Positions 1 through 64,000 of a stretch of DNA of 64,000 nt are shown here, one piece after another (the first letter of the stretch is position 1; each line of letters opens with the position of its first letter). The notes below the pieces were generated by a model. That model was not told the DNA's origin and made no database searches. It saw only the letters and a list, made by a program, of their open reading frames with translations. Origin of the DNA: Clostridiales bacterium. GTDB lineage: Bacteria > Bacillota > Clostridia > Saccharofermentanales > DTU023. Both the position numbers and the translations under genes were made by a program. The DNA lies in NCBI GenBank assembly GCA_004556925.1, contig SFFI01000003.1, positions 34,187-98,186 of the forward strand. Direction: 5' to 3'.

Positions 1-891
1 GGACTTGATCACCAACTGGCTGTAGATAATCTGGCCTGTGGACCGGCCGCTCTTGGTCTGTGGCTGATTGGGCCAGGCCTTCCCCTTAAATATCATATTG
101 AGATATTCCTTGGCAGGCTCTATGTCCGTGTAGATACCAAAGTCGAATTCCGAATAGCCCAGCTTGCTGGGTGCAATAATCGCATCTGCCTGGACTAGGT
201 ATTTTTTAGGCGCCTTAACCGGCTGGCTCGTTTCCCCGTCCCCAGAGGCTTGTCCACCGAACTTGCTCTGCCAATAGGCCTGGGTGTCAAAAATAGCAAA
301 GACAGGATCCTCAAACATATTGACATCCGGGGGTGGTTGCTCTTCATCGGGATCGCCACCCCAGAAGCCCCCCATCTGACCACGCGCTTTGGTGTTATAG
401 AACTGGTAGTTAAATTGTTTGCCAATGGCCAGAGGCAGCTTGCCTTCCTGGTATTCATCTGGAGCAGGAAAGGCTCCCGCTTCAAAGTCCCAGTCCAAAT
501 CATCCAGATATTCTCGGCTATAGGCCTCTATGCTCTGCATATTTTCGTAGGGCCCCAGGAAAAAGGCCGCCTCTATCCGTAAAACGGGAGAGACATATTC
601 CACATGAGGCAGGGCAGAAATTTCTGCTACTGCCTTGTCGTCCAACTTTTTAGTCCCATCATCACGGATGCCCGGACCGATAATCATGCCCGAAGAATAG
701 ACACGAATATCCTGCAGCTCTCGACTAGACCCAATCGCCTCTTCCATAAATTGCTGCTGGGCAATCCCAATGGAGAGCATGACAACAATCGCTACTGTGC
801 CGATCACGACACCCAGGATGGTGAGGCCAGACCGCAACTTTCTCCGCCAGAGGCTGGAGAGGGCCATTTTGATTTGGTCAGAAAAACGCAT
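1..891 (-). CDS. ABC transporter permease, FtsX/MacB family (N-terminal 297 codons; gene continues beyond window start)
   Basis: Absent from the ORF track because it is open at the window edge. Manual minus-strand translation from the ATG at 891..889 gives 297 codons without a stop: MRFSDQIKMALSSLWRRKLRSGLTILGVVIGTVAIVVMLSIG..., a TM helix followed by a large extracytoplasmic domain, as in MacB/FtsX permeases. The start overlaps the upstream stop (TAATG). Confidence 0.8.
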   Translation of the reverse strand, partial: MRFSDQIKMALSSLWRRKLRSGLTILGVVIGTVAIVVMLSIGIAQQQFMEEAIGSSRELQDIRVYSSGMIIGPGIRDDGTKKLDDKAVAEISALPHVEYVSPVLRIEAAFFLGPYENMQSIEAYSREYLDDLDWDFEAGAFPAPDEYQEGKLPLAIGKQFNYQFYNTKARGQMGGFWGGDPDEEQPPPDVNMFEDPVFAIFDTQAYWQSKFGGQASGDGETSQPVKAPKKYLVQADAIIAPSKLGYSEFDFGIYTDIEPAKEYLNMIFKGKAWPNQPQTKSGRSTGQIIYSQLVIKS

Positions 892-3056
892 TAGCTCATG
901 AGGTCCCTAAAGTAGGCCTCGTCCTCCATCGTCATACGCTTCTTGCGCTTGCGCTTGCGGACACTGAGGATCACGCCCAGGAGGACCAAGAAGAGTCCCA
1001 CACCACAGAGAATCCAGGCCCAGAGGGGCATAATGGCCAGAGGTCCGGTGGGAACTTCCATTTCACCCATACTAGGATCATCCGCCCAGGGTGGCATATC
1101 ACCAGGAAAGTCCATGCCACCCATGTCCATATCCTCCATAACCGTGAGCATAAACTCTATCTCTTCGGAGGAAACCTGGCCATTTTCATCTTCGTAGCTG
1201 ACCTTCAGTTTACGCGGGTCTTCAGGAGAGAAGACTGCATCTGCGGTGATCATCATGTCCACGAGGGAGCTGGCCCCGGCATTCAGGTTGCCTAGGAAGA
1301 TTTCATCGCCAGTGATGCCCTGGTTGTCCGGCACGGTGACAGTAACATTGTAAAGGGTGGTTTTGCCCTTGTTGTAGAGGGGGAAGTTGAGGCTGGTTTG
1401 CTGGCCCACATTGATCTGCTCAGGCATGAGCTCCATTTTGCCGTGGTCCATGCGGACAGCCTGGTTGAGTTGAATGGAGATGGCCTCGTTGGCCTGAATG
1501 GGGGAAGCCTTAACGTCCTCGTACTCCATCTCCAGCTTGAGGGGATAGGCCTTTTGAGGGACCTGGACCGAGGCCGTCATCATGAGGTCTAACTCATATT
1601 CGGTATCCGGATCGATCCAGGGAATAAAGACAGAGGAGGCACCTGATTCTGTAATAAAAGGAGGTACTGCGGCTTCCCCGACCGGGTCTGAAGAAACCAC
1701 CAGGCGAATATTTTGGACACCCAAGAGGGCGGATGTATTCTTGATTGTAAGGGTCAGCTTGAAGTCTTCACCCCCCTGGACCTTGTCAGGGTTGGTCTTA
1801 AAACCGGTACACATGAGCCGGGGCTTGGAGTCCGGCCAAGCTTCCTGGCTACCACCATTGCCCTTGTTGTCCTCTGCCGGGTTGCCCACAATATTGACGA
1901 AAATGGGGAAGGTCGTTTCCTGTATTTCCTGGTTGCCATACTTGTGCTTAACCAAGAACTCAATTTGTTTGGGACCGGAGCTTATGTCCTCACGCACGGT
2001 AAGCGGACCAAAATTACAGAGAATCATGGTACCAGAAGCCTCACTGCCTGTGCCGGCACCGGGCGCCAGGGGCAGAAGCTGCCGGCCCACGGCCTGGGTG
2101 TAGTCTGTCTGGGTTATGACAAAGGGCCAGCTGTCGGCTTCGCCCTTGATGATTGGTGTGACGGAAATAATATCCACCGGGTCAAAGCCCCGGTTGACCA
2201 GGCCAAATTGCAGGTTCAAAGCCTGGCCATAGGTACCCGTCTGTGTGGGCAGGAGAGCCGGAGCCAAAAGGATCCGGCTGTCAGTCTTATTGTCCGGATT
2301 ACCCACGACCCGGATGGTGTAGGACAGGGTTTGCTCGTAGATTTCGTTGTAAGAGCTTGAGCTATCTTCACGGTAGCGCACTGTAATTTCCAGGGAGTAA
2401 TAGCCATCTGTAGCCCCGGACTTAAGCCATTGAGGCGCAATCGTTACAGATGTGGTTTGCCCACGTCCAAGATTGTCGCTACCGGTTGCCCCTACAATCT
2501 TGGTGTAGGTCGCCTCAAAAGGAAAACCCTCCCCCCCTGATTTTAAGAAGACTTCCTCAATATGGAGGCTGGCCTCTGAGACATTCTTCATTTCGAATTG
2601 TAACAATTCATAGCCCGTCAGATAGAATACGGGCGGGTTAAGGGTTGGTTCTATGCGAAAAGGGTACTCAGAAGATTTATTGGTACGCTCTACATCCAGG
2701 CCACTAGTCGGCGTAGGCGTGATAGGTGGCGGACTGGTCTCTTGGGCAGACTCACTTGGTGACACCACCAGTCCCCCATTAATATAAATTGGGTTATCTT
2801 TTGTACCTAGCTCAGGGTCCGGATCTGCTGTACCTAGCTCAGGGTCCGGATCTGCCTGGACAAGAAGGCCGTTTCCCAAGAACAGGCTCAAAAGCAAGAT
2901 CAGGCAAGTCAAGGCAGAGACAAGCCGACTCTGTTGGAAACGGAATACTCCCTGGTCAGCGTTTTTTTGCCTACTAGGGCCAGGGCCTCTGCGGGCTGGA
3001 GACAATATATCTGTCACTTGGCGCAGCTTAAGATGTTTGACCTGTTCTTGCTTCAT
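891..3056 (-). CDS. large envelope protein with N-terminal signal-anchor, repeated beta-sandwich (CARDB / COG1361 S-layer-like) modules and a C-terminal TM anchor
   Basis: 721-aa ORF. Hydrophobic segment LVSALTCLILLLSLFLGNGLLVQA near the N-terminus. C-terminal PLWAWILCGVGLFLVLLGVILSVRKRKRKKR. Several ~100-aa units of similar pattern (e.g. FKLTLTIKNTSALLGVQNIRLVV, TSLNFPLYNKGKTTLYNVTVTV). Overlaps both neighbouring ABC genes. Confidence 0.6.
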   Translation of the reverse strand: MKQEQVKHLKLRQVTDILSPARRGPGPSRQKNADQGVFRFQQSRLVSALTCLILLLSLFLGNGLLVQADPDPELGTADPDPELGTKDNPIYINGGLVVSPSESAQETSPPPITPTPTSGLDVERTNKSSEYPFRIEPTLNPPVFYLTGYELLQFEMKNVSEASLHIEEVFLKSGGEGFPFEATYTKIVGATGSDNLGRGQTTSVTIAPQWLKSGATDGYYSLEITVRYREDSSSSYNEIYEQTLSYTIRVVGNPDNKTDSRILLAPALLPTQTGTYGQALNLQFGLVNRGFDPVDIISVTPIIKGEADSWPFVITQTDYTQAVGRQLLPLAPGAGTGSEASGTMILCNFGPLTVREDISSGPKQIEFLVKHKYGNQEIQETTFPIFVNIVGNPAEDNKGNGGSQEAWPDSKPRLMCTGFKTNPDKVQGGEDFKLTLTIKNTSALLGVQNIRLVVSSDPVGEAAVPPFITESGASSVFIPWIDPDTEYELDLMMTASVQVPQKAYPLKLEMEYEDVKASPIQANEAISIQLNQAVRMDHGKMELMPEQINVGQQTSLNFPLYNKGKTTLYNVTVTVPDNQGITGDEIFLGNLNAGASSLVDMMITADAVFSPEDPRKLKVSYEDENGQVSSEEIEFMLTVMEDMDMGGMDFPGDMPPWADDPSMGEMEVPTGPLAIMPLWAWILCGVGLFLVLLGVILSVRKRKRKKRMTMEDEAYFRDLMS
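2802..2855. repeat. perfect 27-bp tandem duplication (2 copies) inside the envelope-protein gene
   Basis: tgtacctagctcagggtccggatctgc occurs at 2802..2828 and again at 2829..2855. It is in frame and encodes the duplicated peptide DPDPELGT(A/K) just after the signal-anchor. Confidence 0.95.
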
Positions 3057-3900
3057 AACTCATTTTTCCTTTTTCTACCGAAATGATTTTGCCATCACTA
3101 ATGCGGAAGATGCGATCACCATACTCCGCTAATTTATCGTCGTGGGTAACCATAATGATGGTTTGTTGGTGCTTTTTAGAGATTTGCTGCATGAGGTCCA
3201 TGGTTTCCGTGGACGTATGGGAGTCTAGGTTGCCGGTAGGCTCATCCGCAAAAATGATATTGGGATTGACTACCAGGGCCCGGGCTATACCCACCCTCTG
3301 CTGCTGGCCACCGGACATCTCAGAAGGCCGGTGGTACATGTGTTTGGACAAGCCCAGCATGTGGAGGAGGATCGCTGCCTTTTTGAGGCGGAGAGCCTTG
3401 GGCTCCCCGTGAAAAACCAGAGGCAGGGCAACATTTTCTAAGGCTGTCATAGATTTGACCAGGTTAAAAGACTGGAAGACAAAGCCGACGTGCTCGCGGC
3501 GAAAATCTACCAACTCATCTTCTGTCAAGCCCACGATGTTCTTGCGGTTGATCAAGATCAGGCCTTTACTGGGCGGTTCTAGTCCCGCCAGCATATTGAG
3601 CAAGGTAGACTTGCCAGAACCCGAGGTGCCAACGATAACGCAGAATTCACCCTTCCGGATGTCAAAGTTGACCCCGTCCAGGGCGTGAACCCGGCTGTCC
3701 CCTACGCGATAGATCTTAAAGAGGTCGCGCACGGAAATAATCGCCTCCGTCAGTTCCGCCTTAGGCAGGGTTGCGTTAATAGACCGGGATTTGGCCTCCG
3801 GTTGCTGGAGCTTCTGGGTGGGCTCTGAAATGGCTTCGCCTGCCAACTTTGCGGGGTTAGATGACACGAAAATTACACCTCTGCTACGTTCACATAACAT
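3028..3900 (-). CDS. ABC transporter ATP-binding protein (MacB/LolD-type NBD)
   Basis: Walker A GTSGSGKST, signature SGGQQQR, Walker B IIFADEPTGNLD, H-loop VTHD. The ~55-aa N-terminal extension is doubtful. A GTG at 3867 preceded by AGAGGTG is a plausible alternative start. Confidence 0.9.
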   Translation of the reverse strand: MLCERSRGVIFVSSNPAKLAGEAISEPTQKLQQPEAKSRSINATLPKAELTEAIISVRDLFKIYRVGDSRVHALDGVNFDIRKGEFCVIVGTSGSGKSTLLNMLAGLEPPSKGLILINRKNIVGLTEDELVDFRREHVGFVFQSFNLVKSMTALENVALPLVFHGEPKALRLKKAAILLHMLGLSKHMYHRPSEMSGGQQQRVGIARALVVNPNIIFADEPTGNLDSHTSTETMDLMQQISKKHQQTIIMVTHDDKLAEYGDRIFRISDGKIISVEKGKMSYEARTGQTS

Positions 3901-3972
3901 TACTAGTCTAACAGATCTAGACGAAAGTGAAAGCCCGATCTCCCCTCAGTTTTATTGCTTTTTTGCCAGAAA

Positions 3973-6675
3973 TTATCGGGCAAAATGCTTGTCAATATAG
4001 GAGCCTTGCTCAGTCTTGCGGACCTCCAAGCGTTGGGGAATGAGCTCCTTAAGCTCCTCTACATGGGAGATGAGCCCGCATAGGTAGGAGCCTGAAGAGA
4101 GGTCTAAGAGGGTATTAACCGCCTGGTGCAGGGTCTCGCGGTCCAAACTGCCAAAACCCTCATCAATAAAAAGCGTTTCCAGGGCTAGGCCTCCTTGGCT
4201 GGCTCTTGCCACATCGGATAAGCCCAGGGCGAGGGCCATAGCGGCCTGAAAACTTTCCCCGCCGGAGAGGGTAGACAGCTCACGACTTTGGCCGCTGTAA
4301 CTATCCCACACTTCCATCTCCAGGCCAGTGGTCCGCCGGCGGTCGGCAGGTGCCGAACTGTGGACCAAGCGATAGCGCTGGCCGGTCATTCTAGCCAGGC
4401 GCAGGTTTGCTGCCTCCAAAATCCATTGGAAATAATAACCTTGCACAAAGGTCTCAAAGTCACGGTTGAGACCGCCCTTGAGCTGGCCAGTAGCCACCTG
4501 GTAGAGCTCCAAGAGGTTGCGGAAGTCAAGCTCTAACTTGTCAATATCCTCCTGTAAGGCTTCCAGCTGCAGCTTAAGCCGCTGGTTTTGCGCCTCCCGG
4601 CTCCGGCGTTGGGCCTGGGCATTTTGCACATCTTCCAGCTGGCTGCTAACAGCCTCGCGCGCGGCTTGGACCTGGTTGAGGTCGGGTAGAGTCTCTGGGG
4701 GTTGCCAATTTTTTTGGAAGGCCTTGGCCTCCATCCGCAAGGCCTGAAGCCTGTCTTGGTCTGCTTGGATCTGGCTAGCCTGGGCCTGAAGCTTGCCTTC
4801 TTCCAAACCTAGGGCCTCATAGGCTGCAAGATTTTCTAGGCCAAAACCTTGCAACAGGGAAAGTAGCTGGTCCTCCTGCTTCTGCCATTGACTCTGGGCT
4901 TCTGCTAACTGACCTGCCAAGGAGTCGGCTTGGGCCTTGTAGGTTTGGTCCTGGTCTTCGACCTGGGCTTTTTCAGCTTCCAGCTGTTTTTGGTATTCCT
5001 GCCAAGCCCGCTGGTTTTGCGCCCAGGTCTCTAGGGCTTTTTGGGCCTCTGCCAGGCTGGGATAAGGCAAATCTTTACTCCAGGCCTGGACATTAGCTGT
5101 CACCAGGTCTAGCTTTTCCTGCAGGCGGTCCAGGGCTCTCTGGGCCACAACCAGCGCTTGGGCATCTTCTTTGGCTTGTCGTTCCAATTCTTGCCGGCCC
5201 GGAATTTCCCCCTCCTTCCGCAGGAGGATCTCCCCTTCTCCATACTCGCCGCTGGCGGGCTGAGGGTGGTGAATAGACCCGCAGACCGGGCAAGGCTCTC
5301 CCTCCTTGAGGCTTGCAGCCAAGAGCCTGGCCTGGTGGGCCAAGTCGGACAGGCGCTGGGCTTCCTGAGCCTGCCAAGCTGCCCAGGCCTCAGCGGATTC
5401 TTCAGCCTGAGCTTGGACCTCCCGATAACATTTTTTCTGCTGCTTAAGCTCCTTTTGTACGGCCTTCACGGCCGCTTGCTCAGCGGCCAGTTTTTCATAT
5501 TGTCCCAAGCTGGCCTGCAAGAGTTGGGCTTTTTGGGCCTGGTCCTGCCGAGCCTCTGCCTCCTGTTGAAATGCACTCAGCTGACGGCCTAGTTTGGCCT
5601 TACGAGGCTCCAGGACTTTGGTGTAAGTCTCTTGCAAATGCTTTTGGGCCTCAAGCAAGTCATCCCAACGGCCCTTGGCCTGGTCATAGTCAGTGCGGCG
5701 AGCAGTCACCTTGGCCAAAAGGTCTAGGTCCCGAGTCAGGCGCTGGTTTTTCTGGGCTAAGCCTGGGGCGGCTTGTTCTGCAAGGGCCAAGTCATGCTGA
5801 AGTGTGGCCCAGCGTTGAGCAAGCTCTAGGCTTTCCTTAGCCTTGGCGAGTTCCAGGCTTAGCTTGGCCTGCTGGTCCTCTAGGACTTTTTTCTGCGCCG
5901 CTTCCTCCACTGCCATCTCCCTATCGCGTTCTGCTTCTTGGGCCAAGAGGGCTAGGGGGATGGCCAAGTCTAGGGGCTGGTCTGGGCCTTGCTTGCGTAA
6001 GTCCTGCCAGCTTTCGAGGAGGTCGGGCGATACCAAGTCCAGAGATTCCAAAGCGAAACGGGCCTTGGTCCGCGCTTCTTGTAGGTCTTGCTTGGCTTTT
6101 CCCACAAGGTCCCTGAGCCGTGTCTGGAAAAGCTGCAGCTGGTCCGTTTGGAAAATCCGGCGGAGGATATCTGACCGCTCAGAGGAACCTGCCTTGAGGA
6201 AGTTGGAAAATTCGCCCTGGGCCAACATGGAGACCTGTCGGAATTGGTCCACACCAATCCCCAGGATGTTCTGGATCTCCTGGTCGATCTCTTCTTGCTT
6301 GGTCAAAATACGGCCATCCGGTAGCTTGAGGACCTGCTCGGCCTGCTGTTTAGTCATGCCCGAGCCAATTTTTTTGGGCCGGTCATAGGCAGGAATACGC
6401 TCAATACAGTAGGTCTTTCCCTGTTGGGTGAACTCCAGCCGGACAAAAGTATCCAGCTGGGGATCGGCCTGGTGAGAGCGCAGGTTGCGCTGCTTGCGCC
6501 AGGTTCCAGAAGCCTGACCAAAAAGAGCAAAACTCAGGGCGTCAAAAATGCTGGTCTTGCCCGCCCCGGTGGGGCCAGAAATCAAAAAGAGGCCAGAGTC
6601 TAGGTCCCTAAAGTCCACCGTCTGCTGGTCAACAAAGGGGCCAAAAGCTTGCAGGGTCAAAACGAGGGGTCGCAT
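3973..6675 (-). CDS. sbcC: DNA double-strand break repair ATPase SbcC (Rad50-like)
   Basis: 900 aa. Walker A GPTGAGKTS, very long Q/E/A/L-rich coiled coil with a central CPVCGS zinc hook, C-terminal LSGGESF signature and FIDEGFGSLD Walker B. Overlaps sbcD by 19 nt. Confidence 0.85.
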   Translation of the reverse strand: MRPLVLTLQAFGPFVDQQTVDFRDLDSGLFLISGPTGAGKTSIFDALSFALFGQASGTWRKQRNLRSHQADPQLDTFVRLEFTQQGKTYCIERIPAYDRPKKIGSGMTKQQAEQVLKLPDGRILTKQEEIDQEIQNILGIGVDQFRQVSMLAQGEFSNFLKAGSSERSDILRRIFQTDQLQLFQTRLRDLVGKAKQDLQEARTKARFALESLDLVSPDLLESWQDLRKQGPDQPLDLAIPLALLAQEAERDREMAVEEAAQKKVLEDQQAKLSLELAKAKESLELAQRWATLQHDLALAEQAAPGLAQKNQRLTRDLDLLAKVTARRTDYDQAKGRWDDLLEAQKHLQETYTKVLEPRKAKLGRQLSAFQQEAEARQDQAQKAQLLQASLGQYEKLAAEQAAVKAVQKELKQQKKCYREVQAQAEESAEAWAAWQAQEAQRLSDLAHQARLLAASLKEGEPCPVCGSIHHPQPASGEYGEGEILLRKEGEIPGRQELERQAKEDAQALVVAQRALDRLQEKLDLVTANVQAWSKDLPYPSLAEAQKALETWAQNQRAWQEYQKQLEAEKAQVEDQDQTYKAQADSLAGQLAEAQSQWQKQEDQLLSLLQGFGLENLAAYEALGLEEGKLQAQASQIQADQDRLQALRMEAKAFQKNWQPPETLPDLNQVQAAREAVSSQLEDVQNAQAQRRSREAQNQRLKLQLEALQEDIDKLELDFRNLLELYQVATGQLKGGLNRDFETFVQGYYFQWILEAANLRLARMTGQRYRLVHSSAPADRRRTTGLEMEVWDSYSGQSRELSTLSGGESFQAAMALALGLSDVARASQGGLALETLFIDEGFGSLDRETLHQAVNTLLDLSSGSYLCGLISHVEELKELIPQRLEVRKTEQGSYIDKHFAR

Positions 6676-7850
6676 GCTTTACCTTCATCGTGTAAACCAG
6701 CTAAAACCTGGGCTACCAGGTCGGCTTGCTCCGCGTTCATGGCATGGCCGGTTTCTTGCTGGAAAAAGCTGGCAAAGAGTCCAGGAAAATCTTGAGCGGA
6801 AAAAGCCTGGCCCGCTGAGTGGGCTGCCGTCTCGGCTGCCCGGGCATAGCCCAAAAAGCTGAGGCCACATAGCCTAGGGTAGACGGCTTGGAGTTTAAGC
6901 GAAGCATCTAGGACCAACTCTTGGTCCGTCAGTTCGGCAAAGATATAGGCTTCTTGTGGGCTTGCTTTGCCGGCAGCTAAAAGTTCTGCACAGCTTCCTT
7001 GGATTTTGTGGACAGGATAGAGGGGCTTTAAGGGTTTAGCCTCCCAGCTCAGGCTTCCGGCTTTACTCTCGATCAGGATGACCCTTTTAACCTGGTCTGC
7101 CTCGGACGCAGAGTAAGCTAAGGGGGAACCTGGATAGACTGCCTTAGGGCCTAGCTCTTGCGGCCTATGTAGGTGGCCCAAGGCCACATAATCAAAGTCG
7201 GCGCATAGCCAGGCCGGTAGCTGCTCCACCATGCCCAGGGAGGGAAATTCCGATTCTGATACCAGGCTGTCTTGGTCCGTATTCACAAGCCATAGATGGG
7301 CCAGGAGCATGGCGGGTACCCCTTCTGCCCGGCGCTGGCGCACTCGGTCAAGCACCGGGGCCAGGTATTCTGCCATCAGGTCGGGGTACTTAGCCTGGCT
7401 ATAGTCGGCATGGTCATGACTTGCTGCCAGGAGGTCCCTCAAGTCATAGCGCCTCGTGTAAGGTAGGAGGTAAAGGTCTAGGCGGTCCTCACCTTCCCCC
7501 AAGGTAAAAGCCTCCCAGCCGGTCCTGGCTTGCGTAGCTAAATGGATCCCCTGCCGGGCAAAGAGCTGGCTGCCATAGCCCAAGCGACTGGCAGAGTCAT
7601 GGTTGCCTGACACCAGGAAGAGCTGGACGCCCTCTGCGGCCAATTGAGAGATAAAGCCGTCAAAGAGCTCCAAAGCCTCTTGGGGAGGATTAGGCCGGTC
7701 AAAAACATCGCCCGCTAGGACCAGGGCTTCAACCCCTTCGTGGCGGGCGATCTTCAGTATTTCTTGCAAAATGTGCTCTTGGTCCTCCCGGAGGGAAAAA
7801 CCGCTGAGACTTTTACCTAAATGCAGATCAGCAAAATGGAGGATCCGCAT
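6657..7850 (-). CDS. sbcD: exonuclease SbcD (Mre11-like metallophosphoesterase)
   Basis: 397 aa. MRILHFADLHLG, LAGDVFD, VSGNHD and GHLH motifs. Confidence 0.85.
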   Translation of the reverse strand: MRILHFADLHLGKSLSGFSLREDQEHILQEILKIARHEGVEALVLAGDVFDRPNPPQEALELFDGFISQLAAEGVQLFLVSGNHDSASRLGYGSQLFARQGIHLATQARTGWEAFTLGEGEDRLDLYLLPYTRRYDLRDLLAASHDHADYSQAKYPDLMAEYLAPVLDRVRQRRAEGVPAMLLAHLWLVNTDQDSLVSESEFPSLGMVEQLPAWLCADFDYVALGHLHRPQELGPKAVYPGSPLAYSASEADQVKRVILIESKAGSLSWEAKPLKPLYPVHKIQGSCAELLAAGKASPQEAYIFAELTDQELVLDASLKLQAVYPRLCGLSFLGYARAAETAAHSAGQAFSAQDFPGLFASFFQQETGHAMNAEQADLVAQVLAGLHDEGKACDPSF

Positions 7851-7853
7851 GTC

Positions 7854-8912
7854 CTACCCTACTAGAGTAATGAGGAAGAGCAGGATGAAATAGAGCCAGT
7901 AGCGGCTGGACCTGGACTTGGGATATATGGAATCCAAGACGTAGGTAAAGCTGAAGAAGAGGGTGTACTTGGCCAGGACCAAGAGGGTTGCCGCAAAGCT
8001 CACAGAAATCAGAGAGATAAAGATAATCACAAAGTGCAGGATGGTATGCAGGACTGTGGTATAGGAAATAAGCTTAAGATACTGGAGAGGCGGCAACTTT
8101 GCCTCCCCACCCATGCCGGAAAAAATCCAGGCAGCGAGGAAGTAGAGCAAGAGGACCAGGGCCTGCTGGACCAGGGCCAGGCCAAAGCTTGATCCCCACT
8201 TGAAGGTCTCGCCTCCCATTATCCCGCCGAAGAGTCCACCGACTTCACCCAGGCTGGCCAGGGCGGCCGCAACACCCTGAGAGGCAAAGGTAGCTTGTGC
8301 CAAGGCATAAAAGAGGATATTTGCCACTAACAGGATGATCCAGGATACGAGCGACAAGTCTTGGTTGAGGGCCTTGCTGGGGTTTGAGGAGAAATAGTGC
8401 TTGAAAAGGCCGGAAAACTCCCCGACCTGCTTGCTGAAATCATAGTTGCCACCAACAGGCTTGCCGGGTCTGCTTTGGCGAGGGCCGTGAGGACGCGGGC
8501 GGCCTTGGGGCTGGCCTTGAGGTCGGCTGGCATAGGCCTGTCCTGCCTGATAGGCATCAAATTGGCCCGTTGCCTGGCTATTATAGGCCCCCTCATAGGG
8601 ATTGCTCCCGCCAGGCAGCGGTCCAGTATACCCGGCCTGCGGCAGAGGATTGTAAGCTCCAGTCTGCTGATGATAAGGGCCAGTATAGGGGTTAGCTCCA
8701 GGGCCTTCTTGGTAAGCTGGGCCCTGGGGTTGGGGATTATAATCGAAATTTTGGCCAGGATTATAAGCGGCTTGCGGCTGGCCTTGTGGGTTAACCGGAG
8801 GAAGGTCCTCAAAAGGGGGCTCTGGAGGGTTGGTCCGGGGCATACCCGCGGGCTGCGCATTATAAGGCATAGGGTTTGGACCGTGAGGGCGCCCACTATT
8901 ATCTTGGTTCAT
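7854..8912 (-). CDS. membrane protein with P/Q/G/Y-rich disordered N-terminal half and multi-TM (Yip1-like) C-terminal half
   Basis: 352-aa ORF. The first ~170 aa are low complexity (NPQPQGPAYQEGPGANPYTGPYHQQTGAYNP...). The rest has about five hydrophobic helices. Starts 4 nt after the sbcD start region on the same strand. Confidence 0.5.
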   Translation of the reverse strand: MNQDNSGRPHGPNPMPYNAQPAGMPRTNPPEPPFEDLPPVNPQGQPQAAYNPGQNFDYNPQPQGPAYQEGPGANPYTGPYHQQTGAYNPLPQAGYTGPLPGGSNPYEGAYNSQATGQFDAYQAGQAYASRPQGQPQGRPRPHGPRQSRPGKPVGGNYDFSKQVGEFSGLFKHYFSSNPSKALNQDLSLVSWIILLVANILFYALAQATFASQGVAAALASLGEVGGLFGGIMGGETFKWGSSFGLALVQQALVLLLYFLAAWIFSGMGGEAKLPPLQYLKLISYTTVLHTILHFVIIFISLISVSFAATLLVLAKYTLFFSFTYVLDSIYPKSRSSRYWLYFILLFLITLVG

Positions 8913-9040
8913 TGCTGTACCTCCTCAACACAAGCAAGCTAATCAATAGACAAATAAAGCATATGCTTGCGTAATAGATTTGTAAGAATACGTAAACATT
9001 TTATACATAATTGGTCATTTGGGCAAACTTTTGCGCCGTC

Positions 9041-10105
9041 TTAACCCTGATTAGCGACTTGTACGGGGCTAGGTGCAATTAAACGGTCGGCTCTAATATC
9101 CACCTGCAAAACATTGATCGAAGTATATTGGCTGACATCGGCCGCAACCTGGGTCTGGGCGGCCCGCATGACCTCTTGGGCGGGATAACCATAATAAAGG
9201 GAAATGGTAATCTCGAAAGTTGCTCCGTAAGGCTCCTTGTTAGCCCGAAAGTGCCGCATTTGGGCTACGCCCTCCACCTGCTTCAGTGAGATACGGACCA
9301 TCTGGGCCATGGCATCGTCCGAGATGGAGTAGGCACCCAGGGTAGAAAAGGTGGGCCTGACCACAGTCCTCTCGCCCTCGCCTCCAAAGCTTTTGTCACT
9401 CCGGTCAAAGCGGCGCCGGAGTTTATTAAGAGGTTCTGCCAGAGAGCCTGAAAACTCATGCCGGATCTCCATGGTCGGCACAGGGATGGTGTGCTTCCCC
9501 TGGGTCATCCGGGTTTCTTTGGCTTCCCGCCGCTCGTCCTCCGTAGAGATATCCTCAATCCGGATCAGCATAGAGGGCTTGGGCAAGTAGAGACTTTGGC
9601 AGATGCGGTCAATCATCTCCCGGGAGGTACCTAGAATCATAAGGGCTGGGGGCATCTCCTCCAGGAGGGCCCGCCGCATGTTTTGGGCCCTGGTTTCGTC
9701 TGCAAAAATGGCCGCTTTGACCGATTCAATTTTGGTAGCAGCTTTTTTAGCAGAAGAGCCTGCCACAATAGAAGAACCGTGGATGAGGATGCCATCATCA
9801 ATAATATAGTTGATCCCATTTTCCTTGGCTACCTTGATCGCCCGGGTAGATTTACCCGTGCCAGAGGGGCCTACAAAGGCCACCACCGCAATCTGGCTGA
9901 GATGTTGCCTGATCTGTTCTTCGGTCTCCAGCTCTACTGACCGGTTCATCTCGTTGACCGAGGATTTCACTGCCGAAGCAATACGGCCTAGAGGATTAAA
10001 AAGAATTTCCTCTGCCTTAACCGGAGGTAAGCGGTCCTGGCTTGTCTCCGAGTTCTCTCGGCTAGAGGACCTGTCCCGTCGTTTATGGAAGAGGAAATCA
10101 AACAT
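9041..10105 (-). CDS. P-loop NTPase fused to a C-terminal Asp23/Gls24-like domain, function unknown
   Basis: 354 aa. Walker A GPSGTGKST at about aa 80. The C-terminal ~110 aa (ISDDAMAQMVRISLKQVEGV...EITISLYYGYPAQEVMRAAQTQVAADVSQYTSINVLQVDIRADRL) matches the Asp23 alkaline-shock family pattern. Confidence 0.5.
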   Translation of the reverse strand: MFDFLFHKRRDRSSSRENSETSQDRLPPVKAEEILFNPLGRIASAVKSSVNEMNRSVELETEEQIRQHLSQIAVVAFVGPSGTGKSTRAIKVAKENGINYIIDDGILIHGSSIVAGSSAKKAATKIESVKAAIFADETRAQNMRRALLEEMPPALMILGTSREMIDRICQSLYLPKPSMLIRIEDISTEDERREAKETRMTQGKHTIPVPTMEIRHEFSGSLAEPLNKLRRRFDRSDKSFGGEGERTVVRPTFSTLGAYSISDDAMAQMVRISLKQVEGVAQMRHFRANKEPYGATFEITISLYYGYPAQEVMRAAQTQVAADVSQYTSINVLQVDIRADRLIAPSPVQVANQG

Positions 10106-10166
10106 GGGTAACTTCTCTTTTCTGCCTCTGTAGCATCCAGGGCAAGCTTAGGGCTGGATGGACGAG

Positions 10167-10907
10167 CTAGTCTTCATCATCCTCCGGCATATCCCAGTTA
10201 TGCCAAATATCATTGACATCTTCAAAGTCTTCAAGGTTTTCTAAGAGCTTTTCCATTTTTTCCTGATCTTCAGGATCCTCAAGCTTGGTCATGGTAAGGG
10301 GCTTATAGTCCACACTGCCATCTTCAATAGCATATCCCATCTCTTGCAGTGCATTTAAGACTTGGTGGAATTCATTAGGGGCCGTGACAACTTCATAGTA
10401 GTTATCCTGTATGGTAATATCCTCAGCGCCTGCATCCAGAGCTTCCAGCATGACGGTTTCATCATCAGGATAGCGGTCCTTATCCAGGATAATAGAGCCC
10501 TTCCGTTCAAACATGAAGCCAACCGAGCCAGACTCACCCAGGTTACCGCCTGACTTGTCGAAAAGGTGGCGGACCTCTCCGGCCGTACGGTTGCGGTTGT
10601 CCGTCAAGCTACGTAAAATAACGGCTACCCCGCCAGGGCCATAGCCCTCATAGATCATCTCATCAAAGTCTGCAGAATCGCTGCTGGAGGCCTTGCTGAT
10701 CGAACGGTTGATACTATCGTTGGGCATATTATTGGACTTGGCTTTGCGGATAGCATCCTCCAAGGCGCGGTTGGTGCTAGGATCAGGCCCACCATGCTTA
10801 ACCGCCATCTGGATTTCTTTACCCAGCTTGGTGAAGATCTGGCCTTTAGCAGCATCTTGGGCACCCTTGCGGCGCTTGATATTATTCCATTTTGAATGTC
10901 CGGACAT
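10167..10907 (-). CDS. YebC/PmpR family DNA-binding transcriptional regulator
   Basis: 246 aa with the family N-terminus MSGHSKWNNIKRRKGAQDAAKGQIFTKLGKEI. Confidence 0.9.
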   Translation of the reverse strand: MSGHSKWNNIKRRKGAQDAAKGQIFTKLGKEIQMAVKHGGPDPSTNRALEDAIRKAKSNNMPNDSINRSISKASSSDSADFDEMIYEGYGPGGVAVILRSLTDNRNRTAGEVRHLFDKSGGNLGESGSVGFMFERKGSIILDKDRYPDDETVMLEALDAGAEDITIQDNYYEVVTAPNEFHQVLNALQEMGYAIEDGSVDYKPLTMTKLEDPEDQEKMEKLLENLEDFEDVNDIWHNWDMPEDDED

Positions 10908-10982
10908 ATAAACTCCTTTTCAAGTCAGCTTTGAACTGAGTTGCTTATAAACTAACCTTTATTATAGCAAAAGCCCTAGAGC

Positions 10983-11663
10983 CTAGTCGATACCTCTTGG
11001 AGCGTAGGCTAAGCCCTCGGGGGCACAAATCCCCTCCCCTTGACTTTGCTCCGCCACTAAGGCCCGTAAGTCTTCTTCGCGTTCCGGAGGGAGGGCCACC
11101 AACCATTCCACATCCAGGCCAAACTCCGCTTCTTCTTGCTGGAAGCCTGCTGCCTCCAACTTGTAGCGTAGGCTGTCGTAAACCCCGTATGGCACCATCA
11201 CCCGCATTTTAAGCTGTAAAGTCATGGTCACCAGGCCTGCGGCTGCTATGGCCTGGGCGGCCGCCTGGGTATAGCACTTCACCAGGCCCCCTGTGCCCAG
11301 GAGCACTCCGCCAAAATATCGCACTACCAAAATTTGCGCCTGGTCCACACCACCCTTGCGCAAAACGTCTAAAACAGGCATTCCCGCTGTCCCCTTAGGC
11401 TCACCATCATCTGAATACTTTCCCCCAATCTCCGGGAAAATATGCTGCCAGGCATAAACCCAATGGGTCGCATCTGGAAAATCCGCCCGACACTGGGCCA
11501 GCCGGGCTTCGGCCTCCGCCCCATTTGCAATGGGCAGGCAAATACCAATAAAGCGTGACCGGCGTTCCTCAAACTCAATCTGGGCTTCCCGCTCGACCGT
11601 TGTCCAGGAAGCTGGCCCACGAAAATCTGCTGGTAAATACTTGTGCACGAGGCTTTCATACAT
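10983..11663 (-). CDS. YigZ family protein (IMPACT/UPF0029 N-terminal domain)
   Basis: 226 aa. Contains ERRSRFIG, SDDGEPKGTAGMP and RYFGGVLLGTGGL motifs. Confidence 0.75.
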   Translation of the reverse strand: MYESLVHKYLPADFRGPASWTTVEREAQIEFEERRSRFIGICLPIANGAEAEARLAQCRADFPDATHWVYAWQHIFPEIGGKYSDDGEPKGTAGMPVLDVLRKGGVDQAQILVVRYFGGVLLGTGGLVKCYTQAAAQAIAAAGLVTMTLQLKMRVMVPYGVYDSLRYKLEAAGFQQEEAEFGLDVEWLVALPPEREEDLRALVAEQSQGEGICAPEGLAYAPRGID

Positions 11664-11685
11664 GGGCTTATTGTAGCAAGATTAG

Positions 11686-13227
11686 GTGTATGACGTCCAA
11701 AAGCCCTTCCATTGTGGTATTCTTATCTCTATGCAAGGCATTTTTCTTAATGACCCTAAGGTCCCTAAAGGCCCGCGCTTTCATTTGCGGGCTCTGGCCA
11801 TCTTGGTCCTCATTGGCGTGCAAGTGGGGATCTTTTTCCTACTCTACCGCAATAGTAGGGTGGATGAAAATCAGGAAACCCTGGTGACAAACCCCACTCG
11901 GCCAGTTGTCGCTACCGCCCCTCCGCCGCCTTTGGCGCTTTCAATTAAGGATGACGGCATGCAGGACCTCTTAAATGATTACTTTGGTCCTCTGCCCCGG
12001 GTTAAGGAAGAAGATAGGAAGCCTTATCAAAGTCTTTATCCGGTTAAGGGGATTTATCTGGGGACTGGCAAAGATTTAGATGCCGCCCTGGATCTGGCAC
12101 AAAACACAGAAGTCAATGCTTTTGTCATCGACGTCAAGGAGTCTTGGGGCTTAACCTATAAGTCACAAGTCCCCTTGGTCCAGGCAATGCAGGCCGATTC
12201 TGGCACTATCGACCTACAAGCTATCTTTGACCGCTGCCATGCGGCCGGCGTTAAAGTGATTGCCCGCCTGGTCTGCTTCAAGGATGAGGTCATGCCTCAG
12301 GCCCGACCTGATCTCTGCATCCAAGATAATGACGGCAACCTGCTCTCCTTTCCCTTAGAAGGGGGACTAGCCTTTGCTGATCCTTATAATCCTGAAGTCT
12401 GGGCCTATCTTCTGGATATCGCCCGTGAAGTGGTAGCCATGGGAGCAGATGAAATTCAATTTGACTATGTCCGCTTTCCCACAGGCTCCGCAGAGTCAGG
12501 AGCGGCCCCAAGTTTTGCGGCTATTGAAGAGAAGATTCCCAAGCAGTACGCCATTAATCGCTTTCTGGAAACCGCCCGAATTGAAATTCAGGAAAAGCTT
12601 GGCGTCCCAATCTCAGCCGACCTCTTTTCCATTGTCATGTCCTCAGAAGTGGACGGCCAGCTTATCGGACAGAATTGGTCCACCATCGGGCTGACGGGTA
12701 TTGACTGTATTTGCCCCATGATTTATCCCTCCCACTACGCCAATGCCTCCTTAGGCAGCCAGGGCAACGGGGTGGGTTCCTATATTGGCCAAGATTTTTT
12801 CACCGCGCCGGATACCGAACCCTACGCCGTTATAGAGAACGCCATTATAGATGGGGAACGCGCAAGCAAGCAGGCAGGCTACACTAGGCTACGCCCTTGG
12901 CTCCAAGCCTTTACTGCCTCTTGGCTGCCCCAGGGTTATTTTATGGCCTACGGCGGAGCAGAAATCCGCCAGCAAATAGAAGCCGTCTATGCGGCAGGCT
13001 ACGGGGAATGGTTGCTTTGGGACGCGGAATACACCTATCCGCGTGAGGCTTTTATCTCAGGGGCCGAAGCCCAAGTCCAGGAACGCCAGCAGGCTGTGGC
13101 CAGCGAGGCTCAGGCGAGCGAGCTGGCCTCCGAGCAGGCTTCCGAATCCGAGGCCCTAGCAGAGTTAGGGGGCGACGGCCAGCCTGTCTTCCCGATCGCA
13201 ACCGCCCCGCTCGGCCAAGGCCACTAG
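11686..13227 (+). CDS. membrane-anchored putative glycoside hydrolase (DUF4015 / COG1306 TIM-barrel family)
   Basis: 513 aa. N-terminal TM ALAILVLIGVQVGIFFLLY, then VKGIYLG...NAFVIDVKE...IQFDYVRFP, typical of this family. Acidic, serine-rich C-terminal tail. The start codon is uncertain. Confidence 0.6.
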   Translation: MYDVQKPFHCGILISMQGIFLNDPKVPKGPRFHLRALAILVLIGVQVGIFFLLYRNSRVDENQETLVTNPTRPVVATAPPPPLALSIKDDGMQDLLNDYFGPLPRVKEEDRKPYQSLYPVKGIYLGTGKDLDAALDLAQNTEVNAFVIDVKESWGLTYKSQVPLVQAMQADSGTIDLQAIFDRCHAAGVKVIARLVCFKDEVMPQARPDLCIQDNDGNLLSFPLEGGLAFADPYNPEVWAYLLDIAREVVAMGADEIQFDYVRFPTGSAESGAAPSFAAIEEKIPKQYAINRFLETARIEIQEKLGVPISADLFSIVMSSEVDGQLIGQNWSTIGLTGIDCICPMIYPSHYANASLGSQGNGVGSYIGQDFFTAPDTEPYAVIENAIIDGERASKQAGYTRLRPWLQAFTASWLPQGYFMAYGGAEIRQQIEAVYAAGYGEWLLWDAEYTYPREAFISGAEAQVQERQQAVASEAQASELASEQASESEALAELGGDGQPVFPIATAPLGQGH

Positions 13228-13258
13228 GATCTCTAGAGCCAGTCAGCTGGTCTTTTCC

Positions 13259-13618
13259 TTAATCCGCGAAAATATAGCGGACAATTTGTTGAATGATAGC
13301 CAAATCTTGAGCAGGTATTTGCTCAATAAACTCCAGCTTGCGGCAACTAAAATCGAATGACTTTAATTGAGATACAATGATTTGCCCATGGGTCTGGGTA
13401 GTGTCAGGTAAACTATAGCGTGTGGGAAAGTTTTTGACTGTACTAGTGATAGGACAGACCACAGCAAATCCGGTAGTAAGGTTAAACTGAAATTTAGAGA
13501 TAACAAGGGCAGGCCTTCGTTTTTTGATTTCCTTACCGCTAGCCGGATCAAAATCGATCCAGACGATGTCGCCCTCTTTAGGAACATATTGGTCTCGTTG
13601 GTCTCGTGCGCTGTCCAC
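13259..13618 (-). CDS. mazF: type II toxin, PemK/MazF family endoribonuclease
   Basis: 119 aa. YVPKEGDIVWIDFDPASGKEIKKRRPALVISKFQFNLTTGFAVVCPITS aligns closely with the MazF/ChpBK N-terminal core. Confidence 0.85.
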   Translation of the reverse strand: MDSARDQRDQYVPKEGDIVWIDFDPASGKEIKKRRPALVISKFQFNLTTGFAVVCPITSTVKNFPTRYSLPDTTQTHGQIIVSQLKSFDFSCRKLEFIEQIPAQDLAIIQQIVRYIFAD

Positions 13619-13645
13619 TAAACTTTACTCCTTTAGATATAGAGT

Positions 13646-13876
13646 CTATATCTCTTCTTTGCCAGCTGCGGGCACATCTTGCCAATAGTCTGCCTCATAG
13701 AAAGCATCCGGTTCAGCTACACGAAAAGGATCCGTAATTTCAGGTACCATGATGATGGATCCATTTTGGGTATACGTAACCATATAGTCTTTGCCACTTT
13801 TGAGCTTAACTTCCTCTGCCCCCGGAAGTGTTACTACAATAGAGCTTCCTTGTTTTCTGGTTCTTGTTTTTTTCAT
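13646..13876 (-). CDS. mazE: type II antitoxin, AbrB/MazE/SpoVT fold
   Basis: 76 aa. KQGSSIVVTLPGAEEVKLKSGKDYMV swapped-hairpin pattern with an acidic C-terminus. Sits 27 nt upstream of mazF. Confidence 0.75.
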   Translation of the reverse strand: MKKTRTRKQGSSIVVTLPGAEEVKLKSGKDYMVTYTQNGSIIMVPEITDPFRVAEPDAFYEADYWQDVPAAGKEEI

Positions 13877-13946
13877 ATCACCACCTCCAGCAACACAAGA
13901 ATAACATAATTACACCTAGTGTTGCAAGATGTTGTTTCGAAACATT

Positions 13947-13975
13947 AAAGGGACCGCCTGACTGACAGTCCCTTT
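13947..13975 (-). terminator. putative intrinsic terminator downstream of serS
   Basis: Minus-strand hairpin AAAGGGAC-(13 nt)-GTCCCTTT followed by a weak T tract, about 30 nt after the serS stop. Confidence 0.4.
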
Positions 13976-14002
13976 AGAGTCGATTGATTTCTTGACTAAG
14001 CT

Positions 14003-15310
14003 CTACTTGCGAGGCTCCAAGACCTCCTGTCCCTGCATATAGGGGCGGAGAACCTCTGGAATAATTACACTGCCATCTGCCTGCTGATTTTGCTCCAAAA
14101 TGGCTGGGAAAATCCGGGAAGTGGCAAGGCCAGACCCGTTAAGGCTGTGCAGGAATTCCGGCTTGTTGCCATCTTGGCGGCGGAAGCGGAGGTTCGTACG
14201 CCGCGCCTGGTAATCGCCTGAGGTGGAAACAGAGGATACCTCTTTATAACCGCCCATAGAGGGAATGTAGACCTCAATATCCCAGGTTTCCCGCATGGAG
14301 GCCGAGACATCGCCTGCAGCCAGCTTGACCAGCTGGTAGTGGAGGCCTAGTTTTTCTACCAGGCTGCAGGCCTTTGTAATGAGCTCTTTTAAGGCCGCCT
14401 CATCGTCTTCTGGCTTTACAAATTGGAACATCTCTACCTTATTAAACTGGTGGCCCCGGATCATACCGCGTTCTTCGGCCCGGTAGGAGCCCGCTTCCCG
14501 GCGGTAGCAGGGTGTGTAGGCAAAGCATTTGATGGGCAGGTCTTCTTCCTCCAAGATTTCATCCCGGTAGAGGTTGACCAGGGCTGTTTCTGCCGTGGGC
14601 AGGAGGAAACGGCCAAAGCCTTGCCCGTATTCATCGTCTTCCTTGCCTTGGAGCCGGAGCTGGAAGACATCTTCCGAAAATTTCGGGAACTGGCCAGCGC
14701 CCAGGCCGCAGGCATAGTTGAGGATGTGGGGCGGCAGGATCATTTCATAGCCATCTTTAATGTGCTCATTAATAAAGAAGTTGAGCAGGGCCCATTCCAG
14801 GCGGGCTCCCTGGCCCCTATACATCCAAAAACCAGAGCCGGAAAGTTTACTACCCCGGTCATAATCGATTAAGCCCAGACTTTCGGCTAAATCCACATGG
14901 TGCTTAGGTTCATAGGCGAATTGAGGTTTTTCCCCAAAAGTCTTCATCACCTGGTTATTTTCCTTGCCGCCTGCAACCACATGGTCGTGGGGCATATTGG
15001 GCAGGCCAATCATAAATTGATACTGGGCCTCATCCAAGGCTTGTAGTTCAACTTCTTTATTTTTGATATCTTCGGAAACTTGTTTAAGCTCTTCCAAGAG
15101 TCCAGAGGCGTCCTGGCCAGCTTTTTTCAGTTTGGGGATTTCTGCGGATTTCTTATTACGCAAGGCCTTGAGTTCTTCCGTCTCGTGGATCAGGGCGCGG
15201 CGTTCCTTGTCCTGGTCTAGAAAGTGGCTGAGATCTAAATCAAAGCCTCGCTTGGCTAAAGCTTTAACTACAGTTTCGGGATCATTGCGCAGTAAATTAA
15301 TATCTAACAT
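14003..15310 (-). CDS. serS: serine--tRNA ligase
   Basis: Class II aaRS with an N-terminal coiled-coil arm (MLDINLLRNDPETV...). The likely true start is the ATG at 15310, preceded by GGAAGAGGAAAT. The track ORF extends to 15355. Confidence 0.9.
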   Translation of the reverse strand: MLDINLLRNDPETVVKALAKRGFDLDLSHFLDQDKERRALIHETEELKALRNKKSAEIPKLKKAGQDASGLLEELKQVSEDIKNKEVELQALDEAQYQFMIGLPNMPHDHVVAGGKENNQVMKTFGEKPQFAYEPKHHVDLAESLGLIDYDRGSKLSGSGFWMYRGQGARLEWALLNFFINEHIKDGYEMILPPHILNYACGLGAGQFPKFSEDVFQLRLQGKEDDEYGQGFGRFLLPTAETALVNLYRDEILEEEDLPIKCFAYTPCYRREAGSYRAEERGMIRGHQFNKVEMFQFVKPEDDEAALKELITKACSLVEKLGLHYQLVKLAAGDVSASMRETWDIEVYIPSMGGYKEVSSVSTSGDYQARRTNLRFRRQDGNKPEFLHSLNGSGLATSRIFPAILEQNQQADGSVIIPEVLRPYMQGQEVLEPRK

Positions 15311-15397
15311 ATTTCCTCTTCCTTTCTGCTCCACGGCTACAGGCTTAGGTGTCAATTAATAGCTTTTCTAGATTATAGCTCAAGCGAGGGCCCTCGG

Positions 15398-16801
15398 CTA
15401 TCTTCGATCTTTGGGATAGGCTTGCAGGGCAAGGCCCGTAAGAGCCTCTACGCTAGCACACAGGACTTGAAGATTGGGCAGGAGGTCTTCTTCTCTAAAG
15501 TCAAAGGCAGGGTGGTGGTGGGCGGTGCTTGTATCCGTGCCCAACATAAGGTGGAGGGCCTGGCCGCCCTGGCGGAGGACCTGGTTCATCCATGTGACTA
15601 CATCTTCCGAAGCCGCGAAGTCCGGAGCCAGGATGGGCTGTAACCCTAGGGCAGCCACGGTCTGGTGGAGCTTGCGGCCCTGATCCACATAGGCTGAAAG
15701 GTAAGCAGGGTCCAGGGCTTCCGCGTAGCCCTCGGGGGTCAGCTGGTAGCTGAGGTCCCTAGCCTGGCAGATTCCCTGGACCAGCGTTTTCATCTTGCTT
15801 TCTAAGTCCTGCATGGTCTTTGCATCTATCGCCCGAATTTCAAACTCCATCTGGGCGGACTCGGGGATCACATTGGGAACCTGACCGGCCTCCAGCCTGC
15901 CCACATTAAGGAAGGCTTTGCTATGCCCATATTGGGTGAGGGTATGGAGGTTTAAGGCCAGGCTGGCAGCTGCCAGCAGGGCATTTTTTCCGGTTTCGGG
16001 TGCGGAAGCAGCGTGGGCAGCTTGGCCCTGCACATCCAGCAAGAACTTTTGACTGGCCAGGAAGCCTTGTGTTGCCAACCCCAGGCTACTAGACGGAATC
16101 CCCAGGCCCAAGTGGCAGGCAAACATGTAGTCCACCCCAGCCGCCAAGCCCTTCTTTACCATGCTGTAGGCGCCCCGGCAGGACTCTTCCGCAGGTTGAA
16201 AAACCAGGCGAACCTTGCCTTTAAGCGATGTGGTCTGGGCGATAATCTGGGCCAAGGCAAGGCCCAAGGCAATATGACCATCGTGGGCACAGGCATGGCA
16301 GGCCTGACCGTTGCTTTGAGCGAAGTGTTCTCTCGCTGGCCGGTGGTCTTTGGCTTGGCTTTCCCCTATTGCTAGTGCATCTATGTCGAAGCGGAAGAGT
16401 ACATAAGGACCAGGCTGACCCGAGTCCCAATCTGCTACTACACCCGTATAAGAATCTAAAATTTCAGCAAAGACGCGGTCATCAATCGGCATCTGGGTCG
16501 CATGATTGGTCGTTCGCGCAATGGGGGCACTGGCCCCTTGTTGCACGCGCCCAAAAAGTTGAGCCAACTCTGCCCGTTTAATCCCACACTTCGCTTCATA
16601 ATGCGCCTTAAAGTCCCTACTCGGCAGGGCTAAACGGTTTTCTGTATGTAAAGCCTTGCCTAGCTGAACAGACCAACCAAGGTCTACAAGGCGGGCGGCA
16701 ATCTCCAGGCTGGTACGAAACTCTAGCCAGCCCGGCTCGGCAAGGCTATGGAAAAAGCGGCGGTCAGCGATGAGTTGCTGGGCAAGTGGGAGTGCAGGCA
16801 T
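15398..16801 (-). CDS. M20 family amidohydrolase / peptidase
   Basis: 467 aa. Contains ACAHDGH and VFQPAEES metal-binding motifs of M20D amidohydrolases. Confidence 0.7.
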   Translation of the reverse strand: MPALPLAQQLIADRRFFHSLAEPGWLEFRTSLEIAARLVDLGWSVQLGKALHTENRLALPSRDFKAHYEAKCGIKRAELAQLFGRVQQGASAPIARTTNHATQMPIDDRVFAEILDSYTGVVADWDSGQPGPYVLFRFDIDALAIGESQAKDHRPAREHFAQSNGQACHACAHDGHIALGLALAQIIAQTTSLKGKVRLVFQPAEESCRGAYSMVKKGLAAGVDYMFACHLGLGIPSSSLGLATQGFLASQKFLLDVQGQAAHAASAPETGKNALLAAASLALNLHTLTQYGHSKAFLNVGRLEAGQVPNVIPESAQMEFEIRAIDAKTMQDLESKMKTLVQGICQARDLSYQLTPEGYAEALDPAYLSAYVDQGRKLHQTVAALGLQPILAPDFAASEDVVTWMNQVLRQGGQALHLMLGTDTSTAHHHPAFDFREEDLLPNLQVLCASVEALTGLALQAYPKDRR

Positions 16802-16883
16802 AGGGGAACCTCAACTTAACAAGGATAGGCAAATGATAACACGCCTGCTAGGTGCTGGGAGAAGACTAGTATCTTTTGAAATT

Positions 16884-16914
16884 AAAAGAAGCTGGTCCGT
16901 ATTGGACCAGCTCC
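16884..16914 (-). terminator. intrinsic terminator after rplL
   Basis: Minus strand GGAGCTGGTCC-AATAC-GGACCAGCTTC followed by TTTTAATTTC, about 50 nt after the rplL stop. Confidence 0.8.
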
Positions 16915-16964
16915 GTAAAGTCTAGGCAACCAGCAGGGCTGGCTGAGCTAAAAGGAAGCGCAAA

Positions 16965-17351
16965 CTACTTGAGTTCGACTTCGGCGCCAGCTTCTTTGAG
17001 CTTGTTGGCGATTTCTTCGGCTTCTTCTTTTTCAACGCCTTCCTTGACCGGCTTGGGTGCTTCGTCAACCAGAGCCTTAGCGTCTTTGAGGCCGAGGCCG
17101 GTGAGTTCACGGACAACCTTGATAACGCCGATTTTGCTGGCACCAGCAGACTTCAGGATAACGTCAAAGCTGCTCTGCTCTTCTTCAGCGGCTGCACCAC
17201 CGGCTGCGCCAGCGGCACCAGGAGCAACGGTCATCATAGCGGCGGCGGATACGCCAAATTCTTCCTCTAAGGCTTTGACCAGGTCATTCAGTTCGATAAC
17301 GGTTAGGCCCTTAACTTCTTCGATGAGGGCATTAATTTTTTCACTTGCCAT
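16965..17351 (-). CDS. rplL: 50S ribosomal protein L7/L12
   Basis: 128 aa. [26 protein letters not shown], an Ala/Gly hinge, and [19 protein letters not shown]. Confidence 0.95.
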
Positions 17352-17368
17352 TTTATATTCCTCCCAAA

Positions 17369-18037
17369 TTATTCAGCGGGGCTTTCTTCCGCTGCTGGTG
17401 TTTCTTCTTGGCCTTCGGTGGCCGGGGCAGGGGCCTCTTCTTGAGGTGCTGCATTTTCTTCAGGCGCAGATTCTGCGGCCGGGGCTTCTTCAGCTGCAGG
17501 AGCAGCTTCGACAGCCAGGTCTTTAACATTTTCCAGGCCGTTCTCTTCCGCTTTCTTGGCCATAGCGCCAAGGGTCATGGCCAGAGAAGTGACAGGGAAA
17601 ATCAGGCTGGATACCAGTTGTCCGTACAGAACTTCAAGTGAAGGAATGTTAGACAGAGCGGTGATGGTTTCGAGGGGTGCCAGGGCACCTTCGATAACGC
17701 CACCCTTAATCTTCATTTTCTTGAAGTCGTCGACATACTTTTTGACCAAGCGAGGAGCCATCGTAATGTCATCATTTGACCATGCAATGGCTGTGGGGCC
17801 AGTCAAAATTTCGTCGAGGCCAGTTACACCGAGCTCTTCAAAAGCTCTGAGTAGCTGGGTGTTCTTCACAACCCGGTAATTCAGATTGCCTTCACGGAAA
17901 GCATGGCGCATTTGCGTGTCTTGATCTACGGTTAAGCCCTGGTATTCGGAAAATACGACGGACTCAGCAGACTTAAGATCTTCGACTAAGAGCTCAACGG
18001 CCGCTTGCTTTTTGGCGAGAATTTTATCGCTGGGCAT
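17369..18037 (-). CDS. rplJ: 50S ribosomal protein L10 with an acidic Ala/Pro/Glu-rich C-terminal extension
   Basis: 222 aa. L10 core ([23 protein letters not shown]...) plus about 50 extra C-terminal residues, [48 protein letters not shown]. Confidence 0.9.
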
Positions 18038-18216
18038 TCTCTTACCTCCTTATGTATTTAAATACCCCTCTCGCTCACCAGAAAGCGGAGGGGTACACAT
18101 AGTCCACATCTCCACCTCGGCCGGAATGTTTAAGGCAGGGCCTCCGGCTGTCTTAGGCGATCAGGTGTATTTATGAAGTTAAGCTACAAGGCTCGAAGGC
18201 CTGCAGCAGTTGGGGA
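18038..18216 (-). promoter_or_regulatory. ribosomal protein L10 leader (autoregulatory 5' UTR of rplJ-rplL)
   Basis: 179-nt gap between rplA and rplJ. The minus strand contains GCCTAAGACAGCCGGAGG, which resembles the 23S rRNA L10-binding region, and a terminator-like hairpin ACCCCTC-(17 nt)-GAGGGGT followed by ATTTAAAT just upstream of the RBS. Confidence 0.55.
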
Positions 18217-18909
18217 TTAGCGGCCAGTGGTGGCTACGCGGACCCCAGGTCCCATGGTAGAAGCAATGGTGCAGGAACGGATGTAACGTCCCTTAGCAGC
18301 TGCAGGTTTGGACCGAATAATGGCCTCCAGAAGTGCTTCGAAGTTTTCTTGGAGCTTTTCGGCGCCAAAGCTAGCTTTACCAATAGAACAGTGGATAATA
18401 TTTTGTTTATCTAAGCGGTATTCAATTTTACCGGCCTTAGCGTCATTAACTGCAGTAGTGACATCGTTAGTAACGGTACCAGACTTGGGGTTAGGCATGA
18501 GGCCCTTTGGACCTAAAACCCGGCCTAAGCGGCCCACAACACCCATCATGTCAGGAGTCGCGATAACGACCTCAAAGTCAAACCAGTTTTCTTTCTGGAT
18601 CTTCTCGACCATGTCTTCTGCACCTACGTAATCTGCACCGGCAGCCTTGGCTTCTTCAGCTTTTTCGCCCTTGGCGAAAACTAGGGTGCGGACAGTTTTA
18701 CCTGTACCGTGAGGCAGAACGACAGAACCACGGACCTGCTGGTCAGCGTGACGGGAGTCAACGCCCAGACGAGCATGGAGTTCGATGGTTTCATCAAATT
18801 TAGCGGTGGCCATTTCCAGCACTAAGTTCATGGCCTCGGCGAGCTCATAAGTCTGGGAATGGTCATATTTAGCAAAGGCTTCTTTATATCTCTTACCAGT
18901 TTTAGACAT
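18217..18909 (-). CDS. rplA: 50S ribosomal protein L1
   Basis: 230 aa. [34 protein letters not shown]. Confidence 0.95.
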
Positions 18910-18911
18910 GA

Positions 18912-19361
18912 CTAGGCCTCCTTGCTTACGGCAGGCATACCGTCAACCGTAATGCCCATGCTCCTAGCAGTACCGGCTACCATGCGGGCGCCAGCTTCCA
19001 GGTCAGCTGCGTTGGATTCAGAGATTTTGATTTTAGCGATTTCCAGACAATCGTCCCAGGTGACTTTCGCTACCTTCTTCTTGTTCGGCTCGCCAGAGGC
19101 CTTTTCGATTTTCGCGGCCTTCTTTAAGAGCGTTGCGGCGGGCGGAGTCTTGGTAATGAAAGTGTAGGAACGGTCCGCATAAACAGTAATAACGACAGGA
19201 ATAACCATGCCTGCGTCTTTAGCGGTTCTTTCATTAAATTCCTTGACAAACTGCGCAATATTTAATCCGTGTTGTCCAAGGGCTGGTCCGACCGGCGGCG
19301 CTGGTGTTGCTTTGGCTGCAGGGATCTGCAGCTTTACCATGGCAATGACTTTTTTGGCCAT
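18912..19361 (-). CDS. rplK: 50S ribosomal protein L11
   Basis: [38 protein letters not shown] at 19361 preceded by GGGAGGTG. The track ORF starts 15 nt earlier. Confidence 0.95.
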
Positions 19362-19473
19362 TTTGCCACCTCCCAATTTCTTTTAATTTATGCTGAAGGC
19401 ACGAGGGCCTTACAGGTTTTGAAACCAAGGCTGGTTAGCCTTGGGGCGCGGCTCGAAAGCCGACAAATATTAA

Positions 19474-20010
19474 TTATATACGTAAGACTTGAGTCAGTTC
19501 AAGTTCTACCGGAGTTTCCCGGCCAAACATTGAAACGGAGACAACAAGCTTTTTCTTCTCAGCGTTGATCTCTTCCACGGTACCGACAAAGCCATCCAGG
19601 GGGCCATGGATGATCTTGACCGAATCGCCGATATCGTAGTCCACGATGGGCTCCCAGTTGGATTCCAGGCCGATAATCATCAGCTCTTCATCGGTCAGGG
19701 GGACAGGATTGGTGGGAGAAGAACCAACAAAGCCGGTTACGCCGCGCGTGTTGCGCACGATATACCAAATTTCATCGGTCAGGACGAGCTTGACTAAAAT
19801 ATAGCCAGGGTAGACCTTGCGCTCGTGTGTCTTCCGCTCGCCATCCTTGATCTCCACGACTTCCTCCGTGGGGACAAGGACCTCCTGAATATAGTCTTGC
19901 AGGCCACGATTTTCGACTATCATATCCAAGGTCTGTTTAACCTTGTTTTCATAGCCGGAATAGGTGTGAACTACATACCAGAGGGCTTCTTCTTTATTGC
20001 GTTCAGCCAT
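19474..20010 (-). CDS. nusG: transcription termination/antitermination factor NusG
   Basis: 178 aa. WYVVHTYSGYENKV N-terminal domain and KOW motif GDSVKIIHGPLDGFVGTVEEI. Confidence 0.95.
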   Translation of the reverse strand: MAERNKEEALWYVVHTYSGYENKVKQTLDMIVENRGLQDYIQEVLVPTEEVVEIKDGERKTHERKVYPGYILVKLVLTDEIWYIVRNTRGVTGFVGSSPTNPVPLTDEELMIIGLESNWEPIVDYDIGDSVKIIHGPLDGFVGTVEEINAEKKKLVVSVSMFGRETPVELELTQVLRI

Positions 20011-20015
20011 CTAGC

Positions 20016-20351
20016 TTACCCTTCGTTTTTGGTGGTTTCGGCCTCAATCCCGGGTTCGACTGGCGCAGTGATAGCCGGTTTAGCGGCAGGTGCCTGCTTA
20101 ACATCGTAGAAACCGGTGACATTCAGGACCATAGAGATGAGCGAGTCGAAAACCAGAATGGTTACCACAGCCACCACAATGATGACTAGGACGGCAGCCA
20201 GGTTTTTCTTGAACTTGGTCTTGTCAGGCCAAGTAACCTTTTTGAGCTCAGAGGTAATGCCCTTGTACCAGGTTTTCACTCTAGCAAAAAAGGGCTTTTT
20301 ATTCTTTTCGGTTTTCTTGTCCTGCTTTTTGGAGCTAGTATCTTTAGCCAT
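20016..20351 (-). CDS. secE: preprotein translocase subunit SecE
   Basis: ELKKVTWPDK followed by a single TM, with the conserved position between rpmG and nusG. ATG at 20351 preceded by AAAGAGG. Unusual ~35-aa C-terminal tail. Confidence 0.85.
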   Translation of the reverse strand: MAKDTSSKKQDKKTEKNKKPFFARVKTWYKGITSELKKVTWPDKTKFKKNLAAVLVIIVVAVVTILVFDSLISMVLNVTGFYDVKQAPAAKPAITAPVEPGIEAETTKNEG

Positions 20352-20407
20352 GGTAGCCTCTTTCAGCATGGGAAACAGACCCTAGCAGGGCCCATTTCGC
20401 AGTCAAA

Positions 20408-20572
20408 TTATTTGGATTCAGTATGTTTGGTGTGCTTACGGCAAAACGGACAATACTTATTGAGTTCGAGTTTTTCCGTAGTGTTCATTTTGTTCTTTTT
20501 CGTGTTGTAATTACGCTGTTTGCATTCACTACATACGAGAGCGATTCTGTCGCGTGCTCCTGGTTTAGCCAT
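20408..20572 (-). CDS. rpmG: 50S ribosomal protein L33
   Basis: Below the track's size cut-off. Manual translation gives [54 protein letters not shown] (54 aa, CxxC...CxxC zinc ribbon). RBS GGGAGGT. Confidence 0.9.
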
Positions 20573-20675
20573 GTCCTTACCTCCCTTTATATCTGAGAAA
20601 ACAAGCTTTTTCTTACGTTGAAGCTATTTATTTGTCCCACAATAAAAAGAACTTGCGGGAAAACAAGCAGAGGAA

Positions 20676-20703
20676 ATTATAGCACAATGCTTTGGTCTGT
20701 CAA
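20676..20703 (-). promoter_or_regulatory. near-consensus sigma-70/SigA promoter for rpmG-secE-nusG
   Basis: Minus strand TTGACA (20703..20698), 16-nt spacer ending in TGC, then TATAAT (20681..20676). This leaves a leader of about 100 nt before rpmG. Confidence 0.7.
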
Positions 20704-20713
20704 GCGTGCCAAC

Positions 20714-21013
20714 CTAAGCCCCGTGCGCGCGGCGGTCTTCCAGGACTTCGGCCAGCTGGTCCCAGGTCAAGCCGTGCTGGTGAAAGAGAACGGTCATATG
20801 GTAGAGCAGGTCAGCGCCTTCTTCCGCAATCCTCTGGCTGTCCGCATTTTTGCAGGCTAAAATCATCCCGGTGCATTGTTCTACCGTTTTGGCCAGGATG
20901 CGGTCTTCGCCCTTATCCAAGAGGTAATTCGTGTAGGAACCGGTAACAGGCTGTTTGGCCCGCTCGTCGGTGAGCTCGTATAAGGTTTGAAGTATGGATC
21001 CAATTTTACTCAT
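20714..21013 (-). CDS. phosphoribosyl-ATP pyrophosphohydrolase-like (HisE/MazG-type all-alpha NTP pyrophosphatase)
   Basis: 99 aa. SYTNYLLDKGEDRILAKTVEQCTGMILA...EEGADLLYHMTVL matches the HisE pattern. No other his genes are in the window. Confidence 0.65.
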   Translation of the reverse strand: MSKIGSILQTLYELTDERAKQPVTGSYTNYLLDKGEDRILAKTVEQCTGMILACKNADSQRIAEEGADLLYHMTVLFHQHGLTWDQLAEVLEDRRAHGA

Positions 21014-21183
21014 AGGGGGCTTCCTTCCAAAGATATATTAACCATTATACTAGTTAAGGGAGATTTTGGGGTCAAAATGAATCTTCTACCCCTATCTGGT
21101 CATGCCCAGCCCCTGCAATTTCAGCTATACTTAGGAACATAAACAGGAGCAGAGCCTGCTTGCCAAAGAAGTGAGGATACGCC

Positions 21184-23259
21184 ATGAACGAAGCTTATCT
21201 CTTTAATACAGGAAAGAATTACCAAGCCTATAAGTACCTTGGTGCCCATCCCTACAAACTGGGAGATCAAGAGGGCTATATGTTCCGGGTTTGGGCTCCC
21301 CAGGCCCAAAGTATCGCCTTGTGCGGTTCCTTTAATAACTGGGATGAAAGCCAGCACTTCATGGAGAAAGACCCGGATACAGGAATCTGGCAGGCCTTCC
21401 GGGCAGATGTCCAAGCCTGGGACCGCTACCAGTATCTGGTAAAGGGAAAGGACGGTTCTCTGGTATATAAGGCGGACCCTTTCGCGGTTCACCAAGAAAC
21501 TCGACCTGCGAAGGCTTCGATTATTTATGAAGGCTCTGACTTCCCTTGGACAGACCAGGTTTTTATGCAGTCTCGGCCCCTGGCGCGTGACCCCCAAGCC
21601 CTCAACATTTATGAACTGCATTGTGGGTCCTGGCGGACTTATCCTGATGGCAATTATTATAACTACCGGGATTTGGGCCGCGAGTTGGCGGCCTATTGCC
21701 AAGATATGTGCTACAACGCAGTCGAACTCTTGCCTATCATGGAACACCCCCTGGACGCCTCTTGGGGCTACCAGGTAACGGGTTACTTTGCTCCCACTTC
21801 TCGTTTTGGCACACCTGACGACTTCAAAGCCATGGTAAACACCCTGCACGAGGCTGGGGTCCGGGTAATTCTAGACTGGGTCCCTGCCCACTATCCCAAG
21901 GATGCCTTTGGGCTTTATCACTTTGATGGCTCGCCTTGTTACGAGTATGCAGACCCCCGCTTGGGGGAGCAGCAGGCCTGGGGAACCATGGTTTTCGATT
22001 ATGCCAAGGCTGAGGTCCAATCCTTCCTCTTGTCGTCCGCCTACTACTGGCTGGCTGAGTATCATCTCGATGGGCTTAGAGTAGACGCCGTATCCTCCAT
22101 GATTTACCTGGATTATGGCCGCACAGAGTACGTCAAAAACCGCTTCGGCGGCAATGACAACCTGGAAGCCCTCTATTTTTTACGGACCTGCAATGAAATT
22201 CTGGCTAAGGAATTCCCCCAAGCCCTCTTAATTGCAGAGGAATCCACAGCCTATCCCCACATTACCAAGCCCGTAGAAGAAGGTGGCCTAGGCTTTACCC
22301 ACAAGTGGAATATGGGCTGGATGCATGACACCTTAAACTACATGTCAGTAGATTATTACGCCCGTAAATATCATCATAACAAGATGTCCTTCTCTATGAC
22401 CTATGCCTTCTCCGAGCACTATATCCTGCCCTATTCTCACGACGAGGTTGTGCATGGGAAGAAGTCCATCATTGGCAGGATGCCGGGGGATATCTGGCGT
22501 CAATGTGCCAGCCTCAAGACCTGTTATGCCTGGCAGTTTACCCACCCTGGTGGCAAACTCAATTTTATGGGCAACGACTTTGGCCAGTTCGTGGAGTGGC
22601 GGGAGTATGAAGAGCTCCAGTGGTTCATGCTGGAACACAACCACCACAGGCAAATTCAAGATTATAACCGTGCCCTGCATCGGCTCTACCTGACCCACCC
22701 GGCCCTCTATATGGATGACCAGTCTTGGCAGGGTTTCCGCTGGGTACAGGTGGATGACCATGAGAACTCTGTCTTTGCGGCTAGCCGCATCTATAAAGAT
22801 CAAGAAATCTTGGCAGTCTTCAATATGACTCCTGCCGTCTTGGACGGCTATGAGCTGGAAGTGGAAGCCTGTGGCTCCTATACCCTCCTGCTGAATTCCG
22901 ATGATAGCAAGTGGGGCGGGTCTGGTTATCTTGGTCCTGAGACAGAGGGCAAGCTTTATCAGACCTCTCCCCGGGATAGTAAAGACCTCGACCGGCGGCA
23001 GCAGGACGAACTGGTCCGGCTCAAGGAGGTCCATAAAAAAGCCGCTCAAGACCGGACAAAACTCCTTAAGCAACGGAAGAAGCTCTACAAGGCCTACAGC
23101 CAGCTCCTTGGCACAGAAAACCCTGACCAGGACCGCGTGATCGGTTTGGTAGAAGATTTAGCCCCCCTGCCCCCGGTAGAGGTTCAGAAGGCAAGACCCA
23201 AGTTGATCCTGGACCTGCCGCCCCTGTCGGCCATGTTCTTAGAGTTTAAGCAAGCTTAA
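21184..23259 (+). CDS. glgB: 1,4-alpha-glucan branching enzyme
   Basis: 691 aa. GH13 motifs DWVPAHY, GLRVDAVSSM, IAEESTA and PYSHDEVVHGK. A basic coiled-coil insertion lies near the C-terminus. Confidence 0.9.
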   Translation: MNEAYLFNTGKNYQAYKYLGAHPYKLGDQEGYMFRVWAPQAQSIALCGSFNNWDESQHFMEKDPDTGIWQAFRADVQAWDRYQYLVKGKDGSLVYKADPFAVHQETRPAKASIIYEGSDFPWTDQVFMQSRPLARDPQALNIYELHCGSWRTYPDGNYYNYRDLGRELAAYCQDMCYNAVELLPIMEHPLDASWGYQVTGYFAPTSRFGTPDDFKAMVNTLHEAGVRVILDWVPAHYPKDAFGLYHFDGSPCYEYADPRLGEQQAWGTMVFDYAKAEVQSFLLSSAYYWLAEYHLDGLRVDAVSSMIYLDYGRTEYVKNRFGGNDNLEALYFLRTCNEILAKEFPQALLIAEESTAYPHITKPVEEGGLGFTHKWNMGWMHDTLNYMSVDYYARKYHHNKMSFSMTYAFSEHYILPYSHDEVVHGKKSIIGRMPGDIWRQCASLKTCYAWQFTHPGGKLNFMGNDFGQFVEWREYEELQWFMLEHNHHRQIQDYNRALHRLYLTHPALYMDDQSWQGFRWVQVDDHENSVFAASRIYKDQEILAVFNMTPAVLDGYELEVEACGSYTLLLNSDDSKWGGSGYLGPETEGKLYQTSPRDSKDLDRRQQDELVRLKEVHKKAAQDRTKLLKQRKKLYKAYSQLLGTENPDQDRVIGLVEDLAPLPPVEVQKARPKLILDLPPLSAMFLEFKQA

Positions 23260-24251
23260 AGGCCCAAAATGAGATAGCGCGAGGCTAAGACTAAAAAGAA
23301 AGCCATACCCGCCCCCAGATAAAGCAGGCGGATAGTCTTATCTATATCGCCGATTTCCGGGGCCCGCTTGGCGTCGCCAATGCTGGGCTTGACAATTTCT
23401 ACGCCTGCATAGCTATGGGTGCCGCCCAGCTGGATGCCCAGAGCTCCGGCAGCGACGGCCTCTGTTTGGCCTGAATTGGGAGACAAGTGCTTGTAACGGT
23501 CCCGGCGAAAAATCCGCCAGGCCTCATGAACATCAAGGCCCGCCAAGGGTGTGGCTAAGAGCAAGCATAGGGCGGCCAGACGGGCGGGCAAAAAATTGAC
23601 TACATCATCCAGGCGGGCCGCTGCCTTGCCAAAATCCTCGTAGCGGGCATTGTGATAGCCCAGCATAGAGTCCATGGTATTGATCACCTTATAAAAGAAC
23701 ATGCCTGGCAGGTCAAAGAGGGCAAAAAACAATAAGGGTGCCACCACCCCATCGGCAAAGTTTTCCGCCACCGTTTCGACTGCAGCCTGGATCACCTCAG
23801 CATCTGAAAGATCTGCCGTATCGCGGCCCACAATGCGGGCTAGGCGCAGACGTGCAGAGGGCAGGCCCTGGCTGCGGAGGGCAAACGCGACCATCCCCGC
23901 TTCTTGCGCCAGACCTTTAAGTGCCAGGAGCTGCCAGGCCAGAATCAGCCGGAAGAGCAAATAGAGATAGGGGCTCAGGCTGAAGAAGAGGCGGAGGACA
24001 GCCTGCAGGGCCAGAGTTAGGCCAACTGGCAAGAAGACGGCCAAGAGGACCCCGCGGCTGAGACGCTGGGCTGGGGTCAAGAGGGGACGGTTGAGTTGGC
24101 GATCAAAGAAGCTGATCAGCTTCCCTACCAGCACTACGGGGTGCAGACTAAAGGGGGGGTCAGCCAGGAACAGGTCTAAGACCAGGGCCAGGAGAGCCGT
24201 AAGATAAAAACTGGTCTGGGCCAGATGAGTAAGTTCCCAGGCAAGCGGCAT
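23256..24251 (-). CDS. cbiB: adenosylcobinamide-phosphate synthase CbiB/CobD
   Basis: 331 aa multi-TM protein. NTMDSMLGYHN and SPNSGQTEAVAAGALG motifs. Confidence 0.85.
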   Translation of the reverse strand: MPLAWELTHLAQTSFYLTALLALVLDLFLADPPFSLHPVVLVGKLISFFDRQLNRPLLTPAQRLSRGVLLAVFLPVGLTLALQAVLRLFFSLSPYLYLLFRLILAWQLLALKGLAQEAGMVAFALRSQGLPSARLRLARIVGRDTADLSDAEVIQAAVETVAENFADGVVAPLLFFALFDLPGMFFYKVINTMDSMLGYHNARYEDFGKAAARLDDVVNFLPARLAALCLLLATPLAGLDVHEAWRIFRRDRYKHLSPNSGQTEAVAAGALGIQLGGTHSYAGVEIVKPSIGDAKRAPEIGDIDKTIRLLYLGAGMAFFLVLASRYLILGL

Positions 24252-24616
24252 TAGTCCCTGCCCTCATTTTTCAGACACAGGCCCAGGCCAACAAAAACCC
24301 GGTAGACCTGAGTGGCTCGACTAGCTAAATTCTGCAGCAAGGCACCGTTAAACTCCCGCAGGAGCCGCTCTTGCGCATCCATGGGGACCAGGCCACAACC
24401 CATATCTTCCAAGATACAGATGTACTGACCCTGGAGCTCCGCCTGTAAATAGTCTAGTCGGCTATCCAGGTCTTGCCGGGACAGTTTGGAGAGGTCTGGC
24501 AAAATCAAGCGGAGGTCATAAATGGGCAGGTCTAGGCCCTCGGACCGGTAAGAGTCACGTAGCTGCTCAGCAAAGTGGGTCTTGCCCTGGGCGGCACCGC
24601 CAAATACGAGGATCAT
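24251..24616 (-). CDS. truncated CobU-like P-loop protein (lacks the central guanylyl-histidine region)
   Basis: 121 aa. The N-terminus MILVFGGAAQGKTHFAE and the C-terminus ILEDMGCGLVPMDAQERLLREFNGALLQNLASRATQVYRVFVGLGLCLK match the two ends of CobU. The middle ~60 aa are absent. Confidence 0.55.
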   Translation of the reverse strand: MILVFGGAAQGKTHFAEQLRDSYRSEGLDLPIYDLRLILPDLSKLSRQDLDSRLDYLQAELQGQYICILEDMGCGLVPMDAQERLLREFNGALLQNLASRATQVYRVFVGLGLCLKNEGRD

Positions 24617-24630
24617 GGTGGGTTCTCTTT

Positions 24631-25446
24631 CTAAAGGCGTAATAGTAGGCTCAAGAGGAGCAGGCTGAGGTCAGAAAACAGGCAGAGGGCTTGGCCAGCA
24701 AGGTCACCGGAAATACCAGCAAAGGTCCGCTGGTAGTAGGAGCGACTAGCTTGCCAGGTTAGGGCTAAAGCCAGCACCATGGCAAGTCCTCGCCAGGTGA
24801 GAGTGAGGCAAAGGACCAAGGCCCAGATGAGGCCATGGACCAGTAACAGGCGGTTGGCCAGGGGATCAGGTTGGGGGGCCATGGCTTGCGACATGCCAGT
24901 CTTTTGGGCCTTGGGCATGACTTGGGTTAAGCCAGCGGATAAGGCCCGCAGGAAGGCTGGCAGGGCCAGCAGGGTCATCAAGAGCCTAGCCTGAGTAATA
25001 TGCTGGGGCACCAGGCCGTAGAGGTCGGACCAGAAGATCATCTGCCAGAGGCTGTGGATGACCAAGGCAATGACCGCCATGGGGCCGGTCAGAGGATCAT
25101 GCATGATTTCCAGCATGCGGTCGCGATCGCGCCGAGAAAAAATGGCATCTGAGGCATCGGCCAAGCCGTCCAGGTGGATAAAGCCCGTGAGGTAAGCCTC
25201 CAGGCTGAAGATGAGGAGGGCAAAAACCAGGCCAGGGAGATCGAAAGCCTGGGCCACAAGCAAGACAAAGCCCTGGCAAAGCCCCAGCGCCGCCCCCACC
25301 AGGGGGAAGGCAGCCAGGGTAAAGCGGAGGTTTTCCGGACGATAGGCGGGGGCCTTTACCGGAAAAAGGGAAAAGGTCGAAAAGGCCGTCAGGATACCGG
25401 TCCAGACTTGGGACCCCAGCTTTGTCGAGCTTGAAACTTTTGCCAT
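24631..25446 (-). CDS. cobS: adenosylcobinamide-GDP ribazoletransferase (cobalamin synthase)
   Basis: 271 aa integral membrane protein. FSLFPV and HLDGLADASDAIFS motifs. Confidence 0.85.
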   Translation of the reverse strand: MAKVSSSTKLGSQVWTGILTAFSTFSLFPVKAPAYRPENLRFTLAAFPLVGAALGLCQGFVLLVAQAFDLPGLVFALLIFSLEAYLTGFIHLDGLADASDAIFSRRDRDRMLEIMHDPLTGPMAVIALVIHSLWQMIFWSDLYGLVPQHITQARLLMTLLALPAFLRALSAGLTQVMPKAQKTGMSQAMAPQPDPLANRLLLVHGLIWALVLCLTLTWRGLAMVLALALTWQASRSYYQRTFAGISGDLAGQALCLFSDLSLLLLSLLLRL

Positions 25447-25449
25447 GCC

Positions 25450-25809
25450 TTAGTGGTCGATTTGGTCGCGCTTGGAAAGGATAGCCGCGGCAGCCGCACA
25501 GGCTGGACAATCGCAGTATTTTTCGCCTTGCGCCTGGCGTTCTTGGGCATGGGTTAAGATCTGTTGAGCCAGGTCTTCACCAAAGACTTTTTGCCCCTGG
25601 TCCGACTTGGCAAAAGCAATAAGCTGGTCGATCGGCATGATATCAGCCTGCATTTCGGCCATAAGCTTTTGGGTTTGCTCTGCTTCTTGGGGTGTGTCCA
25701 GGGCGGCCAGCCAGGCCTGGCCGGCTGCCTTGGCTTCTGCGGAACAGGAATCAGCTGCGAGGAGTTGTTCCACTTGCGTTTTCAGGAAAGATTTCAGGTC
25801 TGCGTTCAT
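25450..25809 (-). CDS. small hypothetical protein with C-terminal CDCPAC motif
   Basis: 119 aa, helical and acidic, ending ...GEKYCDCPACAAAAAILSKRDQIDH. Embedded between cobU and cobS, 4 nt from the cobS start. Confidence 0.5.
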   Translation of the reverse strand: MNADLKSFLKTQVEQLLAADSCSAEAKAAGQAWLAALDTPQEAEQTQKLMAEMQADIMPIDQLIAFAKSDQGQKVFGEDLAQQILTHAQERQAQGEKYCDCPACAAAAAILSKRDQIDH

Positions 25810-25975
25810 GAGATAAACCTCCTAAGGAGGACAGGTCTGGCCCCAGGGCCAGCATGCTCCTAAGTATTTAGGCGGGGATATGTATCGTGAGCGGGTTATT
25901 TTTTGTCACGTACAAGGAGCCTCGCGCTTACTTCGATTCTATACTTAAAGGGCGGTCAGAGAAAGTCCGGCGCCT

Positions 25976-26746
25976 TTATGGACAGTCAGCAAGAGGCAGG
26001 ATCCCCAAGTTGTTCTTGAGGCTTGGCAAGCCAGGACCGGACCAGGCCAGAGGAAGACCCGCCGCCACTTCAAGCAGCCAGCAGGCGGGGTCTTGGGCCA
26101 GGCCACGATGGACCAGGCCTAGGGTTTCCAGCCAGAGTTGCGACCAAGGATCGGGAGCAGAGCAGTTGCTAAAGACATCATTAGAGGCAATGAGAAGGAG
26201 GCTGGTCTGCTTTTGCAACCAAGCAAGGTCCTCTAGGAGGTCACAGGCAATCTTGTCTGCCAGACCTCGCTCAGGGGCTTGAGCATAGTGGGAAGGTAAA
26301 CCCCAGGATGCTTGCCGGACTTGGTTACGCGGGCTGAAAATTTCATTGGCCGTCAAAGTGCCTAGGCATTCGAGGAGCAGGACGGGCTGGGCGTTTAGAG
26401 AATCAGAGCACACGTTTTGTGGGAGATTACACGTGGCCTCAAGCGTCTCAAAACCCTTGCCTGCCCGCTGGGCCCTGTGTCGGTCCACCCGGGCTTGATT
26501 TTCTGCATCGTCCCCCACTTCGAGGGTAGCCAGATACAAGAGGGGGACCTGCCAGGCACTTGCCATTTCTTGCCCCCAAGTTTCCAGGAGCTTGGACTTG
26601 CCGGATTTGCTGCCGCCTAGGGCCAGGACCAGCTGACCCGTCTGCAGGGTCAGCTCTCGAAGCTCGGTTTCGAGCACTGAAGCCTTAAGCCTGGTGGGGA
26701 TCCTGACTTCCATAGTCCTCGTAGGCCTCAACTTGGCCCTCTTCAA
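25976..26746 (-). CDS. cobU: bifunctional adenosylcobinamide kinase / cobinamide-phosphate guanylyltransferase
   Basis: LVLALGGSKSGKS P-loop, YLATLEVGDDAENQARVDRHRAQR (His region) and LLLECLGTL. The real start is probably internal: a GTG at 26677 lies just after the cobT stop. Confidence 0.75.
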   Translation of the reverse strand: MKRAKLRPTRTMEVRIPTRLKASVLETELRELTLQTGQLVLALGGSKSGKSKLLETWGQEMASAWQVPLLYLATLEVGDDAENQARVDRHRAQRAGKGFETLEATCNLPQNVCSDSLNAQPVLLLECLGTLTANEIFSPRNQVRQASWGLPSHYAQAPERGLADKIACDLLEDLAWLQKQTSLLLIASNDVFSNCSAPDPWSQLWLETLGLVHRGLAQDPACWLLEVAAGLPLAWSGPGLPSLKNNLGILPLADCP

Positions 26747-27875
26747 AACTAGGCATCTGGGTAAAGACCTCTTGGGCCATATCCAGAAGGGGGATGAAAA
26801 AGAGGGCCCCCGCCCCTTCTCCTAAGGCCAGGTCTAGATCTAATAAAGGCTGAAGGCCCAAGTGTTGGGCAATAATACAGGAGCATTTTTCCCGCGGCTT
26901 GTGGCTGGGTAAGAGGTAGGCTACCAGGTCTGGGGCATAGCGGGAGGCCACCAGGGCCGCAGCGTAGGAGATGAGGCCATCCAGGATGACTGGAAGATGG
27001 GCATGGGCCGCGCCCAGATAAAGGCCGGCCAAGGCCGCTATATCCAGACCGCCGACAGCAGCTAGATAACTGGTAATGTCCTGACCTGCCAATTGGTCCA
27101 CGTACTGGTCATAGGCCGCTTGCAGGACCTGCTTCTTATGGTCCAGGCCTTGATCGGACAGGCCGGCTCCACGGCCGCAAACCTCATGGATATTAAGTTG
27201 AAGCAGGAGAGAAGAAATCAGGGTCGAAGTAGAGGTGTTGCCAATCCCCATCTCCCCGCCCACCAGGATCTTATAGCCTGAAGCGTGGGCGGCTTCTGCC
27301 AGGGCAATGCCTGTAACGAGAGCTTGCAGGCATTCTGCCCGGGTCATGGCGGCTTCTTCACGGAGATTGCGGGTCCCTTGGGGCCTTACCACGGCCTCTA
27401 TCACGCCCGCCTTAGGTCTGCCGCTTGCGCAATAATCCGCCGCACCCAGGTTGACCGGATAGAGGTCTAGGCCCAAGTCCTGGGCCAAGATAGCCACGGT
27501 TGACTTCCCTTCGGCCATATTGACCAGGACCTGGCTGGTTACCTCCTGGCCACATTGGCTAACCCCCTCCGCCACCAAGCCGTTGTCTGCCACCATGCAG
27601 AAAATCCCCACAGGACGCAGTGCTGGCCGTTCCTGCCTTTGCAGAGCAGCCAGGTCAGCCAGGTAGGTCTCCAAGGCACCCAGGGAGTGCAGGGGCTTAC
27701 ACAGCATGTTCCAAGCCTTGCACATGCCTGCCCGGTAAGCCGGGTCCCCTCCCCCTATCTCTGCCAAATACAGGGCCAGTTCGTCTTCCTGGACCAGCCT
27801 GGCACAGCTGCTTTGGCTCTGTTCATAACACTTGGCAAAACGACTTTTGGGATCAAGCTGGGGCATGCCTATCAC
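26685..27875 (-). CDS. cobT: nicotinate-nucleotide--dimethylbenzimidazole phosphoribosyltransferase
   Basis: 396 aa. GEMGIGNTSTST and ALGEGAGA motifs. Confidence 0.85.
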   Translation of the reverse strand: MIGMPQLDPKSRFAKCYEQSQSSCARLVQEDELALYLAEIGGGDPAYRAGMCKAWNMLCKPLHSLGALETYLADLAALQRQERPALRPVGIFCMVADNGLVAEGVSQCGQEVTSQVLVNMAEGKSTVAILAQDLGLDLYPVNLGAADYCASGRPKAGVIEAVVRPQGTRNLREEAAMTRAECLQALVTGIALAEAAHASGYKILVGGEMGIGNTSTSTLISSLLLQLNIHEVCGRGAGLSDQGLDHKKQVLQAAYDQYVDQLAGQDITSYLAAVGGLDIAALAGLYLGAAHAHLPVILDGLISYAAALVASRYAPDLVAYLLPSHKPREKCSCIIAQHLGLQPLLDLDLALGEGAGALFFIPLLDMAQEVFTQMPSFEEGQVEAYEDYGSQDPHQA

Positions 27876-27882
27876 TCCTGCC

Positions 27883-28623
27883 CTACTTACATGCTGCTAA
27901 GGCCCGGTCGGGGAAATTCGTGATCACGCCCTCAACGCCCAGGCTCTGGCAGCGGTCGAGATCTTCTGGCTCATTAACCGTCCAGCAATTAACCTTGATC
28001 CCGTACGCCTGGCAGGAGGCCATTTGGACCTCATCTAGGATGCGGAAGTCTGGGTGGTAGTAGGCTAGGTCAAACTTGTGGCAAAAATAACCGACATTGC
28101 CCACCGACTGGAAGCTCAGGAGGGCTCCGCATGGAATATCCGGGGCAAGTTCACGCAGGACATACAAGGAGGAATGGTTGAAAGAGGAGAACAGGACCCG
28201 GTCTGATAAGCCAAAGTCTCTCACCAGGCTTAGGGTCTTTTCTTCAATATCCTGGTAGTAATAGCGGTCGGTCTTGATCTCAATATTGGTAACCAGGTCT
28301 GTATCTTTGACCCAGTCTAGGTACTCTTCCAGGCTGGGAATTTTGGCATCTAGCTTAAAGACCGTGCCGGCATTAAGCTTTTGTAGCTGGCTCCAAGTGA
28401 GGTCTTTAACCCAGCCTCGTCCATCTGTCGTCCGGTTGACTTTTTCGTCATGGATAACAACCAGCTTGTCGTCCTTGGTCAAGTGGACATCCAATTCTAT
28501 GCCATAGCAGCCAAGTTCTGCCGCTTTTTGAAAGGCAAGCATGGTATTTTCAGGATATTGGCCAGAAAAGCCCCGGTGTGCGTAAACTTTCATTCTTGTT
28601 TCCTTCGTTTTTCCAGATGACAA
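27883..28623 (-). CDS. glycerophosphodiester phosphodiesterase
   Basis: 246 aa. AHRGFSGQYPENT and ELDVHLTKDDKLVVIHD motifs. Confidence 0.85.
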   Translation of the reverse strand: MSSGKTKETRMKVYAHRGFSGQYPENTMLAFQKAAELGCYGIELDVHLTKDDKLVVIHDEKVNRTTDGRGWVKDLTWSQLQKLNAGTVFKLDAKIPSLEEYLDWVKDTDLVTNIEIKTDRYYYQDIEEKTLSLVRDFGLSDRVLFSSFNHSSLYVLRELAPDIPCGALLSFQSVGNVGYFCHKFDLAYYHPDFRILDEVQMASCQAYGIKVNCWTVNEPEDLDRCQSLGVEGVITNFPDRALAACK

Positions 28624-28631
28624 AACACAAT

Positions 28632-29558
28632 CTAGGATAGGGCCATGAAGACCAAGATCACCAGGCCCAGAGCAATGCGGTAATAGGCAAAACCGCGGAA
28701 AGAGTGGCTGCGGACATAGGCTAAGAAATACTTAATCGTGGCTAATGAGGTCGCGAAGGCGACGAGGCAGGCCAGGAGCAAGGCCAAGACCTCCATGCTG
28801 CTTGCAGAGACAGGCAGGCGTAAGAGCTTGAGCAGGGAGGCTCCTGCCATGACAGGGATAGCCAAATAGAAGGAAAACTCCGAGGCTGCAGGTCGGCTAA
28901 GACCCAGGATCAAGCCGCCAATAATACAGGCGCCCGACCGAGAGACTCCGGGAAAAACCCCAGCGAGCATTTGGAAGCAGCCGATCAAGACCGCAATTTG
29001 CCAGGTAATTTGCCTATGGCTGGTAATCGTGGGGCTTTGACCTTCCTGCCACTTTTCTACCAGCAGGAAGACCAGGGCCACAAGGATCAGGGCCAGGGCC
29101 ACAGACAAGGGATTATAGAAATGCTTTTCAAAAAATTCGTCCAGGCATACCCCCACAATCCCTGCCGGCACACAGGCTAGGAGGATTTTCCCCCAAAGCG
29201 CAAGGATATCCAAATTCCATGCCCACCGGGAACCCCAAGGGTGAAAGCGGGCCTGCACAGGGTGCTGAGGCTGGTAGCAGTTATTGGGGAAATTACCATG
29301 AGGTCTTGATCCTGCTAGCTTGGCCTGGCTTTTAAGGGGCCAGAGCTGGGGCCAAAAGTAGATCACCACAGCTAGGATAGCTGCGAGTTGAATAACGATA
29401 CGGAAAAGGGCCAAAAACTCTGGAGAGAGTTGAAGGGGTAAGAGTTTTTCCAGCAGGATAAGGTGGCCCGTTGAAGATACCGGCAGCCATTCTGTGATGC
29501 CTTCCACGATGCCATAGACAATAAGTTTGAGAATTTCCCAGAGATCCATGGGCTTCAT
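28632..29558 (-). CDS. uppP: undecaprenyl-diphosphate phosphatase
   Basis: 308 aa. EGITEWLPVSSTGHLIL and PGVSRSGA motifs. Contains an atypical ~40-aa insertion (KLAGSRPHGNFPNNCYQPQHPVQARFHPWG...). Confidence 0.85.
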   Translation of the reverse strand: MKPMDLWEILKLIVYGIVEGITEWLPVSSTGHLILLEKLLPLQLSPEFLALFRIVIQLAAILAVVIYFWPQLWPLKSQAKLAGSRPHGNFPNNCYQPQHPVQARFHPWGSRWAWNLDILALWGKILLACVPAGIVGVCLDEFFEKHFYNPLSVALALILVALVFLLVEKWQEGQSPTITSHRQITWQIAVLIGCFQMLAGVFPGVSRSGACIIGGLILGLSRPAASEFSFYLAIPVMAGASLLKLLRLPVSASSMEVLALLLACLVAFATSLATIKYFLAYVRSHSFRGFAYYRIALGLVILVFMALS

Positions 29559-29693
29559 CCGCCTTTGTTTTTGTTAAGCTTTTGTACTTTATGAGTTGGA
29601 CCTTGCCGGTCCCACCTTGCTCATTATAACTAAAATCTCCGGTTATAAGTTGGCTTTCAGCTGGCCAGAAGTGAGGCAGACATTGGCAAGAAG

Positions 29694-30320
29694 TTGGCCA
29701 AGAAATCGGCCACCCTGAGTTTTATCCAAGCAGGCTTTGCTATAATGAGCCTTATGGCAAGTACTAGGAGGCCGAGCACCTCTCCCCGTTCCGGGCAAAA
29801 ATCTTCTAAAGGCCGGGCCCAGCAAAGCCCGGATAAAATGCGGTCATGGCGCATGCTACTTAAGCTAGTCGGGGGCCTTTATTTACTTGTCCTGTATTTT
29901 ACTTTCACCTTTAAGTGGATACCGATAGTCCATCCCCTCGCAGACTTACAACTGAGGCCCTTGCCTCTGCAGGATACGCCACCTCTCAACCTTGTCCCCT
30001 TCCACTCTATCTCATGCTATTGGCAGAGCCTCAAAAGTGACCCATTCCACCACACCAGCATTTTGAATCTCTGGGGCAACATTCTCGCCTTTGTTCCCTT
30101 AGGCCTCTTCATGCCTCTCTCCCTCGCAGGGAACCTAGCTTACCTAAGGAGCCTATTAACAGGTTTTTTACTGACCCTCAGCATAGAACTGACCCAGCTT
30201 GTATTAGCCGTTGGCGTTTGGGATATAGATGATATACTTTTAAACTTGACAGGTGTAGCCGTGGGATTGATCCTTTCAGTCCCTTTACGGTTTTTCCTGG
30301 CCAAATATTTGAGGGAGTAA
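29694..30320 (+). CDS. VanZ family membrane protein
   Basis: NLVPFHSI, NLWGNILAFVPLG and WDIDDILLNLTGVAVG motifs. The start is uncertain: in-frame Met codons at 29745, 29754 and 29838 are alternatives. Confidence 0.7.
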   Translation: MAKKSATLSFIQAGFAIMSLMASTRRPSTSPRSGQKSSKGRAQQSPDKMRSWRMLLKLVGGLYLLVLYFTFTFKWIPIVHPLADLQLRPLPLQDTPPLNLVPFHSISCYWQSLKSDPFHHTSILNLWGNILAFVPLGLFMPLSLAGNLAYLRSLLTGFLLTLSIELTQLVLAVGVWDIDDILLNLTGVAVGLILSVPLRFFLAKYLRE

Positions 30321-30330
30321 GTGCTGGTAA

Positions 30331-31713
30331 ATGAAAGATATGGTGTTGGATACTAAGGAAAAGAGAATCTTGAAGCGTCAATTTTGGGACCTGGCCTACC
30401 CAAGTATTATTGCCTTTACCCTGCAAGGCTTTTACGACATCATCGACATGATGTGGGTCGGCAAAATTTCCAAGGAAGCCATAGCGGGGGTCACCCTTTT
30501 TTCCGTTATCTATGCCCTGTTTGGGGTCTTAAACGAGGTCGCCGGCGCTTCTTCCGTTTCTATGATTTCCCAATCCTATGGCCGCGGGACGGAAGAAAGA
30601 ACGCAAACCATCTCGGAGCAGACGATTTCCTTTAAGGTCGTCCTGGCCATTATTACGGGAACATTGATTTACCTGAGCCTGGACCCTATTCTCAATTGGT
30701 TTTCTTCCGATCCCCTAGTCATCCAAGCCGCTAAAGATTATGGGATTATTCGGACCTTTGCCCTGCCCATCGCTTTTTCTTCTTATTCGGTTAACACCAT
30801 CTTCCGCTGCACGGGCGACTCCAAGACGCCCATGAAGGTTATGCTGATTGCTACAGCCATCAATATGGTCCTGGACCCCCTCCTCATGTTCAACTGTATC
30901 CCCCTAGGTCCCTATGAACTAAAGGGCTTTGGCCTGGGCGTTTATGGGGCCGGCCTAGCTACCGTCATTTCCATCTGCATCTCCTTTGGCCTGGGCTTCT
31001 TCATCCTCGTGACCGGGCGCCGAGATGTAACCATCAGCATGCGAGGGCTTCTCCGCCTGGATAAAGAAATTGACCTTCAACTCCTCTCCATTGGCCTGCC
31101 AGCTGGCGGTCAGCTCCTCATCCGTCAAGCCTTCAACACCCTGCTCATGGGCTTTATCACGTCTTATGGCACTCTAGCCGTCACCATCTTTGGCCTGGGA
31201 ACCAAGCTCGTCCAATTTTCCTTCTCCTCCATGGCAGGCTTCTCTTTTGCTGGCTCCACCATGGTGGGCCACGCCCTGGGCCGCGAACATGTGGAAGAGG
31301 CCTCCTATTTGGCCCGAGTCGCCACGACCATCATTGTGACCATCATCGGGACCATCGCTGGCCTGGCTATGCTCTTTCCCAGAACCTTCCTGGGCTTCTT
31401 TAATACCGATCCGGCTGTCTTAACAGCCGGAAGTCCCATGCTACGCTGGCTTGCTGCCTCCATGATTATCGCCGCCTTTGGGTCCGGTATGCGGATTGTC
31501 TTTTCTGGCTCCGGCTTCAACCGCCCCGTGCTAATCTCCACCATTATCTCGCGCTGGCTAGTCCAACTCCCCCTCATGTACGTTTTCGTCAAAATCCTCC
31601 AAGTCCCCTTGAATACCCTCTGGATCTCTTTCATCATCGCAGAGCTGGCCGACTTGGCCGTCGTTGTCTACTACTTCCGCCGCGGCGATTGGAAGCTGAA
31701 ACGCGTTGGCTAG
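30331..31713 (+). CDS. MATE family efflux transporter
   Basis: 460 aa, 12 predicted TM helices. N-terminus LAYPSIIAFTLQGFYDIIDMMWVGKISKEAIAG is typical of the MATE/NorM family. Confidence 0.85.
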   Translation: MKDMVLDTKEKRILKRQFWDLAYPSIIAFTLQGFYDIIDMMWVGKISKEAIAGVTLFSVIYALFGVLNEVAGASSVSMISQSYGRGTEERTQTISEQTISFKVVLAIITGTLIYLSLDPILNWFSSDPLVIQAAKDYGIIRTFALPIAFSSYSVNTIFRCTGDSKTPMKVMLIATAINMVLDPLLMFNCIPLGPYELKGFGLGVYGAGLATVISICISFGLGFFILVTGRRDVTISMRGLLRLDKEIDLQLLSIGLPAGGQLLIRQAFNTLLMGFITSYGTLAVTIFGLGTKLVQFSFSSMAGFSFAGSTMVGHALGREHVEEASYLARVATTIIVTIIGTIAGLAMLFPRTFLGFFNTDPAVLTAGSPMLRWLAASMIIAAFGSGMRIVFSGSGFNRPVLISTIISRWLVQLPLMYVFVKILQVPLNTLWISFIIAELADLAVVVYYFRRGDWKLKRVG

Positions 31714-31714
31714 G

Positions 31715-31915
31715 GAGTAGCGAAGGCTATGATGCTTTGGTTTTGCGGATTCTCCGGCAAAATTGCAACTAATGGGTGAGCCGCCGGACAAGTTTGCGAC
31801 TAGTGGATGGTTAAAAAGGCAAATCTGCAAGTAATGGGTACTTTAGGCCCTGAAACTCATCCGTTACTTGCAAATTCGTCTGAGAAACCAGGAAACCGAG
31901 ATCAAGGGCAAGATA
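31715..31915. repeat. left inverted arm (arm A) bracketing the AT-rich segment
   Basis: About 80 percent identical to the reverse complement of 35190..35425 over the core. Contains the 16-bp motif at 31763..31778, 31794..31809 and 31825..31840 (direct, 31-bp phasing) and at 31858..31873 (inverted). Boundaries are approximate. Confidence 0.85.
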
Positions 31916-32013
31916 AAGAAGGAGATAAAGAGCAAGTAACACCAATCAAGTGGGTACCGAAATGAAGTGCTTAAGTTGGGACTGAGGCATGTCGCCATAA
32001 AATAATTAATTCT

Positions 32014-33627
32014 TCACTGGCTGCCTATTGCTAGAGTTTTATTATAATTAATATTTGTATGCGATCCATGCTGGACAAAGAAAATGATTTTATCTCTTTT
32101 ACCGATAATTTCATTTACTTTTTGCTTATATAGGCAAGTACCTGCCACATCCAAGCCGGCATCTACCTCATCCAATATAAGAACCGAAGCAGACTCCATG
32201 CGTAAAAATAAAGTTGCCAGTTGAATCCTTTTGCGCTGGCCGAAGGATATATTATTCCCCTCACTCTGAATAGTTTTATGCAGATCCAACTCTTTAATGA
32301 TCTCTAAAGCCTCAGGATCCGCCTCTTGGCTGATGTCTTTACCCGTAAATACACGAAGGTAATTAAGGATAGAATCGGTGATATATCCGTCATTTTGCCC
32401 GATATAGACAATCTCCTGGTTAACGGCAGTCGGATCGTAGACTTCCAGAGATTGATTATTAAGCTTAACATTTCCGCTTAAAGGCTTATACACTCCCTGC
32501 AAAAGCTTAAACATCGTGCTTTTTCCTGCCCCGTTTGGGGCAATCACTTTGATGCAGTCACCCCTCTCAAATTTGAAGTTAATGTTGTCCAACAAATACT
32601 CTGCCCGATCGCCATAGCCAAAACACACATTGATGAACTCTACACTTTCAATCCTTGACAAGCTTTTCTGCCCTGTTTTCAGGGGGAGTTTCCGTAGCTG
32701 ATCAATCTGGCGGAAGGCACCATATGAAGATAAAATTTGAAAATAGAGCTGGTCAATTTTGCTGATGTTCCCGATGACGATATTTGAAATTGACATGATA
32801 AAAACTAAATCGACAAGTGTATTTTGGGGATTAATCGTGATAAAGGCAAACAAAGCAAGGCTAAAAATAGAATTGATATGCCTTAATAAATTCGAGTAAA
32901 AGACTTGTTTATTATCTAGCGCTTTAGCTGTCTGTATAAAATCTTGTATTGCTTCTGTTGTTTTAGCCTGATAATAACCCAATATATTATTGGATTGAAC
33001 CCTATCCATTTGCGAAGAAAAATCTCTGCAAATTGCACTATGGCTTTTCATCTTGCTATTGATGGTTTCAGAAGCCTCTTTCATTATTTCTCGCGTTTTA
33101 TTCGCAATCAAGAGGCCTAAAAGAAATCCTACGGATAATAACACGGCTACGACAATATTATGGAAGGCTGTAATCAGTATAGCCGTAATGACAATCGCCA
33201 AGGAACTGATAAGAGCCGCCGAATGATGTCCAATCACCCGAAAGGCATCTAAGACATCATTATAAATAATATTATATATTTTATCGCGTCCCACTTGATC
33301 AATTTCAGCCCCGTATGTAAATGCTAATCGACTTTCAAGGGTGAGGGTTAGCTGTAAGATATAGTTTCCGCCAAAATCATCCAAGGCCCTGTACCACAAA
33401 ACGTCAATAAGATTCACAAACAGCAGGATGGCTGAATATGAGGCGATACCCACACCGAGAAATAACCATTGATCAGCCTGTAGGCTCAAGGCATCTAAAA
33501 AATGTTTGATCGCAAGCGGGATAATTGCCTGTACCAGCGTATTAATGAATGCCAGCACAAACACTTTCCCAAAAAGCTTGGGATACAAGCAAATGGCTTC
33601 TTTCAAATACTTTATAATCAGCTTCAT
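32014..33627 (-). CDS. ABC exporter half-transporter (N-terminal six-TM domain fused to NBD)
   Basis: 537 aa. Walker A APNGAGKST, degenerate signature ISFGQRKR, Walker B LILDEVDAGLD. Markedly AT-rich compared with neighbouring genes. No N-terminal peptidase domain. Confidence 0.8.
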   Translation of the reverse strand: MKLIIKYLKEAICLYPKLFGKVFVLAFINTLVQAIIPLAIKHFLDALSLQADQWLFLGVGIASYSAILLFVNLIDVLWYRALDDFGGNYILQLTLTLESRLAFTYGAEIDQVGRDKIYNIIYNDVLDAFRVIGHHSAALISSLAIVITAILITAFHNIVVAVLLSVGFLLGLLIANKTREIMKEASETINSKMKSHSAICRDFSSQMDRVQSNNILGYYQAKTTEAIQDFIQTAKALDNKQVFYSNLLRHINSIFSLALFAFITINPQNTLVDLVFIMSISNIVIGNISKIDQLYFQILSSYGAFRQIDQLRKLPLKTGQKSLSRIESVEFINVCFGYGDRAEYLLDNINFKFERGDCIKVIAPNGAGKSTMFKLLQGVYKPLSGNVKLNNQSLEVYDPTAVNQEIVYIGQNDGYITDSILNYLRVFTGKDISQEADPEALEIIKELDLHKTIQSEGNNISFGQRKRIQLATLFLRMESASVLILDEVDAGLDVAGTCLYKQKVNEIIGKRDKIIFFVQHGSHTNINYNKTLAIGSQ

Positions 33628-33819
33628 CTGTTTTTACCTTACCTAGCGACTAGGTTTGACGCTTCATATACCCCGCACTCTGTCAAGTGGACTCTACACC
33701 TGGTGGGCAGAGCTGACCACCCAAAAGTCCTCCTTTGGGCTCTCGGGGACTAGCCATTTATCCTAAGCTTCCACTCCCTATTTCACCTGGAAACTTTGCT
33801 TTATTTACCAGAAGAAAGT

Positions 33820-34245
33820 CTATAGATTTTTATCCCGGTTGTAAACAAACCAGCCACAAGCAAGGAAAGGAATAAGTAGCAAAAAAATTGCAGGTTTTTT
33901 TTCTGCAGAGGAGGTGATAAATAGATAACTAGCAATGCCCATGGCAAGTGTCGAAAACACGAGCAAAAGAAACAAGCTAATCCAAGCTCTTTTCTTTGTT
34001 CTTGCCAGTTTAGCAATTAACAATTGACCTATTAAATTTAAGAGGATTACGCCATAAAAAACGAATAAAAAAAACATCTTATTCTGATACCCTGCCCAGT
34101 TTTGATGACTTTCTTTAATTTCGTAATTAAATTGATAAAGACGGATATCGTGAACAAATAGCATAGATATTAAGGCTGCTCCCATAGCCAGCGCATATTT
34201 TTGCCAGGTATAGCGGAAAAAAGAAAACTTATCTGGGTTATCCAT
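33820..34245 (-). CDS. small four-TM membrane protein (possible immunity/accessory protein)
   Basis: 141-aa ORF with four hydrophobic helices (YALAMGAALISMLFV, MFFLFVFYGVILLNLIGQLLIA, AWISLFLLLVFSTLAMGIASYLFI, PAIFLLLIPFLACGWFVY). The ATG lies 4 nt after the stop of the upstream micro-ORF. Confidence 0.6.
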   Translation of the reverse strand: MDNPDKFSFFRYTWQKYALAMGAALISMLFVHDIRLYQFNYEIKESHQNWAGYQNKMFFLFVFYGVILLNLIGQLLIAKLARTKKRAWISLFLLLVFSTLAMGIASYLFITSSAEKKPAIFLLLIPFLACGWFVYNRDKNL

Positions 34246-34249
34246 ACTG

Positions 34250-34390
34250 TTAAACCATATATATTAGCTGTTTAGTTTCTGTGTTCGGCTGTGAAGGGTC
34301 ATTGGTGGCAAAAACAATCGAAGGTGCAATATAATAAATAGATAAAGTTATAACAAGGGTTAACAAGCAAATTTGTTGGATCTTCTTCAT
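34250..34390 (-). CDS. 46-aa secreted or membrane micro-protein (signal peptide plus 18-aa polar tail)
   Basis: Manual translation gives MKKIQQICLLTLVITLSIYYIAPSIVFATNDPSQPNTETKQLIYMV. RBS GAGGA lies 8 nt upstream of the ATG. Too short for the ORF track. Coding status is unproven. Confidence 0.4.
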   Translation of the reverse strand: MKKIQQICLLTLVITLSIYYIAPSIVFATNDPSQPNTETKQLIYMV

Positions 34391-34545
34391 ATGTAGCATC
34401 CTCATTTGAAATAAATTATATTAATTTTGTTAATAGTATATAACTTTGTTTAAGTGAGCATCAAATGAAAGATGTGCACAGCGTCAGCGCGAACTTCCCT
34501 ACGCTCTCGAACCAAAGCTTTCCGGCTGTGATACTCAAAATAGAA

Positions 34546-34851
34546 CTACGTCAATAAATTCTCGTTGTAAACCTTTAAACCAATGGCCCACATATCGCGA
34601 ACCATCTCACTTGCGACAGCTACCTTTGCGACATTTATTTTCTTGCCCTTAGAAATTAAATGTCGGAATCGCTTATAGTGCCGCATATTACACTTGCGCG
34701 CTTCAGCGTCCACTTCTGGTGAAACTTCATGACCTGTACGCATCGTTTTCATATACAAATCGCATAGGTTCTGACAAACGCGTTTTTGTCCATTCAAGGA
34801 TGTCGTACGCGCTTGGACAGTTATTAAGACGTCCATGAATCTCTTTTCCAT
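34546..34851 (-). pseudogene. C-terminal remnant of an IS110-family (DEDD) transposase
   Basis: 101-aa ORF ending ...YKRFRHLISKGKKINVAKVAVASEMVRDMWAIGLKV, which resembles the conserved IS110 C-terminus (...GK..KVA.VAVARK....W..L). An in-frame TGA lies immediately upstream and no N-terminal catalytic domain is present. Confidence 0.4.
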
Positions 34852-35189
34852 TCATGAGGTCTTTTGCAGATAATGTAATGGATCATGCATGCTGGTCCAA
34901 GGCAATAACAGATGCAAATCCGTCCGTATCATGTATTCTTTCATTGAAGCCCCTCCCTGTTTGCGGCAATTACATCCGCGTGGATTTTTGTTCTTACACC
35001 AAGCGTATTGTTTCTGGCCTGCGTGTCAACAGATAGGGCTTTTCTTTGCTCAGGTGCGGGGTATATCGTCTACATGTAAACAATAATACCTATTCTAAAG
35101 CTAAAGTAAAAAGTAAGTTCCATTACAGGCCATGCTGGCTGGTTAAAGCCTGTGGAAATCGCCAATAGTAGTGAGGACTTTTGGCCTAG

Positions 35190-35425
35190 CTGATGCCTGC
35201 CTTCCCTTCCTATTACTTCGGTTTTCTTAGATTTCGGACAAATTTGCAGGTAATGGATGGGTTTACTCTCAGAAACAGAGGCCAAACCACCCATTACTTG
35301 CTTATTTGCCCGCGTTTCCATCCACTAGCTGCAAACTTGTCCGACTGGCCACCCATTAGTTGCAAAAATGCCAGAAAATTCGAAAATCCAAACTACAACA
35401 GGCTCAGGGCACACACTACTAGCGA
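35190..35425. repeat. right inverted arm (arm B) bracketing the AT-rich segment
   Basis: Reverse-complement homolog of arm A. Motif copies at 35244..35259 (forward) and 35288..35303, 35319..35334, 35350..35365 (reverse, 31-bp phasing). Confidence 0.85.
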
Positions 35426-35513
35426 TATTGACCAAAAATCCGAAAAACCCAACTAGCCCTTCTCTCAAGGAAAGCTATAAGTTAATACAGTCGATGCCAA
35501 TTTATTAATATAA

Positions 35514-35643
35514 ATTTTTGAGGCTTGATTAAATTATGGTCGGGGCGCATGAACTGTCAATGGCGCCTTCGGCGCCGCATAGCGGTCACAGACCATTGAC
35601 AGTTCGTGAAGCTCGGCCTAGAAAGTTAACAAGCCTCAAAAAT
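35514..35643. repeat. 130-nt long imperfect palindrome / hairpin (MITE-like or structured RNA)
   Basis: The outer 14-bp stem ATTTTTGAGGCTTG (35514..35527) pairs with CAAGCCTCAAAAAT (35630..35643). The inner 13-bp stem GAACTGTCAATGG (35551..35563) pairs with CCATTGACAGTTC (35593..35605). Two small GC hairpins lie at the apex. Confidence 0.8.
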
Positions 35644-35768
35644 CTGTGGTCTGTAAGACTTAATTCCTATTGGATTTTACTGAAAGACTAAATGCAACTC
35701 CCCATCCTTAGTGTGAAACTTACTTTTTCACTTTAGCCCTAGTTAATACCCAAGTCGGGCGTACTCAT

Positions 35769-35802
35769 AAAAAGGGCTGCCTCTGTTGGAGGCAGCCCTT
35801 TT
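35769..35802 (-). terminator. intrinsic terminator after ppdK (potentially bidirectional)
   Basis: AAGGGCTGCCTC-(5 nt)-GAGGCAGCCCTT flanked by an A-run and a T-run, about 45 nt after the ppdK stop. Confidence 0.85.
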
Positions 35803-35844
35803 GTTTGGGGTAATTTCTTTTTGCGCGTTGGCTACTAAGCCGAA

Positions 35845-38517
35845 CTAGCCTTCGATTCTGTGGCGGCCGTGCTCACGGAAGTCCACGGAGACGTAGTCTC
35901 TGGGTTTCTCAATTTGGGCTTGGGCGGCGGCCAGGATGGCGATGGGCACGCGGTAGGGTGAGCAGGAGACGTAGTCGAAGTTCAGGTCGTGGCAGAGGTG
36001 GATGGATGAGGGTTCACCACCGTGTTCACCACAGATACCCAGATGGATTTCGGGCTTCACTTCTCTAGCCTCTTGTGAGCTGATCTTGACCAGGCGGCCA
36101 ACACCCTTTTGGTCCAGGATGGCGGTTGGGTCGCTCTCGAAGATACCCTTCTGATAGTAGGTATCGAGTACGCGGCCAGCGTCATCACGGGAGAGACCGT
36201 AACCCATTTGGGTGAGGTCGTTGGTGCCGTAGGAGAAGAAGTCTGCGTGCTGTGCGATCTCATCGGAGGTCAGGGCAGCACGGGGAATCTCGATCATGGT
36301 ACCTACCAGGTAATGGAGGTCCTGACCGGCTTCCTTAATCAGCTGGTCAGCCTTGTCCGTGATGATCTTGCGCAGGTATTCCAGCTCCTTGTCTACAGAA
36401 ATTAGGGGGACCATGATTTCGGGATAGACCTTGATGCCTTCTTTTTGAACGTTGAGGGCAGCAGAGATAATAGCCTCTACCTGCATTTCAGCAATCTCGG
36501 GGAAGACTACTGCCAGGCGGCAGCCACGCATACCCAGCATGGGGTTGGCTTCGGCCAGGCCGTGTACGACGCGCTTAATCTCGTCGAGGCTGATGCCCAT
36601 AGCATCGGCAAGTTCCTTCATCTCATTTTCTTCATGAGGCAGGAATTCGTGCAGAGGGGGATCCAGGAGACGGATGGTAACAGGCAGGCCCTGCATAGCG
36701 CGGAAGATGCCTTCAAAGTCGCCTCTCTGGATGGGGAGGATCTTGGCCAGAGCGGCTCTTCTTTCTTCTTCGTTCTTAGCCAGAATCATTTGACGGAATT
36801 CAAAGATACGGTCTTTCTCAAAGAACATGTGCTCGGTACGGACAAGGCCGATACCGCCCGCACCCAGTTCCAGAGCCTTGGCGGCGTCCTTGGGTGTGTC
36901 GGCGTTAGCACGCACGTTCATCTGACGGGTTTCGTTAGCCCAGTTGAGGACTGTGGAGAAATAGCCAGTGATATGTGCTTCTACAGAGGGGATAGCACCA
37001 GCGTAAACTTGGCCAGTGGTACCGTCGATAGAGATGACATCACCCTTATTAAGAGCTAAGTCTTTCAGATAAGCTTTGCCAGCGGCCTCATCGATGGTGA
37101 GGTCGGCACAGCCAGAAACACAACACTTACCCATACCACGGGCCACAACGGCAGCGTGAGAGGTCATGCCGCCACGAGCGGTCAGAATACCTTCTGAGAG
37201 GTTCATGCCTTCGATATCTTCAGCGGAGGTCTCCAGGCGAACCAGGATAACCTTTTTGCCAGCTTCCTTAGCGACCCGGGCTTCTTCTGCGCTGAAGACA
37301 ATTTCTCCGGAGGCGGCACCAGGAGAGGCAGGCAGACCCTTGGCTACAGGCTGGGCCTTCTTTAAGGCAGCTTCATCAAACATGGGGTGGAGGAGGGCAT
37401 CCAGGCTCTGAGGATCGATTTGTTGGAGGGCACGTTCCTTGGAAACCATGCCTTCTTCAACCATTTCTACTGCTACGCGCATGGCGGCTTGGGCGGTACG
37501 TTTACCATTACGGGTTTGGAGGATAAAGAGCTTGGACCGTTCAATGGTAAATTCTAGGTCTTGCATGTCGCCATAGTGTTTTTCCAGGCGCTTGGCGATG
37601 TCAGAGAACTGGTTGTAGATGTCTACGTTCCAGGTCTTCATTTCTTCCAGGTTAATAGGTGTACGAACACCAGCTACAACGTCTTCACCTTGAGCATTAA
37701 TCAAGAATTCTCCGTAGACTTTATTCTCACCGGTAGCAGGGTTGCGGGAGAAGGCTACACCGGAGCCAGAGTCATCACCCATGTTACCAAAGACCATCTC
37801 TTGAACGTTGACAGCAGTTCCCCAGGAGGCCGGGATATTGTGCATTTGGCGATAATAGATGGCACGGGGGTTATTCCAGGACCGGAAGACCGCTTCTACT
37901 GCTTCGATCAACTGCATCTTGGGATCTTGAGGGAAGTCTTCTCCCTTGATTTCTTTATAGCGGGCCAGGGAGGCTTGAGCGACTTTTTCTAGGTCCTCAG
38001 CATCCAACTCGGTGTCTTCGGTAACGCCCGTGGCCTTTTTAGCCTCGTCCATTAAGGCTTCAAATTCATCCTTGTGGACTTCCATGACGACGTCAGAGAA
38101 CATCATGATAAAGCGGCGGTAGGCATCGAAAGCAAAGCGGCGGTTATTGGTCAGCTTGGCTAAGCCTTCAACCACCTCATCATTGAGGCCCAGGTTGAGG
38201 ACTGTGTCCATCATGCCGGGCATAGAAGCACGGGCACCAGAACGGACGGAAACCAGGAGGGGATTATCCTTATCACCCAGGGTCTTGCCGGTCGCAGCCT
38301 CTAACTTGTGGAGATATTCAAAAATTTCCTCTTGAATGCCATCGGAAATCTTTCTGCCGTGGTCGTAATAGGCCATGCAGGCTTCTGTAGAAACGGTAAA
38401 GCCATTGGGTACAGGGAGGCCCAAGCCGGTCATTTCAGCCAGGTTCGCACCTTTACCACCGAGCAATTCACGCATGGAAGCGTTCCCTTCGGAAAACATG
38501 TAAACAAATTTTTTCAT
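35845..38517 (-). CDS. ppdK: pyruvate, phosphate dikinase
   Basis: 890 aa. MKKFVYMFSEGNASMRELLGGKGANLAEM, phospho-His region GGMTSHAAVVARGMG and C-terminal PEP-utilising TIM barrel motifs. Confidence 0.95.
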   Translation of the reverse strand: MKKFVYMFSEGNASMRELLGGKGANLAEMTGLGLPVPNGFTVSTEACMAYYDHGRKISDGIQEEIFEYLHKLEAATGKTLGDKDNPLLVSVRSGARASMPGMMDTVLNLGLNDEVVEGLAKLTNNRRFAFDAYRRFIMMFSDVVMEVHKDEFEALMDEAKKATGVTEDTELDAEDLEKVAQASLARYKEIKGEDFPQDPKMQLIEAVEAVFRSWNNPRAIYYRQMHNIPASWGTAVNVQEMVFGNMGDDSGSGVAFSRNPATGENKVYGEFLINAQGEDVVAGVRTPINLEEMKTWNVDIYNQFSDIAKRLEKHYGDMQDLEFTIERSKLFILQTRNGKRTAQAAMRVAVEMVEEGMVSKERALQQIDPQSLDALLHPMFDEAALKKAQPVAKGLPASPGAASGEIVFSAEEARVAKEAGKKVILVRLETSAEDIEGMNLSEGILTARGGMTSHAAVVARGMGKCCVSGCADLTIDEAAGKAYLKDLALNKGDVISIDGTTGQVYAGAIPSVEAHITGYFSTVLNWANETRQMNVRANADTPKDAAKALELGAGGIGLVRTEHMFFEKDRIFEFRQMILAKNEEERRAALAKILPIQRGDFEGIFRAMQGLPVTIRLLDPPLHEFLPHEENEMKELADAMGISLDEIKRVVHGLAEANPMLGMRGCRLAVVFPEIAEMQVEAIISAALNVQKEGIKVYPEIMVPLISVDKELEYLRKIITDKADQLIKEAGQDLHYLVGTMIEIPRAALTSDEIAQHADFFSYGTNDLTQMGYGLSRDDAGRVLDTYYQKGIFESDPTAILDQKGVGRLVKISSQEAREVKPEIHLGICGEHGGEPSSIHLCHDLNFDYVSCSPYRVPIAILAAAQAQIEKPRDYVSVDFREHGRHRIEG

Positions 38518-38595
38518 TCTTCCTCCTATTTTTCGAGAGTCTAGCCCCCGTTTTTGTCTGTTTCTTTTATGTATGCTGTTGCTGTTTGTCTATAT

Positions 38596-38625
38596 AAAAG
38601 GACAGTCTAAAGAGGCTGTCCTTTT
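38596..38625 (-). terminator. intrinsic terminator after glyQS
   Basis: AAAAGGACAG-(10 nt)-CTGTCCTTTT starting 4 nt after the glyQS stop. Confidence 0.8.
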
Positions 38626-38629
38626 AAGC

Positions 38630-40018
38630 TTACTTAAATTTTTCCTGCATGTAATCCAAGAGCTCAGCAATGGGCAGGCGGACCTGATCCATCGTGTCGC
38701 GGTCACGCACGGTCACGGCTTTATCTTCCAAGCTGTCAAAGTCAAAGGTCACACAATAGGGTGTACCAATCTCGTCTTGGCGGCGGTAGCGCTTGCCTAT
38801 CGACTGGCGGTCATCATATTCCACTGCGAAGTGGGGACGGAGCAGCTGGGCAACTTCCTCGGCCTCCGCAGCCAACTTGGCAGACAGGGGCAGGACGGCC
38901 ACCTTAACAGGAGCCAAGTCCTTATGTAGGCGCAAGACTGTACGCACTTCTCCACCGTCCAGCTCTTCCTCTTGGTAAGCGCCACAGAGGAAGGCGAGGA
39001 AGAGACGCTCAACCCCAACAGAAGGCTCTACCACGTAGGGGATATACTTCTCATTGCTTTGGGGGTCAAAGTAGCGTAGGTCTTGCTTCGACTGATCCAT
39101 GTGCTTGCCCAGGTCATAGTCTGTCCGGTCGGCCAGGCCCCAGAGTTCACCCCAACCAAAGGGGAAGAGGAACTCAAAGTCTGTGGTCGCCTTGGAGTAG
39201 AAAGATAACTCCTCCGGGCTGTGGTCTCTTAAGCGGAGCATGTCTTCCGGCAGGCCCATTTCGAGCAGCCAGCGATGAATGTACTCTCGCCAGTAGTCAA
39301 ACCACTCGAGGTCCGTGTCTGGTTCGCAGAAGAACTCAATCTCCATCTGCTCAAATTCCCGCGTCCGGAAAATAAAGTTGCCCGGCGTGATCTCGTTGCG
39401 GAAGGATTTACCGATTTGGGCAATGCCAAAAGGGATCTTTCGGCGGGAGCTGCGCTGGACATTACGGAAGTTTACAAAGATACCCTGGGCAGTCTCCGGC
39501 CGTAGGTAGAGCTGGGTTTGGGAATCCTCCGTAACACCCTGGAAGGTCTTGAACATGAGGTTGAATTTGCGGACATCCGTGTAATCGACGGCACCACAGC
39601 GGGGGCAGGCGATCTTATTATCCCGAATAATAGCCAGCAATTCTGCATCAGGCAGGCCTTCCACTTGACAGGGCTCACCCTTTTCCTCAAAGAAGTCCTC
39701 AATTAATTTGTCCGCGCGGTAGCGGGACCGGCAAGATTTACAGTCGACCAGGGGGTCAGAAAAGCCAGCGACGTGGCCAGAAGCCACCCAAACCTCTGGG
39801 TTGAGGAGAATACCGGAATCTAGACCTACATTGTGGGGATTTTCCCGGACAAAGCTTTGCCACCAGGCTTGCTTAATGTTGTTTTTGAGTTCGACGCCAT
39901 AGGGGCCGTAGTCCCAACTGTTGGCGAGGCCGCCATAGATATCAGAGCCAGGGTAGACAAAGCCGCGGTTGGAGGCTAAGGCCACCAGCTTTTCCATGCT
40001 CAGATCAGATTGTGCCAT
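38630..40018 (-). CDS. glyQS: glycine--tRNA ligase (homodimeric type)
   Basis: 462 aa. [32 protein letters not shown] and class II aaRS motifs. Confidence 0.95.
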
Positions 40019-40476
40019 TATTCCTCGTCCTCGCTCTCCATGTCTTCATCCTGCTTGCCGATAATTTCCAAAAGCTGGGCCGTAAAGTCCCGGGCGTTCT
40101 GCTCTTGCAGGGCTTCGGTTTCCGCCCGTTCTTGGGCCTTGCGGTCGGCCGGAGAAAGTTGGGCAGATTCCGCCAGTTTGGCCTCTTCCTGTAAAGCTTC
40201 CTGTTGCTTGGCCATGGCCTGGCGTTGGGCCTCTAGGCGTTCAGCTTCAACTTCTGGCCGCAGAGGTACGACAACAGGGTGGTCACCCACGACGTATTTC
40301 AGTTTGCTCTCAGCCAATTCCATTGAAGCTTGAGTCAGGGGGATGTTAGACCGGCGTTCAGAAAGAGGCTGTCCGCCGTCCACCAGCTGCCTGGCCCGCT
40401 TAGCCGTTAAAAGAGAGAGCGTATAGCGGTTTTCCACCAGGGGTAAAAGTTTTTCAATGGGTGGATCAATTAGCAT
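40018..40476 (-). CDS. rpoZ: DNA-directed RNA polymerase subunit omega with a long charged C-terminal extension
   Basis: The N-terminal ~60 aa ([19 protein letters not shown]) form the omega core. They are followed by ~85 aa of E/A/Q/R-rich tail ending [10 protein letters not shown]. Confidence 0.8.
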
Positions 40477-40682
40477 AGAGACCTCCTAATATTTGCCTTA
40501 CGGCAGTTTTGTATCTTTGTATCACTTACTTATATTTAAGTATTGTATGCCTTAGGACTATTAATTATAAGACACTTACTATTATAGTTCTAGTATTAAA
40601 GGGCCTCCGGACTGAGGTCTAGGATTTTGGCACAAAGGACAGGCCACAAGGCTCTTTTGCTTAGGCAAATTGTCTGGTTTTC

Positions 40683-41300
40683 TCAGAATTTTTCTACAAT
40701 ACTTTGAATGGCAACCGCCCGACGGAAAGCTCTCAGCCGTTCCACATAGAGAATATCTTGTACCGCTGAGCTGGTTTCTTCCAGGCTCTCATTAATCAGA
40801 AAATAATCAAACTGGGGGGCTTGGCTGATTTCCTGCCTGGCCTGGGACAGACGGCTGACAATTTTTTCTGGAGATTCTGTGTCTCGAAATTCTAAGCGGG
40901 ACCGCAATTCCTGGAGATTCGGCGGGGCCAGGAAGATGGTAATGGCTTGGGGCAGAGCTTTTTTGATGGCCAGGGCCCCCTTAACCGTGATGTCCAAGAA
41001 AATGCTGTAACCCGCATCCAGACGGGCTTCAATTTGAGCGCGGGGTGTACCGTAGTAATTGCCGCAGAATTCATCATATTCCAAGATTTGGTCTGCAGCG
41101 ATCATCTGTTGGAAGTCTTCCTGGCTCACAAAGTAGTAGTCCACCCCATTTTCTTCTTGTCCGCGTGGGGGCCGGGAAGTGGCAGAAACCGAGACCCAGG
41201 CCCGGTCTTCCTGGCGGAGGACTTCTCTAAGAACAGTGCCTTTCCCCACACCAGAAGGTCCAGAAATACAAACTACCAAAGGTTTTTTCTCAAGCGCCAT
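40683..41300 (-). CDS. gmk: guanylate kinase
   Basis: ISGPSGVGKGT P-loop and YYFVSQEDF. ATG at 41300 preceded by GGAG. The track ORF starts 27 nt earlier. Confidence 0.9.
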   Translation of the reverse strand: MALEKKPLVVCISGPSGVGKGTVLREVLRQEDRAWVSVSATSRPPRGQEENGVDYYFVSQEDFQQMIAADQILEYDEFCGNYYGTPRAQIEARLDAGYSIFLDITVKGALAIKKALPQAITIFLAPPNLQELRSRLEFRDTESPEKIVSRLSQARQEISQAPQFDYFLINESLEETSSAVQDILYVERLRAFRRAVAIQSIVEKF

Positions 41301-41430
41301 TTTAATAATCTCCACTTCGTCTCTCATCTATCAGGCGGGCATTATCGGGGCTTATTTTAGGGCAAGCGGGCTAGATTTACCAGGGGGCCACAGTTGCTCT
41401 TACGGGACTTTGGACTGGCCTCCCCTGATC

Positions 41431-41739
41431 CTAGTCTTCCCCACTCAAGAGTTTCTCCGGAGCCAGGGCAGACAAAATCACCTGGTCTGAATCCATAATA
41501 AGGACAGACCGAGTTTTCCGGCCCGCCGTGGCATCAATAAGGGCACCGCGGTCTCGCGCTTCTTGGACAAGACGGCGGATAGGGGCCGCATCTGGCAGCA
41601 CAATGGCCATCAGCCGAGTACTCGAAACAAAGGACCCATACCCCGTAGAGATAAATTCCGCCACCGGTCTACTCGTCTCCCCAGGACCTTGCGCCTCGAG
41701 TTCAGGGGCTCTGCAAGGGGGATTTACTACTTTACGCAT
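41431..41739 (-). CDS. remA: RemA/YlzA family (DUF370) regulator
   Basis: [58 protein letters not shown] is the RemA core. The true start is probably downstream, for example the GTG at 41664. Confidence 0.8.
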
Positions 41740-41766
41740 CGCTTGAGTTCCTCCTTCCCGGGTCAG

Positions 41767-42657
41767 CTACTCTAAATTCTGGATCTGTTCGCGCAATTGT
41801 TCAATTTCAGACTTGAGTTCAACGGCCAGCTTGGTCATTTCCAGGTCTGGGGATTTAGAGGCAATGGTATTGCTTTCGCGGTTCATCTCTTGAATAAGAA
41901 AATCCAGCTTTTTACCTAGGGCTCCCTCACCTGTCAAGATTTCCCGGAATTGCTGGAAATGGCTGGCCAGCCGGGTGAGTTCTTCTGTGATATCTGCCTT
42001 GTCAGCAAAGAGGGCTATCTCTGCTGCTACCCTTTGTCCGTCATAGAATTCCTCCTGGTTCAAGTCCAGGAGTTCTTCCACCCGCACCAGGAGACGGTCC
42101 CGGTAACGGGCAGTGACCCCGCCGGCCCGGTCTAACAGCGCCGAACGTAGGGACTCCATGCGGTCTAAGCCCTGCAGGAGGCCCTGGGCTAGGTTGGTCC
42201 CCTCCACTTCCCGCATGGTGTGGAAGTCCGCCAGGCAGTCCGCCAGGCAGGTTTGGGTCAAGGAGGCCAGGCTGGCTTCATCCGCAGCTTCTTCCTCCAG
42301 ACTGATGACGTCTGGCAACTGGGCGATCCGCATGGCCAGGTTATCCGGCAATTCTTCTCCCAAAGCCTGGGCGATATCGCGGTAGGCATGGGCATAGGCC
42401 CGGGCCCGGGCCAAGTCACTGGTAATGGTCAAACTGTCGCCCGACTTATCTTGGTAGCTAACCCTGAGCTCCAGCTTGCCCCGACTAATCTCTTCCTGAA
42501 TCTGCTGGCGCCAGGCGGCTTCCAAGGGAGATAGGAGGCGGGGAGACCGCATAGTGAGATCAAAGTAGCGGGAATTAACCGAGCGGAGCTCCATGCTGAG
42601 GTTGATCTGGTCTTGACTCAGGTTGGCCCGGCCAAAGCCGGTCATACTTAAGGGCAT
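41767..42657 (-). CDS. YicC family stress-induced protein
   Basis: MPLSMTGFGRA...ELRSVNSRYFD N-terminus and C-terminal EMNRESNTIASKS. ATG at 42657 preceded by AAGAGG. Confidence 0.85.
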   Translation of the reverse strand: MPLSMTGFGRANLSQDQINLSMELRSVNSRYFDLTMRSPRLLSPLEAAWRQQIQEEISRGKLELRVSYQDKSGDSLTITSDLARARAYAHAYRDIAQALGEELPDNLAMRIAQLPDVISLEEEAADEASLASLTQTCLADCLADFHTMREVEGTNLAQGLLQGLDRMESLRSALLDRAGGVTARYRDRLLVRVEELLDLNQEEFYDGQRVAAEIALFADKADITEELTRLASHFQQFREILTGEGALGKKLDFLIQEMNRESNTIASKSPDLEMTKLAVELKSEIEQLREQIQNLE

Positions 42658-42661
42658 GTTG

Positions 42662-45442
42662 TTACCTCTTTTCTTGGGATGGATTATCCCAGCCCGTGGC
42701 CAGGATTTCTTGGGGTCTGAAGCCCAGGTAATCACCGGCTACCAGGCTATAGGGGACACCATCTATCACTTGCTGGTTCAGGCAGTATGGAGAGCCTGCG
42801 TGGTGAATATGGCCGAAGACACTGGCCACAGCACCCGCTTCACGGATGAGGCCTGTGACCCGGCTGGGGGCCAGGTTCTTGGCAAAGGGTGGGAAGTGGG
42901 TCATGACGATGAGCTGGCGACCTCCCGGCAGCTGGGCCGCGGCCTGCAAAGATAGCTGTAACCTGGCAATTTCCCTCTGTAAAATCTTGTCATCCGCTCC
43001 GGTGAAGCGCTGGTCATCTGGCCAGAGCCAGAGCCGGCTACCCGCGACCATATAGCGGTCTCCCAGGGGGAGGGCCGAATTTTGCAGGAAGTGCAAGCTA
43101 GACCAGCCTTGTGCCTGGACATAGTTGCTTATTTTATTTAAGCTCTGCCACCAATAGTCGTGGTTGCCCCGCAGGAGTATCTTCTCTCCGGGCAAGTTCT
43201 CGAGAAGCTGGAGGTCTGCTGCTGCCTCGGCCAGGTGCATGGCCCAGGATATATCTCCTGGTATAAGGACATAGTCCTGGTCAGCCACCAGCTCCCGCCA
43301 CTGGTCCTGCAAACGCTGGGTGTGGTCCTTCCAAGCCGGACCAAACTTATCCATAGGCTTGTCCACACTTTGGCCGAGGTGGAGGTCGGCAATCGTAAAA
43401 ATACGGGGATCCTGGACCCGGGCCAGCTCGGGTGGCAGGGACTGAGGCCTGACCTCCGCCAAAGTTGATGGCTCTTGCCTTTCTCCTGCAAGTTCTTCTG
43501 GGCCTGGTCCTGGCTTGGGTCCTGCTGTGGCCTCCTCAGGAGCTTCTGACGCTTCTGGGTGAAAATGCTGGTAGACCGCCTGGGCCACAGAACTGGGCAG
43601 CTTGGCTTCCTGTTCCAATTCGGCTAGGCTGGCTTGAGACACCCCTTTAAGGGTTTTGAAGGTCTGGAGCAAGGCCTTGCGGCGGGCAGGCCCTACGCCG
43701 GGGATCTCCTCCAGGCTCCAGCGCAGGTTACGCTTCTGAGCCAGCTTCTTTTGCTGGCGGCCGGCAAAACGGTGGGCCTCGTTTTGAATTGCCGTGATAA
43801 GACGGAGCAAGCTCAGGTCCCTGTTGCGGTCTTCCATGCTCATCTGGGCCTCTTGTTGGGGATCGTGGCGGAGAGGGATCTCCTTTAAATCTCGGCGGAC
43901 CAGGCCCCGCGACCGGTGCCGGTCATCTTTGACCATGCCGGCCAAGGCAATCTCTGGCGCACTTGCCTCTAGCAAGGGGGCAATAGCGGCCACGTGCCCC
44001 GCTCCCCCATCCAGGAGGATAAGCTGAGGTCTTTGGCCAAAATCCTCATCCACCAGCCGGGCCAGCCGGCGGGAAATCACCTCCTGCATAGAGGCATAGT
44101 CGTCTTGGCCCTCCACGCCCTTGATATTAAAGAGCCGGTAGGCAGAGCGTTTGGGTTTTCCATCCATAAAGACAATCATGGAGGCCGCCTTATCGTCTTG
44201 GCCCAGGTTGGCAATATCGTAGGCTTCAATGCGGTGGGGATAGTCTTGCAAGCAGAGGCAGTCAGCTAGGTCTTCCAGGGTCCGCTCCAGGTTGCCCTGT
44301 CCCCCACCCACCAAAACATGGCGGACCAGACTTTCTTCCGCATTGCGTTCCGCCATTTCCAGCCAGCGTAGCTTGAGTCCGCGCTGGGGCCGATGAAGCC
44401 GAACCTTGCGTCCGGCCTGGCTATGCAGCCAAGCCTCCACCTGGGGCAAGTTGTCCGGCAGATCAGATAGCAGAATTTCCTGGGGAAGCTGGTGGCCCTG
44501 GGAGTAGTATTGCAAAATAAAGGCCTGGTAAAGTTCCGATCGACTTTCCCCGCGGTCAGGGAAGAAATACGAGCCGGTAGAAATAATCCGGCCTTCCCTC
44601 ACCTTCAAGATACGGACGGCCTTTTCTGAATCATTCTCGGCCAAGGCTAAGACATCTGCATCGCTTGTCAAGTCTGGTAGGGCAATGGTCTGACGTTCGT
44701 TCAACTTTCCCAGGGCCTGGAGACGGTCACGCAGGCGGGCCGCCTGCTCAAAATCGAGGCGGGCAGCGGCCTCCCGCATATCTTTTTCTAACTTGCGGCT
44801 GAAGGGAACCGCTTTCCCCTCCAAAAATTGGACGAGTTCGTCAATAACTGCCCGATATTCCCCTTGGGGGACCGAGCCCAGGCAGGGGCCAATGCACTTG
44901 CCAATATAGTAATTGAGGCAGGGGCGTTCTTTGCCAATGTCCCGGGGTAAAACCCGCCGGCAACGTTTGAGGGGGAAAATTTCGTAAATTGCTTGCAAAG
45001 CCCGGTAGAGGTCGCCGCTTTGGTAGGGGCCAAAATACCGCACCCCCTCCTTGTAGTCCTCCAGGATATGGAAGGATTTAAGGACGCGAGGATAGGCCTC
45101 ATTAAGGGTCACCCGAATATAGGGATACTCTTTATCGTCGCGCAACAGGATATTGTAGCGAGGTTCATAGTGTTTGATGAGATTATTTTCCAGGATCAGG
45201 GCTTCCAGCTCATTAGCGCAAAGCACAAAATCAAAATCCCGGATATGAGAGATCATGGCCAGGACTTTGGCATTGCCCTGGGGATTCTCGGTAAAATAGG
45301 AACGCAGACGACGGGGGAGGTTGACAGCTTTCCCCACATAAATAACCTGCCCGGCTTCATCCTTCATCAGGTAGACGCCGGGTTCTTCAGGGATAAGGTC
45401 TAACCGAACATCAAAGTTCGGGAGGTCTGGCTGGGGGTTCAC
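42662..45442 (-). CDS. uvrC: excinuclease ABC subunit C fused to a C-terminal calcineurin-like metallophosphoesterase domain
   Basis: 926 aa. Carries GIY-YIG (GVYLMKDEAGQVIYVGKA), the UvrB-interacting region, the endonuclease domain and (HhH)2 (IPGVGPARRKALL) up to about aa 640. A P/E-rich linker follows, then 249 aa (42665..43411) with all five MPE motifs: DLHLG, GDISW, GNHDYWW, THFPP and GHIHH. Confidence 0.85.
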   Translation of the reverse strand: MNPQPDLPNFDVRLDLIPEEPGVYLMKDEAGQVIYVGKAVNLPRRLRSYFTENPQGNAKVLAMISHIRDFDFVLCANELEALILENNLIKHYEPRYNILLRDDKEYPYIRVTLNEAYPRVLKSFHILEDYKEGVRYFGPYQSGDLYRALQAIYEIFPLKRCRRVLPRDIGKERPCLNYYIGKCIGPCLGSVPQGEYRAVIDELVQFLEGKAVPFSRKLEKDMREAAARLDFEQAARLRDRLQALGKLNERQTIALPDLTSDADVLALAENDSEKAVRILKVREGRIISTGSYFFPDRGESRSELYQAFILQYYSQGHQLPQEILLSDLPDNLPQVEAWLHSQAGRKVRLHRPQRGLKLRWLEMAERNAEESLVRHVLVGGGQGNLERTLEDLADCLCLQDYPHRIEAYDIANLGQDDKAASMIVFMDGKPKRSAYRLFNIKGVEGQDDYASMQEVISRRLARLVDEDFGQRPQLILLDGGAGHVAAIAPLLEASAPEIALAGMVKDDRHRSRGLVRRDLKEIPLRHDPQQEAQMSMEDRNRDLSLLRLITAIQNEAHRFAGRQQKKLAQKRNLRWSLEEIPGVGPARRKALLQTFKTLKGVSQASLAELEQEAKLPSSVAQAVYQHFHPEASEAPEEATAGPKPGPGPEELAGERQEPSTLAEVRPQSLPPELARVQDPRIFTIADLHLGQSVDKPMDKFGPAWKDHTQRLQDQWRELVADQDYVLIPGDISWAMHLAEAAADLQLLENLPGEKILLRGNHDYWWQSLNKISNYVQAQGWSSLHFLQNSALPLGDRYMVAGSRLWLWPDDQRFTGADDKILQREIARLQLSLQAAAQLPGGRQLIVMTHFPPFAKNLAPSRVTGLIREAGAVASVFGHIHHAGSPYCLNQQVIDGVPYSLVAGDYLGFRPQEILATGWDNPSQEKR

Positions 45443-45461
45443 AAGGGCAGGTCAAGCTTCC

Positions 45462-45728
45462 TTATTCTTCCAGAAGAGGATCAGCAAGCCATTGGCTTAG
45501 GGTGGCCAAGGCCTCTTCTTCATCGGGGCCATCCACTAGGAGTGTAAGTTCAGAGCCGGGGGTCATACCCAAGGACATCAGCCCCAGAAGGCTCTTAGCA
45601 TTTGCGCGCTTGTCGCCGATTTGCACGTGCACAGAAGACCGGTAAGCAGAGGCCTTCTGAATCAAAAGGGCTAAGGTTTTCATCTGGATAGATTCTTCAC
45701 CTTGTAAGATAATCTTGGCTTCTTTCAT
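45462..45728 (-). CDS. HPr-family protein of the Crh type (His15 replaced by Gln, regulatory Ser46 retained)
   Basis: 88 aa from the ATG at 45728 (RBS GGAGGA). ESIQMKTLALLIQKAS aligns with GIHARPA / GLQARPA. NAKSLLGLMSLG retains the HprK-target serine. Confidence 0.7.
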   Translation of the reverse strand: MKEAKIILQGEESIQMKTLALLIQKASAYRSSVHVQIGDKRANAKSLLGLMSLGMTPGSELTLLVDGPDEEEALATLSQWLADPLLEE

Positions 45729-45861
45729 ATTTTCCTCCAAGAAAAAGCTACTTTCTATTTTAGGCTAGGGCTCTTTCTTACGCAAGACCTAGGCCGCCTA
45801 GACACAGGCAAGGTAACTTTTGCCTGCCCGGCTAAGTCTCCGTAAATTTCTCTGAGTCCTT

Positions 45862-47082
45862 TTAGAGCTGGGCTTCCAGGATCAGCGCATCTTCGCGCGG
45901 TTTGTCATAGTAGTTCTTGCGTTCGCCACAGGGCAGGAAGCCCTGGTTGGCATAGAGTTTGCGGGCTGCTTCATTGGACTTGCGCACCTCCAAGGTGAGC
46001 CGCTGGGCACCTTGGGACTTGGCATCGGCCATGAGGCCAGCCAGGAGTTTTTGGCCCAGGCCCTGGTGGCGGTGGTCCGGCAGGATGGCAATATTAAGGA
46101 TTTCCGCTTCGTCCACATGGAGGTAGTAGCCCCCGTAGCCCAGGATTTCCTCAGTCGACTGGGTTTGGTCCTCTACCCGCTCAGCCTTCTCTGTCTGCCC
46201 ACCAACCTGGGGCAGGTAAATCAGAAAAAGCTTGGCATCCCGGTTTTCCGGTGAAAGCTGGTGGGTCAGGGCTTTGCGGGACCAAGGCGTAGAGAACACA
46301 GCGCGTTCAATCTGGTGGATGGTATCTAGGTCCTCCAGGCCAGCTGGTCGGATCTGGACCTGGGCCAAGTGCTCCAAGCGCACCCGCTCGGCTTGTGTGG
46401 GCGCACAGTAATTGGCTGCCGCCTCCTGCCAGGAGGGTTTTTCCCCGCGATCTGCGGCCTCTTGGGCCAGAAGGCCCAAGTAATAAGGCCGGAGGCTGGC
46501 CACACTAGGGTCTAGGATCTCTAAGGCAAAGTGCTGGGCAGCCTCAGGATCCTGGTCATAGGCCGCTTGAATAGCTGGCGCACCATCACCCAAAAGATAA
46601 AGCGTGGGGGTGCTTTTCCGGCCCAGATAAAAAAGTGCCTTCAAGTCTGCCATGAGGTCCTGACCATAGCGGTTGGCTTCGGGCAAAAGCCTTTGCCCTC
46701 CGCGGTAAAGGCAAGAAAAAGTCCGGCCAGACCGGGCATCCAAGGCGGGCAGAAAAAAGGCATCCATGGCCCGGTAAGGGGCAAGCATCAGGGCCAAGCT
46801 AGAAAAGGCATAGAGGGGCTTGTCCGTCTGCCAGGCCCAGCTTTTGGCCGTGGCCAGACCAATACGAATACCCGTATAGGAGCCCGGGCCGGTCGTCACC
46901 GCGAAGGCCTCAAGCGCAGAAAAATCCACACCCGCCACCGTCAAGAGCTCCTCTAACTGGGGCAGGAGGGTAAGAGAATGCTTAAAACCTGCCACGAGAC
47001 TCCGCTCCGCAAGGAGCTGACCATCCTTTACTAGAGCTAGGCCTAAGTTTTGACTTGATGTATCTAAGGCTAAAATGAGCAT
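45862..47082 (-). CDS. fusion of tRNA t6A37 protein TsaB and ribosomal-protein-alanine N-acetyltransferase RimI
   Basis: 406 aa. N-terminal MLILALDTSSQNLGLAL...GPGSYTGIRIG (TsaB/YeaZ). C-terminal GNAT with ILNIAILPDHRHQGLGQKLL...EVRKSNEAARKLYANQGF. Confidence 0.8.
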   Translation of the reverse strand: MLILALDTSSQNLGLALVKDGQLLAERSLVAGFKHSLTLLPQLEELLTVAGVDFSALEAFAVTTGPGSYTGIRIGLATAKSWAWQTDKPLYAFSSLALMLAPYRAMDAFFLPALDARSGRTFSCLYRGGQRLLPEANRYGQDLMADLKALFYLGRKSTPTLYLLGDGAPAIQAAYDQDPEAAQHFALEILDPSVASLRPYYLGLLAQEAADRGEKPSWQEAAANYCAPTQAERVRLEHLAQVQIRPAGLEDLDTIHQIERAVFSTPWSRKALTHQLSPENRDAKLFLIYLPQVGGQTEKAERVEDQTQSTEEILGYGGYYLHVDEAEILNIAILPDHRHQGLGQKLLAGLMADAKSQGAQRLTLEVRKSNEAARKLYANQGFLPCGERKNYYDKPREDALILEAQL

Positions 47083-47597
47083 GCTAATAACTTTTCCAAG
47101 GCTTTCAGCCGTTCTGGCCCCAGGTCTGGACTGGCCCAGAGCTCAATCAGCCGATCCTGGTCCCTCTCCCCTGGCGAGAGCGAGATCACCAGATCGGGCG
47201 TAGGCAAGACCTCCAGAATGCGGCTAGGCCACTCGATCAAGACCACTCCTGCACCATCCAGGTAGTCTGCAAAGCCCAAATCATACCAATCTTCAGGCGA
47301 AAGGAAGCGGTAGCAGTCAAAGTGATACAGGGCCGGCCGCCCTTCTTGGCCCGGCTGATGTTCCCGCAGATAGGTAAAGGAGGGGCTGGCTACCTGACCC
47401 TGCACGCCCAAGCCGCGGGCCAGGCCTCGCGCCAAGCAGGTCTTACCCGCCCCCAAGTCTCCGTACAGGGGAATCAGGTCCCCCGCTTGCAAACAGGAGG
47501 CCAGGGACGCGGCCCAGGCCTCCGTATCGGCAGGAGAGTGAGAAAAATAAGAGGTGCGGAATCCCGCACCTCCTCTTTTGATATAGGGGTCTTGCAT
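47070..47597 (-). CDS. tsaE: tRNA t6A37 ATPase TsaE
   Basis: 175 aa. LYGDLGAGKTCLARGLARGLG and SPSFTYL motifs. The start overlaps the rpsI stop (TAATG). Confidence 0.85.
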   Translation of the reverse strand: MQDPYIKRGGAGFRTSYFSHSPADTEAWAASLASCLQAGDLIPLYGDLGAGKTCLARGLARGLGVQGQVASPSFTYLREHQPGQEGRPALYHFDCYRFLSPEDWYDLGFADYLDGAGVVLIEWPSRILEVLPTPDLVISLSPGERDQDRLIELWASPDLGPERLKALEKLLACSF

Positions 47598-47995
47598 TAA
47601 CGCTTGGAGAACTGAGAAGCTTTACGTGCTTTCTTGAGCCCGTATTTCTTACGCTCCTTAACCCGAGAATCACGGGTGAGGAAGCCCTCTTTCTTGAGGG
47701 TAGCCTTAAAGCGTTCTGCATCTGCCTCCACCAAGGCCCGGGAAATCCCGTGACGGATAGCACCCGCTTGGCCGGAAATGCCTCCGCCGTGGACGTTAAT
47801 TTTAATATCAAATTCGTCAACGGCACCCGTGAGGTTTAAGGGTTGACGTACGATATATTTCAGCGTTTCCAGACTGAAGTAATCATCGATGTCTTTATCG
47901 TTGATGGTGATTTGGCCTTGTCCGGGGTACAGTCTTACCCTTGCGACAGACTCCTTGCGGCGGCCAGTACCGTAGTAAAAATCTCTATTTGCCAT
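47597..47995 (-). CDS. rpsI: 30S ribosomal protein S9
   Basis: 132 aa. [16 protein letters not shown]...[19 protein letters not shown]...[12 protein letters not shown]. Confidence 0.95.
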
Positions 47996-48007
47996 GGTCT
48001 ACTCCTT

Positions 48008-48439
48008 CTACTTTACTTTGTAAACTTCGGGCTTTTGGGCAGCGTGGGGATGGTCAGGGCCAGCATAGACCTTGAGCTTCTTAAACATTTTGCGCCCCAG
48101 GCTGTTCTTGGGCAGCATGCCTTTCACAGCAGCTTCCAAGATTCTCTCGGGGTGCTTTTCCAGCATTTGTTCATAGGGAACTTCCTTGAGTCCACCCATA
48201 TAACCGGAGTGACGGCGATAGAGCTTTTGCTGGGCTTTTTTACCCGTAACTCTAATTTTATCGGCGTTGATAACGACGACGTAGTCGCCCGTATCAACAA
48301 AGGGGGTATATTCTGCCTTGTGCTTACCACGCAGCAGGGTGGCAATCTGAGTGGCTAAACGACCAAGGACTTGGTCTTCAGCATCAATGACATACCACTT
48401 ACGTTCAACAGTTTCGGCTTTTGCCATGTAGCTTTTCAT
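48008..48439 (-). CDS. rplM: 50S ribosomal protein L13
   Basis: 143 aa. [31 protein letters not shown]. Confidence 0.95.
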
Positions 48440-48685
48440 GCTTTCCTCCTGAATAGGTCTTTCTCGGCCTTGATGGACTTTGCCCTTTTCGGCTGGCCAA
48501 CCTTGAGACAGTCACCCGTCAAGCTATGGTTTGGTCAGCTAAAAACAGCAAGGCCCACCAAATGGGCGCCTAGCTAAAATAAGGCTTTCGCTAGACTTTG
48601 TCAAATATTTTTTCAATTTAACCTGATAGTACTCGTTTTTTCGCGTCTTTTCTCGAAATTACTCAAGTTTTCGTTTCACGAACAT

Positions 48686-50170
48686 TTAGTAATGTCTTTC
48701 TTCGTAGCGGCGGCGGATGCGGTCCTGCTTTTTCTTATGGTGGAGCTGGTAGGCTAAGATGAGAGTCAGGGTTAAGCAGACTGAGAAGCCTAAGAAAATC
48801 AGGAATAAGGGCAAACGACCAACCACGATTTCGTTCTCTGCCACAGTTTGCTGGTCTGCCAGGGGAGGCTCGGGAGGGATAACCGTAAAGGACGGCAGGG
48901 GCTCTGAGGGCAGAAGCGGGTTTTCTTGGGCAGCCGAGGCGGCTTTTGCCCCCAAGAGAGGATCCGCCATGGTAGGCCAGGGATAGGTGCCAGGTTCATA
49001 AGCTGCAGCCTCATCCTTACGCGGTGCCCCCATAGCCTTGGCCCCTTCTTCTAAAAGGGTATGCGACATAATGGCCGAGCCCACATAAGAATTCGGATAT
49101 TCACCGGTATAGGCCGCATCAAAGATAACGGCAATGAGGTGCCGGCCATCATAGGTGGTGGCCGCGGTCGCCAGGCAGTCACCGGCGATATCTGTCATAC
49201 CCGCCTTGATTCCGTCAAAAGAGGCCAGCCAGGGCGAACCCCAGCCCCCGTTGCTATACGTAACCAGAAAGTTGCCATTGACGATATTAGACCAGCCGGA
49301 CATGGGGTGAAGATTTGTAGGCGGCAGGCTGTACAGCTTATTGTTCACTAAACTTTGAAAGAGGGAGTGGCTCATGGCTCGGCGGATAATTTTGACCATA
49401 TCTTCACAGGTCGTATGGTGGTCCACATAGCCAAAGCCACAGGGGTCAAGGAAGTTGGTGTTTTCACATCCCAGCTCCTGGGCTTTTTGGTTCATGAGAA
49501 CAACAAAATCGTCAATGGTCTCCCCATAATTTTCGGCCAGGGCATTAGCCACCTCATTGGCTGACCGCATCATCATGGCGTAAAGGCAGGAAATGGTGGG
49601 ACAAATTTCTCCTGGCATAAAGCCGGCGGTAGTGGACTCGGGGGCAGGCATGGCGCAGGCCAGGTCACTAAAATAAATTGGTTTGGCCGGATCGTAGTCC
49701 GGGTGCTCCAGGATAACCAGGGCGGTCATAATTTTGGTCATGGAGGCGGGGTAGGCAATGGCATCAGTATTCTCCCCCAAGAGAATCTCTCCCGTGTCTC
49801 CGTCGGCCACAATGTAGGCCGCGCAGGCAATCTGGTCCAAGCTGGGCCAGGCCTCCACGGGTCGGGGGACGTCGCTCACCATTTCCGACCACTCTTGGTC
49901 AGAGAATTCCAGCCGCGTCGTCTCCTCACTGCGGCGGTCTTCCCCTTCCTCTTCCTCTTCCGGGTCCTCCCCTGCTAGGTCCTCGTCCAAGGGCAGGGCA
50001 GGCTCTTGGGGATCCGCCTCAGGTACCGCCGCCTCTCCTATGGGCAGGGTTTCAGGAGGCGCTTCCTCAGCGCCAACCTGCCAGGATAAAGGGAAGGACG
50101 GGCTCCAGACCAGAGAAAGCAGGACCAGGCAGCTGACCAGGAGCGGGATTTTTGCTAAACGCTTAGTCAT
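48686..50170 (-). CDS. D-alanyl-D-alanine carboxypeptidase (S11, PBP5-like) with C-terminal membrane anchor
   Basis: SMTK (SxxK), SAN (SxN) and KAG motifs. Signal peptide from MTKRLAKIPLLVSCLVLLSLVWS (ATG at 50170). That ATG overlaps the stop of the upstream gene by 8 nt. C-terminal TM LPLFLIFLGFSVCLTLTLILAY. Confidence 0.8.
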   Translation of the reverse strand: MTKRLAKIPLLVSCLVLLSLVWSPSFPLSWQVGAEEAPPETLPIGEAAVPEADPQEPALPLDEDLAGEDPEEEEEGEDRRSEETTRLEFSDQEWSEMVSDVPRPVEAWPSLDQIACAAYIVADGDTGEILLGENTDAIAYPASMTKIMTALVILEHPDYDPAKPIYFSDLACAMPAPESTTAGFMPGEICPTISCLYAMMMRSANEVANALAENYGETIDDFVVLMNQKAQELGCENTNFLDPCGFGYVDHHTTCEDMVKIIRRAMSHSLFQSLVNNKLYSLPPTNLHPMSGWSNIVNGNFLVTYSNGGWGSPWLASFDGIKAGMTDIAGDCLATAATTYDGRHLIAVIFDAAYTGEYPNSYVGSAIMSHTLLEEGAKAMGAPRKDEAAAYEPGTYPWPTMADPLLGAKAASAAQENPLLPSEPLPSFTVIPPEPPLADQQTVAENEIVVGRLPLFLIFLGFSVCLTLTLILAYQLHHKKKQDRIRRRYEERHY

Positions 50171-51710
50171 GGTAACCCGCCTGTTGTTGCCGACTGTAGA
50201 GGGAAATAAGGTCAAAGACCTGGTCTGCAAGTCCTGCTTGAGACGATAGATTTTGGAAAACTTGCTCATTTCCTAGCTGGTCTGTCTCCCGCAAGAGATA
50301 GGAGGCCAAGGCCGGGGGAAAGTCTATGCCGCTTTCCTCAACCAGAATCTCTGCCATTTGTGCCCGGCTCTTACCCTTGCTAAAGGCCCGGCCAAAAATC
50401 GCATCCGAGGCTAGTTCCCAAGACCAAAGAGGGTTATAGGAAGAGAGGACAACCTGCAAGTCTCTTTCTTTAGCCGACTTGTTATCCAGTTTGCAGGCGG
50501 CAAAGCCAGCAGCAGCACCTCCGTCTAGGAGGTAGTCTGACCGGTCATAGAGCGACCGGCAGGATCGGTTGATCGCTTTGTCATTGTTAAAGATAGCCCG
50601 CAAGTGGCTCCGCCAAGACCTTTGATAGTCCTTGCCTAGGCTGAAGCGACCCGTTTCTTGCAAGTCTGCCAGGGACTTGGCCAGGAGTTCAGGGTTGCGA
50701 CCTATTAATTCAAAAAGCAGGGCTTCAAAGGCCGGAGGCCAAATGGTATTGAGACTATCCACCGGTCCGGACTTAAATTTGCGCTTGAGGTTAAAGCTGC
50801 CAGACCGGAAGAAATCACTGAAGAGGCGGTTGGCATTTTCCGCAATGAGGCTATAACCCAGGGGCAGGCCCATGCTTTTGACATAGAGGGCCGCCAGGCT
50901 AAAATCCAGGTCATTAGAGGTCAAGGCTAAATCTACGGTATTGCCAGCTTCTAGGAGTTCCTGGGCCAAAAGTTCAGACAGGCTAATCAGGATCAGGGAC
51001 ATTTGGCACAGCAGGGAGATGGGTGAACTTTCATCTGCGGCTAGGAGCCGGATACCCTGCTGGTCCAAGCGAGCACGTAAGTCGCAGCCTTGCCAGAGTT
51101 TACGGTAGGCGGCCTCTGCCTCTTCCAGATCCTCCGTCAAATAAAAACCCAAGGCCTGGTCCTTGCTAAGATAGGACTCCAGTCTAGGCAGGTCCACTGG
51201 ATCAAAGCGCCCATCCAGAAAATAAAGTGGATAGAGGGGGTCTGTGGCCCGATGGGCTGCCGCTAGGGCCAGAACCTGGTCTAGACGTGGGCCCGCTAGG
51301 CAATAATAGCTTTCGTCTTCCTGAGCCCAATAGTTGAAGAGCTCATGGGCCAGGACCTGACCGTAGTCTGCCCGGCTACCTGAAGGACCCTTATCCGCAA
51401 AAATCACCAGCTCATCCAGCTTATAGGGATTGAGGGCTTTAACTTCAAAGGGCCGGCTGGCAAAATCCTCACCAAAAGCCCGGTCACAAATCTGCGCCAG
51501 GCTTGTAGGGTCTGGGTCCTCCACAAAGAGACTGAGACAAGCCGCCATTTGCTGGCTAAAGGTCAATCCTTGGAGGCTGGTCAGAAAGTCCTCGGGCAGG
51601 CTGGGAAAATCTGCTGGGACAAAGCTACCACCCTGGGGGCCATAGGCGGCCAGGCTGGCTTCTTTGAAGGTCAAGTTTAAGTCAGGGTTACGCGTGGATA
51701 TAAAGTGCAA
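50163..51710 (-). CDS. threonine synthase-like protein lacking canonical PLP-binding residues (probable pseudoenzyme)
   Basis: 515 aa. The N-terminus MHFISTRNPDLNLTFKEASLAAYGPQGGSFVP and the later VDLALTSNDLDFSLAALYVKSMGLPLGYSLIAENANRLFSDFF are collinear with long-form ThrC. The expected HGPTLAFKD appears as KGPSGSRAD (Lys to Arg), and SGDTG/GNFG are not conserved. Confidence 0.55.
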   Translation of the reverse strand: MHFISTRNPDLNLTFKEASLAAYGPQGGSFVPADFPSLPEDFLTSLQGLTFSQQMAACLSLFVEDPDPTSLAQICDRAFGEDFASRPFEVKALNPYKLDELVIFADKGPSGSRADYGQVLAHELFNYWAQEDESYYCLAGPRLDQVLALAAAHRATDPLYPLYFLDGRFDPVDLPRLESYLSKDQALGFYLTEDLEEAEAAYRKLWQGCDLRARLDQQGIRLLAADESSPISLLCQMSLILISLSELLAQELLEAGNTVDLALTSNDLDFSLAALYVKSMGLPLGYSLIAENANRLFSDFFRSGSFNLKRKFKSGPVDSLNTIWPPAFEALLFELIGRNPELLAKSLADLQETGRFSLGKDYQRSWRSHLRAIFNNDKAINRSCRSLYDRSDYLLDGGAAAGFAACKLDNKSAKERDLQVVLSSYNPLWSWELASDAIFGRAFSKGKSRAQMAEILVEESGIDFPPALASYLLRETDQLGNEQVFQNLSSQAGLADQVFDLISLYSRQQQAGYHD

Positions 51711-51777
51711 AGTCTTCTCTCCTTAAAGCAGGTTATGTCAATGAACAAAGTGGCAGTTGAGGAGGCCAAAGCCAGGC

Positions 51778-52659
51778 TTATTCCGACTGGCTGGCTTCCT
51801 CTATAGGGGCTGAGGGGGCATTTGTTGCGCCAGCCTCTTGGCTAGGGACGGTTGCCTCACTAGCTAAGCCAGGGCCGGAAGGTCTGCTGTCCTCACTCGG
51901 CCGGGGTGGCCGACCGGAGGTCAGCCAGGCCTGGTAGTCTTCTAAAATTTTGCCAACCTCCGGGTAATCCACTGCCCGCTGGTGGAGTTCTTCCTCCAGC
52001 CAATCCAGCTTTTCGATCCGCTCAATTTCTAGGGCCTGGCCGGCTAAAATCTGGGGTCGCCAGTAGAAGAAAAAAACGAGGAGAATCAATATTCCCACCC
52101 CTACGGCCACCATAATAGTCTGGGCGGTTTTACGTTTCTCTTGCGGGCTCTCAAAAATCAGGGAGGGTTGCTTGTGGATGCTGTCACTGGTCTCCTGGTC
52201 CAGGGAAGGAGCCTTTTGCAGGATACTCTCCATGGCAATTTGCTTCTTCACCGGGGTCAAAGATCTCTCCCGCCGGTGAATCTTGGCATTTTCCCGACGG
52301 ATGGCACTGGCTTCTCTTTGTGCTTCCCGCAGTTCCTGGTCTAGCTGTTGCTTTTCTTCGGCTTCCATCTCCAAAAGATGGGCCCTGCCTAGGTAGTCCT
52401 CTGCCTCCGCAAACTTGCCGGTAGCCCCCAGTAACACACCGTAGAGGTGGTTGGCCTGGGGGAAAAGCGGGTAATCTCGGCAAATTTGGGCTAGGGCGGT
52501 TAGCGCCTGGTCCTCCTGGCCTGAAACATAGAGGTTTAAGGCCGCATTATAAGACGCTGCTACCCGGTACAGCTCACCAGGGGGCGCAAAAAAGCTAAGG
52601 TCAGCCTCAGTGAGAGGCCGAAAATAATCGATGCGTAGTTTCCAGTTGAACAGGCTCAT
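51778..52659 (-). CDS. TPR-repeat protein with single TM helix and P/S-rich C-terminus
   Basis: 293 aa. TPR-like helices (YNAALNLYVSGQEDQALTALAQI...HLYGVLLGATGKFAEAEDYLGRA), a coiled coil and TM TIMVAVGVGILILLVFFFYW. Confidence 0.5.
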   Translation of the reverse strand: MSLFNWKLRIDYFRPLTEADLSFFAPPGELYRVAASYNAALNLYVSGQEDQALTALAQICRDYPLFPQANHLYGVLLGATGKFAEAEDYLGRAHLLEMEAEEKQQLDQELREAQREASAIRRENAKIHRRERSLTPVKKQIAMESILQKAPSLDQETSDSIHKQPSLIFESPQEKRKTAQTIMVAVGVGILILLVFFFYWRPQILAGQALEIERIEKLDWLEEELHQRAVDYPEVGKILEDYQAWLTSGRPPRPSEDSRPSGPGLASEATVPSQEAGATNAPSAPIEEASQSE

Positions 52660-52682
52660 GTTGTCTTCGTGTACAGGCTGGC

Positions 52683-54137
52683 TTATTCACCGTCCAGGGC
52701 CTGGCCCCAGAGTTCACGCCGGAGGTAGGGGCGCAGATTGCCGATGAGGTAAAGGGAACCAAAAACGACCAAGCCTTTACCCTCTCGCTCGGCCTGGGCC
52801 AGGGCAGCCAGCAAGGTTTTTTCCATATCGGGACTATAGCAAATTTTTCCTGCCAAGTCTTGCTGAGCCAGTTTCTCTGGACTGTGCATGGGCTCTTCCA
52901 AATTCCAAACTTGGTCATCCTTCCAAGCCAAAATGCTCTGGAGTTCACGGGCCAAGGCATGGGCCTGCATGGTCCGAGGCACCGGGCACTCTGTGCAGTA
53001 AATGTTAGCAGGCGTCTGGTTATCACCATTAAGAACTAAAGAAAGCATCTTGGCGTGTTCCTTGTCTGCCAAGATGCCCACCAGGTAAATATGCCTGTCT
53101 TGGTTAAAGTAGGCGTGAATTTCCCGGGCCAGGGCAGCGCAGCCTTGGACATTGTGGGCCCCATCAATCATGACCAAGGGGTCTTGCCGCATGATTTCCA
53201 AACGGCCGGGCCAACGTGTTCGGGCCAAGCCCTCCGCTATCTGGTCGTCTGTAGCAAAGCTGCGGCAGGCCTCAATTGCGAGGCCGGCATTCATCTGCTG
53301 GTAGTCCCCGCGCAGCTTGATCTGCCAATGGCGGTTCGAACCTGCCAGCCTAAAGCTTTGCCCCTGGTAGTCCACTTCATGGTCAGAAAATAGTTTACTG
53401 GACACCAGGGTCAGGGGCGCACCTAGGTCCTGGGCCTTTTGGCCTACCACTTCTAAGGCGGATCCCCCCTCCTGGGCGGTTTCTTGAATATCTCTAGGGT
53501 CGTAAAGAATAACTGGGCAACCCGGTTTGATAATCCCGGCCTTTTCCCCTGCTATCTCGCCCAGAGTGTTGCCCAGGCGGTCCATGTGGTCATAGCCTAA
53601 GGCCGTAATGACAGAAACCAAGGGTTTAGTCAGGACATTGGTAGAATCCAACCTTCCCCCCATGCCAACCTCAATCACAGCCATATCAACTTGCTCACGG
53701 GCATAATAGAGATAGGCCACAGCGGTCAACATCTCAAAGACGGTCGGATGGTCAAAGCCTTCCGTCAACATCTGGTCAATTGACACCCGAATCTCACTTA
53801 AGAGGGCTGCAAAGTCCGCATCGCTGATCTCTGGGCTACGGAAATGGGCTTCAAAGTCTGCCAGGCCTTGCCGACCATCTATAATCCGTATGCGCTCGTT
53901 AAAACGTTCCAGGTAGGGGGAGGTAAACCAGCCGACCTTCTTATCCGCCACGGCAGCGACATGAGCACAATAGGCAGACACCGAACCCTTGCCGTTGGTC
54001 CCTGCAATATGGACACAAGGGTAGTTTTCCTGAGGATTGCCCAAGAGGTCTAAGAGTTTCGTAATGCGTTGTAGACCGGGACGGATACCAAAATCATTGG
54101 CTTGAAAAAGATAGTCTAAAGCTTCTGAAAAATTCAT
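52683..54137 (-). CDS. folC: bifunctional folylpolyglutamate synthase / dihydrofolate synthase
   Basis: 484 aa. HIAGTNGKGS P-loop and Mur-ligase-family motifs (VIEVGMGGRLD, GAHN). Confidence 0.85.
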   Translation of the reverse strand: MNFSEALDYLFQANDFGIRPGLQRITKLLDLLGNPQENYPCVHIAGTNGKGSVSAYCAHVAAVADKKVGWFTSPYLERFNERIRIIDGRQGLADFEAHFRSPEISDADFAALLSEIRVSIDQMLTEGFDHPTVFEMLTAVAYLYYAREQVDMAVIEVGMGGRLDSTNVLTKPLVSVITALGYDHMDRLGNTLGEIAGEKAGIIKPGCPVILYDPRDIQETAQEGGSALEVVGQKAQDLGAPLTLVSSKLFSDHEVDYQGQSFRLAGSNRHWQIKLRGDYQQMNAGLAIEACRSFATDDQIAEGLARTRWPGRLEIMRQDPLVMIDGAHNVQGCAALAREIHAYFNQDRHIYLVGILADKEHAKMLSLVLNGDNQTPANIYCTECPVPRTMQAHALARELQSILAWKDDQVWNLEEPMHSPEKLAQQDLAGKICYSPDMEKTLLAALAQAEREGKGLVVFGSLYLIGNLRPYLRRELWGQALDGE

Positions 54138-54282
54138 ATACGGCTTAGCTCCAAACTGCTGATATTAGGGTCATAAAGTCTTGATCCTGGGGAGGGCGGC
54201 TTTAACAAGCACAAGCTAAAATCTACCCCATGGGGCGGCTTTAAGCTCAGGCAAGAGACTCTAGCCCCATATTGTAGCAGAT

Positions 54283-54777
54283 TTATTTTTCTTTCTTCCG
54301 GAATACGAGAAACTTGCCCACCAAGTAGTTGGCCAGAACCACAAAGACCGCTCCAATCAGTTTGGCCCAGGGAACCCGGAAGATGGGGACCTTGTCTTGG
54401 AGGCCCAAAACATTATAGAAAAGGGCAAAAAAGCCATTGTCAAAAATCAGGGAAACCAGGATGCGGGAGCCAAAAAAACTCAGAAATTCTGGCCACAAGG
54501 CTCCTGTGGATTGGAAGACAAAACCACGGTTAATCCAAAAAGCAAAGATAATGGAGACCACAATCGCCAGGCTGTTGAAGACAATATTCTTGCCATTTTC
54601 ATAGCCAAAGGCCTCGCCCAGTAGGGTGAGCACCACAAAGTTAACCAGGGTTGTCAGGACGCCGGCTATCAAATAGCGTATGATCTCCGACTGCAGCAGG
54701 CGGCCAATCAGGCCTTTCAGCTTGGCTCCGAGACCGTGCTTCTCCTGTGCGTCTCCCTGCGCATCCATCTGTGACAT
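54283..54777 (-). CDS. GtrA family membrane protein
   Basis: 164 aa, four TM helices. IRYLIAGVLTTLVNFVVLTLL and the C-terminal LANYLVGKFLVFRK are typical of GtrA-like proteins. Confidence 0.75.
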   Translation of the reverse strand: MSQMDAQGDAQEKHGLGAKLKGLIGRLLQSEIIRYLIAGVLTTLVNFVVLTLLGEAFGYENGKNIVFNSLAIVVSIIFAFWINRGFVFQSTGALWPEFLSFFGSRILVSLIFDNGFFALFYNVLGLQDKVPIFRVPWAKLIGAVFVVLANYLVGKFLVFRKKEK

Positions 54778-54792
54778 ACCTAGGCAGCCTCT

Positions 54793-55968
54793 CTAGCCGA
54801 GTAGGTTGCGCTTGAGTGTATAGACCAGAACCGCCAAGGAAGAAAGCCCCAGTAGGGAAACCAAGAGTACCTTCCAGCTATCGCCCGCATGAGCACCCAG
54901 GAAGGATGCCTGTTTGTTGGTTTGTGATTCACTGGCCTTAAGCTTGGCCAGGTCATAATACTTAAAACGCTGAGTATTCTCCTCATAGGTATAGAAGGCT
55001 GGAGCAGACTGTGATTTAAGGTAGTAAAGGGTAAGTTGCTTGCTTTCTGACTTGGCGACGGGAATGTTGACCCCCATCATTTGAGCAGTGTCTCCCTTGA
55101 AGCCGGCGGGGATTTCCTCCAAAGGCAGGCCATTTTCTGGCACATAGAGCAGCTCACCGGTTACAGATTTCAATTCAGATTCTGGCTTAGCCGCTTCGGA
55201 AGGCTCCGTGCGCTTAGGTTCAGGCACACTTGGTTTGGACGGAGCTTCGGTGCTTTTGGGAGTCGTCTCCGCCTCATTCAGTTTTCCGATCCCGTAGCCT
55301 TCAGGGTTCTGGCCATCTAGCCCTTCAGCGGGCTGTAGCTGGTTCTCAGGATTGTAGGGTTCTGCAATGCCAGGGGCCGGCGTTTCTTCGGGCAGGTCAC
55401 CCGGCGGCAAGGGTTCATTAGACTGGGGCTGGTCCACAAGGTCTGTGATCTTGAAGTCTAAGTTTTCACTGGTGGCATCTACTTTAGTCCCATCAGACAG
55501 CTGGACATAAGAGGGCTGCTGGGAGAAGTCAAACTTAAAGGAAGTTGGACCAATAGGGGCGTCTGCCTTGGCCGTAAATTCAAGCTCGGCAATGACGTCG
55601 CCCGGGGCAGCATAAGGGATACCCATGGCTAGCAGAGCGATGATACCATTTTTGTCCTCCATCTCAAAAATATTGAGGGAGTCAGCCGGAGAGGCGACCT
55701 CACTGCCTAGGGTACCCAGAAAGCTGGAATTGCCCTTGACGAAGTTAAAGCTTTCCACCGGATACTTGACATAGACCTGAACCAGGTTAACTCCGGACGA
55801 AGCACTGGTTGCAAAAATCTGCACCCTAAAGCTTTGTCCTCTCTGGACCACATCCGGTGAACTCATACCCACGATCGCGGTCGCTAGGACCGGTTGGGAT
55901 AAGAAAAGGCATATACACAAAAAGAGCAGGAGAAGTTTACTTCCCCGAAAGTATGGACTTTTACTCAT
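54793..55968 (-). CDS. membrane-anchored surface protein with N-terminal cohesin-like domain
   Basis: 391 aa. Signal peptide, a ~150-aa beta-sandwich with a cohesin-like pattern (VQVYVKYPVESFNFVKG...GDVIAELEFTAKADAPIGPTSFKFD), a P/E-rich linker, a second conserved domain and a C-terminal TM WKVLLVSLLGLSSLAVLVYTL. Confidence 0.5.
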   Translation of the reverse strand: MSKSPYFRGSKLLLLFLCICLFLSQPVLATAIVGMSSPDVVQRGQSFRVQIFATSASSGVNLVQVYVKYPVESFNFVKGNSSFLGTLGSEVASPADSLNIFEMEDKNGIIALLAMGIPYAAPGDVIAELEFTAKADAPIGPTSFKFDFSQQPSYVQLSDGTKVDATSENLDFKITDLVDQPQSNEPLPPGDLPEETPAPGIAEPYNPENQLQPAEGLDGQNPEGYGIGKLNEAETTPKSTEAPSKPSVPEPKRTEPSEAAKPESELKSVTGELLYVPENGLPLEEIPAGFKGDTAQMMGVNIPVAKSESKQLTLYYLKSQSAPAFYTYEENTQRFKYYDLAKLKASESQTNKQASFLGAHAGDSWKVLLVSLLGLSSLAVLVYTLKRNLLG

Positions 55969-56052
55969 GTCATCATCTCCAATCTATAGGTCTATAGGAT
56001 TTTATGAGGGATTTTATGAGGAAAATCTCCTTGAGGGAGCCAAGGGCCCAAG

Positions 56053-58164
56053 CTATTCCACTAGGGTTTGGGCAATAAGCGCAGCCTGAACAACATGATT
56101 TTTCAGGGCCAAGAGGTCCAGCATATTGACCAAGCCATCCTGGTTAATATCCATCGCCAGGTCATAGGCCGTATCCACATTAATCTCACCGCGGATAACG
56201 CGCTCTCGCATGGCCTGAAAGTCTGTGAGATCGATATAACCGTCGCCGTTGGCATCCCCTAAAATAACCAGGGGAAACTGGTTAACCGCCTGGCCATTTT
56301 CTCTCAATTGAAGAAGAGAGCCTGTACCGGCTCTTTCTATCGCGTTTTGCCCGTCAGCAGCCAGTAACTCTATGTTATAACTGGGCGGTAAATTGCTGAA
56401 CTGGCTTTTGAGATAACTAGCAGCATTACTGCCCTGCAAGGGATCAGCCCCGTAGAGATAACCCAGGGAGGAAATCTGATAACTGGAGGAGGATATCTTG
56501 GGCAAACCCTCCGTATCTATATTGGCCGTGACTGGACTTTGTTCCACATAGAGTCGGTAGTTACGACTGACTCCGTTGTTTGCAACTACCTGCAAAATAA
56601 TTTCATTAGGACCGGGTCTTAACTGGTAAACCCCCATACCAGCTACTGTAGAATCAGGACTCCAGGCCAGGGCATCTACAGCCAGGCCACGGCTGGCCGC
56701 GGAGATTTCTAGCTTATATTCGTAGCGCTCAGGCCGAAAATTGGGAATAACCTGGCCGTTGACCCGGATAGCCTTCAGCCAGTTGTTGGGGTTGCCTCCG
56801 CCAGTCGGTGAAGGGGTCAGTTCGGGCATATCCAGGAAAACTGGGATGAGGAATTCCTTGGCTTCCTGCAGGGCCCCCATCTCAAGGTAGGCATTATAGA
56901 CATTGATGGCCTCATACTCAGGCGCCAGGACATTGCCCATGTATTGGTGGGTAAAGGGGCGGGTATAGCGAGAAACCAGGTTCCACTTCTGCAGGTAGAG
57001 GGTGTGTTGGTCTACATTAATATAGTCTTTGCCAATAAAAATGGCCCCACCCTTGATGGCCTTAGCCGGATCTGTCCAGGGGAAGAGCATTTCTGCATTT
57101 TTATAATCCGGATAGCCCGTAATACCATCGCGCGCCGTCACCAGTCCCATATACAGGGGGTCTCCCCCACCCGTGGCACCAATGTTGTAGAAGTTATAAA
57201 AGCCGCGCACATCTTCGATGTAGTCGCCAGATACGGAGTGAGAGCCAGCAGGGCTCACCTCTTGAATAATGCGAGACAGTAGGTGGTAGGGTGAGACGCC
57301 AGACACTTGACCGGCTTCTTCTAGCAAGCTGGCGTAGTCCGTATCCAGGCTTTGGCTTTGGCCTGCTTGGTCCAAGTAGGAGATAGGCGAAGCCGCCATG
57401 AAGGTATTGTTAATGACAGATACCAAACCGTGCCGGTAGGACAGGTCGGGATTATAGCGCTGGCTTTCAAATTGGAAAATCTGCACTTCATCTAAGAAAT
57501 TGCGAGGGTCCATCTGGAAGGCAATCAGTTCGGCAGAAGCCCCCACCCAACCCTGTTCATATTCCCGCCAGGAATTGGTGTAGTAGTTAAAATCCGCATC
57601 CGCCTTGGACTTGTATTCGGGAGGAGAATTGGCAATGACCAGGTTGACCCCCGCCCGGTACTCCCCCTTCAGAGCACGGTCAAAGGTGTAGTTGGTGTGC
57701 AAGGGAGAAAAAGTCCACTGGGGATAGGCCGCGTGTAGCTCCATGAGGGGGCCAATATAGGATTCCGGGAAGCCTTTAGCGAGCAGGTCTTGCCGGAATT
57801 CTTCGTTGCCCAGGCCCGGCATGACGGGTGGGAGCTCCAACTCATATTGGATCCGGATAAAAGCGGAAGAGACATAGCCATGCATATTGTTATACATGAT
57901 CTCGTACCAGGTGCTATTGCCAGCGACATCCTCGCCAGGAACCTCCCCTAAAACAGTGACTTCCACCCCTTTTTTGAGTTCCCTGAGGGGTTCGCGGGAA
58001 GTATCTGGATCGCGGCGCATATAGCTGGAAGGGTCTGCCGTCACAAATCCTGGTACGGGGTAGACAGGCTCTGCCTCCTGGTTTTCACGGAAAAACACCA
58101 GAACCTCCAGCAAGAGGAGGAGGATTAAAACTGCTCCGAGGAGGATCTTACCTCTATGCTTCAC
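56053..58164 (-). CDS. cell-wall hydrolase: TM anchor, SH3b, N-acetylglucosaminidase (GH73-like), beta-sandwich domain and C-terminal dockerin
   Basis: 703 aa. SH3-like GNSTWYEIMYNNMHGYVSSAFI. Glucosaminidase pattern FYNFYNIGATGG...AIKGGAIFIGKDYINVDQHTLYLQKWNL. Dockerin duplicated EF-hand-like repeats GDANGDGYIDLTDFQAM and DINQDGLVNMLDLLALKNHV. Confidence 0.7.
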   Translation of the reverse strand: MKHRGKILLGAVLILLLLLEVLVFFRENQEAEPVYPVPGFVTADPSSYMRRDPDTSREPLRELKKGVEVTVLGEVPGEDVAGNSTWYEIMYNNMHGYVSSAFIRIQYELELPPVMPGLGNEEFRQDLLAKGFPESYIGPLMELHAAYPQWTFSPLHTNYTFDRALKGEYRAGVNLVIANSPPEYKSKADADFNYYTNSWREYEQGWVGASAELIAFQMDPRNFLDEVQIFQFESQRYNPDLSYRHGLVSVINNTFMAASPISYLDQAGQSQSLDTDYASLLEEAGQVSGVSPYHLLSRIIQEVSPAGSHSVSGDYIEDVRGFYNFYNIGATGGGDPLYMGLVTARDGITGYPDYKNAEMLFPWTDPAKAIKGGAIFIGKDYINVDQHTLYLQKWNLVSRYTRPFTHQYMGNVLAPEYEAINVYNAYLEMGALQEAKEFLIPVFLDMPELTPSPTGGGNPNNWLKAIRVNGQVIPNFRPERYEYKLEISAASRGLAVDALAWSPDSTVAGMGVYQLRPGPNEIILQVVANNGVSRNYRLYVEQSPVTANIDTEGLPKISSSSYQISSLGYLYGADPLQGSNAASYLKSQFSNLPPSYNIELLAADGQNAIERAGTGSLLQLRENGQAVNQFPLVILGDANGDGYIDLTDFQAMRERVIRGEINVDTAYDLAMDINQDGLVNMLDLLALKNHVVQAALIAQTLVE

Positions 58165-58356
58165 GCTAATTCTCCTATCTCACGGCTAATCGGACCGGAC
58201 CCATACCGGCCAAGCCACATTTAGCTAAAATAACTGAAGCTATTCTAGCATTTACCGGGTGGAGAAAAGCGGGCAAAGGCCTGCAAAACCCATGTTTTAG
58301 GGCATTTGTTGGAAAGTTTTAGGACTCCCGTAACCTAATAGCAATAATGGCCTGGC

Positions 58357-58974
58357 CTAGGCATGACCTGCACGGAGGTCATCCAGGGTACGACCAAAGT
58401 CCTCTAGGCAATTTTCTAAAAACCAATTGACCTCCGGGCGGTCATAGGCCAAAAGTTTCTCGCGGGTGGACTCTGCGGCATCCTTGAACTCATGGTTGCC
58501 AAAGGCCAATTCGTCCAAGCATTTGAGGTAGGCCGAAAGGGTATCCGCCGCCTTCACGAGGGGTTTGGCTAGGGCAAACTCCTCGGCCTGGTCGCCAGCC
58601 CCCTCTTGGTAGAGATAGGCCCGATAATCTTCTTGCATATCTGCGGGGATACCCTGGACCATGAGGTCCAAGGCTTCCCCTTCTACTTCCTTAAAGGACC
58701 GGTGGATGCGGGTATTAAAGTATTTGATGGGGGTAGGAAGGTCCCCGGTAATAATTTCAGAGACATCGTGGTAGAGGGCCAGCATCACGCAGGTTTCCGG
58801 CCGAGGGCCCGGCAGGTTCGGGAAATAGGACCGGCGGATCAGGGCAAGGGCATGGGCAAAATAGGCTACCTCAAGGGTGTGCTCCTGGAGGTTTTCCGTC
58901 TGGGAGTTGCGCATGAGCGACCAGCGCTCAATATAGCGCATGCGGTGGAGCATAGCATAAAAATAATTTCCCAT
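58357..58974 (-). CDS. HD-domain 5'-deoxynucleotidase, YfbR family
   Basis: 205 aa. RMRYIERWSLMRNSQTENLQEHTLEVA and YHDVSEIITGDLPTPIKYFN align closely with YfbR. Confidence 0.8.
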   Translation of the reverse strand: MGNYFYAMLHRMRYIERWSLMRNSQTENLQEHTLEVAYFAHALALIRRSYFPNLPGPRPETCVMLALYHDVSEIITGDLPTPIKYFNTRIHRSFKEVEGEALDLMVQGIPADMQEDYRAYLYQEGAGDQAEEFALAKPLVKAADTLSAYLKCLDELAFGNHEFKDAAESTREKLLAYDRPEVNWFLENCLEDFGRTLDDLRAGHA

Positions 58975-59016
58975 AAGCGTATCCTTTCCCTCTCGTCCCC
59001 TAGGCTTTTATAATTT

Positions 59017-60162
59017 TTATATTTGGTAGATACTCTTGAAGCTCTCCGAGGCGTAGACATCCGTCATCCCGGCAAGATAGTCACAAATAATCCGGTCGCG
59101 GCTGGCCTGGGGCTCGGGGTGTTCTGCAGCAAATTTGGCTAGATTGGCCAAGACCGGAATAGGCGACTGGGCCAGGGCTTCTGGATCCTCTAAGCCCTGC
59201 TTGAAGGCTTCATAGAGCCCATCCACAATCTGGCGGGCAATAAATTCATAGCGGCGGACCTTGGCCGAGGCATAAATCCGATGGGCGTTGAGTTGCAGGA
59301 GTGCACTCATGGCCTGTGCCGGGCCAGGCGAAAGTTTAATCGCATCCTGGCCCTGGCTGGTTCGGATAATATCCGTCACCAAATTGTTGACGATATCCCG
59401 GTTACTGGCCCCCAAAGTCTGCTTAAGGTCGCGGGGGATATCCTCAAAGTCCATGAGGCCGGCCCGGGCTGCGTCTTCTATATCCCTGCCCAAATAGGCA
59501 ATCCGGTCGGCAATGCGTACCACACAGCCCTCTAGGCTGGCTGGTAGGGCATGGCTTTCCGCACCGGGATAGAGGTCTTTTTCAGTTTTCTCCCGGTTGG
59601 CATGGAGGTCCGTCTCCAGGTAGCGCTCTCCGCAGTGGGAAACGATGCCGTCACGGACCTCAAAACTGAGGTTGAGCCCTTGGCGCTTACCTTGGTGTTC
59701 CGCTAGGACATCAATCACCCTCAGGCTATGGACTTCATGTTTAAATTGGAAGCCTGACCCTTCTCGGCGGAGGATGGCATTGAGCTCTGCCTCACCAGAG
59801 TGGCCAAAGGGCGCGTGGCCTAAGTCATGGCCCAGGGCAATCGCTTCAATGAGATCTTCATTGAGTCGCAAGGCCTTACCGATGGTCCGGGCAATATAGG
59901 ACACATAGATCACATGTTCCATGCGGGTACAGACGTGGTCAGACCGGGGGTTAAAAAAGACTTGTGTTTTGTGGCGGAGGCGGCGGAAATCCAAGCTGTA
60001 AATAATGCGCCCCATATCTCTTTCGTAGGCTGTCCGGGTCGTACACGGGGCCTCTGGCTTGCGCCTGCCCCGGGACCGAGCCGCGGGTACGGCATAGGGG
60101 CTCAGGCGTTCTAACTCTTCCGCTTCTTTGATTTCCCGAATGTTTGCTCTTGGGTCTAACAT
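59017..60162 (-). CDS. dgt: dGTPase-like deoxynucleoside triphosphate triphosphohydrolase (HD domain)
   Basis: 381 aa. RTAYERDMGRIIYSLDFRRLRHKTQVF, TRMEHVIYVSYIARTIG and HDLGHAPFGH motifs. Confidence 0.8.
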   Translation of the reverse strand: MLDPRANIREIKEAEELERLSPYAVPAARSRGRRKPEAPCTTRTAYERDMGRIIYSLDFRRLRHKTQVFFNPRSDHVCTRMEHVIYVSYIARTIGKALRLNEDLIEAIALGHDLGHAPFGHSGEAELNAILRREGSGFQFKHEVHSLRVIDVLAEHQGKRQGLNLSFEVRDGIVSHCGERYLETDLHANREKTEKDLYPGAESHALPASLEGCVVRIADRIAYLGRDIEDAARAGLMDFEDIPRDLKQTLGASNRDIVNNLVTDIIRTSQGQDAIKLSPGPAQAMSALLQLNAHRIYASAKVRRYEFIARQIVDGLYEAFKQGLEDPEALAQSPIPVLANLAKFAAEHPEPQASRDRIICDYLAGMTDVYASESFKSIYQI

Positions 60163-60185
60163 ACCGGCTACCGCCTTTCCACGCC

Positions 60186-62576
60186 CTAGTCTAAGACATC
60201 TAGGTCAGCCATAGAGGCCATCATGTGCTTGGTCTTGCCCCCAAAGTCGATACTTAAAATCGCATCGGTACTGGTGCTTTCTTTCTTGATCAGGGTCCCT
60301 TCGCCAAAACGTTTGTGCCTGACCTTGGCCCCTGGCTCTAGCTGGCAGAGCTGGCTTTGCGCGCTGGGAGTGTTTGTGTGCAGGCTAGTCTTGGGCGCCT
60401 TGCGGGTAAAGGGATTTTCTGTCGGCTGACTCTTAAACCCTGACCTGGTGAGAAACTCCCCATCCCCGTAGCGAGAGCCCCCGCTTTCTTCAATCAAGCG
60501 GTCGGGAATTTCCTTGAGAAATTGGGAGGGTGGGTTATAGGTTGTTTTACCATAGATCAAGCGGGACTGGGCAGTGGTCATGGCAAGCCTTTTGCGGGCC
60601 CGGGTAATCGCGACATAGAAAAGACGCCGTTCTTCCTCCTCGTCTTCCGGGCTCAATAGTTTGTTGACATTGGGGAAAATCCCCTGCTCCACCCCCACAA
60701 TAAAGCAGGCATCAAATTCTAAGCCCTTGGCGGAGTGAATCGTCATCAGGGAGACTGTCTCCGCAGGGTCCTCCTCATCTCCCGCGGCAAAGAGAGCAGC
60801 ATTTTCCAGGAAGCTCCGGGTTAAGACAGGTAGGCTCAAGTCTCTCTGGGTCAAAGCACTTTGGTCATCTAGGAGAGCCTGGGTAAGCGCTCCCTCTCCA
60901 TAGCGGTCACTGAGCTCGGCAATTACTGCCAAGTCTGCGGCCTGGCGGTTGGCGAATTCCAGGGCATCAGACCGGAGTTCCTCCAGGTTTTGTAAGCGGG
61001 ATTCGGCTTCTAGGTTGAGCTTCTGATGTTCGGCTTGCCAAAAGCCATAGAGGCCAGATTCTTCTTCCACATATTTAATGAAGTCAGGGAAACTGACCTG
61101 GTTGGTCTGGGCAACTACACGCATCCGGTCGATCAAGGCGGCAAATTCCTGGAGGCGGACCGCCGCATGAGAGAGGTCTGGATACTGGTCAGCCCGACCG
61201 GCTACTTCCAGGGGGGAGACACCCTCATTCGTGGCATAGTTAAGCACCCGGTCTACTGTGACTTGGCCCAAACTCCGCTTGGGGGTATTAATCACCCGTT
61301 CAAAAGCCAGGCGATCGTGTGGACTGTCAATCAGGCGGAGGTAGGCCAGGACATCTCGGATTTCCTTGCGGTCATAGAAGCGCAGGCCGCCGTAAATCTT
61401 GTAGGGAATGCCCTCTTCCCTGAGGGCAAATTCCAGGTTACGGCTGAGGGCGTTGAGCCGGTATAAGATGCCTATTTGTGCGGGCGAAATAGGGTCCTCT
61501 GCCCTTTGACTGAGGCGTTTGATTTCCTGGGCAATCCACCTGGCCTCAGTATAGTGGTCGGCCGCCCGGTAAAATTGGATCGCTTCGCCGCCCTTACTGG
61601 AGGTCCAAAGTTTTTTCTCTACCCGCTTTTCATTGTTGGAGATAACCGCGTTCGCTGCCTGCAAAATAACGGGCGTAGACCGGTAGTTCTGTTCCAGCTT
61701 GACAATGTGGGCCTGGGGGAAATCTTTTTCAAAATTCAGGATATTCTCGTGCTGGGCCCCCCGGAAGGAATAAATAGACTGGTCATCGTCCCCCACCACA
61801 CAGAGGTTGCCATGGGCAGATGCCAGGAGGCGCAGGGTCTCGTACTGGACCTTGTTGGTATCCTGGTACTCATCCACCAAGATATGGCGGAAACGCCCAG
61901 CGTATGCCGCCAGCACCTCCGGGTTTTGCCGGAAGAGCTGGACTGCATAGAGAAGAATATCGTCAAAGTCCATGGAGTTTTGGTCCTTAAGGGCCTTCTG
62001 ATAGGCCAGGTAGGCCCTGGCTACATCCTGGTAATAGGCATGCTGCTGGCGGAAGCCCCTGGCTTCTTGGGCCTCATAGTCCTGGGGGCTCAGCATGTGG
62101 TTTTTGGCATGCGAAATCTGTCGGTGGGCATCGGCGGGCGGCAGGTAGTGGTCATCTATGCGCAGGTCCTTGAGCACCTGTTTGAGCAAGGTCTTCTGTT
62201 CGTCAGAATCCAGGATGGTAAAGCTATCCGTAAAGCCTAATAGCTCCGCATTGGGCCGCAGGATGCGCAGGAGCATGGAGTGAAAGGTGCCTACCCACAT
62301 GTGCCTAGCCACTGGACCCAGAAGCCCTACCAGGCGTTCTTTCATTTCGTTGGCCGCCTTATTGGTAAAGGTCAGAGCCAAGATTTCTGCTGGATGCAGA
62401 CCCTGAGCCACCAGCCAGGCGATCCTCCGGGTAATGACCCGGGTCTTACCGGAACCAGCCCCCGCAAAAACTAAAAGAGGGCCGCTGCCATATGAAACCG
62501 CCTCTCTTTGCGGTGGGTTGAGATCTTGGAGAATTTGCTGATTGAGTTCGGGGGAAGACAGTGGGTTTGAATACAT
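60186..62576 (-). CDS. pcrA: ATP-dependent DNA helicase PcrA (UvrD family)
   Basis: 796 aa. LNPPQREAV, AGAGSGKTRV, VDEYQDTN and TIHSAKGLEF motifs. Confidence 0.9.
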   Translation of the reverse strand: MYSNPLSSPELNQQILQDLNPPQREAVSYGSGPLLVFAGAGSGKTRVITRRIAWLVAQGLHPAEILALTFTNKAANEMKERLVGLLGPVARHMWVGTFHSMLLRILRPNAELLGFTDSFTILDSDEQKTLLKQVLKDLRIDDHYLPPADAHRQISHAKNHMLSPQDYEAQEARGFRQQHAYYQDVARAYLAYQKALKDQNSMDFDDILLYAVQLFRQNPEVLAAYAGRFRHILVDEYQDTNKVQYETLRLLASAHGNLCVVGDDDQSIYSFRGAQHENILNFEKDFPQAHIVKLEQNYRSTPVILQAANAVISNNEKRVEKKLWTSSKGGEAIQFYRAADHYTEARWIAQEIKRLSQRAEDPISPAQIGILYRLNALSRNLEFALREEGIPYKIYGGLRFYDRKEIRDVLAYLRLIDSPHDRLAFERVINTPKRSLGQVTVDRVLNYATNEGVSPLEVAGRADQYPDLSHAAVRLQEFAALIDRMRVVAQTNQVSFPDFIKYVEEESGLYGFWQAEHQKLNLEAESRLQNLEELRSDALEFANRQAADLAVIAELSDRYGEGALTQALLDDQSALTQRDLSLPVLTRSFLENAALFAAGDEEDPAETVSLMTIHSAKGLEFDACFIVGVEQGIFPNVNKLLSPEDEEEERRLFYVAITRARKRLAMTTAQSRLIYGKTTYNPPSQFLKEIPDRLIEESGGSRYGDGEFLTRSGFKSQPTENPFTRKAPKTSLHTNTPSAQSQLCQLEPGAKVRHKRFGEGTLIKKESTSTDAILSIDFGGKTKHMMASMADLDVLD

Positions 62577-62739
62577 GGAAGGTCCTTACTGTAGACGGGG
62601 CTGCAGAGGGAGTGCAGACAAGTGGGCAGCTTAGGCTGCAGAGGAATAACGGATATCTTAAAGTATAGAGGAAATAGGGCTGAGGACAAGAGGAGGGGCC
62701 ATAAGCCCCTCCCTAAAATGCTAAATTGTGGTTGAGAGT

Positions 62740-63282
62740 TTAGTATTCCGGTTCCAGAATACCGTAGTCGCCATCATGCCGCTTATAGAGCACACAAACC
62801 TTGCCCGTTTCAGGGCTCAGGTAGAGGAAGAAATCATGGTCGATCAATTCCATTTGCAGAGCGGCTTCTTCGGGATCCATCGCATCAATCACGAAGCGTT
62901 TGCGCCGGGTAATCTCGGGTGTGGCTTCCTGGATTTCTTCTTCCGTTAGGGCCGGCAACTGGTCCAGATAGTCATCCATGTAAGATAGGTCGCGTTTACG
63001 CTTTTTCAGCTTGCTCTTGTGCTTGCGGATTTGGCGTTCCAGGTTATCAATGGCAGCATCCAAAGCCACTTTGGCTTCGGGAGCCGTGGCTTCAACCCGG
63101 TAGATATCCCTGTGTATCTTCAGGGTAATTTCTACTTTAACATCTTTTTGGTCGGGTTGGACTTTGACCGTGGTGACAGCCTCATCACCAAAGAAACGAT
63201 GGAATTTACTAAGTTGGGATTCAACTTCTTCGCGCAATCTGTCGTTGACCGACATATTAACGCCAGTGATTTCAATTTTCAT
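62740..63282 (-). CDS. hpf: ribosome hibernation promoting factor (long form)
   Basis: 180 aa. MKIEITGVNMSVNDRLREEVESQLSKF plus the C-terminal dimerisation domain (FFLYLSPETGKVCVLYKRHDGDYGILEP). Confidence 0.9.
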   Translation of the reverse strand: MKIEITGVNMSVNDRLREEVESQLSKFHRFFGDEAVTTVKVQPDQKDVKVEITLKIHRDIYRVEATAPEAKVALDAAIDNLERQIRKHKSKLKKRKRDLSYMDDYLDQLPALTEEEIQEATPEITRRKRFVIDAMDPEEAALQMELIDHDFFLYLSPETGKVCVLYKRHDGDYGILEPEY

Positions 63283-63451
63283 ATGCGAATCCTTTCTCTC
63301 TTCTACTGGTCATTACAGCTTGGGCTTAGGCACCTGGCCTAAGCCCAATTTTAATGACTACTTATATTATAGAACTAGGCCCAAGCCAGGTAAAGCCAAG
63401 TTAACACTTAGGCAAGCCTGACTTGATTTGACTTGGTTGCAGCCGCTTTAA

Positions 63452-64000
<549 letters not shown>

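Follow-up and report, generated by a model that had tools for sequence, protein, structure and literature searches.

Is the AT-rich segment between a MATE efflux gene and ppdK in this uncultured Clostridia lineage a single mobile element? It is enclosed by two long homologous arms in inverted orientation, and an earlier note had read it as a non-autonomous, horizontally acquired element with the arms as its ends. The note proposed to profile composition, to search for further arms and an autonomous relative and to look for empty sites; arms as ordinary intergenic repeats, or the cargo at the same site without arms, were named as observations against it. We analysed the locus within the whole available stretch of 64,000 nucleotides (the window) and in related genomes. 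Probably, the locus is a decaying peptide-export islet of variable content that has been exchanged through the flanking core DNA, plus two independent copies of a modular repeat interspersed in related gut-type Clostridia genomes. The AT-rich segment would seem to be an ordinary variable islet, and the repeat family seemingly is MITE- or BOX-like and undescribed.

Composition and gene content of the AT-rich segment

The noted drop in G+C content past the MATE stop codon was evident in 300-bp windows, from 0.55–0.57 (31000–31600) to 0.32–0.44 (31750–35800), with a return to 0.54–0.56 inside ppdK; outside the interval from the MATE stop codon to ppdK, the flanks have ~0.53–0.57. A previous estimate of one-third G+C holds for the troughs at 32.8–33.1 kb and 33.85–34.6 kb, but not for the segment as a whole (mean of 0.395 over 31903–35213 versus 0.525 for the entire window). 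The codon-usage profile gave the same picture, with low GC3 in the cargo genes (0.35–0.47) versus the flanking genes (0.55–0.67). The features of the locus are as follows.

30331–31713, + strand: MATE efflux gene, left core flank (PF01554, 1.3e-43)
31733–31902, + strand: left repeat copy, ~170 bp, consensus orientation (nhmmer E=3e-52)
31763, 31794 and 31825, direct with 31-bp spacing, and 31858–31873, inverted: left-copy unit cores, 16 bp each (pattern search)
32014–33627, − strand: ABC half-transporter of exporter type, 537 aa (PF00005, 8.8e-22)
33820–34245, − strand: 141-aa protein with four hydrophobic segments, as judged by eye
34250–34405, − strand: 51-aa ORF, or 46 aa if started at the second Met, whose N-terminus is signal-like
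34546–34851, − strand: 101-aa ORF, its C-terminal ~40 residues like the C-terminal tail of IS110 transposases (NF033542)
35092–35125, − strand: short stretch with homology to DNA upstream of the strain L005 precursor gene (L005 12696–12727, 94%)
35145–35166, + strand: short motif AAAGCCTGTGGAAATCGCCAAT, single copy
35214–35396, − strand: right repeat copy, in the opposite orientation to the left one, with 72–77% identity between the two (nhmmer E=6.9e-50)
35244 (+) and 35288, 35319, 35350 (−): right-copy unit cores (pattern search)
35514–35643, unstranded: 130-bp near-perfect hairpin element with the terminal inverted repeat (TIR) TTTTTGAGGCTTG
35770–35802, − strand: ppdK terminator-type hairpin, a perfect 14-bp stem with a T run behind it
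35845–38517, − strand: ppdK, right core flank, its 3' half as similar to the sister species as the cargo

Among the cargo genes listed earlier, the ABC exporter, the protein with four hydrophobic segments and the ORF with a signal-like N-terminus were recovered, while the supposed transposase remnant was reduced to a weak match to an IS110 tail. As claimed, 31.7–35.8 kb holds no intact transposase or integrase. The ABC exporter comprises a transmembrane domain and an ATPase, without a peptidase domain, and matched NCBIfam peptide/bacteriocin exporter families at 1e-37 to 1e-22, in all cases below the cut-offs. It has few homologues (one in L017 is 55% identical), and in the sister species L024 the gene is broken by three deletions. 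No family match was found for the 141-aa protein, which is possibly an immunity-type membrane protein; its gene has versions of 141 aa (window) and of 147 aa or, truncated, 65 aa in other strains and the sister species. At the position corresponding to the 51-aa ORF, a 100-aa Gly/Ala-rich hydrophobic ORF was called in L024 (9508–9810), where the window's 34279–34366 finds no match.

Residues 51–90 of the 101-aa ORF aligned with positions 301–337 of the 343 in NF033542 with E=0.0015 and a score of 17.7 bits, where the family cut-off is 140. Neither a Pfam or PDB match to this ORF, nor a transposase frame upstream of it, nor an Rfam match at the site was found. An assignment as IS110 insertion sequence was rejected, given neither a DEDD transposase at family score nor a bridge-RNA non-coding end, and judged by its residues the ORF is at best an insertion-sequence remnant.

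Anatomy of the arm repeats

The existence of inverted homologous arms was confirmed, the boundaries given previously (31715–31915 and 35190–35425) being correct if slightly generous. An inverted-repeat search returned the pair 31736–31852 and 35276–35392 (117 nt, 77% complementary), which BLAST extended to a match of ~175 nt at 72%. Using an nhmmer profile, full copies were detected within the 64 kb at 31733–31902 (+) and 35214–35396 (−) only. The left copy lies 20 bp past the MATE stop codon and ~110 bp past that of the ABC exporter, with weaker similarity reaching ~31724–31925. An outer short inverted repeat, read from the sequence, encloses the right copy: ATCGC(CAA)TAGTAGTG at 35152–35171 and CACTACTAGCGAT at 35413–35425.

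Each arm is self-contained and comprises TIRs, three direct units spaced by 31 bp and a further unit in inverted orientation, which gives rise to a conserved hairpin. The notion that mismatches lie between conserved motifs proved right, as each arm holds four copies of a 16-bp unit core, TTGCrrsTArTGGrTG; 8 of the 9 core matches in the window are inside the arms (0.74 expected by chance). An alignment of seven copies revealed the TIRs of the family (TTCGGATTTTCGGATTCTCC... at the start and ...GAAAtCCGAAAT at the end) and a constant 31-bp spacing of the direct units, which number three in most copies and four in L010. With a length of 170–215 bp (below the ~300 bp of MITEs), TIRs and a strongly paired fold, the copies have the size and structure of MITEs, and their terminal modules flank a variable number of tandem internal modules in the manner of BOX elements. 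Their G+C content is 0.43–0.46, versus 0.52 for the host. The copy ends pair in the minimum free energy fold of a single sequence (z=−3.4). Within the ~25-bp hairpin of units 3 and 4, 86% of the alignment cells are paired and 7 pairs have changed on both sides, versus 3.0±1.3 in shuffled alignments (0 of 500). The unit cores are near-invariant across copies that are otherwise 58–77% identical, and the spacers drift.

Conservation of the cores above that of the spacers could equally mean host function, by protein binding or as RNA, instead of a need of transposition. The arms would then be cis elements, either arrays of protein sites three helical turns apart or structured UTR or small-RNA modules acting on neighbouring transcripts, where the hairpin and the repeats of (U/C/G)GGAUG or UGGGUG affect expression or stability. 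The fixed 31-bp spacing fits such a role, as do the intergenic position of all copies beside gene ends and the compensatory changes that keep the hairpin, whose invariant G-U pair speaks for RNA read in the consensus orientation. A sigma-70-like promoter at 35560–35533 (−) could transcribe the right copy in just this orientation, and regulatory effects are described for BOX elements (PMC3049150). However, no Rfam family matches the arms, the neighbouring genes share nothing, orientation relative to them varies between strains, a consistent terminator tail is missing and polymorphic presence at a single locus is what one would rather expect of a selfish repeat. Host function, which is compatible with a MITE origin, appears unlikely to be what the arms represent.

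The MATE–ppdK site and the repeat in related genomes

A search for further arms found other copies in one Oscillospiraceae MAG, on three separate contigs, and in a Clostridiales MAG, on one contig; the hoped-for autonomous relative was not found, none of these four genome matches being next to a transposase. MAG CAYNNG01 has copies on at least 3 contigs and MAG JAQYCV01 on at least 2, and the window holds two; the counts of the genome scan are minima as its pattern overlooked the copy in L024. In ~84 kb of the source species (window and L015), the only two full copies are both at the MATE–ppdK locus. Arm matches were absent from plasmids, phages and viral contigs, and the material examined yielded no partner transposase or parent IS with matching TIRs. 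No consistent target-site duplication was found at the repeat copies; by eye, TA stands on both sides in only 2 of ~5.

The repeat is not confined to this locus. Solo copies are found between housekeeping genes in two related MAGs and are intergenic at all three sites with flanking ORFs read. One (L010) follows what we take to be a heavy-metal P-type ATPase-like gene and precedes a presumed dehydrogenase-like gene, another (L012) lies between genes assumed to be rpsF and Sua5/YrdC-like, and a third (L011) adjoins a presumptive surface protein gene, all named from their translations. Several contig or scaffold breaks fall in or beside copies: L007 and L008 end at a position equivalent to 31828 of the window, L009 begins within a copy and in L012 a run of 100 N abuts the repeat.

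At the MATE–ppdK site itself, the proposed comparison yielded an empty site in a closer relative, L020 (MATE protein 92% identical), where a 750-bp spacer separates MATE from ppdK without cargo or arms. L021 carries a type I restriction/kinase island at this position, again without arms. Together with a cargo closer to the sister species than the flanking core is, these sites bear out the claimed foreign origin, in that the segment is accessory and has a foreign base composition. The left copy is found in all same-species strain contigs that reach its position and, at 88% identity, in L024. The right copy is inverted in the window and absent from L024, which carries the cargo and left arm at the same site. 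In strain L002 (MATE protein identical), it is in direct orientation at a different junction and shares 90% identity with the left copy. Such insertion polymorphism is typical of MITEs.

The proposal that the arms are the ends of one non-autonomous transposon was not supported. According to it, arm, cargo and arm would have inserted into the spacer as a unit, as a transposon or a composite of two MITEs, the multi-site arms being transposase-binding ends mobilised in trans. The low-GC block indeed begins and ends near the arms, the empty-site relative lacks both arms and cargo, and two MITEs can in principle move the DNA between them. Repeated subterminal site arrays are also typical of Tn7/Mu/Tn402-type ends. 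But the cargo of L024 without a right arm and the direct right copy of L002 at another junction conflict with fixed inverted ends, and a homologous radical-SAM (rSAM)–ABC cassette occurs without arms in the genome of another organism, L017. In addition, solo copies exist elsewhere, and each arm is palindromic and complete by itself, having an inverted unit as well as a TIR at both of its own ends. The arms are just 72–77% identical to each other against 93–99% for the cargo between species, and the tract of high identity continues into ppdK, which points to homologous recombination. By eye, no matching flanks were seen as target-site duplication around the arm–cargo–arm unit, the empty site of L020 being too diverged to map junctions. 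We consider a single transposon very unlikely; solo copies and a same-site cargo that lacks the right arm are largely what the earlier note itself had named as speaking against it.

Alternatively, the arms could be att- or inverton-like sites of a recombinase encoded elsewhere, leading to inversion between inverted copies or, as in L002, excision or exchange between direct ones. Both configurations exist in strains of one species, and the content of the locus is swapped between strains (for example rSAM versus four-TM gene). Multiple repeats of the arm type resemble recombinase accessory-site arrays. Yet the orientation of the cargo is the same in all six genomes or contigs seen, without inversion products, and the flipped copy of L002 differs in sequence and junction and is no simple flip. 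There is no partner site within 8 kb of the solo copies and no recombinase gene in the neighbourhood, and the direct repeats flanking the L024 insertion are of different sequence, all of which makes recombinase sites a most improbable explanation.

Compared with L024, identity is 93–99% over 32.0–34.6 kb and 91–98% over ppdK (35.8–37.8 kb), versus 66–89% left of 32.0 kb and 81–88% past 38.0 kb. Since the cargo and the 3' half of ppdK are 91–99% identical, against 66–89% further out, this one pairwise comparison suggests that both were exchanged with the sister species by homologous recombination. Stronger purifying selection on the 3' half of ppdK could add to its high identity.

The motif AAAGCCTGTGGAAATCGCCAAT, single in the window, starts ~72-bp direct repeats that flank left arm and cargo in L024 and is found again there in an array of ~520 bp that lies between MATE and the left arm. 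All genomes seen to bear the cargo also have the left arm, which in L024 is enclosed by the direct repeats around the insertion; therefore, a past connection of this arm with the islet is possible. The hairpin element at 35514–35643 (RNA fold −68.5 kcal/mol, z=−9.9; no Rfam match) belongs to the ancestral MATE–ppdK spacer and not to the arms: it is present in L020 in opposite orientation (78% identity, compensatory stem changes) and absent in L002 and L024. The ppdK terminator hairpin, kept in L002, L020 and L024, is where the variable region ends on the right.

Origin of the islet and likeness of the repeat to known families

The original cargo was probably a RiPP (peptide-antibiotic) cassette. 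The same-species strain L005 and L017 both carry, in one operon, the complete set of a precursor, a radical-SAM/SPASM maturase and an ABC exporter, with the rSAM gene immediately upstream of the ABC gene (rSAMs 53% and ABC proteins 55% identical between the two). The precursor has 39 aa and ends, as read from the sequence, in AAWQCGGE(H/N)C, a core for which neither an NCBIfam family nor a match in a literature text search was found. The rSAM protein matches radical-SAM/SPASM maturase families but reaches the cut-off of no named NCBIfam family, the best match being TIGR04133-like (89 bits versus 425). With a short precursor, a Cys-containing C-terminal core, a maturase and an exporter, L005 and L017 resemble rSAM/SPASM RiPP cassettes of the sactipeptide/ranthipeptide type that have their own ABC exporter. 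The window differs in that precursor and maturase are absent and the exporter alone is present; tblastn with the rSAM and precursors detected no remnant of either in its cargo. On sequence grounds, the exporter appears to be the sole surviving gene of the ancestral cassette. The stretch at 35092–35125, whose L005 counterpart lies upstream of the precursor gene, has an inverted partner at 35705–35742.

Our preferred explanation, the islet with two independent repeat copies, would then read as follows. The 3.3-kb AT-rich core would be an accessory islet of variable content at a MATE–ppdK recombination hot spot, with the three-gene RiPP cassette (39-aa precursor, radical-SAM/SPASM maturase, ABC exporter) as its earlier state. 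In the window strain, the four-TM gene, signal-peptide micro-ORF and IS110 remnant would have taken the place of precursor and maturase, leaving the exporter orphaned. Judged by the identity profile, the islet would pass between lineages by homologous recombination via flanking core DNA and not by its own transposition. The arms would be two separate copies of a ~170–215-bp modular repeat of an uncultured Oscillospiraceae/Eubacteriales lineage, gained and lost independently of the cargo. Their spread is most simply pictured as MITE-like, mobilised in trans by a transposase that recognises the TIRs and repeated subterminal units, and, as for BOX elements, slippage or unequal exchange might alter the number of units.

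BOX elements of Streptococcus pneumoniae and S. suis are modular interspersed repeats of the form boxA-boxB(n)-boxC (Croucher et al. 2011, PMC3049150). Compared by architecture alone, the arm repeat shares with them a small intergenic format in which terminal modules enclose variable tandem internal modules (three or four direct units here), together with terminal inverted repeats, a stem-loop if transcribed, strain-variable copies per locus and the lack of an own transposase. It differs in its internal unit, which has 31 bp versus ~45 bp for boxB and itself copies a motif of the terminal modules, and in its host, an uncultured Clostridia lineage with ~52% G+C; a sequence relationship is not expected. 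The copies seen here are few (at least 2–3 per MAG), whereas pneumococcal genomes hold far more BOX copies.

As in bacterial MITEs such as RUP and Correia/CREE (definition in PMC3049150), the copies are shorter than 300 bp, dispersed between genes and strongly paired, possess TIRs, have a G+C content below that of the host and are polymorphic in presence and orientation. In contrast to MITEs, they have no consistent target-site duplication or identified parent IS, and an internal array of subterminal motifs is unusual for IS630- or other IS-derived MITEs. By analogy, a repeat copy recalls the asymmetric multi-site ends of Tn7/Mu/Tn402-type transposons, fused as three sites plus one.

That the 31-bp-unit repeat forms an undescribed class of modular elements in uncultured Oscillospiraceae, with the near-invariant units as putative sites for a dedicated protein and copies that seed islet turnover, we put forward as a rather doubtful idea. 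If true, the protein could be a multi-site DDE transposase, each copy being a mini fusion of an asymmetric three-site and a one-site end, or alternatively a host factor or RNA-binding regulator; the copies would supply portable homology for islet turnover at hot spots such as MATE–ppdK.

REP/BIME and REPIN sequences likewise consist of a short motif in both orientations, with an inverted pair (here units 3 and 4) as hairpin, and form intergenic clusters, but the units described here are not palindromic and are arranged in fixed 31-bp direct arrays with distinct terminal repeats. IS110-family elements target REP-type repeats. At this locus, the IS110 remnant lies ~360 bp from a copy of the arm repeat.

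The MATE-ppdK segment and the modular anatomy of its arms

Using 300-bp windows, we found G+C values of 0.55-0.57 at the MATE end, 0.32-0.44 over 31750-35800 and 0.54-0.56 inside ppdK. The mean for 31903-35213 is 0.395 (versus 0.525 for the whole window), and GC3 is 0.35-0.47 in the cargo genes versus 0.55-0.67 in UppP, VanZ, MATE, ppdK and glyS, which confirms the sharp drop after MATE claimed in the earlier note. The long inverted homologous arms claimed there are likewise real and far above chance. A repeat search of the window returned the inverted pair 31736-31852 / 35276-35392 (117 nt, 77%), the arm-arm similarity reached about 175 nt at 72% in BLAST, and a profile of seven family members located two full copies, with no third one anywhere in the window or its neighbouring 20 kb or so. 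The positions of the core motif within the arms come from a pattern search.

Features of the MATE-ppdK segment
30331-31713, plus strand: MATE gene
31733-31902, plus strand: left arm; cores at 31763, 31794 and 31825 (direct, spaced by exactly 31 bp) and 31858 (inverted)
35092-35125 and 35705-35742: inverted repeat of about 33 bp
35214-35396, minus strand: right arm, a mirror image of the left; cores at 35244 (plus) and 35288, 35319 and 35350 (minus)
35514-35643: 130-bp near-perfect hairpin with terminal inverted repeat TTTTTGAGGCTTG
35845-38517, minus strand: ppdK

Each arm holds four copies of the 16-bp core TTGCrrsTArTGGrTG, and eight of the nine matches in the 64 kb fall inside the arms (0.74 expected). 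Alignment of the available copies gave the order terminal repeat, units 1-2-3, short loop, inverted unit 4 and inverse terminus; the first terminus is TT(T/C)GGaTTTTCGGATTCTCCGG and the last, its inverse, GAAAtCC..AAtCCGAAAT. Both ends pair in a single-sequence fold (-57 kcal/mol, z=-3.4). The copy at L010, a locus with a solo arm, has one extra direct unit (four, not three). The hairpin of units 3 and 4 is conserved, with 86% of cells paired and seven pairs changed on both sides (versus 3.0+/-1.3 shuffled, 0/500), while slid controls all dropped to 29-47% paired. Units keep a signature of their own from copy to copy, GGG for units 1 and 3 and GGA for unit 4, and the spacers drift. In the alignment the arm is a self-contained element.

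A conserved hairpin in intergenic copies would also suit a host cis-regulatory or RNA function, which is compatible with a MITE origin; in Rfam (E<=1, 28-40 kb) the arms and the 130-bp hairpin were unmatched, with only terminator-like noise, and we regard such a function as improbable. CsrA-sponge-like, CodY-box and Spo0A-box readings of the motifs were rejected by eye, the consensus match being poor or varying among units. We also dismissed a CRISPR (the 23-bp repeats are degenerate and the spacers 8 bp), attC/integron sites (attC-type symmetry is absent) and a DGR or retron (reverse transcriptase is absent).

Dispersal of the arms and their independence of the cargo

A scan of 185,579 species genomes for a pattern of two units, which missed one known copy and whose counts are minima, matched four further places, so the other copies that the earlier note had suggested looking for exist. 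Three matches are on separate contigs of CAYNNG01, a MAG from an uncultured member of the Oscillospiraceae, and one lies in the Clostridiales MAG JAQYCV01 (GCA_028724525.1), a sister species of the window organism; the missed copy is in its MATE-ppdK locus, L024. At all three sites where flanking ORFs were read the copies were intergenic, with genes named by reading translations rather than by family search. The L010 copy is downstream of a heavy-metal P-type ATPase-like gene and upstream of a dehydrogenase-like gene, that of L012 has rpsF on one side and a Sua5/YrdC-like gene on the other, and that of L011 adjoins a surface protein. Positions 1-305 of L011, a contig of JAQYCV01, correspond to window 63696-64000 at 87%, and its arm copy sits about 0.7 kb past the window end (position 64000). 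Assemblies tend to be interrupted where a copy lies: the Logan contigs L007 and L008 stop at window 31828, L009 starts within a copy, and a run of 100 Ns lies directly beside the L012 copy. The arm had no BLAST match among PLSDB plasmids or INPHARED phages, and two scans of viral contigs for the arm pattern gave no match.

Two metagenome (JGI) pattern hits, L013 and L014, were rejected as chance: both are unrelated tandem repeats with periods of 30-32 bp, which fit the pattern by construction. L014, an AT-rich contig, contains in positions 1-240 a tandem array of a 31-32-bp unit, AAAAAAACGGTTGCCGATAATGGGTGAATAT, repeated at least 8 times, and the core of this unit fits the arm pattern. Its tandem structure makes an accidental match likely, and we judged it to be one, although the TTGC..TAATGGGTG core and the period that it has in common with the arm are puzzling.

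At the MATE-ppdK locus itself, the right boundary was found in three states plus an empty site.

States of the right boundary
Window and same-species strain L003: inverted copy, spacer and 130-bp hairpin
Same-species strain L002 (MATE protein identical): direct-orientation copy, 90% identical to the left arm, adjoining the ppdK terminator; window 35160-35771 absent
Sister species, L024: neither right copy nor hairpin
Cargo-free relative, L020: only the hairpin element, in opposite orientation; arm absent

Inverted homologous stretches round a low-GC block mimic transposon ends, yet here they are independent repeat copies, a point of value for annotation. A single transposon with the arms as its ends, as the earlier note had it, is very unlikely: solo intergenic copies occur elsewhere, L024 is without the right copy, in L002 that copy is direct, and a homologous radical-SAM-ABC cassette between a cation ATPase and infC (L017) has no arms. 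Intergenic repeats unrelated to island boundaries, or the same cargo at the same site without the arms, had been named as evidence against that reading, and this is largely what we found (in L024 the cargo is without the right arm), because the arms are dispersed, the right copy is polymorphic and the L017 cassette is armless. The arms are thus a dispersed family, moving independently of the cargo. Inverted and direct right copies in strains of one species would fit recombinase sites for inversion or excision, an idea that we hold, given the solo copies, to be marginally less probable still than transposon ends. An IS110 bridge-RNA region at the right arm was also discarded: the IS110 remnant is only a C-terminal tail, the arm would lie within what was once coding sequence, and solo arms are found where IS110 is absent.

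The arms resemble BOX elements and MITEs in their terminal modules, variable count of tandem internal modules, terminal inverted repeats, stem-loop folding and strain variation (PMC3049150), a likeness of architecture. Two features that help to define a MITE, target-site duplication and a parent IS, were not found for the arms. They are a small modular interspersed repeat of this general kind, assigned to no named family. We suggest that they are mobilised in trans, MITE-like, by a putative transposase reading the terminal inverted repeat and the repeated units; the ends of the putative partner IS or transposon would be expected to carry TTCGGATTTTCGG and the TTGCrrsTArTGGrTG unit. Unit number may have been altered through slippage or unequal exchange. 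The arm profile describes a new modular repeat family that disrupts assemblies from short reads and might be used to tell strains of uncultured gut Clostridia apart.

Two further elements lie at the right boundary. The 130-bp hairpin (RNA fold -68.5 kcal/mol, z=-9.9) has an inner GGCGCC-UUCG-GCGCC stem-loop and a strong minus-strand sigma-70-like site (TTGACA-16-CATAAT, 35560-35533). Its oppositely oriented counterpart in L020 (11635-11770) is 78% identical with compensatory stem changes, and the element, missing from L002 and L024, could represent another small mobile palindrome, or else a structured RNA. The inverted repeat of about 33 bp encloses the right arm and the hairpin; in the same-species strain L005 this sequence is continuous and in minus orientation, ahead of the precursor gene described below, and the contig ends inside it, a hint that the right-boundary block has been inverted or rearranged from one strain to another.

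A hot spot between MATE and ppdK and probable exchange of the islet

The empty MATE-ppdK site that the earlier note had proposed to look for was found in L020 (MATE protein 92% identical), where MATE, a 750-bp spacer and ppdK follow one another; cargo and arms are absent, and the ppdK terminator and the hairpin are retained. In L021 (MATE 86% identical) a type I restriction R subunit (1053 aa) and a Ser/Thr protein kinase (502 aa) lie directly 3' of MATE, with one more gene (11431-17380), a defence-type island at the same position. Synteny differs in L022 (MATE 65% identical). The MATE-ppdK site is a hot spot and the islet an ordinary variable accessory locus, so that from the transposon-like accessory element of the earlier note the variable locus stands and the transposon ends do not.

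Identity of window segments to L024
29.0-31.6 kb (left flank): 66-89%
Left arm: about 86%
32.0-34.6 kb (cargo): 93-99% except two short divergent patches
35.8-37.8 kb (ppdK): 91-98%
Past 38.0 kb: 81-88%

The high-identity tract spans about 32.0-37.8 kb. Because one end of it lies in the islet and the other in a core gene, ppdK, this one pairwise comparison suggests import by homologous recombination, not arm-bounded transposition; the islet would thus be swapped among lineages. In L024, direct repeats of about 72 bp and of other sequence (aaagcctgtggaaatcgccaattcacattttcaccg..., about 92% identical by eye, region 11795-12280 and 8285-8400) lie on both sides of the left arm plus cargo, and an array of about 520 bp of related short hairpin motifs (CCACAGG-N6-CCTGTGG, then AAATC) fills the interval from MATE to the arm. 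Of this, a single 22-bp piece persists in the window (35145-35166), where the short motif AAAGCCTGTGGAAATC is not dispersed, occurring once. The repeats and array could be what is left of an att-like or recombination site that served in the entry of the islet.

The cargo and a candidate RiPP cassette

For the 537-aa ABC exporter we found very few relatives. Immediately upstream of it, L017 (55% identity) and L005 carry a radical-SAM gene (53% identical to each other), itself preceded by a 39-aa ORF that we read from the sequence.

Candidate precursors
L005, 12470-12615, minus strand: MKQIIMKLLDFLGVASGSIAPGGRRSAADAAWQCGGEHC
L017, 6543-6662: MKRTIVKLLSMLGIPTVSIVSRDIAAQGEAAWQCGGENC

In L005 the gene caller had merged this region into the radical-SAM ORF. 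Both precursors end in AAWQCGGE(H/N)C, with the cassette proteins of the two lineages only 53-55% identical. The radical-SAM protein matches radical-SAM/SPASM peptide-maturase families, every one below cut-off (best TIGR04133, 2.7e-25). Taken together, the radical-SAM gene upstream of the exporter, the precursor ORF and the maturase-family matches indicate that the older state of the cargo was probably a precursor/radical-SAM/ABC RiPP cassette. The precursors matched no NCBIfam family and their motif was found in no paper text; they may form an undescribed RiPP family. Such a small, rare cassette with a conserved core in two lineages may help work on uncultured gut Clostridia.

The window strain has lost maturase and precursor: the 1.45 kb upstream of its exporter is unrelated sequence with no remnant of either. 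Three ORFs lie there instead, encoding a 141-aa membrane protein with four segments (two homologues only in 5.8 billion proteins), a 51-aa signal-peptide ORF and a 101-aa ORF with weak similarity to the IS110 C-terminus over its last 40 or so residues (E=0.0015); Pfam, NCBIfam and PDB gave nothing else meaningful for them. Decay varies by genome, the membrane protein being 141, 147 or 65 aa long and the L024 ABC gene having three deletions. Where the window has the 51-aa ORF, L024 has a 100-aa ORF (9508-9810) with a Gly/Ala-rich hydrophobic stretch (…GVLISSIVSVLTIPFAMGASVLSQVLVAVGSAVISGGIAVVV…); adjoining the four-TM gene, it resembles, by eye only, a bacteriocin-type peptide next to an immunity-type membrane protein.

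Follow-up and report, generated by a model that had tools for sequence, protein, structure and literature searches.

Introduction

Among described repeats the closest analogue in organisation to the sequence reported here, by analogy only, is the BOX element of Streptococcus pneumoniae. Its two end modules, boxA and boxC, are inverted relative to each other and enclose a variable tandem array of boxB (Croucher et al. 2011, PMC3049150). Copies of BOX lie between genes and differ from strain to strain, and their mobilisation is presumed to occur in trans; like RUP and SPRITE elements, they typically cluster with repeats of other families (PMC3049150). The sequence described here is likewise small, non-coding, interspersed and intergenic. 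Its end modules are inverted relative to each other and enclose tandem internal modules that vary in number and order between strains, and it clusters with other repeats. By eye it has no sequence resemblance to BOX, and its host belongs to the Clostridia whereas BOX is found in Bacilli. Furthermore, its internal modules repeat the inner portion of its own terminal repeat, while boxB is unrelated to the ends, and they all lie on one side, such that an asymmetric 3+1 layout results.

With MITEs such as RUP, Correia and Nezha the element shares size, terminal inverted repeats, dispersed intergenic copies, subfamilies, hairpin potential and presence/absence between relatives. It differs from them by its unusually long terminal repeats (~43 nt) with internal tandem sub-repeats and by not being AT-rich; also, neither a target-site duplication nor a parent IS was found. 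Transposon ends with multiple sites are represented by attL and attR of Mu, by the Tn7 ends with 3 and 4 TnsB sites and by the repeated terminal motifs of IS21. Two MITEs can furthermore flank a composite unit, as in integron mobilisation units. REP/BIME sequences consist of imperfect palindromic units of 20-40 bp that have a cognate RAYT (Y1 transposase) gene.

Here we analysed a phased motif array in a 64,000-nt stretch of DNA (the window) together with related loci fetched from other genomes and metagenomes, which are denoted by L numbers. The array occurs in the window as two arms that flank a low-GC island between a MATE transporter gene and a pyruvate phosphate dikinase (PPDK) gene (Table 1).

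A phased motif array in the window

The original prediction described eight phased copies of a 16-bp motif, three direct and one inverted in each of two mirrored arms. We searched the window on both strands for TTGCARSTAATGGRTG, allowing at most 3 mismatches and using 100 shuffles as control. The search provided 12 matches compared to 3.16 ± 1.54 expected, a number that none of the 100 shuffles reached. Eight of the matches, with 0-2 mismatches, are exactly the predicted copies (Table 1), whereas the other four are lone, scattered and carry 3 mismatches each, which corresponds to chance level. The direct copies follow each other at an exact 31-bp step in both arms, whereas the offset of the inverted copy is 33 bp in the left arm and 44 bp in the right arm. 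Taken together the arms constitute a 117-nt inverted repeat with 77% complementarity.

The array is thus non-random and phased, and it has the predicted position-specific variants in common between the arms: site 1 is identical and site 2 reads CTAGTGGATG in each. The accompanying statement that the spacers diverge does not hold for their 3' halves (cGGACAAgtT, ggCAAAt), which are conserved directly upstream of the next motif. The true repeat unit therefore covers ~26 of every 31 bp. For the hairpin of the right arm a single, G-U compatible difference had been stated. Reading of the window sequence confirmed one G-U but revealed a second difference, an A-C mismatch, on the same strand.

Structure of a single element

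When copies were aligned, similarity was found to run outward from site 1 and from site 4, and the two outer extensions are mutually inverted. Each arm is a self-contained, non-coding repeat of ~165-175 bp with its own inverted ends; the left copy measures 164 bp and the right copy 176 bp. The terminal inverted repeats span ~43 nt (consensus TTCGGATTTTCnGATTTTCGGgCAaaaTTGCAACTAATGGGTG) and combine an outer module of the TTCGGATTTTC type with an inner unit of ~26 bp, cGGACAAgtTTGCAAsTAaTGGaTGG. A terminal-repeat profile (nhmmer) gave opposed matches at both ends of every complete copy. Across 9 copies the terminal repeats pair in 77.5% of cells, as opposed to 31-48% in slid registers, and in the MFE fold of the left copy its two terminal repeats pair with each other. 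Within the element, sites 2 and 3 repeat the inner ~26 bp of the terminal repeat in tandem, with a 31-bp period. The layout of three direct sites and one inverted site therefore results from the tandem repetition of this unit behind the left terminal repeat.

Like a MITE, the element is small (under ~500 bp), non-coding and bounded by terminal inverted repeats. Open reading frames of at least 50 aa that overlap copies are only short mechanical ones (52-90 aa), unsupported as genes. The exact termini are uncertain, since between some copies similarity continues 10-20 bp past the terminal repeats; for example, window positions 31725-31918 align with 12854-13046 of L001. The left copy starts 23 bp past the MATE stop codon. 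Just outside the right copy there is a degenerate additional module, 60 bp from site 1, which is similar to the reiterated modules of long arrays (see below).

Table 1. Coordinates of the repeat copies, their sites and the neighbouring features in the window.
Feature	Position	Strand	Remarks
MATE transporter gene	30331-31713	+	
Left copy, subfamily B	31736-31899	+	terminal repeat, 3 direct sites, 1 inverted site, terminal repeat; nhmmer matches 31736-31778 (+, 46.3 bits) and 31899-31858 (-, 36.5 bits)
Left terminal inverted repeat, left copy	31736-31778	+	outer TTTGGTTTTGCGGATTCTCCGGCAAAA module + site 1; nhmmer; pairs with 31858-31899 in MFE fold
Site 1, left copy, TTGCAACTAATGGGTG	31763-31778	+	0 mismatches
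Site 2, left copy, TTGCGACTAGTGGATG	31794-31809	+	internal direct sub-repeat; motif search; weak nhmmer match to inner half of terminal repeat, 31785-31809 (E=0.21, 10.6 bits)
Site 3, left copy, CTGCAAGTAATGGGTA	31825-31840	+	internal direct sub-repeat; motif search, nhmmer 31818-31839
Right terminal inverted repeat, left copy	31858-31899	-	contains inverted site 4 (31858-31873)
Low-GC accessory island	31900-35216	.	between the two copies, inside neither
ABC exporter	32014-33627	-	island gene; Pfam/NCBIfam
IS110 remnant, 101-aa ORF	34546-34851	-	weak match to IS110 transposase C-terminus
Right copy, subfamily A, inverted orientation	35217-35392	-	loop 11 nt longer than in left copy; nhmmer matches 35217-35259 (+, 39.7 bits) and 35392-35350 (-, 36.9 bits)
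Site 4, right copy, TTGCAGGTAATGGATG	35244-35259	+	motif search
Site 3, right copy	35288-35303	-	motif search
Site 2, right copy, CTAGTGGATG variant	35319-35334	-	motif search
Site 1, right copy	35350-35365	-	identical to left-copy site 1
Degenerate extra terminal-repeat module + site (GCTAGTAGTGTGT)	35411-35453	-	just outside right copy; partial nhmmer match 35449-35417 (E=0.11); 2-mismatch core
PPDK gene	35845-38517	-	right arm lies downstream of it

A dispersed family in other genomes

We scanned one genome per species, and additionally metagenomes, with a two-site pattern (13-nt core, 18 N, 13-nt core). Five genome and ~12 metagenome matches were discarded as unrelated perfect tandem repeats, mostly from high-GC genomes. 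The scans found the phased unit of three direct sites and one inverted site again, at single, unlinked intergenic loci of at least 4 Clostridia/Oscillospiraceae MAGs and of metagenome contigs. Under the strict two-site pattern there are at least 4 contigs with copies in one MAG, 2 in another and 2 copies in the window, as well as 3 contigs in one metagenome assembly, such that multiple dispersed copies per genome are present as for MITEs. The family host is an uncultured Oscillospiraceae-like lineage of Clostridia. Contigs end inside copies at L006, L007 and L010, as repeats would be expected to cause.

All copies of the family are intergenic, and judged from the open reading frames they are oriented both ways relative to the neighbouring genes, about evenly. 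A search for transposase or DNA-binding genes beside the arrays had been suggested. All-against-all BLASTP of the flanking ORFs provided no such recurrent neighbour, nor any other except MATE paralogues of 24-27% identity, whose position beside copies we judge to be a coincidence.

The number of modules varies. L013 has a 4+1 arrangement, and L014, L035 and L039 contain up to 7 modules, so that together with the 3+1 units end modules enclose a tandem array of variable length as in BOX. In the three long arrays 31- and 50-bp steps alternate and the whole terminal-repeat module is reiterated; the order of the modules at one locus differs between L014 and L035. A metagenome contig of 1.5 kb (L026) carries at its end, at positions 1-100, a perfect 31-bp tandem array of tccggacaagtaGCAAGTAACGGGTgataag in at least 3 copies, which shows that the 26/31-bp unit of the family can expand as a plain tandem repeat.

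A separate observation concerns L014, where two copies lie ~4 kb apart (110-150 and 4298-4668; also in L039). Between the L014 copies there are an XRE-type HTH gene, a 111-aa ORF that is DUF86/HepT-like by eye, and a gene for a 950-aa membrane protein. L014 and L039 may be a second case of copies around accessory genes; their composition is not clearly deviant.

Subfamilies and common descent

The right arm is 81% identical to the copy at L013, which belongs to another MAG and is the closest among the copies compared, and 73% identical to the left arm. L010, L016 and L017 have 84-88% mutual identity. On the basis of these identities the two window copies are assigned to different subfamilies, and the subfamilies cross genomes.

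The original prediction took the site-specific variants as a sign of selection on protein-binding sites. While the variants are real, they recur in other genomes (CTAATGG at site 1, TAGTGG at site 2, GGAT or GGAA at site 4, and also at site 3), and thus selection between the window arms is not needed as explanation. Position-specific variants are preserved because whole copies of ~170 bp share descent. The accompanying idea of sites phased on one face of the helix does not generalise either: family-wide, same-strand spacings of 31 bp (n=25), 32 bp (n=5) and 50 bp (n=9) are mixed, and the inverted site lies 32-85 bp away. The regularity of three helical turns is a property of the basic 31-bp tandem unit, without being conserved as a constraint.

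Copies at orthologous sites are found in two species in two cases, the left window copy with its counterpart in L018 (sister-species MAG SUG1750; 82% identical), and the pair L019/L050. Since copies are common to the window species and SUG1750 at two loci, these insertions are old.

The MATE-PPDK gap and its island

The island between the arms is a 3.4-kb stretch of 35-43% GC compared to ~55% for the background. Apart from the ABC exporter it contains ORFs of 141 aa and 51 aa that had no family matches and the IS110 remnant; Pfam and NCBIfam searches detected no intact transposase, recombinase or replication gene in it. In each arm its own two terminal repeats face one another, and the island is therefore outside both elements.

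Three fetched loci encode an identical MATE protein. L002 is the same as the window. L001 has the same island, yet its second arm is a direct copy, 90% identical to the left arm, and a 213-bp segment stands in place of window positions 35161-35770. In L003 a radical-SAM gene lies upstream of the ABC gene; the window contains different DNA at this place. In L018 the left arm and the island are present and the right arm is absent, so that the PPDK-proximal site differs among L001, L002 and L018. In L043 (MATE 92% identical) the genes for MATE and PPDK are 750 bp apart, and both the island and the arms are missing. L044 (MATE 86% identical) has type I restriction HsdR and Ser/Thr kinase genes in the same gap (L044 9431-15380). 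The MATE-PPDK gap is a repeat-rich, hypervariable region and a recurrent integration hot spot.

Several further observations were made in this region. The radical-SAM gene of L003 (11207-12580, 457 aa) lies directly upstream of the ABC exporter, which suggests a RiPP-like cluster. The window has in its place 1.45 kb (33639-35091) with the 141-aa and 51-aa membrane-like ORFs and the IS110 remnant, and a perfect 13-bp inverted repeat (33666-33678 / 35054-35066) brackets this replacement. At window positions 35514-35643 we found a 135-nt, near-perfect palindromic hairpin that encloses two small inner hairpins, with an RNA fold of -68.5 kcal/mol (z = -9.9) and no match in Rfam. A homologue is present in L043 (9635-9770) in opposite orientation, and it is absent from L001; this hairpin looks like a second, unrelated palindromic repeat element. 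Another repeat family is built on aaagcctgtggaaatc with small CCTGTG/CACAGG hairpins (L018 2540-3000, window 35145-35165, L001 12805-12830). It forms tandem units of ~120 bp between the MATE gene and the left arm in L018, and single units adjoin the right-arm copies. Downstream of the adenine deaminase gene in L047 (5770-6160) tandem units of ~80 bp with a GGTTGGCA...TGCCAACC hairpin occur, one similar hairpin being found in L018 (6488-6535). The host lineage appears unusually rich in intergenic repeat families.

Presence, absence and the search for a transposase

Empty sites were sought via homologues of three flanking proteins, MATE, adenine deaminase and Hsp20. Empty loci were found at L043, L049 and L053, the latter two in comparison with the filled loci L016 and L019, so that the family has the presence/absence polymorphism of MITEs at orthologous sites. 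The intergenic DNA of the empty loci was too diverged to align, and these relatives provide no base-level breakpoints. The flanks of ~30 terminal repeats, whose termini are not base-exact, contain no consistent target-site duplication; two copies could fit TA as such a duplication.

No autonomous IS or transposon with matching terminal repeats was detected in the window or in ~50 fetched loci (~0.4 Mb). BLAST of the element against plasmid and phage collections gave no match, and viral-contig scans with three patterns provided nothing except one chance match inside a coding region. Literature searches for the motif strings and for MITEs of Clostridia returned primer coincidences only. With no match in Rfam, in phage and plasmid records or in the searchable literature the family seems to be undescribed.

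Some resemblances were followed and abandoned. Likeness to the CodY box, the Spo0A box and parS is partial only and was seen by eye. A CRISPR-like array would have a unit of a 26-bp repeat with a 5-bp spacer and was rejected for that reason. The original prediction had also proposed iterons plus operators, which would call for a neighbouring rep or partition gene and a single locus on each replicon. No rep or partition gene was found, copies occupy many chromosomal loci, and this dispersed, gene-independent distribution excludes an iteron or operator array.

Origin of the elements and alternative explanations

That the arms fall into the class of dispersed repeat elements is near certain. With moderate confidence we favour the more specific reading that each arm is a complete member of an interspersed repeat family of ~165-175 bp, MITE- or BOX-like and non-autonomous, which spreads in trans. 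The sub-repeats are probably transposase-binding sites. As a mechanism we infer that a trans-acting transposase would recognise the terminal repeat and the sub-repeats and in this way spread the non-autonomous element. The number of internal modules would then drift via slippage or unequal crossing-over, and the present copies would be old and decaying. The MATE-PPDK gap also received the low-GC island with the ABC exporter, of which the copies are not the ends. Mobility is favoured by the terminal inverted repeats, the dispersed copies and their subfamilies, the contig ends within copies and the empty orthologous loci. The case is weakened in that no target-site duplication and no autonomous partner were found in the loci and collections searched, and that the empty sites all come from diverged relatives.

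An alternative is a platform selected by the host, similar to BIME/REP, in which the phased 26-bp units are bound by a chromosomal nucleoid-associated or regulatory protein and are kept because they are useful. The main spacing of 31-32 bp is close to 3 helical turns, two species have kept copies at orthologous sites (see above), and conservation is somewhat higher in the cores than elsewhere in the element (column majority 0.92 vs 0.81, where the search pattern itself selected intact cores); a small excess of core conservation would also fit a host-selected binding array. However, in the comparison of the left window arm with its L018 orthologue this excess was not significant (substitutions at 5/52 positions in cores and at 13/63 outside the extended sites). 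The spacing is also not constant, with 50-bp steps being common and the inverted site shifting from 32 to 43 bp core-to-core. Copies have no consistent placement or orientation relative to promoters or genes, slightly more distant relatives are without copies at the orthologous sites, and the terminal inverted repeats and subfamilies point to descent by copying and spreading. With regard to REP/BIME with RAYT, the individual 26-bp units are not palindromic and no recurrent gene family was found near the copies. We consider such a platform rather unlikely.

By analogy to the multi-site transposon ends, the element may instead be a mini-transposon with 3 + 1 sites that arose by internal deletion of an undescribed Mu/Tn7/IS21-type element in uncultured Oscillospirales, pairs of which would capture or exchange accessory islands (ABC exporter, radical SAM). 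Several direct sites of ~20-26 bp lie behind one terminus and fewer behind the other, and a mini-element with a 3-site left end and a 1-site right end would match one arm. In contrast to Mu, Tn7 and IS21, no DDE transposase or ATPase genes were found beside any copy, there are no clear 5'-TG...CA-3' termini and no 5-bp duplication was seen. To our knowledge the sites are also unlike those of Tn7 or Mu. Such an origin appears unlikely to us.

Copies may also act in pairs and promote the capture, inversion or exchange of the DNA between them, either by mobilisation as a composite flanked by MITEs or when a circle with one copy integrates by Campbell-type homologous recombination. This role would be compatible with the interspersed-repeat reading that we favour. 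In L001 the island lies between the direct, 90% identical copies, whose similarity extends ~10-20 bp past the terminal repeats as homologous recombination leaves it. The lack of both island and copies in L043, the different island in the same gap of L044 and the accessory-looking genes between two copies ~4 kb apart in L014 and L039 are consistent with it. On the other hand most copies are solitary, the L039 interval is not compositionally distinct, and the window pair, 73-77% identical and inverted, is a poor substrate for recombination and is without a flanking duplication. Two small elements with terminal repeats around an accessory island do resemble MITE-flanked composite units, but here no duplication surrounds the pair, the pair orientation varies and one carrier has a single copy. 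A capture role of this kind is quite unlikely.

A structured RNA, i.e. a long transcribed hairpin acting as mRNA stabiliser, terminator or small RNA, is very unlikely. The folds are more stable than those of shuffles (z = -3.6, -2.7 and -4.8), though trivially, because the element holds inverted repeats. The helix of sites 3 and 4 is paired in 85% of cells and exhibits recurrent G-U pairs and one inherited compensatory change from AU to GC, in one subfamily. The covariation test that had been suggested across homologous copies gave values not clearly above shuffles: for this helix 32-48 of 500 shuffles equalled the observed value, which is within the range that related unstructured sequences give, and for the terminal-repeat helix covariation matched the shuffles, 80-281 of 500 reaching the observed value. 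Mismatches of the two window copies are G-U compatible, but on opposite strands. The mixed orientation of copies relative to flanking transcription and the lack of predicted promoters and terminators inside copies likewise argue against an RNA. In Rfam the arms had no match at the gathering threshold and a permissive search returned miRNA noise only (E at least 0.5). The only match of the window at the gathering level of Rfam is elsewhere, a ribosomal protein L10 leader (RF00557, 48.6 bits) at 18050-18175 (-).

Largely refuted, and extremely improbable, is the reading that the arms are mirrored multi-site ends (Tn7-, Mu- or IS21-like) of one ~3.6-kb transposon (31763-35365) carrying the ABC-exporter island: the likeness of each arm to such ends stands, the arms form the 117-nt inverted repeat around a low-GC island and L043 is devoid of both, but each arm has opposed terminal repeats of its own, the ends are not always paired and inverted (direct in L001, single in L018, solitary at many unrelated loci), the island contains no transposase genes apart from the 101-aa IS110 remnant, and reading of the sequence revealed no matching flanking duplication at the outer ends.

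Implications

What was found are two independent copies of a MITE/BOX-like interspersed repeat next to an accessory island, thus an object of an ordinary kind and neither a 3.6-kb multi-site transposon nor an iteron array nor an RNA. The interspersed-repeat reading bears on the host lineage in several ways. Units of ~170 bp and clustered repeat families break metagenome assemblies, and the copies mark intergenic sites of high variability at which islands are gained and lost. MAGs of this gut or anaerobe lineage would therefore be assembled and annotated better with a model of the family. The family is also a clear case of bacterial interspersed repeats in which the internal modules repeat the element's own terminal repeat in tandem. 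Its transposase, if found, would show how multi-site ends are read.
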